A DNA stretch of 58,404 bases, the filler included, from Sphacelaria rigidula (lineage: Eukaryota), in assembly GCA_964200075.2 (NCBI GenBank). It is 9 parts of 9 records of this genome, joined end to end, with 100 filler letters (N's around TTAATTAATTAA, not from the genome) between each part and the next. Parts side by side here need not be neighbours in the genome. Positions count along the whole stretch, not along the records: positions 19,504 to 25,904 come from CAXNAA020020301.1; 8 more parts are not named here. One strand, written 5' to 3'. Position numbers and translations under genes: made by a program. Below the pieces are notes generated by a model, which saw nothing but the letters and a program-made list of their open reading frames with translations, did not search any database and was not told where the DNA came from. Below, piece by piece: positions 1 through 58,404 of the stretch (positions within the stretch are counted from its first letter, which is position 1; every line of letters begins with the position of its first letter).

Positions 1-2587
1 GTAGGGATGCGAGGTCAATGGTCTTATGACTATGGCATGCATGATCATGAGCGCACCCACCCTTGAGATCGACTTGATTCTTCAGAAATATGATTGCCAC
101 CGGTACTTTTCTCGTCGCTGATCGCCGCGCATCAATTGCTTATTCGTGCCGTAACACGAGACAATTTCTCGTGTCGGAGAAATGATATGGCATTGACGGT
201 ATTCCATTTTACGAAGTCGCCATGCGTGAATGTAGCATACTAAGAGCACACCCGCTGCTGCCGATCGTGGCATACGAGAGGACTGACAAGTACTCCGTGA
301 CGCAGTTCGAAATGCATAACCCCTACCGTCCACTCAGGCTCGCTGAGGAACGCCGCCTTGAATCTATCCAAAATTTGATTCTCGTTACCGCTTTCGTCTA
401 TAGTGAGAACCTTGAAGATGAATCGTTTTGAGGGAAGACTCGCGCAGACTGATCATGCCTCAAGAGAGTCACCCCTGATCTCTAAAGCGGTTTCAGTGCC
501 TCAAAGGTTGATGTCGACATTTCTTTTCGTTTTTTCCAGGAAATGCAAAACCTAATTCCTCCTTAACGCAGCACCCTAGCGTTACACTCATCACATTGAT
601 ATCAAAATATGCTGCAAAATGTCAGCACCTGGCCCATATGGTATTGCAGGTCGACTTCCGAGTATCGCTCCATCAGCCGCGTCTTGACGTCGATATATAG
701 TACTGGAGTACTACTTTCCATCTAAGCTCTTACCGCACGCAAATTTCCCGTACAAAACTAGACAAATATTCAGTCGCCAACGGGACGAAGTGGTAACAGA
801 TGTGCGGGGAGCAATCACACCTCTTTGATAGCGTCTGGAATGTACACCTTTGGTGCTCTCCAAACCTAGAAAAACTATCTCCGAGCGTTCTTACACCTGG
901 TTGGTCCTTCCTCGGACAAACTATGTACAGTATCGTCGATGCCCATGAACCAAAAGCCAATACTTGGTAACTGTTGCTAGAAGTACCCGTAACCTATCCG
1001 AGATAGTAGTTATCCCCTCAAAACCTCACCCTGTGTACTCGAAACACAAAACCTCATGAGCGCGGAACCATGGAATCGCAAGCTATATAACAGAAAACTC
1101 TCTGATCACTGCTCCTTTTCGCACGCCGGTATCGTACCACGTTTTGCAGATGTACCTTCCCCATTTTCGTCACGAATTCAAACTCACGCTCAACGTTTTG
1201 ACATCGTTTCCAGATCAACAAATGTCGGCAACACTTTCCATCACGAAACACCATCCACCCCCGCATTCTTCAATGTTCGTATCTCCTCTCCCCCCCAGCC
1301 CCGAGCCAACGTGCATTCAGAATAGAACCCACTTCTGTGATAACAGCAGCGTTGTATGGTTCCAAGCGAAGAGCGTAGCAAAGGTACCGTTGCTATTGAC
1401 AACACCCCGGTGAATTCCTGAACTAGTGGTCAAGTTGCTGTCCCTCGCTTGACATGTAGTTCGTTCGTTTAGATTTGACGGGTGATCTTGCACGTCCCGG
1501 AGAGACGTTGCATTCCGCTGCAACGTTCAGGGCGGACGAAAGACACAAAAAAAGGTTGAGCGATCAGCCGATGAAGTAATACATAACGGATGTTCGTTCG
1601 CTGGAGTTATTTGCATTCTAGACTTGAAACGGTGCCCAAAAATTCAATATATTACAGTATCACCCAATAAAGTGTGATAAATTTACTAACATAATTTATC
1701 GTGTCCGCCGACAATAGTGATAGGCCAGCGCGAGATAGACGATTTTTGGGCCACACGGGTTAATATTAGGACACATAGCTGGAACGACAAGCTAATTGTT
1801 CGAGGTCGGCTGAGAGTCGTCCTTGTAAGCCTGAAAGTAAACAGAGCCAACAACCGTGCCTTGCTGAAGTGATACAGTAGCTGGTCCAGCATAGGGAAAC
1901 GTAGACACAGTGTAACCAGAGGTACATCACGCTACGTCAATCAATTACCGATACCCCTGCGACAAGCACGCGACCTTGAAGCCGTCCTGCGGGACGTGTT
2001 CAGAACACACAACCGCATCGCTACGATATTCAACACACTTATTCCACAACGTGAGTGGCGTGAAGTCGACGTACACGAAAGCCCTCAAGTGAAATAGCGT
2101 GGTCATGGCATCTGTGCTGCAAACAGTTGATGCCTCACCTTCTTGGGACGATACAGCTGCGAGAGGAGTCGGCGACGACGCCGCCGGCGACGAAGAAGAA
2201 TCCTGAGACTCATCCTTTGTCGTCATCATCTTTCCCACCGGTTGAACTCCGCTGCCACCGTCACCGGCGGGTATGAGCGGCACGCTGCACTTCTTGCCGC
2301 CTACCCCCGGCGAACAGGTCGCTTTCCGCTGCTTTTGTCTTGTGTGGCAGTTTATCCCCTTTTTTGTCACCATCTTCTGAACTTTGATGACCGACGCCCG
2401 AAGAGTCTTAGTGTCCGAAGTGGTGATGTTCGCCATGCCATCTGCAGCAGGCTCATGGTGCTTTTCCTCATAATAATTGGGTATATCTTCTTTGGTTGAG
2501 CATGCTTTTTTATTCATTCCCCTGGGGGATTTCTTCGTGTCCCTGGCAGATGCCTTCTTCGTGGTGCCACGTTCACTTCAGTGCAAG

Positions 2588-2975
2588 ATGCAGTCAGCGG
2601 GCCGTGGAATATATGTGCACAAGTTTGATTCTCTTTCGGGCTTGGGTTCAGCAAAGGTATACCGTGGTGCCTTTTCGCCTCAAAAAGAACTATTGTTGTT
2701 CAAAATCGGAGAATCGGTGGAGTCCTCTGCAAATACTGCGTTTCCCGAAATTCTTCCGGCACAGCGATCTGGGATATGGGTTTCGCAATGCCCAGAAGAG
2801 TAATTGGCAAAAACATACTTGTGCCTCATAAGATCCATGTGCAAAATGCCAAATGCATGCTTCCATCAAACTCGTTCCATGGAGGAAATGATAGAATGCA
2901 CCACTGGGAGACTTGCTACGAAGAACACACTCTTGATCACACTCTGCGCTCTACCTCGGGAGATATGTGCTGAGT
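2588..2975 (+). pseudogene. Possible decayed GIY-YIG/T5orf172-like nuclease ORF
   Basis: MQSAGRGIYVHKF...LLLFKIGESVE resembles the GxxYV...FKIG motif pair; in-frame TAA at 2801-2803, then the frame continues. Judged by eye only. Confidence 0.25.
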
Positions 2976-4390
2976 AAGTTAATGGTGTGCTTGACACGAG
3001 ATAACCGTTCGTGTCTGATGTATCCGCTAATGGCGAGGACCGGGAAGCGAAAACACCAACTAGCCACATAGTTCCTCCGAAAATGCCAATAGTTCCTCCG
3101 AAAAGGCCAACAAGTTGATTGGCGCCGAGAGACTCGTCGGGTTTGCTCGTTGCTCTGTTTCTGAACGACAAATAAGCCCGTGAAGGATCGACTCTACCGG
3201 TCTCACGGTTTCTTGTGCTGGGTGTTTGGGTAGCTGTGCGCATTGACGGCGTGAGGTACTAGGTATAGCCTGCACCAACCTCCAAACCGGTGATATGACA
3301 ACCGCCCAGGAAAGGTATCGAATAACTACAAAGATCAAATCGGATGTACCCCGGCAAATTCGACCTAACTAAGGTAAGGTATATATTGATCGAGAAGGCC
3401 TCTTCTACGCGTGGATTGCTTGAACCTAGAACGTGAGTTTTCGCAATATAAGGCGCGGGTGCAACACGTATTCCCAACGAATATCTCGAACGAGTTCCAA
3501 GAGAGAACAGTGTTTGCGGCATGCCGTACCAGTCGCGCAATTCTGCTAACAAAGAGTACTACCTAGAGGACAAAAGGCACGAACGTAAACCATTTGCGGG
3601 CTGAACACCTCGTTTTTCTCGTAATACCTGCAATCTATCCCCTCCTCGGGACGAGCCCTTGGTGGCAATGGATCAGCCCCTTTTGCCTTGTACTTTGCTA
3701 CCGAGCATTGGATTAGCACTCTCGTAGGCCGTTGGCTTTCGACCTTGCTCTCACATTTTCGGACAACAAAACCCAAAATATCCAATACTATCCGAATCCG
3801 AGCCCGGAAAATCCGTTTGAACTGATGGTCACATACCGGCTTGACCACCGGGGCGCAGCATGTCGAAATAACTACAAGTCCTGTTTTGCTCACGGGCGAC
3901 ATGATGAGGAAGTGCAGGTCACCCAATCTGTGCTACCTTTACTCCAAGCAAACGCCTCCTTCTCCGATGTAAGTGGGGACTAAGAACAATATTTCCAGTT
4001 TTACATCACTGTGATCGGTGGGCACAATACAGGTTGGAAGAAGAGGTGGTGAGTACAAGATGGCATGAATCTTTTCCTCGCATGAGTCAGCGTGTGCTAT
4101 GATCTGAGAGGAATACTCCTGCGCCGTTTGCGAATATTATAAGGCCGTATATTACGGGCTGGATGGCCTAGTACTTACCGCCTGTTGATAAGCACAGTGT
4201 ATCTATCGTCAACGCGAGCATATTTCTTCATCGGTGCACCTGAAATTCGCGCTACTTAGAGAGAGTGCAGATATAGGACCGCATGCTCTCACCAATGTCC
4301 CAGGCAGTTCTAAATCAGAGGGTGAGTATGTTGAAACATGCTTGCTCATAAAAACTAGATGCTGGACATGTAGAACGTATTTACACATGT

Positions 4391-4630
4391 TTACCTGGCA
4401 TTCTCTTCCTCCATGGTCTTGATCAGACTGCGGGAAGTCTTTTTGATATATATCATGCCCGCCTTCTTGTGGGCGGTGCAGTAAACACGACGGCCGCCAT
4501 GAATCCCGAAATGAGGTTTAGCGCTGCACCTGGTGCCATTTACGTGCGGGTGGAACCAGAAACATCGTTCAAGGTTGACCGGAAATTCTGAATCTCGTCG
4601 GTATTGACGGAATGAGTGAATCAATTCCAT
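4391..4630 (-). CDS. Small (79 aa) intron-less protein with a single EsV-1-7 Cys-rich repeat
   Basis: ATG at 4630; C...RCSAKPHFGIHGGRRVYCTAHKKAGMIYIK matches the C-C-x3-P-x-F/Y-G...Y/F-C-x2-H-x3-G-M pattern of the array at 24417. Confidence 0.65.
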   Translation of the reverse strand: MELIHSFRQYRRDSEFPVNLERCFWFHPHVNGTRCSAKPHFGIHGGRRVYCTAHKKAGMIYIKKTSRSLIKTMEEENAR

Positions 4631-6197
4631 GTGTGTGGCCGAAAGCTGCAAGGAATCTTTATTTCACCAGGCGTCAATAATAACGACGCCGTATGCTCAT
4701 CGGGAGAAATAGCGAGGCTGGGTGGAAAGTGGTTTTACATGAGGTACAGACTCAGCTCTGGCAATCGGCACGCAGCGGTACACGTGAAAGCTGCGGTGAT
4801 GACTGCTCATCAATCACTTTTGTCGTTCTTCCACCCAACATCTGGACAGCATTAACACGACGGGAACGCAGGTCGGCAAACCCCCTGTACACGTTGATGA
4901 GGGAACAAACACGCAAGCAGTGTTCCCCACGGAGCATGCACAACACCGGACTGTCTGAGCTACCACGAAAAAAAACATAACACGCGATAGCATGATACAC
5001 GATCAACTGAGACACAGCTACAACGTCGGGAGAGGAAGATCCGCGCACAAACCCGGGGGGAATCTTCTGCCGCACGTGTACCTACTCGGATATAGCACAG
5101 ACAAAGTAATAGCTCTCCTATCACAACTGGATCTAGAGCAATGTGCCTCACGGAAGATGCTGCTGCCACACGTGCTCTTCAGCTGTGGTCACGTCATAAG
5201 TCTTCATAGTCTTCGTGCGCATTCTCGACGACAAGCATGCTATAGAACCACGGAAATTGGCCCGTGTCACAAAAAAAAATGCAAAGGAAGACCCCCTCCC
5301 CCCCGCCCCCCTCCACCGCGGAATAAATCTCTGCGGTGCTAGTTGTGTGGCAATCGCCATAACAGCATCGGGTATCACCCGAGCAAGGACCACTCCCGTT
5401 CCGAACTCCAAACATGATGAAAAGAGATGTCGGTGCCGAGATGCCACTACCACGAAGAGTAATGTCCTGCAACATACTGGAAGGTCGCCGTACGGGGACA
5501 GAGACGCTTTTGGCTCACCCGGGGTACAGGCAAGCTATGAACTCCAGGGTTTTCATGTCCTGTTTCCGGCGGTCGTTGCTCAGTAATGGTCGGTTCTTGG
5601 CTGCAAACACAGTTGCCAAACAAGACGTCAAACACAGAACGCGCGGAATGCGACGTGGGGGTCCTTTGAGAAGAAAGTCTACCGCCGATCTAGAGATTAC
5701 CTTCAAATAGGTTACTCATGGCGAACGTGTCAATTTGCTGCTTTTTTTTGCTTTGGTCAACAGCTGGTCAGGGCGGCAGTCCCAGAAGGCTGCGCCGGCT
5801 ACACTATATAGACGAAATGCTGAGACAGGCCGTGATCAATGCTTGTGAATTTGTGAAGCCCTGTATTATCAAGGCATTTACTGGGCGACCCATGATCCAC
5901 TCGTTTTCATGTTGTTTTAGTCACCAAAGGTTCCTAGTGCTGGAGGTGGTTGGTCACCACCTACACCCACTACATTGGTGTGAAACCCGGCCAACGAAAA
6001 ACTGGCGTACACCGACACGCGGCCGAACACAGCACCGACAAACTATGGCACTGGGCGGAGCACAGACGGTTAACCAGGAGCACTTAAAAATGGTGCCGCA
6101 ACACTCAGCGGTTTCCGTCTGGGCGTGACTACTACATTCACAACCGGGCGAGCTTTTCCCCAGAATATCCAAGGCATAGAGCACTGCTCAGACATTT

Positions 6198-6305
6198 GTG
6201 ATTTCCAGTGGTTTCGTTGGTACATGGTCCAGGAACCATGTACAGTCTGTGACGGTTTAAGAGACTACCAAAGTTAGTCGCTGGTTCGATTCCCGCCGGA
6301 CGCAC
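6198..6305 (+). mobile_element. tRNA-derived (SINE-like) head with Pol III A and B boxes
   Basis: A box TGGTTTCGTTGG, B box GGTTCGATTCC, and 3' acceptor-like CGGACGCA; the acceptor stem is degenerate and extra hairpins lie between the boxes. Confidence 0.45.
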
Positions 6306-6401
6306 TTTCTTTGCAGAAAAAAAGAGGAGAGAAAACCTCTGGGTAAAAAATTGACCCCAAGGAGAGAAAACCTTAGTAAAAAATTGGCCCAAAGAGAAAG
6401 G

Positions 6402-6501
6402 NNNNNNNNNNNNNNNNNNNNNNNNNNNNNNNNNNNNNNNNNNNNTTAATTAATTAANNNNNNNNNNNNNNNNNNNNNNNNNNNNNNNNNNNNNNNNNNN
6501 N
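6402..6501. other. Artificial contig linker N44-TTAATTAATTAA-N44 (also at 12903-13002, 19404-19503, 25905-26004, 32405-32504, 38905-39004, 45405-45504, 51905-52004)
   Basis: Eight identical 100-bp spacers carrying a six-frame stop 12-mer; the segments between them are 6401 (x4) then 6400 (x5) bp. Confidence 0.98.
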
Positions 6502-7311
6502 AAGCAACAAATGAGTACCCCCCACCCCCACCCCCACCCCCAAGCCAGCCCGTAACTGTCTCAAAGACAATGGCCATACAGCGCCTGATATTTTGTTTCA
6601 GGCTGCGTGAAGCGCTTCATATGGGCGACGTTGGCGAGAAACCCAAGCGTGGGAATTCCCAGCTGCTTGTTGTGCTCAGCTTTTTCATTTCGATTCACGT
6701 GCAGATGTTGCCTTCCCAAACCAGCTACTCTTTTTGTTTTTTTTTGGGGGGGGGCTATCGTAGAAAGTGTCCACTGATCTCGCATCCCTACGAATCCGGG
6801 ACGGACTACTATACCACGTTGTCATCGATTCAGGCTAAGCTCCACAGAATGATGGGAGCTTTAAGCATCGTTCACCCTTTCGTTGGTGTCCTCCTGATTT
6901 TGCAAATGCTCGCCAAATGCAAAATATTCAGCAGGCGTGACTATGCCCACGAGTTGAACTTGCATATTTTACCTGTGTGTCTACTTTGGAAATGGAGAAT
7001 ATCCATGGATGTGTGAGTATGTGAGCGTGTCTGTCCCACATTCGACCCTTCCATTTTCTCGAGACGAGTCCATGGTCTTGGGGAATGAACTAATCCAGGG
7101 TATTTTTGTATGGTTAGTTTCACAGCTTCTTCGATATGTTTCTCTCGCCAGACACTGATCAATAGAGCTCGGGATTGAAAACCCAGAACAGCTTGACGGG
7201 GACGGCGTCAAAATCTGTGCGTGCAACAAAGACCCTAGATGAAGCAGCTATTTTCTTTGGACCAACTTCCGCTATGTTTGAGTTGATATACCGCTATGTT
7301 GCTGTGCTAAG

Positions 7312-7988
7312 GTGGCGGTCGGGTCGAAGGAGTGGAGGGCGGCGCAGAGACAACTCCGTGTTCAGGTCGAAGATGAAGACGGTCGTCTAAATAGGCTGGA
7401 AAATGCCCCCGATGATAGCCTCATACGAAATTATTCCCCGGGTGGCGGGGCAGACAGCCGTCGACACCCATCTACAGGGAATTTGGGAGTTTCGGCGGGA
7501 CAGAGCGCGGGTGGTGCCGGCGAAAGTTGGTTGCGAGGAAGCGCGATGAAGGGCGGGCAGCAAGCGGCCACCAACGGCTTTGCGGCGATAAGTAGCACGA
7601 TAGTACGCTCGAAGAAGATGATCAAGTTGAATCTTTCATCCATCAGGGAGAAGGAAGGTATAAAGAAGAAAAAGAAGCGGTAGTATTTGCTAGCGCGTGG
7701 AAACAGAGATATTCGTTCCCAACCTGATATATGCGATCGATTTATACCCTCTGTCTCTCTCCGAATAAGGGTCCAAATCGTCGGAGTAGCGGAGCGCACA
7801 GAATATTCAAGGGTTTCTTTGACCAAGTCGAGCGGAGCGGGACGGTACAGATCTCTGGTCGATGCAGCATCTGTCGCCTGGCCACCTGTTCGACGTTATA
7901 ATGAGTCTTAGTCTGTATATTAAGAACAATTTTGACCCGGTGGAAGTAAAGCGAGTCCTAGTTTGTTGATTGATTGATTGATTGATTA
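7312..7988 (+). mobile_element. Probable 3' fragment of a non-LTR retrotransposon with a (GATT)n tail
   Basis: An ORF remnant ends at 7683, followed by about 280 nt of UTR-like sequence and TTGATTGATTGATTGATTGATT at 7966-7987. Confidence 0.35.
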
Positions 7989-8144
7989 TATCACATTAGC
8001 TGACTGCAACAACCCAGCCCGATGGTCAGGAGCAGCAAAAATAGAACAGAATAGTAAAAAAAATACAAAAAAATGGAACAGAAAAACGACAGTAGCAACG
8101 GCCCTAGAAAGGAAAGAAAAGGGGCAGCGATAACAACAAAAAAT

Positions 8145-8145
<1 letters not shown>

Positions 8146-8208
<63 letters not shown>
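8146..8208. repeat. (ACC)n(AAC)n microsatellite
   Basis: Read directly from the sequence. Confidence 0.95.
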
Positions 8209-11200
8209 TAACGTAGTATATCAAAAACAATTATGACGCGGTGAAAGCTTGCGGCACCGACGTTTTCATAACAAGAACGGGCATGAAAGTAAGCGCGCGG
8301 ACAGGAAACAAAAAGGCCTCAAGCTCTGGCATGTCCTCCCGCGCCTCTGAGGGAGGATACAGCGTTCGAGAATTCTAGCAAAACCGACAGAGGGGTGGGT
8401 GGTGAGGCCACACATATGCGTGGTGGTGTTCAGCGTCCAGTTTTTCGTGCTTTCAAGATCTTATGTTGATTGTACTCCGGGTTGTAGTGCACGGAGTCGT
8501 GTATAGGAACCTTGCTCCACCTGACGTGTCAGGGAAAATATTTACTATTGGTGTACACGGCGAGGCAGCATGTCCACGCAACAGAGATCGACAGGGGAGA
8601 CTCCGGTTATCACCTTCATCTCGAAACGTCCTTTAGGCCAATTCGAAATAATGGAACCAGGATCAATGGTTTCAGTTTCGCACATTCATGATGAACGTTC
8701 CTTGTATTTTTCTTGAAAAGTTGCACGACTTGTTTTCCATTGCGATACATCCTTCCGTTAACAGTAAATATATATTCTGAAAAATGAAAGCGAATTTTCG
8801 AATGAGGATGAACGAAGGTTGAACATTCTCGGAACAGTGGGAAACGGTATTCCTCAACGGCACCTTCAAGGGCATTTGCCCCCCCCGCCCCCGAAGGCGG
8901 AAGAGCTGAGGTTAGAGGTAAACGAGATATTTATATCTGCGCAGGGCACACCCCGTCATTTGTCTATTGCTTTGTTGCGAGGTAGACCGAACACGAGCGG
9001 ACATCACGGGACCGTGACGGGCACAAAGCTGAACGTTTAAGGGCCCAAAGCAGAGCAAACCGCGCCCCCGTGATATTTGTGAAGAACAGTGAAACAAGAA
9101 GAGCGTTTAACCCTTTGACCCCTGGAGTGGGCGATCTGGGTATGGAATACAGACCACTGTATCTGACCTTCTACGGCAGTTTCTCTTAACTTGGGTTTAC
9201 ATCGTTCTCCCCCCCTTCGCCGATTATTTTGTAACCTCGGCTTTCTTCTCAGCTCCAATCACACTCAAGTCGTTGCGCGATCACGATGCCAATTTGTTCA
9301 CGTTGGTGCCAATACGGTTCGGAACGGTTTTCGACGATGCCTCCTCTAAATCAAGGGCGAGTGTCAGTGGGGGCGTGTCAATGGCACCTAAGGTAAGGGT
9401 GGGACATGCGAGTGAGATGTCCCGGTGCCACTGGTATCATGCACGGTAATGTAGGCCATCCGCAGGTGCGTGTGGCAGAAAAAACAAGGGTCGTGCTAAA
9501 TTCATGGACGTCCACGGATTTAGTTACATCCATGGACGTCCATGGATGTGGTTGCATCCACGGGACGTAAATTTGGGTAACTGTCAGCGCACGCCCCATG
9601 AGCTCTGTATGGACACATGAACACCTGAAATACACTCGCACAGTCCGTGATCATCGTTCAAACCATCGCACGGCGCAAACAGTTCCCGGGCGGACGACAA
9701 CACGCTCAGTCTAGAAGCTGCCAAGAGATACCGCACGCCACCCATAGATATTCATATCATCTTTGCGTTCGTCCCATGAGCCTCTCGTATCGACACACCA
9801 ACATCTTTGATACGCTCGCTCAGCCTCTACCCATCGTTCAAGCCATGCACGGCCCAACGACTGCGTAGCGGACGAGACGCGTGCTTCGGCGGTCACCACG
9901 TCGTTGTTCTACACGGAGATTAGTATTCAGGGCGCGGCTCTTGACGACATTGTGCATACACGTGGTACGGAGCACAATCCACCTTCACAGCACGGAAACT
10001 TCGTACGGCTTGTATCGCGAGGGAATTCCATAAACATCCACGGCGGCGACACCATGGGGCACTTTACGGTAGATCCTGCTATAAAGTCACTGATGACCTC
10101 GGAGCCATATTGCTGTCACATTTTGCAGTAGCATGACACTGTCACTTCCTCATTTTTGGTCTGGGAATGTAAAGGCAACAGAAATCTCTCGCGCATGCTG
10201 CACCGACAACCCTTACTTGCAGTACCCAGTCGTCAGTTGGCCACGAGTTGATCGAGCTTTGGGTTTAGGGAGGAAGGGAGGGTCGAAATATTGCTACGAT
10301 GGGGGCTGACACAACGCCTGTCACTCGTACGAGTAGTGGTCACGCATACCCATTATGCATGCATGTCGGCACGGAGGACAATACACACAGGTAAACGATA
10401 GGCCCATTATATTGTGGACACTGTTTTTTTGGAGATCTCTGAAAATTTCAACGTTTCAAAATCCCGCAAAACTTTTCTCCGAAAATGAAGCGGCTTGATT
10501 TTTTCTCCGAAGCTTTACATTTGAGTAATGCCACGGTAGGGGTGCACAAAACACTTCTGAGGTTTGAACTTGTAGAAACCCTTTTATATCATCCATATAA
10601 AGACTCATGCACAATATGAGCGCACGCCACGATTAACGCCCCAATGGGCCATGGATGTCTCGAATAGGTTTTGGAACTGGAATTTCCTCACCCATATTTC
10701 GCAGGTGTACTCCTATTATTTGTAGGAGTCTCAAAAATAGAACGATGTGGGCACAAGTGTGCGACCCCGATCGTGGCATGACTCGTTTGGAGAAGTCTGA
10801 TCACTTCGGGCTGCGACACACTGCGCAACACTTCGCAGAGCTGCCCTGTGCACACGCTGTGGCCCTCGCAAGCGTGGGAAAGTAAGCAGGGACCTTGCTA
10901 TAACAGTGACATCCTGGGCCATGTCGGAGAGTGAAATGCGCCGTCGGTTTGCGGTGTTCATCTTCTTGGACGGTTCGTGCGCTCGAGCTGTTGGGGTCAA
11001 GTACGGCGGTTGCCGTTCGCAGGCATTCACATTTTCGAAGTGAAGAGTAGAAACAATCCAGTGGCGGCCTACTTGCCAGGTATGCGGCTACGACTGTACG
11101 CTATATCGCACCGTCTGCAACGCCAATGTAGCCGGACGTGTGATGGGTGTATCCTCGCATACAACTGACAGAAAGCAAGCATGCTGCAAATTTTGCACTG

Positions 11201-11464
11201 AGCTTTTGAGTGACCCCGGTAACATCAAAGATGTAGTAAGAGGGCGAGAGGCCTGAACGACTTTCAAAACACAACATTCGGCAGCCCGCGCAGATAAAGC
11301 AACAGAGTACAGCTTTGTGACGCACGTAGGTGCCCGTGGCAACAGGTCGCGTAGTTGTGACCGAGGGTGTACACTAACTTCTTTATAATAATGGAGTTGC
11401 GCGTCAGACGGCCCATTCACCCATCTTGTTCAGCATTTCTACAATTGGCATTTCTATTCGTTTG

Positions 11465-11523
11465 TGCTACTGCTACTGCTGCTGCTGCTGCTGCTGCTGC
11501 CGCCGCCGCCGCCGCTGCTGCTG
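11465..11523. repeat. (CTG)n(CCG)n microsatellite
   Basis: Read directly from the sequence. Confidence 0.9.
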
Positions 11524-13057
11524 CACTCCGGGAGGGCCGATCGAACACGCCCGTGCCTTTCCGACTGCTCCCCCGTTTTCACAGAGGAGTTGCGATAAAG
11601 ATGTTCAGCGCAGTTTCGAACGCCATACTCATGATCATGCATGCCACAGTCATAAGACCATTGACCTCGCATTCCTACAATGCCGGGACGGAGCATGCCG
11701 GGTTTTCACCGGACCAGGCCATACGCGGGCAGGCAACAACAGCATTTTTCATTTTGCCGCCAAAGGCGAGCCAACGACGAGATCAGCACTGTGTCCGCGA
11801 TGAGGCATCTAAGACTAGCGGCAGAATTCGATTATGATGGACCGTATGGAGCTCTCCAATATTTCAGGACATCTCAAAATAACATTTCTTCGATATTGAT
11901 AATGGGTCTTGTTAGAGCTAATTGCGCGGCCGTTAGGACTACACTTGGAAGTTTACTGCAGGCCCTAGGCTTTAGTGCTTTGCGGTAAATTGTCGTGTGT
12001 CTTCAAGATATACGTATGCGTCGCGCGGCTCATGGCTACTCGTACATCAGTAAGACGTTGCCGCCTCGGAATTTTTCAACATGAAAGTATAGCGGTAATC
12101 GTGCCATGAGTTATGCACGTGTGTGGTCATGCATTTTGGGAGTTTCGCACACGCAGCTGTTGTTGCTGTCTGCAGCTAAAAGAGGGCGGGGCGTACTTCG
12201 CGGGGTGTGTGCATGCTGTAGGCGGCGCGTGCGGGAGTGGTGTTTCGGCTTTTCGCGCCTGAGATATTTGGCGAAAACCTTTCCCCAATAGCCAGCTGAG
12301 CAACGGGCTAGCACCTCTGCCGACTCGTGAAGCTTGAAATCGTCGTATATCGCCCCTTGTGATGAATCGATACACTTGAATCAAAGAGGCGGAAACATCA
12401 CACATTCACCGCTGGGGATTTTGCAAGCCTTTTGCTGCGAGAATAACGATGCCCCCTTCTATTCTGATGAGGACCATAGGGAACTTGCTGTGGTTTGAAT
12501 TTCATGCAGTGACCATCCTGCCGTAAACAGATTTCCTACAGCTACGTAGTCAAAAGGTTAGAGGAGCAAACGACCACAACAGAGTGGCGGGGTGACTCCA
12601 GTGCTGTTGTGATGCGAACGAAACGGCGGTGCTCTCCGTATCTACTGCAATTCAATCTGTAGAGCTGGCGCGTATAAAGATTTGTTTCCGCATCTCAAGT
12701 ATGCCTTGCCCGTGTCGAAGAGTAAGGCGTGCAAAAATGGTGACGGCAGCGTATTGTGGCCCCAGCAAGGTTGACCAGGCGAGGGAGTCACCGCGTAGGC
12801 GATTTTTTTTTTCTCCACCTGCATGTCCTCTGTCCTCTGTAGCTACTGCTAGAGTATTGGATCGTGCCCGGGGTTTTGTAAGCTTTTTTGCTCTCTCTCC
12901 ATNNNNNNNNNNNNNNNNNNNNNNNNNNNNNNNNNNNNNNNNNNNNTTAATTAATTAANNNNNNNNNNNNNNNNNNNNNNNNNNNNNNNNNNNNNNNNNN
13001 NNCACACACACACACAGTACCAGAGATGCATATAGCGCGAGTTTTCACGGTTGGCCG

Positions 13058-13555
13058 TTGTCCGAGGAAACTTGGGATGATGTTTATTTGACTTCAACAA
13101 CGGCATTCATAACCGATGACCCCCATTTGTGGAACCCACTTCTTTCGTCTTCCGCTAGACGTAATGCCTTCAGCAGTCATGCCAACAGTTGCATCAACTG
13201 TAGTGTTCAAGGCCACAGCATGCGCTACTGTGACAGTCCATGCATCAATGCCTTCGATCTCATGAACCCTGAATTGCAGGACAATGAACCCGCGTGGCGC
13301 CGATGGCAAAAACGCATGCGCGACTATCGTCCACCAACTCGAAATTACCCCAACAATTCGAACCAACGTAGCTACAAAAGCTCTAATCGCGGTCGCCGAC
13401 ACAACAGCAATCACGGAAGCCCTCGCCAGAACGATCAAAATTCTCGCGACAACAAACGATCCGCTGATAGACACCAGCGGACGGGACCGACACAAAGTTC
13501 TAATCCCAACACCAGAAACCCTGGTACCTTCACTACGGATCGCTTAGATCCATGA
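13058..13555 (+). CDS. gag: Gag C-terminal part with CCHC zinc knuckle
   Basis: CINCSVQGHSMRYC is CX2CX4HX4C, followed by an R/N/S-rich tail. Confidence 0.8.
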   Translation: MSEETWDDVYLTSTTAFITDDPHLWNPLLSSSARRNAFSSHANSCINCSVQGHSMRYCDSPCINAFDLMNPELQDNEPAWRRWQKRMRDYRPPTRNYPNNSNQRSYKSSNRGRRHNSNHGSPRQNDQNSRDNKRSADRHQRTGPTQSSNPNTRNPGTFTTDRLDP

Positions 13556-15210
13556 GCGTTCTTCGGTCTTTCACGCCGTCGATAGCACGAGCGAAGACTT
13601 TTTCAACACAGCCCGCGGAGTCCGTGTCAAAAATTGCCCACTCGACTCTCCCGGCAGTATCCAGGAGCGTAACTGACGGCCGTTCATATCGACCCCCGTC
13701 TCGAACCTCCACACCATTTTCAACCCAGCCTGCAGAGCCCGCGACTAAGATTGTCCGCCCAGCTCTCCCGGCACTATTCAGGAGTGCAACTGACGGCCGT
13801 TCAAATCGACCCCCGTCTTCATTCCTCCACACACCGCGTAACAGTTGGGTCACCCCGCGACTCAGATCCACACCAGGCACTGAACTTGTTCATTCAGTAC
13901 CGAGTATAAGTCTGAGATGCGGGAAGACCAACCGCCAGTGCCTGAGGCAACGGCTTCCCTCAACGACCGCACGCACAGGTAGCAGCAAGCCTTTTTCAGC
14001 TGACCCAAGTGTTGCTGGTTTGAACCTGACCGCATCGGATCATGTACTTCCTAATCAGTTCGATCGGGCTCCTTCCCCGCGGTTTTCAAGACGCACGGAC
14101 CTACCTTCGGTCGGTTTTACTAACAACCGCCCCAACATATCTTCGGCTATGCCCCAACAGCCAAACTTGCCTGCGGAAAGCAGCCCACAAGTTTCGCTCC
14201 GTCATGCCCCGATGCTGGCCCCATCCACGCAACTGGACGCAGTTGTGGTTTCATCCCCAAATGTTTTGGAAGTTCCCCGACCTTTGTCACGGCGAAAGAG
14301 AAAGCCCCGCAAGCATGCCCCCAAGGACGCGCGCGCATCATTACGTACACCTCTTTCGAGCGGAAATTCTCGACCTCAATCTCTCCAAAATGCGACGATT
14401 TTGAGCTCGACGACTCTATCAAGTATCCCGGAAGAAACAAAATCACCTGATTTCGACGGCACTACTTCTTCAATCCACGGCTCCAGCTCCGCACATCCTG
14501 GATCCCCCTTTGACGGTGATCCCTGTCAACCAAAGACGATCATTTACGAAATCGCCAATGACCGTGCCACAACTGAAAATAATATACCGTCCACCCCCTT
14601 CTCCGGTGAGACATCTGACCCACCGGCGGATCATCCGTCGTGCGTTTTTGCTGTCAACCCCGCTGATCCTGACCAGTTTACCTTGCCGGAACACGGTCCG
14701 AATCTTGTCGGCGGAAAAGTTTCTGTAGATCCAGCCACCTTTACTACTCGCGTTGCGATCCATGCCGGTCCAAACGCTATCACGCCTACGAAATGCGTAT
14801 CCTTGTTGGACAGCGGCAGCCCGCACACATTTATTCGAAAATCAACATGGAAACACATGAAACAGACTGGCGCTGCTACTGCAGCTTGCGAAACCACCAC
14901 CAAACCTCGCGTGTGGGACGGTTTCGGTGAGTCTGCCGCGCCACTGACGACTTGTAAATCCGTTCGTCTCAGTTTTCAATTCTTTCACAACACCACTCGA
15001 TCTGCCAGCCTAGCAGTCTGGGCATACATTGTCCCCGATAGCACAATGCATCACGCCATATTATTGGGCAGAGATAGCTATATGCGGTTTAATAAACGAA
15101 CCTACCCCACGCTTCCACCACTAACGCCACATTCCACGCCGCGTGGAGAATTCAACCTCGAGCAAATCGGTACTCTCCACGGCGCCCTGGCTTATCAGAA
15201 GAATCCTTAA
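13552..15210 (+). pseudogene. pol: Pol N-terminal ORF: long S/P/T-rich linker plus retropepsin aspartic protease
   Basis: LLDSGSPHTFI active-site motif near 14802-14835 and downstream ILLGRD motif; the frame continues past TAA at 15208. Confidence 0.85.
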
Positions 15211-15819
15211 GCAATCGGAGCTGCTTACCACCTACGATATAACGGTAGCGTGGGTATAACACTCTCCGACGACCCCCAACTTCTTGAAGTTGCACTAGTT
15301 CGCCGAAATGGCATGCCAGCACTTACGGGCCATTATCTTGCCGAAATGGTACCCCGTATTGGCGCACCAGCCGACACAGAACTTTTTGTGTCGGCGGGAC
15401 GACAACTCCTCCCTCTTACGGGACATGCTAACTTGGAACCCGGCGATGTTTTAGAAATCGCCGCTGCTCCCCTGAAGCACATCCCCCTCGAGACGTGCGT
15501 CACAGAGCCTGCCGCACCAAACACCATATCTCCGGCGGAGTCAGTACATTATGTCGATGAACCGTATTTCGATCTCGCCTCTACTACTCCACCCCAGGTC
15601 CACACCGTGGATCCTGCCCAGTCAAATTCCGATCCTCCTGCTGAAGTGCTTCAACGCTTGTCACCAGATTTTCGGAATAGTTTCTTGCACATGTGGCACC
15701 AACTGCCGCCACACATGCGCGACATCAATTTTGACCTTCATGGGCCCGGCTGGGAACTGGCAGTCATCCAAGAACCCAGTGATGTCCTGCTACAGTACCA
15801 AGACCGATTTTCCCATGAC

Positions 15820-17253
15820 GGATCTTGGGCATTGCAAAACACTGCCCTCTGAGGTTACCCTCCAACCCGGTGTCTCGCCGATTTCTTCTCGGCCATACTG
15901 TACCAACCCAATCCTTACCAAGAAAGTTGACGCCATTTTGGATGCGTATTTGGGAGCGAGACTAATACAACATTACTCCTCCTTGGGCCTCGCCACTTGT
16001 GGTCGTCCCCAAAAAGGATGAAAACATACGCGTTACCGTGAATTATTAACGGTTGAACCGCGTCACTGTGGTCGGTAAACTTCCGATTCCCCGCATTGGT
16101 GAAGTCTTCGACTCCTTGGGCGAAAATATTCAACAACTTCGATCTCGCTTCTGGATATTTTCAGAATGCTATACACCCTGACACATTCCCACTGACGGCG
16201 TTTTGTACTTCGTCTGGACTTTATGAGTGGCTTCGAATGCCACAAGGCGCCGCCACGGCCCCGGGATGCTTTCAACGCTTAATGCAACGCGTCACCGAGG
16301 GCCTCGAGCACATCATCATGTACTTGGATGACGCTATCGCTTTCGATGCCTCACCTCTTGCACATATACGCACTCTACGAGAATTTCTCTTTCGCCTACG
16401 TACGCACGATTTGAAACTGTCTCCATCCAAAGCTCGCCCCGGCGCGACTGACTTGGATTTCTTGGGGCATTCCATTTCGCCAGCAGGCCTGCATCCGGAT
16501 ACAAGCAACGTCAAGGCGATGACTGATTTGCCGATGCCAACTAGCATTTCTAAATGTCGCTCATTGTTGGGTGGGCTATCCTACTACCGCAATTTTTTGC
16601 GGAATTTATCGAAACGGATTCGCCCCCTTACTGAGCTACTCAAGAAAGGAGCCGTGTTTCCTTTCACCACAGAAATGGAAAATATCACCCGCGAATTACT
16701 CAAGACGCTTACCGAAAAGCCCGTACTCTGCTTTCCTGATTGGGAGGCAGTACAAGATGGCTTCCGCCTTTTCCAACTCCATACTGACGCCAGCACCAAT
16801 AGTTTTGGAGGAGTTTTGAATCAACCTCAGGTTGATGGCTCTGTCCGACCCATCCTTTATACCAGCCGCGCTACCCTGCCCAACGAGGCCAATTGGAGCC
16901 CGCTAGAACTGGAAGGCGGAGTAATCACTTGGGCCATTAAGTACCTTCGACAACATCTGTTTCACGTGCCCTTCGAGATCTATACGGATCACGGAGCACT
17001 TGAACAACTCGCCAAGGTTGGTGAACACAACCCTCGTCTACAACGATGGTTGGAGTTTCTAACAGCATACCAGTATACCATTAAGCACCGTCCAGGCAAA
17101 TCCAACGGGAACGCGGATCTTCTTTCCCGCTTACCTCTGCCGCCTACGGCCGCAGATTTCAGCCCGGCTTGCCGTTTAACGGAACCCGATGAACCCGGAA
17201 TTCACACGATCAAACGTTTCTCAACGCCTGTTTACGCCCTCGACCCCCAGTGA
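15820..17253 (+). pseudogene. pol: Reverse transcriptase plus RNase H (frameshifted at the 5' end)
   Basis: SPWASPLVVVPKKD, FDLASGYFQ, MPQG, YLDD (16321-16332), FLGH; RNase H motifs LHTDAS, LELE, YTDH, NADLLSR. Confidence 0.95.
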
Positions 17254-17975
17254 CCGGAAACCGGTATGCATATGGAAGGACCTCGCCGTCTACCATATGA
17301 CGCCGTGTTGGGTGGGTTAAAGCCCACTACCTCCGATTTTGTCGATTTTCGCACTTTCGGTACTCGCGCGCAGCTCTTTGCCGAGACACCTCCAGTCACC
17401 CACCTTATCTCCGACAACACGCGCTCCCGGTCTGCCGCCCGCACCACTCCGAGTGCCCCGCCGCCATCAACAACACCTGTAACCCCTATGAGCCACCCAG
17501 CACAAGTTCCACGGACCAACACGCAAAGCTCCGCAAAAAATTCTAAACCGTGCGCCACGCGCCGCGAACAATCTTCGCCGCGCACTGATACAACCCCATC
17601 GCCTATAATGGCGCCGCAAACATCTCCTGCCCCCGAGCACGGATCTGACGACTCGTCGCTAGCTCCCGGAACAGATATTGACGTCGGCATTTCTGCCTCG
17701 TCGCCTATTCCCCCACCGCCTGCCCTACTGTATTTGGTCGGCTCGCCAGCGGAAGATCAACTACGCGAGTTTCTCGCCAGCTACTCTCACCGCGATTGGG
17801 CTCGTAAACAAAACGCAGAACCGCTGTGTCGCGCAGCCATCCGGTACTTACAACTTGACTATCCAGTCCCTTTTCCGTCCACACTTCTGGCCCCGGTTGG
17901 AACACTGCCACCACCAGTTATCTCTGACGTATACGAGCTCGTGCGTAAAGGCACCTTTTTACTACGGATGAAGGC

Positions 17976-19403
17976 GTGCAACTACTCGTACGTCGGCCCA
18001 CGCCTTTGACAGGCGTAATTGCCGCCTCAACTACGGGACGCACCGCACGACTACTCAATGACGAACCAACGCGCATATATGTGCCATTATTAGTGCGCCC
18101 CTGGGTCATGAAAGGCTGTCACACAGACTTGTCATGCCACCTTGGCGTCACCCGCACCCTCGCGCTCTTGGAACGCTTCTACTGGTGGGTTGGTATGGAA
18201 ATTTCAACCCGCTTCTGGATTCAGCGATGCTTTAAATGCCAAGCCCGAAAAACTTCACGACAGACAGTACGCTGGCCCGTGATCTCTATGGGACTCCCCG
18301 ACGAGCCCGGCCACCTTGTGTCCTTTGACTACTTTGGCCCTCTACCTAGCACAGGTCGCGGCAACACCTACATCTTACTCTCCACTGACCGCTTTAGCCG
18401 CCACGCGTCCATGTACGCGGTAACCGCCCGCAGATTTCACTGCCGCCGGAACGGCTGACATACTGGTCCATGATTACATTAAGCACTACGGTTGCCCAAA
18501 GCGACTACTTTCAGACAATGGTCAGCAATTTGGTTCAGACCTCTCTGATGAGCTTTACAAGCTCCTGGGCATCCGCAAAATTGCCACGAGCGCCTACCAC
18601 CCGAACGGTAACGGTGGAACCGAAAGAGTTAATCACACCATGGCCCAGATGCTCTCTATGGTTATCAATGACCGCCAAAATGACTGGGACCTACATCATC
18701 TCTCGCACATCATGTTGTCCTACAACAACTCGGTTAATACCGCCACCGGCCTTTCTCCGAACGAACTTCATCTTGGACGTTACCCTCGGCTGCCTATCAC
18801 CGTATTTGAGCGCCACATGTTGAACGGACACCAAGGATTGGATCAGGATCATATATCCTACAGCGAGCTACCGCATGCACGACAACGCAAAGCGTTCACC
18901 CTCGTGCGCGAACAACACGCTATCAATGCCTCGCGCCTAGAGAAATCTAACACCGCTCTCTACAACCTCATGCACAAACGCCCTAACTGGAAAGTTGGCG
19001 ATTGGGCTTGGATCTACAACAGCTTGTCTACCATCCGCCAAGGCACCAGTAAGGCAGCCTACGAAACAGTTTTGAAGACAAAATTGTCCCTCAATTGGAC
19101 AGGACCATTCAAGATCCTGGGAGTCGGACCATCATCATCATCACCGGATGAAAAACCCGTCGGTGACAAACTGCTCTATCTCGACTTGCCTCGCGACTTC
19201 CAGGGCAAGGACACCAAGCCTCGCGTCTCCGTGCACAGATGCAAACCCTGCATGAACCCGCATGATACAAGCGACATGCCCAAGTACCTGCCTGCCGGAC
19301 TCACACAGTATGTTTTCAACAGCTACTCGACCAAGTCCCCGCCCTACCACGTTACAACCGACGACGTGACGGAACAGCCCCTTCGGTTGGCTGTGTCCTC
19401 CAT
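17976..19403 (+). pseudogene. pol: Integrase (HHCC zinc domain, DDE core, GPF motif), frameshift near 18430
   Basis: H..CHLG..RCFKCQ, SFDYFGPLP, LLSDNGQQF, YHPNGNGGTERVN, WTGPFKI. Confidence 0.93.
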
Positions 19404-19503
19404 NNNNNNNNNNNNNNNNNNNNNNNNNNNNNNNNNNNNNNNNNNNNTTAATTAATTAANNNNNNNNNNNNNNNNNNNNNNNNNNNNNNNNNNNNNNNNN
19501 NNN

Positions 19504-19910
19504 GAGCTAGACTCGACTGACTGATAGTAGGCTTCTTGCCCGGCCCAGCTCGTATTTATTTCTTCCCTTTCCCGTTTCATGTTTTGTGTTCTGTGTTTCC
19601 CTGGTGGCAGCTGCGCCTATGGATATATTATTCATGTTCTCGTAGATATGTATCATACTGCTCTTTCCCGGTGATTACATGGTTGAGTACTGCTCTGGCG
19701 CTGCTTAGTTTTCCCGTCCGCGCTCATCTGTTGATTGTGAATTTCTTGCAGAGGGGGGGCAGCTGCGTAGAGTTTTCCTTCCCGAGCCCATGTGTTGATG
19801 GGGTTTTTCTTTCAGAGGGGAAACACTCCAGTCTGCAGGGCGCTATTGCAGTGAGGTACTCCCCACCGGAGGGGAATAATGCTTCTTCGCGTGGTTACCC
19901 CGGAACGTCA
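19504..19910 (+). mobile_element. Probable 3' end of an LTR retrotransposon: 3' UTR, polypurine tract and candidate short LTR (19764-19910)
   Basis: AGAGGGGGGG at 19750-19759 lies just before TG at 19764; candidate CA end at 19910; tandem stops TGATAG near 19521. Confidence 0.4.
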
Positions 19911-22900
19911 CCTTTCGACTGCGGGTCTTAATAACTTGGCTAATGCGATGGAAAGATCAAAAGAATGGGCATCCCTTCACATTCTGATGGGATATCCCGT
20001 CAAGAGAACAGGGAAAAAGTCCAATGTCGTGGGAAATTGAAGATAACCTTGGGAATTTTCCGAACCTGTACCTGACTTGATACAAGGTACTGTAATGCTT
20101 GTGAATGGGGCCCGATTTCGAGCGCTATATATCGGGAAAATGGATCGACCAACTACATAGTCAGCTGAGAGCTGACGGAATGAAACCTAAATGAGCCGAT
20201 CAAAATCAATCACCAGTACATGCGTTACTCGAAATGACGACCAAGCTCAAACTAAAGTACATTTTACAACAAATCTGTGACTGACGTTGCTGTACAAATT
20301 TTCACAGGGCTACAATAACAGGAGGATAGAAGCTGCGGCTCGTGTTGTTGCTGTGCCCCTTTTGTTGCAGTATGTTGTTGTGCCTATCTTTCAACGCGGC
20401 TGACTCGGCAACGAAGCAGAGGATTGGACTGCGCTTTGATGCGTGCGCTTTCCACACACCGGAACTCGCGACTATACTGACGGTTTCCCGGAACGCGCAC
20501 TGCAGAGGTCGCAGCACTCTGCCAACGGCTGCTCCAAACCCGATATTTACCCTTCAAGGCGTCTCCTTCAACGCTTTGGGGCTTTTCTGGTCCACTATAC
20601 CGATTTGGTCAGATCAGCTCCTATAGTCCCTATGTCTAGTTTGTGTGTGCGGGTGTGTGAAGCGCCACAGGTCAGTTTGCCTCCCGTGTCGAGAACAAGG
20701 CGATGAAAAATCACATCTGTCGCATACCAAACCTAGGTAACTTGGAGTGGAGGATGTGTTCTGTTCAGCGGAGGTTCAGGAGAGGTTCGGCACAGATCTG
20801 AAGGGTTCATGACGTTTTCATTTTTCCTCCGCCTTTCTTTTTTTGTTTTTTGCCCACGGATTTCCGGTCGCTAAGGTCTTCATTCACGGGCATAACTGTA
20901 CAAAAACATCATTTGCGGTATACAACATGTTGACTGAACAAAATCCTGGCGCAAAAGCGAGTCGGCATGTATTGAGCCAACAACCTGTGGACCCATTTTG
21001 GAATGTAATTTTTACCGGTCGGTCGTACATAGAGCAGGCCACGTATGACTTCGAGGTATGTTATTCGCACAGCATGTTCCTTTGAGAGGTGTGCACCAAC
21101 ACATATCGTATGTGTTGAACATTACATGCCGGACAAGCGCAATATGTATTGACCGCGCAAACTGTTTCACGCCCGAAATGGGCAATATATTGCCGGCGCA
21201 ATACGTTATGTGTAAGTGAGTGCCTTAGAGGTTGGACGTGAATGAGTGCAGTATGTATGTTGGGCGTGAAATATACGGGTAGGCCCATAGGTGCAACATG
21301 TGCCGACGAGAAATCTACGTCGTGTGTTGGGTGTAACCTATCGACAAGCCTCAAAAATGTTTTCCCCTCATACGTCCTCAGTATGAACTCTCGCTACGCT
21401 ATTTCGACGGCCCTCGGTGTGCACTATGTGAGGATAACATAATAATACTTGTTATGACTCGACATATGTTGTCCCATCACTATTTTTCATGAACTTGTTT
21501 TGACTCGATATACCGATCTGTCGATATATTCAGAGCCGGGGGGGACGTACATGTTGAAACCTGTTGCTCGGGAGCAATCTCGTGTCCAGCTCATGTCGGC
21601 ACAAACCCAACGTACATCATGGCGTCTATACTCCAAGCTGGGGCACATGTCGAGACCCGCGCAGGTGCTGTCTACGATGCAAAACATCCATCTCTACCGA
21701 AAATCTCACTGACCCGTCGAGGGTCTAGCTCCTACTCACCATGTTGTTCTGTCTGAAGGCACGTTGAGAGCATATGGCATGAGGAGGGGAGGTTGAAAGG
21801 GTGCTGTCTGCGGAGAACATTTTTGCACGATGCCATCAGGAGAATTGGTGGAACTCCAGCGGTGATATTACTGTTAACAAAACATGTAGCACTATGTCAT
21901 CGCGGTGGGGGCAAGTCATCAAACAGCATCGCAGTAATGTGATGGCGGGTTTGTAGCACTCGTGTCTTGAGCCGTTCGTGTGTGCCCTGTTGTGACCAAA
22001 CTTTTTTTTTCATTCCAGTCGCTCGAGTGTCAACCGTTAATGGCGAGTGATGACGTTTCGTTTACCTTGGGTGTGTCTATCTTGTGACCACGCCTGTATT
22101 ACTCGGGGATCACTTAGTGTGCGACAATCAAACAACACGGAGGGCCCGTACGCGGAACCAGGAATAAATGAACAAATGCCACGTACGTACGAAGTGACCA
22201 TGAACAAGACACCGAGGTTACACGAAGCTAAGCCTCTCTACCTGCTGGAGTAAGTGCTGCAGAACCGCTACTCCCGGTCCCGTGTTGGGGGCTGGGTGTA
22301 TTTTGCTCCTCGGGGTATTTTTTACGCGTCCTGTGCACTGAGATGGTATAATTCGGAGGTGCTATCATGCGTTGATCTTCTCGGTAGCTGGAAGCATCAT
22401 TTTTCGGGGGCTGATGTGTCCAAAGTGCTGGTGCTAAACTTACTCTATTTTAGTGTGCTGCTGACTCGTGCTTTATTGCTTCAGCACCTCGGTTTCCAGT
22501 CCATACCAAACGATCGCAGACTACCACGACCACGTACAGAGGGATAGCCCAGGCGCATGATTTGTTATGTGATTTATGGTGACACACAAGGGGGGCGGTG
22601 CATATGGTGTATCTCCCTGCACATGTGAAGCGATATGCATTCGCAAACTCAGCATCAACCCTTGAGGCATACTATGGAGGAGCTCCAAGTACATGGCTCA
22701 GTCCATCATGGCTTCGTCGAGGATCGTGTAGTTGTTGAGCATCGACGATCCAGCCATGCATTTGATATGAGCTGTCTTTCGGAAATCATCGAGATGGTCA
22801 TGTACCGATGTTGAGGCGGGAACTGAGCTTTTTATGAAGTCCTACCACCGCGAAATCCATGTCTTCAAGCAGGGGCTTCACCGCTCAAGCCAAACCGTGT

Positions 22901-24416
22901 CTGTGCGACTTCCCTACGGAATGGAAGGTCCGTATTCGGTAGACACCGATACTCACTGCTCCTTCAACGAGTGAACCTGAGTAGTTTTATTCCCCTATAT
23001 TTCGAAGTGTAAGGTTTACCCATCCATCTCGTACCTCCTGGTTGCGTTGAGTCTGAGTTGGCTGAGTAGGGCCAGCCTTCAGCAAGGCACTGACTTTCGC
23101 TTCTCGTATAAAGAGGCGAAAATGCCAGTGTTCTTTGCTTTCGTTGTGATAACCAATCGTTTCAATCGCCTTCCCTCCAGTATGTCGTATTCTTGATCTA
23201 CTGCTTGGAAGATGAGGAGGTTTTGTCCGAGAGTAAAGTAGGATTCCGTACATTGTCGGTGGGATTCCCGACTGCTTAATGGAAATATCAACTTCGGTTG
23301 TTTACCGTCTTTTGTTTTGGTGTAGTTCCACGTGCTTGTTCACTAATATTCCGTACTCGGTTGTTACATGCATGTCAGTGGTTGTTGCGGACGCTGAAGG
23401 TTTGGTGGCCATCAGTCACCGAAATACCTGCCTGCCTTTTGAGGGCTGGAGTCCTCGGTCGGTTGTATCAATACGCACAACTACAGCGGCAGCACGTACC
23501 AAAGCAGAAATTGGCAGGATTGTACTTACGACGAGGACTAACATCCTCTCAATCATGCCATCTCATCCGCGCAATTGGCTGAAGTTGAGTGGAGGAAGTT
23601 TCCTTAGGCAAAGACAGTTGTGATACACATACATTTCAATTTTATCAAGCTTTCTGCATGACACAATGACGGCGACAGAGAGCGGGGAACGAATGTCTTG
23701 TGGAGGCTCGAAATCTTCCAACTTTCAAGAAAAACATATGTAAGTATATTTTGTGGTCTTTTTCACGATCAATACCATCCCATATTGCTGGTTTTCGGCC
23801 CTACTGTATGGCATGTGCTTGTGTTGTTTTTTCGCATGGGCCGCGCAATCCAGTGGAAAACTCAGTGGAGGAATTATGTGGGCCTTTGCAAAGCTCTCCA
23901 CCAGAGGAATCGGCAGCACTAGATATGTCTCGGAAATGGAACTTCTAACAGAGCAAAGGTCTACCCGACCCTATCACATCGTGACGGCCCACGCAAGATA
24001 TGAGCCGCCCCTACTGACCATTTTCCCTCGAAGTACCATTCGCCTCTTTTGACAAACACTCGAGAATCTTTAACCCGGTGTTTGAATCCGTTTCTTAATA
24101 TCAGGTAGCACCAGGAAAGATAGCCTGTCCGTCTTGTTCGGCCATTTGACAGTGGGACTGCTAAAAGCGGCTAAAATTGTGTGCGCCAGAGCCTCTCGTT
24201 TTGACGACATAGCGGCGAAGGTAGCTTGGCAGTGCGCCCAGAAGAGCTGCTTGAAATGATCACCACATAGCATGACGGGCATCAACGTCGTGGAGCTGCC
24301 GATGGTCAATGAAGTAAACCAAGAGTGCGGTTATCGGCGGCATCTTCAAACAACAATCGTACGGTGTAGCGGGAGGTTGGAAGGCGGAGTTCTGTGCCGA
24401 TCACGCTGGGGCACAG

Positions 24417-25904
24417 ATGGTCAATGTATCGGGCAAGAAGTGCGGCAACGAGGGCAGCTCGGAACAACAATCTTACGGTATAGCGGGAAGCCGGCTGACG
24501 GAGTTCTGTGCCGATCACGCTGGGGAAAGGATGGTTGATGTTGTGAGCAAGAAGTGCCGCAGGGAGGGCTGCTTCAAAGTCCCATCGCTTGGTATAGCGG
24601 GCAGCCGGCTGGCGGAGGTTTGTGCCGACCACGCGAGGGTGGGAATGGTCAATGTAGTGAGCAAGAAGTGTGGTCACGAAGACTGCTCCAAACAACCATC
24701 GTATGGTGTAGCGGGAAGCCGGTTGGCGGAGTTCTGTGCCGAGCACGCGAGGGAAGGGATGGCTAATGTAGTGAGCAAGAAGTGCGGCAGCGAGGGCTGC
24801 TCCAAACGCCCATCGTATGGTGTAGCGGGAAGCCGGAAGGCGGAGTTCTGTGCTGAGCACGCGAGGGTGGGGATGATCGATGTGAAGAGCAAGAAGTGCG
24901 GCAACGAGGGTTGCTCCAAGCGACCAGCGTATGGTATAGTGAGAAGTCGGAAGGCGGAGTTCTGTGCCGAGCACGCGAGAGTAGGCATGATCAATGTTAA
25001 AAGCAAGAAGTGCGGCAACGAGGGCTGCTCCAAACAACCATCGTATGGTGTAGCGGGAAGCCGGAAGGCGGAGTTCTGTGCCGAGCACGCGAGGGTGGGT
25101 ATGATCGACGTGAGGAGCAAGAGGTGCTGCAACGAGGGCTGCTCCAAACAACCATTGTACGGAGTAGCGGGAAGTCGGAAGGCGGAGTTCTGCGCTGAGC
25201 ACGCGAGGGTGGGGATGGTCGATGTGTTGAGTAAGAGGTGCTGCAACGAGGGCTGCTCCAAACACCCGTCGTACGGTGTAGCGGGAAGCCGGTTGGCGGA
25301 GTTCTGTGCTGAGCACGCCAGGGAAGGAATGATAGATGTGGGGAGCAAGAGGTGCGGCAGCGAGGGCTGCTCGAAGCACCCATCGTATGGTGTAGCGGGA
25401 AGCCGGAAGGCGGAGTTCTGTGCCGACCATGTGAGGGTGGGAATGGTCGATGTAGTGAACAAAAAGTGCGGCAACAAGGGGTGCTCTAAACAACGACGGT
25501 ATGGTGTAGCGGGAAGCCGGAAGGCGGAGTTCTATGCCGAGCACGCGAGGGTGGGGATGATCGATGTGAGGAGCAAGAGGTGCGGCAACGAGGGCTGCTC
25601 CAAACGAGCATCCTACGGCGTAGCGGGAAGTGGGAAGGCGGAGTTCTGTGCCGACCACGCCAGGTCTGGGATGATCGATGCGAGGAACAAGAAGTGCGGC
25701 AACACGGGCTGCTCCAAACACCCACGGTATGGTGTAGCGGGAAGTCGGTTGGCGGAATTCTGTGCTGAGCACGCGAGAGTAGGGATGATCAATGTTGTGA
25801 GCAAGAAGTGCGGCAACGAGGGGTGCTCGAAGAAGCCATCATTCGGTGTAGCCGGAAGCCGCTTGGCGGAGTTCTGTGCTGATCACGCCAGGGGAGGGAT
25901 GATT
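24417..25904 (+). CDS. EsV-1-7 cysteine-rich repeat protein, 13 complete 38-aa (114-nt) tandem units, truncated by the contig end; degenerate frameshifted units upstream from about 24229
   Basis: Unit consensus MIDVxSKKCGNEGCSKxPxYGVAGSRKAEFCAEHARVG (C-x4-C...C-x2-H); single open frame with no introns. Confidence 0.93.
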
Positions 25905-27059
25905 NNNNNNNNNNNNNNNNNNNNNNNNNNNNNNNNNNNNNNNNNNNNTTAATTAATTAANNNNNNNNNNNNNNNNNNNNNNNNNNNNNNNNNNNNNNNN
26001 NNNNCCACGACTCAACCACCAGAAGGTTACGAAGTTACCAACTGAGCCACCGGGGCGACCGGCAACTGGGTACACGTATCGACTGTTGCGTCCACGGCAA
26101 TAAGCGATAGATTCTATACAACACGCGGTACACTTCTCGACAATGTAATCGATTGTCCATGGTGTCAATGAGATGCGACCATTTGTCGGACACGCACCAA
26201 ACAAAAGACGCAAAAACGGGCAATAACTGCATCGTTGTCGTCCATATGTATAAATATATATGCCGCACGCACATGCCCATCCCTCCAAACTGAAGGAACT
26301 GTGGCAAATGCGCAAGGGCTGTGGGTGTGCGTATTTTGTTTGGGCTCTGTTGTAAGGGTTTGGCGAATAAGCAACGGTCCCTGTGCTGCCCGGTCAGATT
26401 TGAGGACTATTTTTGCTCTCGTGCAGATCAGAGAAAAGACACGAAGAAAAAATTGCACACATCAAACAGCTCATGAGCTACCTGGATATTACTTCTTACT
26501 AGAGCACCGGTTCGGGTCATGAACTAGCTCAGTTGGCCACTATTTCCGTATCAGGTCCAGACAGCGATGGACGCCGAGCATGTGGGGTAGCGGGAAGGTA
26601 ACGCTTAGGCTTATCTGACCCTGCTGTCACGTGTTTGTATTCTTGTACAGTGGATCCGAGAGTTATCTTCGATTAGCTACATCAGGTGGCTCATGACCTG
26701 TCCGACGCGTGGAAAATAGTGCGCACGTGTATTTCGTCAGGACCCAAACCGGTCACAGACGGACAGACAAACTTGAGCAAAAGCTTCTTCGCTTTTTTTT
26801 ATCGCCTCATCAGCACTAGCCGCAGTAGTTACAAGAGCTGCGATGTCATGCGGGGTATGATACACCCTCATGAAACTCCCCGGGGGCTGCTGTAGGAGTT
26901 ACGTGAGTTGCCCACGCGCGAACATTCAAAAGCTTTTCATCTTGATTTTGCAGGCTGAAATACTGCGTATGCACAGGTGCACAAAACCTTGGTAGATCTC
27001 TCCTACAGTGACCACAGCAGGTACTGTTACTTTGATTCGTTCAAAAATATTTCCAAGCC

Positions 27060-27407
27060 GGTCGCCCCGGTGGCTCGGTTGGTAACCTCGAAACCTTCTG
27101 ACTGTTGGGTCGAGGGTTCGAATCACGGAGCGATCCGAGATTATTCTCACATCATTCCCAACAGTGAAGAGCCACCATGTCGTGGGTACACAAAATTCGA
27201 CCCAACCGTCGACGAGGGAAAGGGACTGCTGAACTCTTCTCGCGATAAAAAAAAGCAAGCGCCGCAGGAGGAAGGTGGAAACTACAACAAAGAAAAAACT
27301 CCTGTGTTGGCCCTCCTCCTGTGTGATCCCGGCTGGTACGCCCACATATACCGAAAAGTGTAGACCGGCGTTCAGAATAGATGGGACGACAACACACACA
27401 AACACAC
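27060..27407 (+). mobile_element. tRNA-derived SINE, full-length copy 1
   Basis: A box TGGCTCGGTTGG, B box GGTTCGAATC, body homologous to copy 2, (AC)n tail, imperfect TSD TCCAAGC/TCCATGC. Confidence 0.85.
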
Positions 27408-27516
27408 TCCATGCGAATTGCATACAAGACGAGGCGGCTTGGTAGCCCGACGAACAAAGTGATCGAAGAAAACAGGTCTGGTATAGTATGAAAAGATTCC
27501 AAGTCCCATGATGACA

Positions 27517-27880
27517 CTCTGGTCGCCCTCGTGGCTCCGTTGGTAACCTCGACACCTGAAGGTTCGTGACCTAGGTTCCAATCTCGGTCAAGTCACACAA
27601 TCCAGGATTTCTTTCTCAAATCATACTCAAGTGTGAAGAGCGACCATGTCGTGAGTAGGTGATATTTTCGTTCTCGGTCGACGAAGGAGGGGGACCACCA
27701 AACCCTTCCCGCGATAAAAATTGAGGCAAGCACTGCAGAACAAGGGTGGGTGGAGTACCAAGATGAAATGAAGAAAACTCTTGTGTACAACCCTCCTCCT
27801 CTGTGACCCCAGCTGATGCGCCTACATGGACCGAAAGGTGTAAACTGGCGTCCAGATGACATGGGATAGCTACACACACG
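27517..27880 (+). mobile_element. tRNA-derived SINE, full-length copy 2
   Basis: Same head (GGTCGCC..GTGGCTCCGTTGGTAACCTCGA), body and (AC)n tail; perfect 10-bp TSD CATGATGACA at 27507-27516 and 27881-27890. Confidence 0.85.
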
Positions 27881-28757
27881 CATGATGACAGAAGCCAGGA
27901 GACAGAACTTACCCCCCAATTTCCCACGTCGTGAATCGACAGAAGTGATGCGGATCTGAAATGAACAATCAAATATTACTGGCAAGCGTCTTCGATTGCA
28001 CTTCTTGAAGCGTGGCCAACGGTTTGCTGCATATGCCGTAGAGGTATATCAAAGGACAAAACGTTGAACACAACGACAACCATGAAGAGTTCAGAGAATG
28101 ACACCGACATCGGGAAACGGCTCGTCATCTCATCCGTCCCGACTTGGGAAAAAAATGTCACGACTCGTGTGGAGTTGAAATTCTTTTATGGCCACGAACG
28201 TCGGAGCTCACATCGCCAGATGTGCTGTTCGAGGCAGTAGAAGAGCACTGCGGCACCAGAAATCGCGTGGGCACAGCAAACGCGCAAACTGTTCCACACG
28301 GAACTGTAATGTTTACGTGACACTTGATGCAGTCCAGCAGAGATGCCAAGAGCACGGTCACGTGTCACGCCCACCGGTACAGGCAATTCACACCAGGATG
28401 TACCCCTAAAGGGTCACGCCTGCTCTATAATAGTATTGCAACCACCGTAGCTACCAGAATGGCACCCTGTTTGTGTCGCAATCGCAAGGCCGCTGAGCTC
28501 GGCTGTGTCATGTTGAGACGGGTGTGCAACCCGGCTAGAGCGGTACTCAACCCTTCGCACAAGACAGAAGTACAGCATAAACATTTCACGGCGAAACTTG
28601 ATGGATTTTTCCCGTTTAAATACAGGCACGACTTCGTCGGAACAACGCCCAGCGACGGGGAAAAAATGGCCAGTAGTAGACCGAAATTGGTTGGTTCGAT
28701 GCCACCATGCAACAACAGGATGAACTGGGTTTCACGCGAACGTCCTCGCCTTCGACC

Positions 28758-29078
28758 GCTTTGTATGGCATCCAATCCGTGTTTGTACAAATATGAGGAT
28801 TTCAGCCCGTCTACAGCCGATCGTCTCCCGTGGATGAATTTTTAAGAACCCAGTCCGTTCGCAAGTGTTCGTCGCCTGGCTCTGGGGAAACCGGATCAAT
28901 TCTCCGATTCTCTGGACGTTAATTTTATATTTTTCATCACCTTCTCCTCAGATCGGCAGGAAGAAAAAAAATGCCGAACGGACTGGGGTCAGAAAAATGC
29001 ATCCATCGAAGAAAATTGGCTCTAGGCGGGCTGAAATCCTCATATTTGTACAAATGCGGATTGGTTGCCTTACAAAGC
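28758..29078. repeat. Inverted repeat with 104-bp arms (28758-28861 and 28975-29078)
   Basis: Arms align ungapped at roughly 85% by eye, with a perfect 28-nt core TTTGTACAAATATGAGGATTTCAGCCCG. Confidence 0.9.
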
Positions 29079-29177
29079 AAGCGGTTTCATCATCGATGTC
29101 GTCATACGAGGATCCCATGAACCAGCGAGTACGCATCGTCCTTCCACCCAACATGGGGCGAAGAGACACTAGCTCAC

Positions 29178-29231
29178 CTGGGAGTCGATGAGGTTCATCA
29201 CAATCCTCGTGGAGTGAAGTTGTAAAATTGT
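29178..29231 (-). CDS. Putative exon 4 (TILQLHSTRIVMNLIDSQ)
   Basis: CTTTTTCTTCCCGCAAG| acceptor, CAG|GTGAGC donor, 54 nt, phase 0-0. Confidence 0.45.
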
Positions 29232-29393
29232 CTTGCGGGAAGAAAAAGCTGCTGGCGTGACTCGATGACCAACCAGTAGGAGACGGAAATACTCAGCCAA
29301 GTATAGAATATGGCCACAATCCGAACAGGGTGGGAATCGATTGTTCAAGGTTGATCATTCTTTGACATATATGAATAGGAGTCTGGTAGTCAC

Positions 29394-29528
29394 CTTTTGC
29401 GGGGCGTTGGTGTTGGCCTCGCGCTCCCTCATGTTGAGAACGCGCTGTACGTTGGTCATACCGGGTCCTCGCCTCCCCTTGCGGTTTTTGCTCATCATCG
29501 TCACACTCCCGCCAGTTCGCGACCACCG
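29394..29528 (-). CDS. Putative exon 3 (RWSRTGGSVTMMSKNRKGRRGPGMTNVQRVLNMREREANTNAPQK)
   Basis: TTTTCTGTTGCAG| acceptor, AAG|GTGACT donor, 135 nt, phase 0-0. Confidence 0.5.
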
Positions 29529-30989
29529 CTGCAACAGAAAATGACCATTCGTCGAGGGAGGGGACCGGGAGATTCACACCGTCAGTACGAAAAATTGCGG
29601 GACAACAGAGACGATGCACGTGAAGTCAAGACGCGGCCCCTCATCCTGTAGTACTTACCGACGGTTAAATCGCCTCCGGAGTGCCACTGCACATAACTGC
29701 GTGTGCTTGCTGTTGAGTGGGATATTGTGGGAGGGGGGGCTTAGCCACGTGTGGGCTGTGAACTTGCCATCTGACGGCGTGTGAGCAAAGTGCAGTATCT
29801 GGAGAACGGCGTTTTGCGATGCTGGGAGCGCCCGAACGTGAGTGCATACGGGACATAACGGCGAGCATACCTCTTCGTAACACAATTTGTAACCCAACAT
29901 TCCTCGCTGAGCACGTCTCGACGAGATCTCTGGGTATAGGGAGCCTCTCGGAAGTGTAGAATACGGTGTTTCGACGAAATCAGCGTCGGGATTCCATCAC
30001 CTCATGGTGCGATTAGCATCACCTTAGAGCACAACATCGTGTGATGAAAACGCGCAAGGCGCCAGATCACCGACAGACGCTTTACGGTATCGACCACTGC
30101 GAACGGGTGTTGTACTATAGGACACAATCGATTCGATTCAACCACATGACTAATTCACGCCTTGGGGACCACGGAAGGGAGAGGATGTTGTCATCAAGGG
30201 TGGTGTTCGCACACTGAGAGAAGCTGCTCAGCTATAGGGTCGGGGGTTGCCGATGACAGTGTTTCGGAAAAGGGTCTTGTACCCGTTTAGTTGGTACGAA
30301 AGTACTATACTTCAAATGGCATGGTCGTGAAGCTGTCAATTGGGGGTCGAAACAGTTGCGCTTATAGCAGCACTGACTTGCGGCAACGGGAACAGGGTGA
30401 ACCTAGACTACCGTGAGGGTTTCAATTTCCCGCCTTCAACGAAACAAACATAACTCACAAGGCCAACAAAAACTTGTGCTGTAAGTACTCACACACAAGC
30501 ACAGCAGGCCTTGGAGGGGCAGATTTTGACAGTGGTGCAGACCACTGTACTGTTTGGGCGACACGTGAACCAAAAATCTGAGGCAACTTTCATTCGAGCT
30601 CCTTTATGAGAGCAACGTTCATCCCTCGACACGGAGGCAGGGAGAGGGGGAGAGAAAGTAAGGTATACAACACCGTGCGCTCTACTGACAGTCCAACATA
30701 CAACAGCGGACAGCAATACAGTGAAGAAAACAACTGTACCCTGATAGAGTGTGCGGCTCCGCTGCACTGACTTGGTTTCATATTGCGCTGACCTGACTGT
30801 ATGAGCAAAATTAGGGATGCCAAGCACCAAACGTTGCTCTTCTGCAAAAGCGGCCGAGGTGGTGTGCTCAGGTGTACCGTACATACATATAGAACCTCAT
30901 GCACACCCGCGCTCTGGGTTCACAGAGGCGCAGGTATCTCGCTACACATGGTGTTTTACATGATAGGATAGAGTTGCTGCCTACTGTAC

Positions 30990-31046
30990 GTTTGATCCAT
31001 AGTGCAGTGATGTCCTGTAGCTGCCCCGTGTAGCCTCCTCCTCTGC
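30990..31046 (-). CDS. Putative exon 2 of the same gene (AEEEATRGSYRTSLHYGSN)
   Basis: TTCAAG| acceptor, |GTACAG donor, 57 nt, phase 0-0. Confidence 0.45.
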
Positions 31047-31220
31047 CTTGAAGTGTGGTGCCCCGAAACATGACAAAAGGGAACCCAACATGATTGAGCC
31101 TAACTACACTACTCTTACACACATGCTTGAAGGATTATAAAGAGCACATGCTATGTCTACCATGATGCTATGCCAAGGCACAAGATATATCCCAGGACAC
31201 ACGTACTGCAGCGCGCGTAC

Positions 31221-31391
31221 CTGCGGGGGCTCGGTAACCGGGGCCTGCGTTGTAGGATGAGAGGTGCCATGAGCTGCCAACGCACCCCGCCCAACTGTCG
31301 ATGGCACGAAGTAGAACGAGTTTGCCAGGGATAATCCGGCCATGAACAATGTGACCAGCATAACATCCGTCGATCTCCTTACGGTAGCCAT
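31221..31391 (-). CDS. Exon 1 of a putative plastid-targeted protein (signal peptide plus transit peptide start)
   Basis: MATVRRSTDVMLVTLFMAGLSLANS-FYFVP resembles the heterokont ASA-FAP cleavage motif; ends at CAG|GTACGC after 57 codons. Confidence 0.6.
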
Positions 31392-33334
31392 CCCGCCCTA
31401 GGGTGTTGTATCTGATCTCGTCGTCACTTCGTACTAATCAGCGACGTCCGTGCACAGACCGTCCTGAGTAACACAGAAATGTTTCGCGTTACGCATTGGT
31501 CATTATTTTTGTGCGAAACGGTGCTTTTTTTTTTGCTGTCCGTGATGGAAGGGAGGATAGAGGACACAAGGCCATAAAGAAGGAAGATGTGCCCTGTATA
31601 ATTCAGTACAACAGGACGAGCAGGGTCAGCCAAAAAGTGGATTCAAGATCTTACATGGCCATATCTCAACGACGCAGACGAATTGGACCGTAATCCGCAC
31701 GCCTTAGTAATCGTCCATTCAAGGAACACATCTCAAGAGCCCGGTTAATGTATTCTCGTTTTGATTACTGCGGTAAAAAACACGATGTCGAGTAAATCCC
31801 CTGACATACGAAGATACCTTGACTGAAGTATATATTATTGCTGGATACAAAATCCCGGAGGATATATATACAGCGGATGGCAATGTTTTTGGTGTGAACA
31901 TTCCCTGGGGAACGGGAAAATGGCCGATACCCTCCCCCTCACCTGATAATTTGATGTATATCTAGGGATTGTGGCGCCCATAGTGTTTGATACTAAATTC
32001 GACATACCACGAGCGACGGACTAAATGCACTACTACTGTTGTTGTAAATCTGGATCATTTTCGTGTCTCAGTTCGAAGAGCTGTCTTCGTGAAATTTGAT
32101 GCGGAGAGTATCGCATGGATGGGCAAAATGCTGTCAACACCAGCAGATTCTAAGGGCGTTTCTTGGCACTTTTTTTTTCGATCGAAAAAGTGCGATCGAA
32201 TTTTTTTTGTGTCATCTGATATAAGTCCACCGCATTTATGTTCCTCGAAGGCTTCAACTCAAAATTATAATTAGCAGCGCGCGGAGAAGAAAGCAACGAG
32301 TGAAAAAACATTTTTTTTCTATCGAAAACGTGCAATCGAAAGGCACGAAGCGGCACCTGACTCTTATCTCCCAGACCATCGCGCCAAATAACACTCGTTC
32401 ACAGNNNNNNNNNNNNNNNNNNNNNNNNNNNNNNNNNNNNNNNNNNNNTTAATTAATTAANNNNNNNNNNNNNNNNNNNNNNNNNNNNNNNNNNNNNNNN
32501 NNNNTTTTCCCTTTTCCCCCTTCCCCCCCCCCCCGGGGGGGGGGGGGGGGGGGGGGGGTAAAAACCGTTTTCTAGTCTGTAAGGCCCCTTGCTTTTATCC
32601 CTGAGTTCTGCTTTTTCCCTGAAACTCTCTATTTGACTCACTCGACGATGTCAGGTTTTCCTTGGGGATGGTGAAAAAGGTTAATGTATCGACAAAGAAA
32701 CACTGGGGTGGACTCTAGGATAAGAAGCTAGCGGGCGTTGACAGGGTAAGTAGTCGAAACGGCCGAACAACGCACCGCAGATGACGAGCTTACAGGGAAC
32801 CCCCACTGGTGTGGTAGTTTTCGCAAGGGAGCATCATATTTGGTGGCATCATTTTCGGTGTTCTGCGGTTGACCTTTTGAAAATTATGGCTTGAACAGGA
32901 ACGATCAGTGCCACAGCAGGAATCCTCCGCCCCCTCGCCGTGCAGCTAGTTTCCCGATGCACTTCGGGCATTTTCCTACATCGTGGGTTGCGCTGGGAGT
33001 TTGAAGACACTACTACCTAGTGCGCCCCACATGGCCTACGCAGCGGGTGATGTTTGTGTACTATCACTGGATGAGCTTGTATGAAACACCCGGTATCTGA
33101 TATGCCCTGGTAGGCAGTGGCCGGGCAAGTGAAGGCTACTTGACCGGTTGTGGAGGCAGTGTACAACACGGCTGTTGACGGCGACAAGCAGAGAAAAAAA
33201 CCGCGCCATATGGATGAACATCGAGAGCTTGTGACGAGCCAAGCCGAACGCACCCCCCACCCAATTCGTAACCAGGCTTCAGTTCGGGCGGCCTCATCAT
33301 AAGTCAAATCGCTGCTGCACCACGTTTTTGTTAG

Positions 33335-33730
33335 TGTGTGTTGTGTGCGTTGTCACCCCGTCTATTTTGGACGCCAGTCTACACTTTCGGGACATGTGGG
33401 CGCATCAGCCGAAGGCACACACAACAGTGTTTTCGTGAGATTGAGAGTGAAAAGCGGCCAACTAGTAAATGAATCGTTTCAGTTCCGAAAGACCCCCTCC
33501 ACGGGGCCCGATATGCTTTTTGTGGTAGCTTGCCACTGAGGCCCTCGATATCGCCGAGTAGGATATCGACGTGTAGATGTAAGCACACGCTCGTGATGGA
33601 GGCAAAGAAGAGGGCATACGGAATGAAAAAAATAGCGAAGCAACCGCGAATGATAAAAGCCACCTCAATCAGCGCTCTGCTCTCAATCTCACGAAAACAT
33701 TGTTACATGAGGAAAACCAACACGGGAGTT
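33335..33730 (-). mobile_element. 3' fragment of the same SINE family, interrupted by a MITE
   Basis: Reverse complement matches the SINE 3' end (TGTAGACTGGCGTCCA, AC tail); homology resumes after 33702 (GAGGAAAACCAACACGGGAGTT). Confidence 0.7.
33425..33702. mobile_element. MITE with CAGTGTTTTCGTGAGATTGAGAG terminal inverted repeats
   Basis: Left TIR at 33425, right TIR CTCTCAATCTCACGAAAACATTG ends at 33702; another left TIR at 38843. Confidence 0.8.
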
Positions 33731-34890
33731 CAGACTCGACAAAAGGAACTGAGAGCAATGTGACAAGTTCAGCGGGCTCCTACTTCAATAGATCAGTTTT
33801 GGGGTGCGCAGTCTGGGTTCAGTGCTCGTGTGGGGTGGCGGTGCAATCCGAAGGGTGCAGTTTCAGTGGATGGAACACACGGGGGATGTGAATTCGAGAC
33901 GGGATACGTTGCGATTCGAATCTTGGGTAGAACCGTGCGATATTCGTAATTCGTAGGGTTGAAGCTCACGAGTCTAAAGCAGCTGCACATCGTGCCATCC
34001 TGTCACGGCATGCATGCGACGTTCAAGCACCGCCCAACGCACGGCATCTAGGAGCAAGAAAAAACGGAACATATGAGTCAGTTCAGACAACAGTAGTGCC
34101 ATGCTGTACTCTCAGGCGTTTCTACTTTCAATGAGAGCCATGGTAGGAGCGCGTCCGCCAGAAGAGCACTGCGCTGGGCCACATCCCGCTCTCGGCAAAC
34201 GTCATGAGTACAGAGCGGCAGCAGTTCAATCACTCGACACATCATATCTTCCTGGACATAGGTGTGCCGTTCGAGATCCAGAGGATGAAAAGTTTTCGGA
34301 GGCAATCGCGATATGTACCGAGTGAGGGAGGCATGGCGCTCATGGACCAACCTCAAATCGAGCTAGGTGCGGGTAAAAAGCGCGGTCGAGCAGGAAGACA
34401 GCTGTACGTGATTTCATGTTCGCTCGTGTATTGGCTGCATGTACCACCCTACTTCTTTACTGTTCTACGGTACTGCGTGCATGCGCCCGCGTCAATGCGT
34501 GCACACACACGGAACAACGAACAGTGACTTTCTGAACCCCGCCGTACATCACCGGACTGACCTGGTTGTACCTGTGTGAAGAGCAGATGTAGAGAAATGA
34601 TCCTCGCTCAAAATATCTAGCGTATGTCCTTGATTGCTTTCCTCACTGCGCGTTCCTTCGTTCGCAAAATTGTGTTTGTGCACAAGTGTGATGGGTGACT
34701 GGGCAGGGATCTGGAGTTCCGAACTCAGGAGAGCCAGTTCAGTTCTTCATTTTTCTGAATGAAAAACCTTCGCCAAAAACGTGTCCAGCTCAGATCCGCA
34801 CGACGGTACTTACTGTCTGTACAACCCTTCTGCTCCGGAGTAATATTTTCACAAAAATGCAACAATAATGCACATCACAACTCTTATTTT

Positions 34891-35408
34891 CTCTTTTTCA
34901 ATCCTTCCTTTAACTCTCTTATACCTGGTAGACAACAGGGCGGTGCAACGATGTCGTACAGCAAGTAAAATGCACGGCCCAATTTGGGGAGGTTTGAGCT
35001 AAAAATAACCACAACCTGGAAAAGAGATTATATTGTCAAAACGTGTACAACAGTAGTACTAGTGCGTCCAATATAGACTATTGTGTACATTTTATATTTC
35101 AGAATCTTGAACTAGCTCTAACTTATACTGATTCTTCATTCTTCATACTCTTTTTCAATCCTTCCTTTAACTCTCTTATACCCAAGTTATACCAGGTAGA
35201 CAACAGGGCGGTGCAACAATGTCGTACAGCAAGCAAAATGCACGGCCCAATTTGGGGAGGTTTGAGCTAAAAATAACCACAACCTGGACAAGAGATTACA
35301 TTGTCGAAACGTGTACAAAAGTACTGCGTCCAGTACAGATATTGGGTACATTTTATATTTCAGAATCTTGAACTGGCTCTAATTTATACTGATTCTTCAT
35401 TCTTCATA
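34891..35408. repeat. Tandem duplication of an about 257-bp unit (34891-35147 and 35148-35408)
   Basis: Both copies run from CTCTTTTTCAATCCTTCC to GATTCTTCATTCTTCATA with a few substitutions and indels. Confidence 0.93.
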
Positions 35409-35444
35409 CGAGCTGGGCCAGCCGAGAGGCGGATTTGCAGTTTG

Positions 35445-35763
35445 AAGGCCCATGCTCCGCCCAATATTTGGAGTTGAAGCGTAAAATTTGGTATGGACAG
35501 TGCATAGGGCATGAAAAAAATATCACGTCGGTACCATTTTATTTTTCAACAGTTAGGGACATTTTACTGATTGATTGAATGGTTGATTGTCGCACTTTAA
35601 CTGACCTCTCTCAGGGGTCAAGCCGTGGTCTAATACTGATTATTGCCCTTAAATCAATAAAAAAAAGTGAATGGTACCGACGTAATTTTTTTTCTTGCCC
35701 TATGCATTGTCCATACCAAATTTTACCCTCCAGCTCTAAATATTGGGCGGAGAATGGGCCTTT
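35445..35763. repeat. Inverted repeat, about 95-bp arms with about 130-bp spacer
   Basis: AAGGCCCATGCTCCGCCCAATATTT...CGTCGGTACCATT pairs with AATGGTACCGACG...AAATATTGGGCGGAGAATGGGCCTT. Confidence 0.88.
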
Positions 35764-35957
35764 TAAAAAACGGGTCGGTAAAAATTCGGAGCAGTATTTC
35801 GCAGGCCACTCACCGGCCCACGTTTCGTTTTCGTGTATTGAAATTTTGTGTGGACGCTCTCTAGGACATGATCAACAATATTCAGTGGGTCAGGTTGTTT
35901 TCATTTTTTTCACTGATTTAGGGCGTTCTAGTATGGTAAACCATTTCTTCACGATAA

Positions 35958-36461
35958 GGCCGGATGTTATGGCAAACAGACTTTTGGCCCCACGGATTCT
36001 TCACTTCTGGTACATTTGAGCCACTTTTTGACCCTCAAACAGGGAAAATCCTCAACACACGTCTTGGATACTTTGCGTCACCCCACAGAGAGGAGCCTAG
36101 TCTGCTTTTCAGATTTGCTTGGCTCCGAGGTTTCGAGTTGGCCGCTGAACAAAAATTCGTGCGCAAAAATCTGTGCTTCCCGACCCCCCCCAGTTTGGCC
36201 AATAATCTGTGGATCGGCAAGCAGGCGGGGGTCGGGAAGCACAGATTTTTGCGCACGAATTTTTGTCTAGCGGCCAACTCGAAACCTCGGAGCCAGGCGA
36301 ATCTGAAAAGCAGAATAATAGGCTCCTCTCCGTGGGGTGATCTAAAGTGTCCAAGACGTGTGTTGACGATTTTCCCTGTTTGGGGGTCAAAAAGTGGCTC
36401 AAATGTACCGAGTGTGAACAATTCGTGGGCCAAAAATAATCTGTTTGCCATAAAATCGGCC
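35958..36461. mobile_element. Foldback/MITE-like long palindrome, about 230-bp arms with about 38-nt loop
   Basis: The + and - ORFs give nearly the same peptide (GTFEPLFDPQTGKI...FVRKNLCFPTP); the arm end recurs at 39027-39073. Confidence 0.88.
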
Positions 36462-38444
36462 GTTTCTTCCGGTTCGTGCTTTTCCCTCGTATTTCGCAAT
36501 GTATTATGAGAAAAATATACCGCTGGGAAAATACTGTGAGAGATGTTGACCCTAGCTTACGGTTGCAGATATATTTTTGAGGGGGGTGGGTACCAAAAGG
36601 GTGGGGGGATACCAAAAATAGAAAACGGTCAACGGAAACCGAAGGGATGTGCTGACCAAGGCGAGGTACAAAGACCTAAAGGCTTTGCCATGCCAAGCTC
36701 CCTGTGTTTGTGTAAAAAGACCTGAAGCGTAGACCTTCCCCGATCGCTGCTGGCCCAGCTCGCACTGTGTGCAACCTGCCATCTTCAATCTATACTGCCA
36801 TAATATCACGTACGCAGCAGTACAGACTAAAGTACTGTCCTGTCTAGTACTGTCTGTACTGCACTCCTCCACATCATCAATTCTAGTGCAGCCGTTGTAT
36901 ATTACCGTCTCCAACCCGACACGTGCGCATGTATACTGTACTACCGTATGCGTCAGGCAGAACAGGCAGTATTATACTGCTTAGTTCTGTCTGTACTGCA
37001 CGATGTTCGACGTTGCTATCAGTAGAGCTCCCCAGATGTCCAAGGGCACAAACATATTCAGGGCTGGCGGGCATTGCTACTCTCGCCGCGCCGCAAGCGA
37101 AGTACCGAGAGGGAAATACAAGTCGATTTCGTCTCGTATTTTTTCAAAAATAACAAGCCAGGAGCGCCCATCTCGTGAAATGTCCCCCGTCTCGTATTTT
37201 TTCCCGAGAATCTTGTGAAATAACCAACCGTAAGTAGCCATCTTGTTATTTTCACACGTTATTTGCGAATAATGAGAGGAAATAGCCAACCGGGAAAAAA
37301 CTGCCAACGCCCTAACCTCTATGAAAAAGAAAAAAACTGAACGCCCATTTTTTTTATTCGGCACATTTTTGTGTTTCTCCAGGCTAACTTTCAAATTACA
37401 ATTCTAAAATTGAGCGAAGACATCGAGATAAGGCCTAAATTTTAGCAATGTTCATTTATCCTCAAAACTCCACGAAAAACACAAAACAAAAATGAAAAAA
37501 AAACGAAGAAAAAAAAACGGTAACAAGCTGTTTTATTATTTTCATTATACACTAGCGGTTGAAACAAAAATGAGGTTGAAGTCCCGTTTCTCTATTGCAG
37601 TGAAGACGCGAAGGAGTAAGACAGAGCGAAAGTATCTTCCTTCCCAAACCTCCGCAGCAGGAGTTACCCGTTGAGTGCGAGAGTAGGTCACCTGCTGAAT
37701 CGGCATCAATATCCACTTGGAAAAAGTACACGTGTGGTCCAGATGGTGTGATGATGGTAAATGACTGAGGGCCTGAATAAAAACTACTTACACCACCACA
37801 ATGGACTATGGGCACCGCGGTTCAAGGGTTAAGCAACTCTGGCTAGGTGCACCCAACGAAATGCGGTGTACACGCGGTCGATGACGATATCACCAGAGAG
37901 AGAAGAAACGACAGAGAGGAAGCTCCTCGCCCGTGCCCTTTGTGTGTCCCCGCTCGGGGACTACCAAACTCTCGAGAGACTGGCATCCTTGATCGTACCA
38001 GCATGTGCCAAATTTTTCATATGCCAGAGCATCGACGTGCGTAGAAATTCCGTGTCTCTTCTTGCCTGTCGCCAACGCAAATATCGATTTCTCTCTGCCT
38101 CTCCTTTTGGACAGGACGTGCCTCTGTGCGCTGAAAACATGTTGAAAAAATAGGGCAATGTTCCCGTCACCACTACTACTGTTCTCTGTCACACACATAA
38201 GCCGGCAAGGACGGTGCTGCGGCAATAACAGATATATCCAATTTGAAGAACGGAAAATAATTCGACAAGTTACCGTTCGTATCAGAAACCAATGCTCGTG
38301 GAACACTTTGCAGCTTGGAAAAGACAGATTTTGATGGAGAGAAACTTCCTCTTCGCGTACCCCGACACACGTAAGCATACTCTTGCCCCACGGGTATCCC
38401 AAGCCAAACCACTCACCCCACCCCGATCCTGTCGTACCTTTGGC

Positions 38445-38471
38445 TAGGGTTAGGGTTAGGGTTAGGGTTAG
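38445..38471 (+). repeat. Interstitial (TTAGGG)n tract
   Basis: TAGGGTTAGGGTTAGGGTTAGGGTTAG. Confidence 0.9.
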
Positions 38472-39073
38472 AGTCGTTGTTGGTGTCGTACTTTCAAGTC
38501 GGCTCCTCCAGGGATCCTCGATACAAGTCCGTAGCCTTCAGGGATCACCCCCATCTCTCCACGGTATATGCATTCCGGAATGGGAATGCGGATTGGACCA
38601 ACGTTTCCTCCCGCGGTCTGCTTACTTCCACCGGATCTTCATTACATTTTGCACCCCGTGTTTCCCACGTATTCGGACGACCCACAACAGTAACAAAACG
38701 TATCTTGCTATCGACCTCGAACCCACAACCTTCGCCGAAACTAATACGTAGTATATACATGTTTCCATTCGACCTCCTGGTCGCGGCAGAATGTACGAGA
38801 TGCATCGCACAATCTACACTGGATTTTTCAAATTGGAGTGAACAGTGTTTTCGTGAGATTGAGAGTAGATGATACGATTGAGAGTGGCTTTGATCATTCG
38901 CTTTNNNNNNNNNNNNNNNNNNNNNNNNNNNNNNNNNNNNNNNNNNNNTTAATTAATTAANNNNNNNNNNNNNNNNNNNNNNNNNNNNNNNNNNNNNNNN
39001 NNNNAAGGTGGGTCAAACGTCATGAAAGTGAACAATCCGCGGGCCAAAAATCTGTTTGCCATAACATCCGGCC

Positions 39074-39309
39074 TTAGACCCTGAAATTTTGCGCAGGTAG
39101 GTGTGTGCTGTGGGTCAATACGCAACTTTGCACGGAGAAGGTATTTTTGTTTTTATACATTTACCGTTTTACGGGCGTCCGACTGGATCGAAGCCGAAAA
39201 AACTGGGACCCCGGAAAAACGGTGAAAAAGTAAAAAAGGTAATAACACCTCGACCTTGAAAAGTTGCGTAATGACTCACAGAACACCTGTGCAAAATTTC
39301 AGGGTCTAA
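39074..39309. repeat. Inverted repeat with about 55-bp arms (DNA-transposon subterminal type)
   Basis: TAGACCCTGAAATTTTGCGCAGGT...TACGCAACTTT pairs with AAAGTTGCGTA...ACCTGTGCAAAATTTCAGGGTCTA. Confidence 0.8.
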
Positions 39310-40878
39310 CTCCTTGAAACGGCGTGGAGTTTTGCCGATGAGTGTTTTTTTTTCGTGAACCAGCCTGCATAGGATATAGGATTCACGATTGACGTTTTTC
39401 GTTTTCATGAATCGCCATCGTTTTGAACTCATTTTCAAGTTCAAATGATGCCGATTCACACGAACAAAAAACGTCAGTGGGTTCAACAACGGTCAAATCC
39501 TGCCTGACTACCAACCCTTACGTCAATCCAAGGTCGTAGTGAAGTTCACCACTTGGTAGGTATTGGATGTAGTACAGTGTAATACCGGATCTTCGATAGG
39601 GGTGCTGTGCTCCCACAAAAGGGTGCTCCTGGCGTGCGCAGAGGGGGGCCGATTTGAGGTCCGGCAACACACACTTCTTCCACAGGAAACTCTTTGCACC
39701 CCTCTTGCCCGAGGGTTCTCGGTATGCCTTCGTTGGGGTTGGGGTCAGGGTTGGAGTAGGTGTCATTCGAAATCATGAATATCCGAGTATTTTCCCACAC
39801 CTACAAGAACCAAGTGGTGAACTAACCTCATCCGAGGAAGACCGAGAGCCCTCGGGCGAGGGAGGGCGCACCAAGTGCCCGCCAAGTAAAAACAAGTGTG
39901 CGTTGGCAGACCTCAAGTCACCTGATGCTCAGCTACTCCGTCATCTGACTGAATTGGTAGTGGGCAACCCCACTATAGTATGTATGCCCAGTGCTCTCTG
40001 ACAATTCACATGCGCAACAGAAGAACTGCATGCGCAGGTGGTGGTAAGTTCACTACATAACAGTACAGCACACAATCACAAATATAAAAGCCATATAGTA
40101 GAAACATTATAGTTCGGTACAGTACGCACCTGTGCTCCGTCTGCCAAGGAGATGGCGACGGCAGGCACTGCCGACGTCATGCACATTACCAGAGCTAATG
40201 ACCTCGTCATCTGAAATCATTTCCATTGCAGGGGAAAAGCAGAACACCGATACGACAAGCGAGGACAGGAACATACAAATTCAGGTGATTTGAGTAGATG
40301 CACAGTAGTAGTGGCACTGTTTACTGCGCATCGAGTAATTTCGATCATGAAAGTTTTTTCATGTTTTGTGAAATCTTCCCGCATGTTAAGAGGTTTGACT
40401 TTCGACACGAGAAACATGTATCGTGTACGACTGCAGTTGCTACAGTACAGTACAGTAAACTGCCAAATATAAAGTTTGAAATATTATGTATCCAGGCCGC
40501 GAGAACACGGGACGATACGAAAGATAGTCGGCATATCAAAGCATAAATAGCTTTCAGAGCGCCGACAGGAAGCACAATAAGTATTGGAGGCAATTTCCTG
40601 CGGGGGGTGATGTGCACAGGAGTGCTACTATACACCAAGTAGTACAGCATAGTATCAGAAGTTACAGTTCCAAGGATGACGTGACTCCGAGGGGGGTGGC
40701 TCGTTTCCTACTGTTGGACGGCCCCAGTGAGAAATCTCACCGTAAGCAGTTGAAAGTAGAGGGGTGAAAGGGAGGATACTGATCCCGGACTCTCACACGA
40801 AGTGGAACATACACTCCTCAGGTCTATAGTACACTACTACTGTGTACTGGAAACGCCCGACGTGACATCGTGACTCAC

Positions 40879-41057
40879 CCATGAAATTATCCCTCTCAGC
40901 GCAAACAACATTCGAAACGGTTTAAATTTAAAGCCTGGTGCATCGTGACTTAAACTCGACCTCATCTCGCCGACAGTCACCACGGATGAAAGCAGGTCAG
41001 CCTTAACGCGCTTGGTGTTGGAGCCAACAGCAGTGGCCACGATAGTTACAGTGTGGC
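40879..41057 (-). CDS. Candidate isolated exon of an unknown gene
   Basis: Open frame HTVTIVATAVGSNTKRVKADLL...FRMLFALRGIISW with a strong TGG|GTGAGT donor; weak acceptor. Confidence 0.25.
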
Positions 41058-42277
41058 CTTTTTGGATCAACATAGTTTGGTATCAACACGACACCACAGA
41101 GGCACCAATACAGGGCCAGGCTCCTAAGTAGATTCGAAATCGCGAGTCAAAATAGTAATTAGTACAGTGCATCCAGTAATACTGTCAACCTTCACCGTCG
41201 GTTGTTTAGCTTTATATACCCGCATGTATCACGAAAATATTTTAAGTTTGTTCTGAAAAAATAATGCAACCTGCCTACATTGTATCGAGTACGATGGATG
41301 AGATGTCAGGGCCCGCACCTTGATGCTGGAGGTTGTGTGAGGATTACAAAGATCGCCACACGGCAAGCCCCCACGTAGCTGTTGCTTGAGGCCAGTGAGC
41401 CTGGTGATTGTGAGCCTGGTGATAGTGAGATGGTGGGGTGAAGTGGTAGTGTTACTGGTGTGTTTGTCGGAGATACTTTAGTTTTGAGTACCGTTGGTTT
41501 CTATCTCACATCCTCCTCTCTCAGCCCCTCCTTCTCCTTCTTCTCGTTCGTGACTTGGGATTCAGTGTACTTACCCACCACGTCCAAGATCTCACGGCTG
41601 TCATACCGCAAAATACTCGTAATCCTCAAATAAATGACGTTTCAACCGTCTCATTGCAGTTTTTTATCGTTAACATTAATTGTAGCGGGGGTGTGAAAGT
41701 CATCAGTGGTGGTGCCGGTTGAATCTTCATACAATCTGAGCGAACCCCACTTTGAGGACTTTCACCAGAGACCCGACAACGAAAAGGTAAATATATCGCT
41801 CAGACTTGTTCAACGGCAGCACATCGTGCCGCGCTGTGGCACCAAAGTGCCCCCTGCGTCCCAGGGAAGTGGTTTGCATAAAGATCGAGTAGAAAGCCGG
41901 TGCCGAAAATGATGAACTCTTACAGTACCTCTCGTAAAAACGAATCAATCTCTTCGTCTGTGGCAATATCTGACTCTTCGTACGCGCCATCCTACGATTC
42001 CAAAAGAGTGGCCTTATGACAAGTTTATTCGGAAGGGTTCGTTAGTTCGAAAAATCAACGATATAGATTTCAGAATCAAGCTTGAGGTCCCCTCATTTCA
42101 GGACCAAACCTTTTCGAGAAGATTCTTGGAGGAGTCATTCGACCATTCGACCACATGGTGACGACCTGACCGTTTTTCAGTTTTTCACGAGACAGAAACA
42201 TATTTTTCCATGAAGATCTGGATATGTGTCTGGCGTACATTCCACTTTCTGCAGTGGTACACTCACTGCACTAGACT

Positions 42278-42429
42278 CAAGGGGCCTTACAGACTGGAAT
42301 ATGATACGTTTTATATTTTACACCGTCCCCGATCCCCGAAACAGGAAAACCTCGTTCTGAGCGACGGGGGAGAGGAGGGGACATGGAATACCCCCTTTTG
42401 AAGGTGGGGGTCAAGGGGCCTTACAGACT
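42278..42429 (+). repeat. Two direct copies of the 18-mer CAAGGGGCCTTACAGACT (putative DNA-transposon terminus); third, inverted copy at 32574-32591
   Basis: Exact 18-nt matches at 42278, 42412 and (reverse) 32574. Confidence 0.7.
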
Positions 42430-42547
42430 TATTTATATTATTATTATTATTTCCGCACATTAGTCCGATCTCGCGAACCCGTGGTCACAGACGAGACTGG
42501 AATAGGTTATTCACCGCCGCCAATGAGTTAACTTTATCACTCGGTAG

Positions 42548-42881
42548 TTGACATTTTTCTCGGAAATTTATGGTTTGTACAGGTGCTGATGCATTTCAAG
42601 TAACCCTAACCCTAACCCTAACCCTAACCCTTACCCCAACCCCAACGAAGACATAACGAGCACCCTCGGGCTAGGGGGGTAAGACGTGTTCCCCAGGCGA
42701 AGTGTGCGTTGCCAGACCTCAAATCGGCGCCCCAGGCGCCGATTGAGACAAAAACGCGTGCTGCGCACGCTAGGAGCACGCCAGGAGCCTAGCCCCTTTA
42801 GAGATCCGGATTTCGGTGTCGACACTAAAATCCAATACTGGACCTGTCACAAACCGGAAATTTCCGAGAACTATCTGTCAA
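42548..42881. mobile_element. Non-autonomous element with flanking inverted repeats, an internal (TAACCC)5 tract and a GC-rich hairpin
   Basis: IRs TTGACA..TCTCGGAAATTT..GGTTTGT.CAGGT; hairpin AATCGGCGCC-CCA-GGCGCCGATT at 42722-42744; homologous inverted copy at 39561-39775. Confidence 0.7.
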
Positions 42882-42892
42882 TGTGATGGATA

Positions 42893-42897
42893 TAATG

Positions 42898-42962
<65 letters not shown>
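42893..42962. repeat. (AAT)n microsatellite
   Basis: Read directly from the sequence. Confidence 0.95.
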
Positions 42963-43096
42963 CTGTCAACTACCACGTGCATGAACGGCTTTTCCCGGCT
43001 TGGGCTAAGCTTGTGTACAAGCTGTGTATGCCAGGGCTGCACGGCAGGTGGTAGGGGCGGTACGTCGAGCCTAGGCTGAGCAACGTCTGTATTTGC

Positions 43097-43212
43097 TGTG
43101 TCTGTGTCTGTGTTGTCGTCCCATCTGTTCTGGACGCCAGTCTACACCTTGCGGTATGTATGGGCGCATGAGCCGGGGTCACACAGGAGGAAAGCCGACA
43201 CAGGAGTTTTTT
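43097..43212 (-). mobile_element. 3' fragment of the same SINE family
   Basis: Reverse complement matches 27297-27407 (CTCCTGTGT..CCTCCTGTGTGA..GTGTAGACTGGCGTCCAGAA..GATGGGACGACAACAC). Confidence 0.8.
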
Positions 43213-46057
43213 ATTTATTTATTTCGCCTCCAGCCGCAGCACCCCTGACTACCACATGCTGCCGTACCACGAAGTCCTTGAACGCACCAGCTGCGAGCAC
43301 ATCGAGGCCACCGTGATGAAATGGACCCTCCTGTACGCCGACCACGTTGTACGCATGCACGATGACCGCCTCCCCAACATACAGTGCCGGCCCGCACGTA
43401 AGAATATGGCAGTTTAGAATTTGAGGCTAAAAAAAAAAAAACTCAAGAATTTGCGCTTTAAGAACACGTGCTCAGATCGAACGTGTGCTGTTAAGAACAA
43501 GAACACAGACTTGAGGTGTACCACTGATGCCACAGATAAGAACAAGAGTGATGTTAGGCTGGGCATGGGGTGGTTTGGAGGGTTGATCATTCAGCAATCT
43601 CCGCAGCACACTCGCCACCTTCACGACTACTGTGTCCAGCTGGAGCTAGACCAGAGTACGCGCAAGATGAAGCTGCCCTTAGACAAGTACAGCGGAGATC
43701 AGGATGCGGCGGTGGGCTCCTGGGTTTTGCTTGAGAGCGTTAGTAGAGCGGGAAGGGTACACACCCCCAACGTCACCCTTGTGGACCAAGAAGGTTGACA
43801 GCAGTTTCTCCATGCCATGGTGTTTTCTTGTACCAAACAAAAACAGCAGTGTTCCTCATGTTGAACACTCCGCCGAGTGCAGCAGAGAGCCACCAAAGTA
43901 CGCCGTCATATGATGATACGCAAACCAATAATATAACAATCGGTGCTGAAATAAGAACAAGAACAAACACCGATCCGACCAATCCAACCGATCTGTATAG
44001 GAACACCGCCTGGATAATGACAATATGTACAACACTCTTCGGCGTATCGGTACTCAGTTCCGGAGGCACGACGGCACGTGCGCTGCAGGCGCTGCAAGAT
44101 ACTGAAAATTCGACTACATGCCATGTGAACCACAGTCAACAGCCTCATCTCGCTGAATCTGGGGTACTCATTCCAGTCGTGCGCACCGGGGTGACAAGAG
44201 GTCCGATTTTGTTCCGATTTTGTTTTTGCGCAACACTCACTTTGTTCATTAGCGTTGTCGTTTGACAAATCAAAACCAGAACAATAAAACATGGAACCAC
44301 GCGTACAGCCTCTCTCCAGCTTGGTTATCCTTAATCCTCGTGTGTAGCGGCGGAGTACGCAGGCAAGTAGACGACACGGAGGGACAGCATACCACAGCAG
44401 ACGCTGGGGAGAAATGATGGCAAATCGGTGTCGATGCAGTGAAGCTAGGCATCGGGTGCTTGTTCGATGCGTGGGGCTTTTGCTTGCAGCGACAGTACTG
44501 TGAGTATCTACTGCGGTGTGCTTCTGCTGTACCTTGATTGCATTGTACAGTCTGTCCGATCAAGGAAGAGGGTCGCGTACTCGCTCGTCAGGAACTTGCT
44601 CTCAACAGCGCAGAGTGCTGGTTGGGGGCTGAAAATATACGAGTATGTAACTCATGTTCTTCCTATGAAGGAAGCTTGCTGCTTCGTACTCCCTTCTCTG
44701 GCACGTTCTACACGATATTCTTATGGTATATTCCGTTTCACCACCATACGGTAAAACTATCCGTGGTGCTGTCCTCCGTATGGCCAAAACTAGGTCGGGC
44801 CCCCGTCTGTGTCGCTATGCCTTGCGTGTGCCCTTGGTGCTCATCGGATATTGGCCTGTGCGTTCCCTTATGGCCTCTCTGCGGCGACGTTGTATCTGCT
44901 TTACGCTTGAGATTTACTCCCCTGCCCTCACTGAATCTTCTCAACTTGTCCAGCACAAGGGGGGAGGCCATTTTCCATTTCAGCCCTTTTTTCTTCAGTA
45001 GCTCTGCGTACTGTACTGTATGTTTGCCCGACATTGCCCCGCAGGGTCGAGTTTCCTGTTTTTCTCGACAGTGCAGTCAATACTACAGACTTCACGTGCA
45101 CAACTGAACTGTAGTCATGGTACCGTACAGTGTAACTCCACTGAACTATATCCCAATCCCTCCTCAGGTATACCGGTGTCCTGTTCTGTGCGTGTCTAAG
45201 GAATAACAACTGAAGACCATACATCATAGGCCACACACAACCTGTGGTCGAGCACTAACCCCTTGAACCCCCGAACCCCTAGATACACGCTGAACGGACC
45301 TGGTTCGGGGGGGGGGGGGGGGGGGGGGCGGGGTCGGCCCGAGGAGAAGGCAGAAAAAAAAAGGGGGACCACAACCAAACAGAGCCGGAAGCAAAAAAGA
45401 AAAANNNNNNNNNNNNNNNNNNNNNNNNNNNNNNNNNNNNNNNNNNNNTTAATTAATTAANNNNNNNNNNNNNNNNNNNNNNNNNNNNNNNNNNNNNNNN
45501 NNNNGGCGCCCCGCCCCGAAAGGGGGGTGGGGTCAATGGTCAAAAGACAAAGGAACACAAAAAAAGAGTACCCCCCCCCCCCCCCCCCCTCTCCCCTTCA
45601 TAGTGAATCGGTGATTTTTAGGGACCAAACCGTCTGTCCGCAGTACCCCCTGCCTTGTACTTTTGCTATCGAGAAGTGATAGCATGGGGGGAGGGGGGAG
45701 GTGAAAAGTGGATTACGCCGGGCGACAACAATCTTCAGCACAGAAAGTACACAATTGACATGCTTGGCAGGGGAGTACAGGACATGACAAACATGCAAAT
45801 ACGGGCAGCCAAAACATAAACTTTCAACGCATTCAAAGTATATTTGCGGTTTGCTCAGGCGTCATATGACAATAATCTTGCAACCTTGCAAATACCAGAA
45901 GGATGACTGCTGAGATCATCAACATCATCAACAGTCATATCCCTCTCCGGGTTTGGTAACGACGAAAACAATGACGAAATCCCGCTGTCCCGCTCCACAC
46001 GGGATTATAAAGGTGTACTCTGTATCAGGTATGTCTTCCTCTGCCTGCTTCACCAAC

Positions 46058-46141
46058 CTGGCACCGTACGCGATACACTCCCCGCCTTGCAACTGCTTTG
46101 CCACCTCCGGGTGGTGTTTATACCGCTGAAACTCCTTGTAC
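46058..46141 (-). CDS. ETFDH: ETF-QO internal exon (gene is truncated by both contig ends)
   Basis: YKEFQRYKHHPEVAKQLQGGECIAYGA(R); CAG| and |GTTGGT; the phases of all five exons chain correctly. Confidence 0.95.
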
Positions 46142-46777
46142 CTGTTTTGATCCACCAGAACAGATCAGCATCAAACGAATAAAACGTTGAAAGTAAGATT
46201 TCGCGCGCGTGCGAAGCGGAGCGGCCGACAGGGGAGGGGAAGGGCATCGTGTTTCGCACCACAGAAACCAATAACCATTCCATTACCCTTGGCATTCTAA
46301 TCTGCCCATTCGCCCAAACTAGCCGATGACGATGTACCCTAGTTTGACCGCGGGCCGGTCGGCGTTTTTTTTTCAACGATATCGTGTGCATATCAGAATG
46401 CTTCTACGAACTGAGCAATATTGACATGAAGAACAACAGGAGCCGACGACCAAATCAGACTCACAACACGATATGCCACAGGTCAAGGAGAGGCTTCTCG
46501 GAGTCTAGCCCGACGACTACCCGTCCTTCACGTGCTATGTTTTCTGGTGAAAACAAATGAAACTAAACGGCGTCAACGTTCGTGTATCTCATCCGGGCTA
46601 CTACGCTACCAACGTCTCCGAATTATTTTAAACAATAGCAACAGCGACTCTGAATTGCCGACGAAAAACATCACAGCTTCCATCTATGTGCTCCGACAAC
46701 AAAAATCGAGGGCTAACACGTGCAAACCAAAAACATCGCGAAGTTGATAGTGCGCCAGCAGCAATAAAAAATCTCAC

Positions 46778-46924
46778 GGATTGAGGTGCGGATTCTCGTA
46801 GTCCAGCCCAACCACAAGCCCGACCAAGATCAGATCCGGCGCCTGGTGGTACAAAAACGATCCTCCATATGTCTTCGACATCGGACCGTCCTGTAACGGC
46901 CATCCGAGCGTATGTTGGACGACG
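46778..46924 (-). CDS. ETFDH: ETF-QO internal exon
   Basis: [48 protein letters not shown](P); phase 2-2. Confidence 0.95.
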
Positions 46925-47908
46925 CTTTCGCAGACAGTGGTGTATGATGGGCAGAAACAAGACGGTAAATGGGTGGGTGGGTGGGGTTGGGGGTCGTGGG
47001 GTGATGAAGCGACAGCATGACTTGCACGAGAAGCTCCCGGCTCATGCACATCTATACATATACATATCTCTTACATACATATGTACCGGGGGCGAGATGG
47101 GTTGATCCCTTGAGACTACGGACTCTTCTCGAGGAAGGGGGCGGGCTTAAAGTGGGAACAGGAAAACTAAACAAGTAACTTTTGCAGGTGATAATCTCAG
47201 CACATAAAATGTACTGCAACAACGTTCAATAGCGCCTGGTTCGTGCAGCATTGAAAAGTCAGCTTTTATAAGCTTTTCCAACCATGTGCATACACATCGC
47301 AGATTGGATAATGACCAGCACTCCCGCACCGCGTGGACTCTCGTCAAAAACAATGTGTCGCTACTCACGTTCCCACATTTTCATCGACAAAATATATTTG
47401 CTGATTGAGAAAACCCAAATGCATTTGCCCGGATCCGAATCCGCATTTCTTCTTGCCTAATGGGCTCAGCTGTGCCATATTGGTATTAGTTTAGACCACC
47501 GCCGCACAGTGGGACACTGCGTTTGTCATTGATGGCTGTGCTGGCAAAAAGTTAGCGAGGCTGTTTAGCTTCAGCGTCGGGGTTGACTGTGTCGAACGTC
47601 AGCCAGCAATATTATCTCGAGAGGAGATCAAGCTCGCGCCCAAAGGGTCAAAACATCATTTCTTTACAAAACCATCGTCAAGCCTTTGAACGCCACTATG
47701 GGTTACCTGAGTCTTACACACTCTTTTTCCCAATGTGAAACGACGCCGATTAAAAAGATAGCACCCCGCCCTTGCGGTTAAGAGGGTCAAATAATTTTGT
47801 CACCCGATACTCACAAACAGAGCAGCAGTATTGCACATTAAACAGAATATGCATCAGGAATCCTCCCGCCAGCACTATTATAACTATTAGTTTCCAGCCT
47901 CCTCTCAC

Positions 47909-48012
47909 CCGGGGCGGCAGTTCTCAGTTGGGACGCGCCAGACTTCCTTTAGCCCCAGCCCGTACGTCTGTTCGTCCTTGCCTTCGCGTAGGCCAAACTT
48001 CGACATGATCCC
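47909..48012 (-). CDS. ETFDH: ETF-QO internal exon
   Basis: GIMSKFGLREGKDEQTYGLGLKEVWRVPTENCRP(G); AAG| and |GTGAGA; phase 0-2. Confidence 0.95.
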
Positions 48013-48773
48013 CTTGACAATCGCGCACAGACAGACAGAGAGACACCGATATTCACCGATAGACCGACGAACATCAGGTGCAGGTAAGTCCACATCTTGA
48101 TTCCAAAAGATGGATCGTTGGGAACAAAATACAACAGTAAAATAAGCGAGGATGCTAAGGACAGAGGATAACACACACACTCACACGCAAACCCGTAACA
48201 CGAGGAAGACAGATGGGGTGCAGGTAAACCAGCACTACTTTCGAAGATCCCATCGTTGGAGGAACGAAAAGCTTCAATGAAGTACGTGGGGGCTTACAGC
48301 GTATATAAAAATAATACCACACTTGGTAAACTTGAATAATAACCCTGCTAGAATCTTTGAATTCATGAAAAAAGGACCAAACCACATATATGGTTCCGAA
48401 AATTCGTAGTCACAAACCACAAAACGTTGAACGCTTGGCCACCACTACAGTAAGCACAGAAGGATGTGCGGAATCCAACGTATATTATGATATGCTCCAC
48501 GGGTGGGACGAATCATGGCCGGTTGGAATCACCAACTCCGCGATTTTTCAGGTCTGATTGCTCGAAAAGGAAAAAACGTTGACCGCTGGCCAAGCAGACC
48601 TCCACACAATCCTGCGACATTCCACGTGCCTTGGCTGCGTGTACCTGGCATACAAAGCTGAAAACAAAGCCTAAGGATTGATTCGTACCGTACGAATCAG
48701 TTGCAATAAAATCAAGAAACTTCCAGACGAATCATTAACTCGTCCGACTTCTTCACCCTTCTCCACTCCCCAC

Positions 48774-48911
48774 CTCACTGCAGGACCCCCTGGCTCCCTC
48801 GGCGAAGAGCGTCTGTCTGGCCCTTATCTCGATGCCCCTTTCAAAAGTGCCTTTGCGAGACCCGTCTTTCGCTATGCCGACGTCACCTGTGGCTACACCA
48901 ACGACACCACC
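48774..48911 (-). CDS. ETFDH: ETF-QO internal exon
   Basis: GGVVGVATGDVGIAKDGSRKGTFERGIEIRARQTLFAEGARGSCSE; CAG| and |GTGGGG; phase 0-0. Confidence 0.95.
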
Positions 48912-48938
48912 CTGTGCGAAAACAAGTCAATGTCAAGG

Positions 48939-49150
48939 ATATATATATATATATATATATTGTTGGAAATATTAATGGATGACTAAATAAACGAGTGAAT
49001 GAATGAATGAGCGCGTAAATGAATGAATGCATGAATGAATTCATGAATGATTACATGATTGTATCAGTTCACTGATAAATAGATGGATAAATGAATAAAT
49101 GGATGAGCGAAGTAATATATGGATGAATGAATGGGTGAGTAAATGACTGA
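48939..49150. repeat. (TA)n followed by degenerate (TGAA)n microsatellite, intronic
   Basis: Read directly from the sequence. Confidence 0.9.
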
Positions 49151-51422
49151 TATACACACTTCCTCTGTCCCATAGTTCTGGGTGGTTACGGGTTGCAGGC
49201 CGCATCTCCCGAACGAAGGCGCTTGCGATGCCATTGTATGGTTACGATCGGTGAAGAGATGAAATTATGGAGTTGCTCACAGAACAAGAAAACGTTCAAA
49301 AAATGAAATGTATTATTTACACCACTTCGGGTCGGAGTTGACCCAATTTTGGCCACTTCGAATCCGATTTCAGCCAACTTCGATCGATTCTTGCAATTTT
49401 CGTGCTGGACACAGGGGTGACGTGACAAAAGTGTTTCAGGGCGAGAGTTACTCCTACGTATTGGTAGCCCCTGCGCCAGAAAAGAGCTAAGACGAAGAGT
49501 TATTTTCCTCGCTGTTTTTGCCTTTTTTTTGCCCCCCGGAGAAGGGGCGGAGTACGGCCACTTTTGGGCCGACTGGTTCTTTAGCGGCCGTTCGGCCGCA
49601 TAGGCCAAGCATCTAATGTGAACAAAAAACATGGTTTAACATGAGGGAAAAAACGTCAAAGAACGGAACAAAAAAACAAAATCAAATCGGACACCGATTA
49701 AGGCCCCATGCAAACATGACTGCTCAGACTCATGGAACAGAGTGTATGGAAAAGAAACTAGTAAGGTTGCACGTGAGTGAAATTTCTCTGTACAGCACGA
49801 GGCCCTTCTTCAAAGTATGCATACATAAGTACTGTGACCTCACATGCGACAATCAAAATCGAGAATTAATAACCATGAAACAAAGCGCGCGTTTCCTGCA
49901 GACGCGCCGGGTAGGCTCTAGCGTAGGAGGCCGCACTGTATCTGAACAAATTATAGGGCACCACGAGAAGTATAGCACGCATCCTGACATAGTCGTATGG
50001 ACAGCCGCCTGCTGAATTGTAGACGTCGGACAGGACATCATATCTGCGGGGGTGGATACTACCCTTTTCATTCAGTACTTATCTATTTCCTTCACACTTT
50101 CAACCTGAATACGGAGAGTATCCCCCATGATAGCTCACACAGGAGTTACATGTGCACAAGACGGACCATTCATTCTGTTTCGGTAGTGACAGTATTTTTA
50201 TCAGACGAAGGCTAGCTGAACTGAAAGTTGTGTGTCACTGTACCTTTTCTTCATTATTTTGCTTTGTGAAGGAGAGAAGGGGGAAAAGCAACAGTTGAGG
50301 CAGAACATACAAAAAGGAGCGCGAGGATGAAAAGGCGGCGAGCATTCCCAACAAGAAAATAAGCGAATGCACAATCACTCCTTGGTCAATGGTCAAATGA
50401 CTAAGGCAAGCAACAAATGAGTACGCCACCTCCACCTGGCACCTCCACCTGGCGGGCCTCGTCTCGGGGAAACAGGCCATCTCTGTCCGTTACAGGCATT
50501 TCACGTTAATTACGGTGCAGTACCCACAGACTGGAAAAATAGTGTGGAAAGGTGTATATTTTTTGTGCTCGCTAACGGATGGCCTCGGGGTTCTGTGCGG
50601 TATTAACCATTGGAGCAGCACTTCCACAGCCCGTCAAATTCCATCGATCTTTTCATTGCTGTTTTGCAAGTGCTCGCTCTCACATGTTCGGAAGATGTAA
50701 ACGGGAATAAGGGGACGACATTTCCCTACTTCCATTTGACCACCTTGGCGGTGTCGATATTGTGACCACAACTGTACCTGTATCTCTTGAGGATTACTTA
50801 ATGGACGAGAACCATTCAAAATCAATCAACCTCGCTAGTGTCAGCACTCGAGCTCACAATATCATCCTGAGCCATTGTTAGCTGGTGCGCCAATTGAACC
50901 GCCGGAGAGCGAAGTCAGGTACCGTGAAAGCCCGCTGTTACAAGACACATTTTTTTGTCATTATGCCCTTGTCCGCCTACTCAAGTTTTACTCAGCAAGT
51001 GTTCCCACATACTCACCACGTCGGTGCCTGGTCTACCTTGTGGCTAGGGGCTACTCATAGCTTTGTGGCGGATAAGTACATGTGGTACAACCAGACGTCA
51101 ATCGATCGGTCAATGCTAGGGTTATGTATCTATGTACCAAGGCACCGACATTTTTCGTGGCGTTTGAAATCGATTTCGCCAGATTCGCCGTTACCGGCTG
51201 TGCATAATTGAATAGATAATGACCTAAGACGATCGGGCCTGCGTTCCTCGCCTGGTGCCTACAGCCGGCGCCACCGATATTTTAACGTGCCTACTAGCTT
51301 GCTATAGTATCAGCAAAACGCCAATCTGCCAATATATATGATGCCGTCGAATCCCATCCACACACGACCCGAATCAACACAAACATCGGCCGGCGGAAAC
51401 TCTGATCTGGCAGCAGAAGTAC

Positions 51423-51548
51423 CTGGTCGTTGTACAGCACCTCAGCCGCGGCGAAACCGGGATAGACCTCCACCCCTTCTTCCTCCGCTTGCTGGCCCAA
51501 CCACCGAACCAGCTGAGACAACGAAATCACATAATTCCCGTGGTTGCT
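51423..51548 (-). CDS. ETFDH: Electron transfer flavoprotein-ubiquinone oxidoreductase, internal exon
   Basis: [45 protein letters not shown]| acceptor and |GTACTT donor. Confidence 0.95.
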
Positions 51549-54145
51549 CTACGCACGTGGACAGCAGGCGCATGGAAAGGAGAAGCATGCAGGGTTGGCG
51601 TGGTTGAAGCGTGAAATTCAAAAATGAAAAACAAACAATCACCCTCCCTTGCTCCCTCTCTTCCGCTCTCTGCACCACAATGTAGCACTTGTTTGGGACA
51701 CTTGGATTATGCTTCTACTACAAATATAGCGATTGTACTACGACTGTGTCGACAAGAAATCATGATTGAGGGGCGTACGATGAAATATTTTCTTCTGGTT
51801 GCTTCGGTTGACAAGGGTCCCCCCGCCCCGTAAATGGTGAGACACCCATGAGGCAGTGTATAAGCTGTGGCTGTCTCGGGAAGTGGCGATACCAAAAAAT
51901 AAAGNNNNNNNNNNNNNNNNNNNNNNNNNNNNNNNNNNNNNNNNNNNNTTAATTAATTAANNNNNNNNNNNNNNNNNNNNNNNNNNNNNNNNNNNNNNNN
52001 NNNNGACAGCTTGCCTCAACCCTATTCTCAATCGTATCGAAGATTCTCAATCTCACGAAAATATTGTTTATACTCATCACGCAAAAACCTAGATTCCAAA
52101 GCATTTTCGATCCATGCCCTGGCCTCTGCTAAGCCCCCCAGACGGTGGCGGCATCGTCGCCCGGCCGCGTTCGCTTGTCTCTCTTTCCGTCTTGCGGTAT
52201 CGCGGCTCGGACTCCGTCGCTTGTGCACATCCGCCTGGGTTGAAAAGCAGTTGCCTCTCCACGAGATTGGAGTCGAGCACCGATGGGCAGGTCATGCGTT
52301 CGGAAGGAAAAATCGCAGGAATAAGTTTTCCGTTCAAGTTTTACAGTATTACCGCGGTCTACTTTCCAAGTCTTATCGGACTATACATATGTCTATCTAC
52401 GTGGAACATGGCATGTTCAAATCTTCACGAAAAATGCATCGGGAAATTCAAATTCGCTCCCAAATATACGCCCGTCCCTCGACAACAAATATTCAAAAAA
52501 AATAACTACCAAAAACATATAGCCACTTGTGGCAAAAATGATCCTCAGTAAAATGCTTTGCGTGGGTTACCCCAACAGTTTAAGTTTTCAAGTTTTACTA
52601 TGCCGTCAAAACATATCATCACATAAACACAATACTAAATTCCGTAGATGCATTAATTCTCGTTGCCTACAATTTTCGCCTACTTCAAACGAGAACGGGG
52701 TAAATAAAGGGGAAATCATGCACGCTTGCCAAACCGTACAGACAAGCTAGTCTAACTATACTGTGAATCAATAATTGACCAACGGGGGGTAGTAGGACAT
52801 ATATCGGCACCAGTCATTGCAAGTCAAGTACGTGAAACGAAAAATCAAGAATTAAAAATAAAAAAACAACTCGCGATTGTCCCGACACAGGCAGTACAGT
52901 ACTGTACCAGACTGTCCGTGATGCTGCGGAGCATAAGACAATACACTACAGTGTACATAGTGAACATTAGATCGCAAAACGCAGTCTGGGGGGAGCACGC
53001 ACTATACTCTGTGACGGAGTAGGCTGGAACCGAACATCGGAGGAGGCAGGGACTATTTTACATCCACACCGGGGGAAGTTTCCAGGTTATTGACTGGACT
53101 GTTGAACGGAGCAGACAGAACGCAGCTGATCAGCTACGATACTTGAAATCATCCACACCGTCTTCGTGTGGCATATCAAACACGAGAAGCATAATACATC
53201 GAAGGTTCCAACTGATAGACAAGCTGAACATGGAGGGGGAAACACGATGATGCAAGTAATTACAACCTTGCAAGACGTGGGTTCAGCCGGTTCGAATCAG
53301 CCGGTTTGAATTTTCGACACACAGAAGATACCAAGTGTACACAAGGAAGGACGACGTTGTTGCACAGCTGCAGCGTCCAATGACCACCACATTATGGTGC
53401 AGGAAACTCTTGCATGGCAAAGTACATATACAGGCACAACGTACATTTCTTGAGCGCATTGCTCTACAGACAGTTAAATTTGTTGTAACCAGGAGTCACT
53501 TCAATTACTACCCTATGAGGTCGCATTACAGTCTACTCAGTACAAAAATATAGCGTATCATCACGGAAGGTAACACCCCTGAAGAACATGTAACACATTC
53601 TTGCACCTACAACTCGAAAACAAGGGGAAAATAGCACGTCCACTACAGATAGAAGCCATCATTTTATAAGGCAGAACAGTAGATTACCAAACCCTACATT
53701 TCAGTCCAATGCGGTACACTGTAGACGTAAAAACCTGGATGGACAAGCGCATCTCATGACATTCTACTTGGTGACGTTTCCGGAATTTCATGACGGGATA
53801 TGACACCCCCTAACACAGCCAAAAGGGAAGTACATGCACCATTCCCGCAGGAAAGGAGGGAAAGCAGAAGCCTTGCACAGATCCAAATCAGGGTACAACA
53901 TCAGGGTACAACATACACGAATCAATCTGGCTTCAAACTTGTGCTCCGTCTCAGAACAGGGCAATCAGAGAGTCGTGCAAAATGAAAAACCAAAAACACG
54001 AACATCGGACCGTTTCTTCAACACTGTTGCTATCTCAAGCAAGGGAAAAAAACTCATTCACGCCACAAAAACAAACACACACATAGACACATCAAAAACA
54101 CTCCACAGCAATGGTGGGATCGTACAACAGGTGCCGACAGCCGGA

Positions 54146-54991
54146 TCAAAGGCCTGGATGTCCGGCATCTTCTAGCTTCGTCCGCTGCTGTACTCGACCA
54201 TTCCGGAGAGGCTTCCCCCGATCGAAAGGGTGGTCCAACCCCCGGGGTACTCTCGCGCTTTTCCGGTCTTGGTCACCAGCGGAGAGATTTTGCGGCGTTC
54301 CGGGTGTGACCTGGTCGAACCCGTTGCCCTCGCTGCTTTGGCTGCGGTCCGTGTCTTCGTCGCCTCCGCTGCGATCGTCGTTGTTGTCGTCGTTGTTGTC
54401 GTCGTCGTTGTCGTCTTCGTTATCGTCGGCGTTGCTGCCGTTGTCTTTACCGTCATCGTTGCGGTCGTTGTCTTTATCGTCGTCGTGGCTGTCGTTGTTC
54501 TTGCTGCTGCTGGCTTCGATATCTGCGGAAATTTCTGGGAAGCATTCCAACTGTTGATCTCGCGCAGTGATGGTTGAGAGGGGTACTAATGGTCGAAGGG
54601 TCGTAGCCGACATTGCCTCTTGCAAAACCTGTCTTATCGGTTCAAGGGTTGCCGCTGACGTTGCCGCTTTAAGACGCGGTTGCCTCGCCTGCTCCATAGA
54701 ACGTGCACATAAGACTACCCGGAATGTATTCCATAACTGCAGAGCCTCCTGTCGTTGAAAAGCCTCTTGAAATTGGTATGAAAACCAACGCCTGCTTTCT
54801 GCCGGCCACTCGCCGTATAGGTACTCGTACCATCCTGACTTCCATACCCCATGATACCAATCCTCCAAGGTTTTGCACTCTGGACACGATTCGATGATTG
54901 AACGTATGCGAGCATAATTGAATGCACGTAAATCCAGGCACTCCGGGAGGACCTCCACGATGACGCAGAGGGGTTCAATCGGGTAGAAGCC
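54146..54991 (-). CDS. Long open exon/ORF of unknown product: aromatic-rich N-terminal part with CxxC, then D/N-rich acidic tract
   Basis: 282 codons open after a CCTAG| acceptor-like site; protein-like composition (CPECK, WYHGVWKSGWYEYLYGEW). Confidence 0.5.
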   Translation of the reverse strand, partial: GFYPIEPLCVIVEVLPECLDLRAFNYARIRSIIESCPECKTLEDWYHGVWKSGWYEYLYGEWPAESRRWFSYQFQEAFQRQEALQLWNTFRVVLCARSMEQARQPRLKAATSAATLEPIRQVLQEAMSATTLRPLVPLSTITARDQQLECFPEISADIEASSSKNNDSHDDDKDNDRNDDGKDNGSNADDNEDDNDDDNNDDNNDDRSGGDEDTDRSQSSEGNGFDQVTPGTPQNLSAGDQDRKSARVPRGLDHPFDRGKPLRNGRVQQRTKLEDAGHPGL

Positions 54992-55449
54992 CTAGGCAGA
55001 ATCCTTGATGTATATTTATTCATTGATGCATATTATATATTGACGAACTGGAACAGACTGGAACGGACTTGGACGAACACAACAACTGAATACTGTGGGG
55101 AAACCCAACCGCGCAAATCGGCAAAACTCATCTCCCTTCCCAGCCATCAATCACATGAGCGCAACATAACCACACATCCTATAATTGCGTCAAACACCAT
55201 AATCTTACATGGACACACAAAGTACCATAATCGTGGTTGTTGCTACACACCACAAGCCACCGTGCCTATACCAGGAATTATCATGTGTCACATGAGAGAT
55301 ATTCTCATTTTTCGCCTAATTTAACCGTCGCAAACAGTACCCGCACTTGACCGTTCATACCCGATCCTCAACCGAGGTACAAACCTACTCCAGGCAAATC
55401 CAATCAACCATGTATATCATACTTGAGTGTGAGTATATTCGATTACTAT

Positions 55450-56050
55450 CAACAATAGGCCGAGTACGACCTCAAATACTCTATTTTGAGTACGCTGAGT
55501 ACGGTCTCAAATACTCTACCCAATTTTTGAGTAGGTCGAGTACGGCCTCAAATACTGTGCTCAAATATCGAGTAAGCACTCTCAGTGATACTTGAATATA
55601 GGGTATCACTTGAGTATGACCTCAATACTCTACTCAAGTTTTAAGTAGGTCGAGTACGGCCTCAAATACTCTGCTCAAACATCGAGTAAGCACTCTCAGT
55701 GATACTTGAGTATAGGGTATCACTTGAGTATGGCCTCAATACTCTACTCAAATTTTGAGTAGGTCGAGTACGGCATTAAATCCTCTACTCAAATCTTGAG
55801 TAGGTTATGGTCTCAAATACTCTACTCAAATATCTAGTAAGCACTCTTCGTGATACTCGAGTGTCGAGTATCACTTGAGTATGGCCTCAATACTCTACTC
55901 GAATTTTCCGTAGGTTGAGTGTGGTCTCGAATACTCAAATTTCGATTACGTTGAGTACGGCTTCTACTACTCTACTCAAAGTTTGAGTGCTAAAAGTATG
56001 ACTCTTCAAAAATACTGAGTATTGAGTAAACTCTACTCGACCTACCCTTG
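55450..56050. repeat. GAGTA/TACTC-rich higher-order tandem array (about 38-bp subunits, 114-bp unit) with degenerate terminal inverted repeats; MITE-like
   Basis: TAAGCACTCT recurs at 55573, 55687 and 55838; ends TAGGCCGAGTA and TACTCGACCTA. Confidence 0.85.
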
Positions 56051-56219
56051 AAACATACCCTCCTCGTATACATACCCGCCGGAGAGAGAGACATCACTCA
56101 CACAACTCCCGAGGTGCGGAGGTATGATGGTGTGATCTGTTTGCGGGTGTGCGGGCGACGAGACACACTGCTGTTGTACAACGAACGTGAGAGGAAAAAC
56201 TCCGCGATACGAACCGACG

Positions 56220-56870
56220 GCAGCAAACATCTTCTACTGCTGTGCTCGCCACCACAGACTCCAATTCCTCGAATACGGATCTTCAGCGGTAGCTAGTGGG
56301 ACCAACTTCTGCTGTAGAACCGCACAGGGGGTGCGTTATTGAGAGCCGCAGTCCGCAGCGGTACGGTACCTTCAGAACTGCGCAATCTGCGCACGGAAAG
56401 TCAGCAGCGAACAACATCTTCCACTGCTGTACTCGCCACGACCGACCCAAACCTTGTCATTGCTTTACTTACCACCCGACCTCTCCTGTACCTTGATGAG
56501 TGCTATGAGTAGAAGACAGCCTAAAGAAGGGTGTGATGCGTGTTGACATGCTTGGAAGTATTGCAGGGAACGAGTTATCGAGAGCCGCAGCAGTACGCAG
56601 CAGTACGCAGCAGTACCTCCTCCAGAACTCCGCAATCTGCAACCACAACAAATATCTTGCAGTGCTGTACTCGCCACCACAGGCCCTAACCTGCTCAAGT
56701 ACAGGTCTCTCGCAGTAGTCAGTAATACAAGCTACTGTACTGCTATGGTCCCGCAATTGAAGAGGTTGGGTCCTGTGGTGGCGAGCACAGCAGTGAGTGA
56801 TTCCTGTCGTCGGCCCAGATTTGGGGAGTTCTGACCCACTGCTGCGGCTGTCGATAATTCCGCCCCAGCA
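56220..56870. repeat. Three degenerate direct copies and one inverted copy of a repeat containing TGCTGT(A/G)CTCGCCAC
   Basis: Motif near 56238, 56425 and 56663, and reversed near 56777; the companion motif GAGAGCCGCAG..CAGAACT..CAATCTG also recurs. Confidence 0.75.
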
Positions 56871-57343
56871 GCAGATCTGCACATGCCAACACGCATCACA
56901 CCCTCCTCCATGATGTCCTGTATTGATATAGCCGGGTTTTGTACAGCGAATCTCAACCCAAACCTTAGTATTGACGCCCGAAAAATTGCTGTTATGTCTT
57001 TTGGTTTATGAAAAGGCGCAAAAATATCTTGATTCCGGACCATTTGCGCGGGTGGTATCCCACGTCATACACATGTAAAGAGTCGCCCCGTTCGTCGCTG
57101 TGTGAGCGAATCAACACCTCTCTTCTTGCGCAGTACTTCCCTACTGATCTGGTGGATTTGCTGTGTGATTGATGTGTGCTTTGTCGGGCATTTTCAAATT
57201 GCTCAACGCCGAATATCGGTCTTCCCCCCATCACGGTTCTTTGTATAGGTGGCAGTCCGAGTACGACTAGGGACAAGGTAGTGGTATACATATGCATAAG
57301 CTTTCCATACGTCGGACGAGCACGAGTGTGACTCGTGGCACTT

Positions 57344-57757
57344 GCACTCGTTCGGCTACTCGTTGGCCGGAAAAATGAAAACGGCGAGCACTCGAGTCAT
57401 TGCTCGTCGTGGAAAAAATGAATAGAGCAAGCACTCGAGTCATTGCTCATTGTGGAAACGAATGAACAGGGCGAGCACTCGTTCGGCTGCTCGTTGGCCG
57501 TAAAAATGAATAGGGCGAGCATTCCAGTCATTGCTCGTTGGGGAAACAAAAGAATAGGGCGAGCACTCGAGCCATTGCTCGTTGTGAAAACAAAAGAATA
57601 GGGCGAGCACTCGAGTCATTGCTCACTGTGGAAACGAATGAATAGGGCGAGCACTCGAGTCATTGCTCGTTATGGAAACAAATGAATAGGATGAGCGCTC
57701 GAGTCATTGCTCGTCGTGGAATTTTGTTTTTGGGCGAGCACTCGAGTCATTGCTCGT
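57344..57757. repeat. Minisatellite of about 10 units of 44 bp
   Basis: Consensus AATAGGGCGAGCACTCGAGTCATTGCTCGTTGTGGAAACAAATG. Confidence 0.95.
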
Positions 57758-57892
57758 GATGAACGACTTCAGTGGAGGAGTCAGCAATCCGACGAGCAAG
57801 AAGTTATACTGAGTTCTTTGACGATCTTGAACCAAGAATCTTCAAGTTCATATGCATATCTGCGCATGTACAAGTGTCAACCGCAACCACAG

Positions 57893-58028
57893 GTGTTCGA
57901 GTACTTGCTTGCGCAACTGGCGGAACTTGACGACTTGGATGTATCCATCGTCGCGGGAGCCAAAGACGAGAGCGATGTAGTTCCGTCAGGGGCGGACACC
58001 CCAGGGGCCAGGGCGGGGGTAAAAAAAG
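57893..58028 (+). CDS. Candidate internal exon of an unknown gene
   Basis: CACAG| acceptor, AAG|GTAAGA donor, VFEYLLAQLAELDDLDVSIVAGAKDESDVV. Confidence 0.4.
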
Positions 58029-58195
58029 GTAAGATATAGACACCTCGACAGATGTCCGTTGGTGGTTATTTTACTGAATGGTTTTGTGGTGGACGGAGCC
58101 ACGGTTGCCTCGTCCAGGTAGGTCTCTGCGCTCCCATTTTTCTTGCAGAACAATGATCGATTTGAAAAGGGGTGCGTATTCCGCTTGAGACCCAT

Positions 58196-58334
58196 TTCCC
58201 CACGATCGTGTGTTTGCGGTAGGTGTCCATTCGTGTTATTCTCCCGTAAAAATGATGCTGCAGAGGCCTCACTGATCATTAAACTTGAAAATAACACAAA
58301 TGAACACCTGCCGCAAACACACGATGGTGGGGAA
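58196..58334. repeat. Inverted repeat with about 48-bp arms
   Basis: TTCCCCACGATCGTGTGTTTGCGGTAGGTGT.. pairs with ..ACACCTGCCGCAAACACACGATGGTGGGGAA. Confidence 0.85.
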
Positions 58335-58404
58335 GAGTGCCACAAACATACCATCCAAAGGGGTTAGTACGATTTGAACGGGTCACAATATTACCAAATC
58401 CTAC

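Follow-up and report, generated by a model that had tools for sequence, protein, structure and literature searches.

The window, a stretch of 58,404 nucleotides of Sphacelaria rigidula DNA composed of nine 6.4-kb slices joined by eight N44-TTAATTAATTAA-N44 spacers, contains the 5' part of a cellular EsV-1-7 gene with at least 13 modules, which is a new member of the PF19114 family. Two findings on this gene and its relatives are new here. Positions 11 and 37 of the repeated unit are the most variable ones within the window array as well as within cellular and giant-virus arrays, and positions 11, 13, and 37 appear to evolve roughly half as fast as the other variable positions when the sequences of ortholog-like proteins are compared. 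We regard it as roughly an even call that this is a selectively maintained gene whose basic array is a candidate module-by-module reader of a linear partner, for which DNA would be the likeliest choice.

The EsV-1-7 family (Pfam PF19114) takes its name from gene 7 of EsV-1, a virus that infects Ectocarpus, and includes IMMEDIATE UPRIGHT of Ectocarpus. According to published accounts, roughly 90-335 EsV-1-7 genes are present per brown-algal genome, they are arranged in tandem clusters, and their products are described as a possible new zinc-finger class with a ligand that is not known. The family member IMM is reported to control early body patterning.

A single tandem array was detected at 24347-25903 by Tandem Repeats Finder (period 114, 13.7 copies, 81% matches, 0% indels, score 1777), and its + frame is open from 24318 onward. 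In Pfam, the window protein matches EsV_1_7_cys (PF19114) over 14 stretches with E=1.8e-197 and 639 bits (cut-off 25). When one unit is defined as KKCGNEGCSKQPSYGVAGSRKAEFCAEHARVGMIDVVS and unit 1 begins at 24435, the segment 24435-25904 codes for 12 complete 38-residue EsV-1-7 units and 34 residues of a 13th (Table 1). The initial annotation had counted 13 units of exactly this length, which holds for the first 12 but not for the truncated last one. It had also placed the array start at 24229 and a contig end at 25904; the segment 24229-24434, however, consists of a unit 0 that lacks the knuckle, preceded by decayed relics of units in which a stop and a frameshift occur, and the sequence is interrupted at 25904 by a slice spacer. 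The flanks of the gene are gene-poor and ORF-free, and no family above the Pfam cut-off was obtained for flanking ORFs or for a 510-aa antisense ORF. A DUF1490 match (E=1.6e-27, with 0 stretches passing singly in Pfam) was discarded as a repeat-driven artefact. A search for the missing 3' end with the exact 41-nt unit-1 pattern gave no match in metagenome contigs.

Table 1. Features of the EsV-1-7 locus, in positions of the window
Feature	Position	Strand	Basis or remark
About 2 relic units	24230..24338	+	Three-frame translation; weak HMM match at 24230-24274, iE 0.017
Unit 0, partial, without C-x4-C knuckle, in array frame	24339..24434	+	HMM positions 7-36, iE 1.4e-14
Unit 1, full length, second Cys (position 8) replaced by Ser	24435..24548	+	Unit alignment, HMM
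Units 2-9, eight complete 114-nt units, each with C3, C8, C25, and H28	24549..25460	+	
Unit 10, Cys25 replaced by Tyr, one ligand gone	25461..25574	+	Unit alignment
Units 11 and 12, complete, four ligands each	25575..25802	+	Unit alignment, HMM
Unit 13, truncated at the slice end after its 34th codon	25803..25904	+	3' part of the gene lies outside the window
Spacer N44-TTAATTAATTAA-N44 between slices, non-genomic	25905..26004	.	Sequence

The predicted zinc-ligand pattern of each unit is C-x4-C-x16-C-x2-H (C3, C8, C25, and H28), and all four residues are kept in only 11 of the 13 units because unit 1 carries Cys8->Ser and unit 10 carries Cys25->Tyr. K1, C3, G15, S19, E23, A26, H28, and M33 are invariant across the 12 full units. 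A fixed Cys3His scaffold with few unit-specific positions is present, in line with the initial description. The window array shares the 38-aa period and the ligand spacing of the family in addition to its Pfam match far over the cut-off: among 120 relatives and the window protein, the commonest spacings are x4 (859), x16 (674), and a period of 38 (447 motif matches). It is longer, with at least 13 units, whereas the relatives listed have 5-8 canonical ones. The best relatives of the window protein are brown-algal, those from S. rigidula itself reaching up to 64% identity; this was the best identity overall, and no close ortholog was present in the collections searched.

AF2 models of the 496-aa protein (mean pLDDT 80.1, pTM 0.51) and of a 3-unit piece (pLDDT 82) display confident, regularly repeated small modules, in each of which DSSP recognised a pair of short strands together with a helix of 3 residues. 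Units 2-9 were mostly modelled with a pLDDT of 88-97, and unit 10, with its C25Y exchange, is the only internal unit at low confidence (residues 351-383, pLDDT 33-43) and was modelled as disordered. Neither model had a match among solved structures at E<=0.001 (Foldseek against the PDB), VIA-align found no fold match with Z>=2 among 48,161 chains, and the ESM Atlas yielded no usable match. By sequence, a 4-unit piece and the unit profile had no PDB match, and the full-alignment profile returned chance-level PDB rows only (E 5-8). Since the PDB fold searches gave no significant match, no fold is assigned. Weak rows for the nsp13 zinc domain, an ArfGAP finger, B-box, LIM, and PHD were non-significant and are not taken as evidence. 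From the ligand pattern we infer one zinc per unit, around which each module most likely folds into a small finger; such a finger would combine a knuckle with short strands, located at 14-16 and 33-35, and with a helix of one turn on which Cys25 and His28 sit.

The same ligand spacing, C-x4-C-x16-C-x2-H, is found in the first zinc site (Zn1, Cys3His) of SBP, a DNA-binding domain of plants, which also has a second, interleaved zinc site without counterpart in the EsV-1-7 unit. A 4-unit piece aligns to positions 1-37 of the SBP profile (PF03110), counted from the first Cys, with E=0.0019; its 18.9 bits lie below the cut-off of 27, and SBP is absent among the 25 families listed for the 84 proteins scanned (83 relatives and the window's own). 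The zf-C2H2 family matched neither the window protein nor appeared among these 25 families. Zf_WRKY19 (PF24906) matches seven of the 84 proteins at E<=0.01, the window's protein not being one of them.

The array is strongly basic, as had been noted initially, with a net charge of +36 over 496 aa and a pI of 9.29. The mean charge across the EsV-1-7 family is +2.7 per unit, and acidic residues account for at most 2% at positions 1, 2, 10, 11, 13, 20, 21, and 37. Tandem zinc modules such as LIM, PHD, and B-box mostly bind proteins, and the array could accordingly be a protein-protein interaction scaffold (cf. LIM, PHD, B-box, and MYND) in which the unit-specific positions tune protein partners, an explanation that we consider unlikely. 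The structural rows that would suit a scaffold (nsp13 zinc-binding domain, LIM, PHD tandems, B-box, and A20 ZF7) are all non-significant. Some longer relatives are fused to domains that would fit protein docking, namely ubiquitin hydrolase, DUSP, and zf-MYND (P0122 and P0129), TPR (P0132), and EF-hand (P0130), although these gene models are predictions only. Unit-specific residues that are conserved between orthologs (see below) would suit any specific ligand, proteins included. The strong net positive charge and the near-absence of acidic residues at eight surface-type positions, however, argue against protein docking, as do the fusion partners described in the following.

In fusions of this kind, nucleases or transposases are usually paired with a DNA-targeting module. 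Viral relatives were fetched with a single-protein query, namely the window's array. EsV-1-7 itself is the second structural match in BFVD (50% identity), and among the 28 BFVD matches with E<=0.001, the name 'Endonuclease' occurs four times and 'DNA primase' once. In 10 of the 13 viral loci, the units are followed by a conserved C-terminal domain (D...ExDExQH...RFNPD), which on the basis of its sequence looks nuclease-like: its PDB profile matches are weak throughout, the top four being PD-(D/E)xK nucleases with E 0.38-0.53 and Vsr and 3R3P not being matched, and one of six members matches a PHROG, 'HNH endonuclease', with E=0.0009. Giant-virus arrays share the repeat and the most variable positions with cellular arrays and differ from the window's gene, which is cellular, in being fused to a nuclease-like domain. 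In addition, PMC12477816 reports a transposase of the Tc1/mariner type that bears an EsV-1-7 domain at its N terminus. Arrays precede a nuclease-like domain in giant viruses and, as reported there, a transposase, and these partners point towards DNA. EsV-1-7 proteins have also been hypothesised to be zinc-finger transcription factors (PMC12629598). An effector domain past the end of the window array, where the initial annotation would place one, is not expected from the relatives, as no Ectocarpus EsV-1-7 gene carries another Pfam domain according to a preprint. At the C terminus of the brown-algal relatives lies a low-complexity tail in which a basic G-x-KRKR-like motif is found, and not a nuclease.

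Within the 12 full units, position 37 has the largest entropy (2.05 bits), followed by position 11 (1.83) and by positions 5 and 13 (1.42 each). Two lists of variable residues given initially were reproduced exactly, the triplets from QQS to KPS corresponding to positions 11-13 and the series S,V,V,V,K,K,R,L,G,V,R,R,V, then numbered as position 5, corresponding to position 37. The accompanying statement that the variable residues are Q, R, H, and K applies to position 11, which is rich in them, but not to position 37 (V/K/R/L/G) or position 13 (S/A/L/R). When changes were placed on a tree built from the 12 units, 51 of them were synonymous and 80 nonsynonymous (omega 0.44). The nonsynonymous changes are unevenly distributed over the unit positions (chi2 98, matched in 0 of 20000 simulations) while the synonymous ones are evenly distributed (p=0.74). 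Nine of the nonsynonymous changes fall on position 37, eight each on 11 and 21, and six on 13. As these top four positions account for 31 of the 80 changes, variation is concentrated on a few sites, as had been claimed, yet it is not restricted to them. Positions 5, 9, 27, 31, and 38 are variable too, so there is no clean two-residue code.

It was observed that the same positions stand out across the family. In 29 cellular relatives with at least 5 canonical units, the within-array entropy is highest at positions 11 (1.72) and 37 (1.56), and the entropy profile of these relatives correlates with that of the window (Spearman 0.63). In seven giant-virus arrays, the most variable positions within arrays are again 11 (2.04) and 37 (1.92). 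Across 537 two-unit windows, neighbouring units have most of their variable positions in common, ranks 1-20 being held by positions 15, 29, 17, 19, 23, 30, 16, 6, and others, and sharing is much lower at 11 and 37 (ranks 57 and 44 of 2701). The pair of position 37 and position 11 covaries only at ranks 95-98 of 2701 in either register, and therefore no clear coupling between them is seen.

Conservation of these positions was assessed in 12 groups of proteins with 48 units, here called ortholog-like as their orthology is presumed; several groups consist of metagenome proteins, and the window's gene is in none of the groups. P0031 had no close ortholog (best 59% identity), and further groups of that search took its place. 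Positions 11, 13, and 37 changed in 5 of 61 cases each, compared with a repeat average of 239/2318 and a rate of 756/4606 in the non-repeat tails. Taken together, they changed less than the other high-entropy positions (15/183 versus 169/1098, Fisher p=0.009) and less than the tails (p=0.002). A bootstrap over the 12 groups gave a rate ratio of 0.53 with a 95% interval of 0.27-0.85, the fraction at or above 1 being 0.003. Because positions 11 and 37 lead within arrays and positions 11, 13, and 37 are slow between ortholog-like proteins, these residues look unit-specific and maintained and not simply free. In the part of the EsV-1-7 literature covered, we came across no treatment of unit-specific positions or of their retention in orthologs.

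These comparisons bear on a further alternative, which we hold to be distinctly unlikely, namely that there is no code and that positions 11, 13, and 37 are the least constrained surface residues of a duplicating, homogenised repeat, the differences between units being neutral. Within the window array, the changes at the top positions do come close to the neutral expectation (9 vs 4.55 at position 37, 8 vs 4.9 at 11, 8 vs 4.95 at 21, and 6 vs 4.0 at 13); the best site for diversifying selection, position 37, reaches p=0.043 uncorrected, and no site would survive correction for 38 sites. At these near-neutral rates, the window array alone cannot separate free from selected sites. The initial annotation had named neutral or evenly spread variation as speaking against a code; an even spread is contradicted by the uneven distribution of nonsynonymous changes, whereas a roughly neutral rate does describe the top sites within the array. 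Many other positions vary as well, and K/L at position 21 and V/E at position 31 resemble inherited unit subtypes. Free sites, however, should be the fastest ones between orthologs, where positions 11, 13, and 37 fall behind both the other variable positions and the tails, and positions 11 and 37 lead in three separate data sets (the window, the 29 cellular relatives, and the seven viral arrays).

The 5' edge of the array is eroded. The relic units read WQCAQKSCLK-stop followed by two 'G(M/I)NVV'-like linkers; a stop, a frameshift, and deletions inside the units disrupt them. The first in-frame ATG (24417-24419) lies inside unit 0, and a start there would place the window ORF at the same 'MVNVV' linker Met at which the annotated relative P0009 begins. 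In the DNA-like sequencing runs X1 and X2, a C>T exchange at 24414 gives a TAG codon directly before this ATG (codon derived manually). The array reading frame is under purifying selection, with a pN/pS of 0.35 compared with 0.46-1.52 in the five other frames, the value of 1.52 belonging to the open antisense frame. That the locus is a decaying or dead EsV-1-7 copy, be it a pseudogene or the eroding array edge of a fast-turning family, is very unlikely: the stop and frameshift at 24230-24338, the knuckle-less unit 0, the ligands lost in units 1 (C8S) and 10 (C25Y), an out-of-frame ORF of 88 codons from an upstream ATG at 24272, and a 24533 G>A exchange in DNA-like runs that turns ATG into ATA at unit 1's otherwise invariant Met33 (codon likewise derived manually) would be expected of such a copy, but decay is limited to the 5' edge, 496 codons are open with the lowest pN/pS of the six frames, 11 of the 13 units are intact and confidently modelled by AF2, and a start at the linker Met would be shared with P0009.

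Some further observations were made in sequencing runs. In two runs guessed to be RNA, the contigs listed have a word depth of 45-54 on 24212-24650 and of 2-6 on 21504-24123, and in DNA-like runs the word depth is about 70-150 on both segments; the contrast in the guessed RNA is a hint of expression at most, as contig depth is no basis for ranking the parts of one gene. In the DNA-like runs, the summed depth of the array bins is 1,000-14,600 against about 100-200 in most upstream bins, and many near-identical units must therefore be present elsewhere in the organism of these runs, the excess not being a copy number. Joints that skip 3, 4 or 6 x 114 nt (inserted letters removed) were considered as unit-number alleles and rejected, their sides measuring only 21-28 letters; the joints most likely stem from contigs of paralogous arrays.

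Returning to the reading of the array as a maintained module-by-module reader, the unit-specific pattern fits, without proving it, a modular reader whose target is DNA or some other linear partner. The modules would line up as a regular basic array in which most residues serve as scaffold. Positions 37 and 11, which flank the knuckle, with position 13 beside 11, are unit-specific and may be read as ligand-contact residues (in units 2-9, the codon for position 11 lies at unit start+30..+32 and that for position 37 at unit start+108..+110). If they are contacts, the array would thus bind a long, negatively charged, linear partner, one module after another; this partner would most likely be DNA and less likely RNA, and the order of the units would set the bound sequence or site. 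For zinc and nucleic-acid binding, contact through positions 11, 13, and 37, and specificity per unit, it is from the sequences that we infer each of them. The nucleic-acid reader proposed initially is partly supported, by the scaffold, the charge, the recurrence of positions 11 and 37, the conservation between ortholog-like proteins, and the fusions; its description as recombining gained no direct support.

Known modular readers offer likenesses and differences. C2H2 fingers have the pattern C-x2-4-C-x12-H-x3-5-H and a beta-beta-alpha fold, whereas EsV-1-7 units follow C-x4-C-x16-C-x2-H and are predicted to form short strands and a one-turn helix. In outline, the C2H2 arrays of KRAB-ZFPs seem alike in being tandem small zinc modules with few unit-specific positions, in having unit-specific residues that differ between neighbours and are kept between ortholog-like proteins, and in belonging to a large, fast-turning gene family in tandem clusters, although this likeness is one that we draw ourselves. 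TAL effectors, as well as PPR and PUF proteins for RNA, likewise consist of tandem units of exact length in which most variation falls on few positions. The initial annotation had suggested a possible TALE- or zinc-finger-like recognition code; a TALE-like structure is not borne out by the AF2 models, in which strands and a 3-residue helix form small modules; TAL effectors, in contrast, are helical solenoids. TALE variation is also confined to one short hypervariable site, whereas the window array, with units of about 81% nucleotide match, spreads it. To our knowledge, there is no base-per-repeat relation for EsV-1-7 arrays.

A broader proposal, which we consider unlikely, is that EsV-1-7 arrays form a further class among the natural readers of nucleic acids that are modular and programmable. 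Via positions 37, 11, and 13, each Cys3His module would then contact a short DNA step, and the target would be spelled out by the order of the units. In giant viruses, such arrays would serve to aim homing-type nucleases, and in brown algae they would have multiplied to give hundreds of fast-turning genes, which may act as sequence-specific regulators or as virus or transposon silencers, like vertebrate KRAB zinc-finger genes.

EsV-1-7 genes are among the largest brown-algal gene families. Positions 11 and 37 as the unit-specific residues and 11, 13, and 37 as the kept ones are the residues to swap, and the fusions suggest DNA binding as the readout. If the modular-reader idea were false, the EsV-1-7 family would more likely be a protein-docking scaffold; if it is true, it would explain the expansion of the family and add a new type of DNA-targeting module.

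The array observation is confirmed: Tandem Repeats Finder detects a single array (period 114, 13.7 copies, 81% matches, 0 indels, score 1777), and its open frame matches the Pfam EsV-1-7 cysteine-rich motif (PF19114) in 14 stretches (E=1.8e-197). By sequence, the gene belongs to the known EsV-1-7 family, and no second array of this kind occurs in the window. In the register used here the unit reads KKCGNEGCSKQPSYGVAGSRKAEFCAEHARVGMIDVVS, with four candidate ligands (C3, C8, C25, and H28), of which Cys8 is replaced by Ser in unit 1 and Cys25 by Tyr in unit 10 (units are numbered from the 5' end, positions 1-38 within each unit). The initial annotation counted 13 units of exact length; 12 are complete 38-residue units, but the 13th comprises only 34 residues. 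Its lists of variable residues are exact, the triplet after CSK corresponding to positions 11-13 and its "position 5" to position 37.

The window (58,404 bases) is composed of nine ~6.4 kb slices, and the array sits at the end of slice 4. What had been taken for a contig end cutting the array is a slice boundary, and the EsV-1-7 gene therefore very likely continues beyond it; because the window consists of joined slices, a feature that breaks off at a slice end was truncated by sampling, not necessarily by a contig end. Upstream of the array, slice 4 holds only short ORFs without Pfam matches, a pattern compatible with eukaryotic DNA that is intergenic or intron-rich, and not with a gene-dense viral insert. 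A series of long ORFs is also present in the window. One ORF matches RVT_1 reverse transcriptase (E=1.7e-17) and RT RNase H (E=3e-26) in Pfam, which identifies a retrotransposon pol region; the adjoining ORFs have no Pfam matches at E<=0.001.

Coordinates of features in the window
Feature	Position	Strand	Remark
Eight spacers	6402-6501, 12903-13002, 19404-19503, 25905-26004, 32405-32504, 38905-39004, 45405-45504, 51905-52004		N44-TTAATTAATTAA-N44
Series of long ORFs	13504-19401	+	
Retrotransposon pol ORF (RVT_1, RT RNase H)	16057-17250	+	
Slice 4	19504-25904		
Relics of ~2 units	24230-24338	+	stop, deletions, frameshift
Open array frame	24318 to slice end	+	
Unit 0	24339-24434	+	knuckle absent
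Tandem Repeats Finder array	24347-25903		
Earliest in-frame ATG	24417	+	within the "GMVNV" linker
Unit 1 start	24435	+	
Array core	24591-25904		
Unit 10	25461-25574	+	

The 5' edge of the array is eroded into relics and a unit without a knuckle. The MVNVV start at the earliest ATG also occurs in P0009, an annotated Sphacelaria relative. In contigs from two DNA-like sequencing runs of the same organism (X1 and X2), position 24414 is T instead of the C of the window, giving TAG in the codon just before this ATG, and 24533 G>A changes Met33 in unit 1, invariant elsewhere, to Ile; the edge looks relaxed. Over the array core, the summed contig depth in these runs is tens of times that of single-copy flanks, and the distinct contigs matching at >=95% identity number in the hundreds; many near-identical EsV-1-7 units therefore lie elsewhere in the organism.

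Eight positions are invariant across the 12 full units; position 37 has the greatest entropy (2.05 bits), then 11 (1.83), and after these 5 and 13 (both 1.42). Pairwise pN/pS among units 3-12 is 0.35 in the EsV-1-7 frame versus 0.46-1.52 in the other five, the upper value belonging to a 510-codon open antisense frame; pooling all 13 units yields 0.37 (pS 0.375). Parsimony mapping on a neighbour-joining tree built from the 12 full units yielded 51 synonymous and 80 nonsynonymous substitutions (omega 0.44). The former are distributed evenly along the unit (p=0.74). An even spread, which the initial annotation had set against its own proposal, does not hold for the nonsynonymous changes (chi2 98; 0 of 20,000 simulations as high), 31 of which fall at positions 37 (9), 11 (8), 21 (8, where K->L requires two base changes), and 13 (6). 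Relative to the neutral expectation from the synonymous rate, position 37 shows 9 changes versus 4.55 (p=0.043, uncorrected for 38 sites), and the other leading sites 8 versus 4.9 and 6 versus 4.0. Applied to this array, per-site entropy and dN/dS, which had been proposed as a check, reveal concentrated variation, at sites changing at about the neutral rate. Because the leading sites lie at or slightly above that rate, selection acts on the scaffold, whereas the variable sites are at the least free of constraint between units; these rates do not establish diversifying selection at the variable sites.

The same positions stand out in other family members. When 5.8 billion proteins were searched, 669 of the 8000 candidates scored proved to be relatives at E<=1e-5. 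Among the best 120 of these, the closest named relatives are brown-algal: those from Sphacelaria rigidula (<=64% identity, with roughly half of the query aligned) lead, those from Ascophyllum, Pylaiella, and Ectocarpus come next, and many metagenome proteins follow. The best 120 supplied 360 units with canonical spacing and the next unit exactly 38 residues on. In the 29 proteins with >=5 of these units, positions 11 (1.72) and 37 (1.56) have the greatest mean within-array entropy, ahead of 13, 38, 2, and 31, and the profile correlates with that of the window (Spearman 0.63, p=2e-5). Seven giant-virus arrays with >=5 units, retrieved using the window's array as query, are again led by 11 (2.04) and 37 (1.92). 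In mutual information over 537 two-unit windows, same-position pairs take most top ranks, which shows that most family-variable positions are array-specific and common to neighbouring units. Such sharing is far lower at 11 and 37 (ranks 57 and 44 of 2701), and there is no clear 37-11 coupling in the same windows (ranks 95-98). Although several Ectocarpus species have been sequenced, the best non-self relative of P0031, an EsV-1-7 protein of Ectocarpus siliculosus, is only 59% identical, a hint that genes of this family turn over fast.

AlphaFold2 modelled units 4-6 (84 aligned rows) with a mean pLDDT of 82 and pTM of 0.44, and the 496-residue array (107 rows) with 80.1 and 0.51; most of residues 50-350 fall in blocks where pLDDT reaches 88-97. 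The modelled unit consists of a short strand (14-16), a bridge (24), a three-residue helix (26-28) between Cys25 and His28, and a second strand (33-35). Since the only internal low-confidence stretch (pLDDT <50, residues 351-383) is the Cys25->Tyr unit 10, the model hints that the fold depends on all four ligands. Judging from strand order, positions 11 and 13 (before strand 14-16) and 37 (after 33-35) could share one edge of the small sheet beside the knuckle. No match to a solved structure was found by sequence search, Foldseek, or VIA-align. In a viral model library, the array's matches at E<=0.001 were EsV-1-7 itself plus a further 27 proteins of giant viruses; four of these are named "Endonuclease" and one "DNA primase".

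The array is basic, as had been stated (45 K, 41 R, 14 D, 36 E; net +36, pI 9.29). Family units carry a mean charge of +2.7, with acidic residues at <=2% at positions 1, 2, 10, 11, 13, 20, 21, and 37. In 10 of the 13 viral loci retrieved with the window's array (contigs L002 and L005-L013, representing about six distinct genes as some loci are near-identical or paralogs on one contig), the units are followed by a conserved C-terminal domain of ~150 residues with the pattern D...ExDExQH..Y...RFNPD, whose invariants include E, D, E, H, and R-x-N-P. Pfam detects only PF19114 in those proteins. A PDB profile search with this domain gave weak matches only, the top four being PD-(D/E)xK nucleases (E 0.38-0.53), with Vsr and 3R3P absent among them; one of six members matched the PHROG "HNH endonuclease" (E=0.0009). 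Furthermore, a Tc1/mariner transposase of Ectocarpus is reported to bear an N-terminal EsV-1-7 domain (PMC12477816), the family has been hypothesised to comprise zinc-finger transcription factors (PMC12629598), and Denoeud et al. (bioRxiv 2024.02.19.579948) suggest that the domain may define a new class of zinc finger; they identified 2018 members in brown-algal and sister-taxon genomes, often in tandem gene clusters. According to a 2026 preprint, Ectocarpus EsV-1-7 members lack other Pfam domains. A basic G-x-KRKR(A)-like motif, which may be a nuclear-localisation signal, recurs in the otherwise poorly conserved tails that follow the repeats in brown-algal relatives (P0006, P0009, P0019, P0027, P0037, P0040, P0050, and others).

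A protein-docking role for the array is a live alternative to nucleic-acid recognition. Predicted gene models of longer relatives carry ubiquitin hydrolase plus zf-MYND, DOT1, helicase-associated HA, reverse transcriptase, TPR, and EF-hand domains, and these fusion partners do not all point towards DNA.

Plain lack of constraint at the variable positions, to which their near-neutral rates between units conform, is also live; merely unconstrained sites would be expected to change fastest between orthologs. Pairs with >=70% identity over >=70% of the shorter protein numbered 26 from 227 proteins; one, which paired isoforms of the same gene model, was dropped, and the remainder formed 12 ortholog-like groups with 48 canonical units and 61 change opportunities per position. 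The window's own gene is in none of them, having no close relative in the collections searched. Changes occurred at 239/2318 opportunities in repeats and 756/4606 in non-repeat tails. Positions 11, 13, and 37 changed 5/61 times each, compared with 17/61 at position 9, 14/61 at both 19 and 31, and 13/61 at 27; position 35, with its D/N switch, shows a single change in 61. Jointly, 11, 13, and 37 changed at about half the rate of other positions of comparable within-array entropy (15/183 vs 169/1098, Fisher p=0.009) and at half that of the tails (p=0.002). Resampling of the 12 groups gave a ratio of 0.53 (95% interval 0.27-0.85), with 0.3% of resamples reaching 1. This slow change speaks against pure neutrality at the family level.

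Because 11, 13, and 37 change more slowly than comparable positions and tails, they bear the signature of unit-specific, maintained residues, in a small sample that includes several metagenome-protein groups. No analysis of unit-specific positions was found in the published passages on EsV-1-7 that were examined. The idea of a possible TALE/zinc-finger-like recognition code is supported in part: a scaffold that stays constant while certain positions are specific to each unit and maintained is real and general in the EsV-1-7 family, and the context leans towards DNA as the putative ligand.
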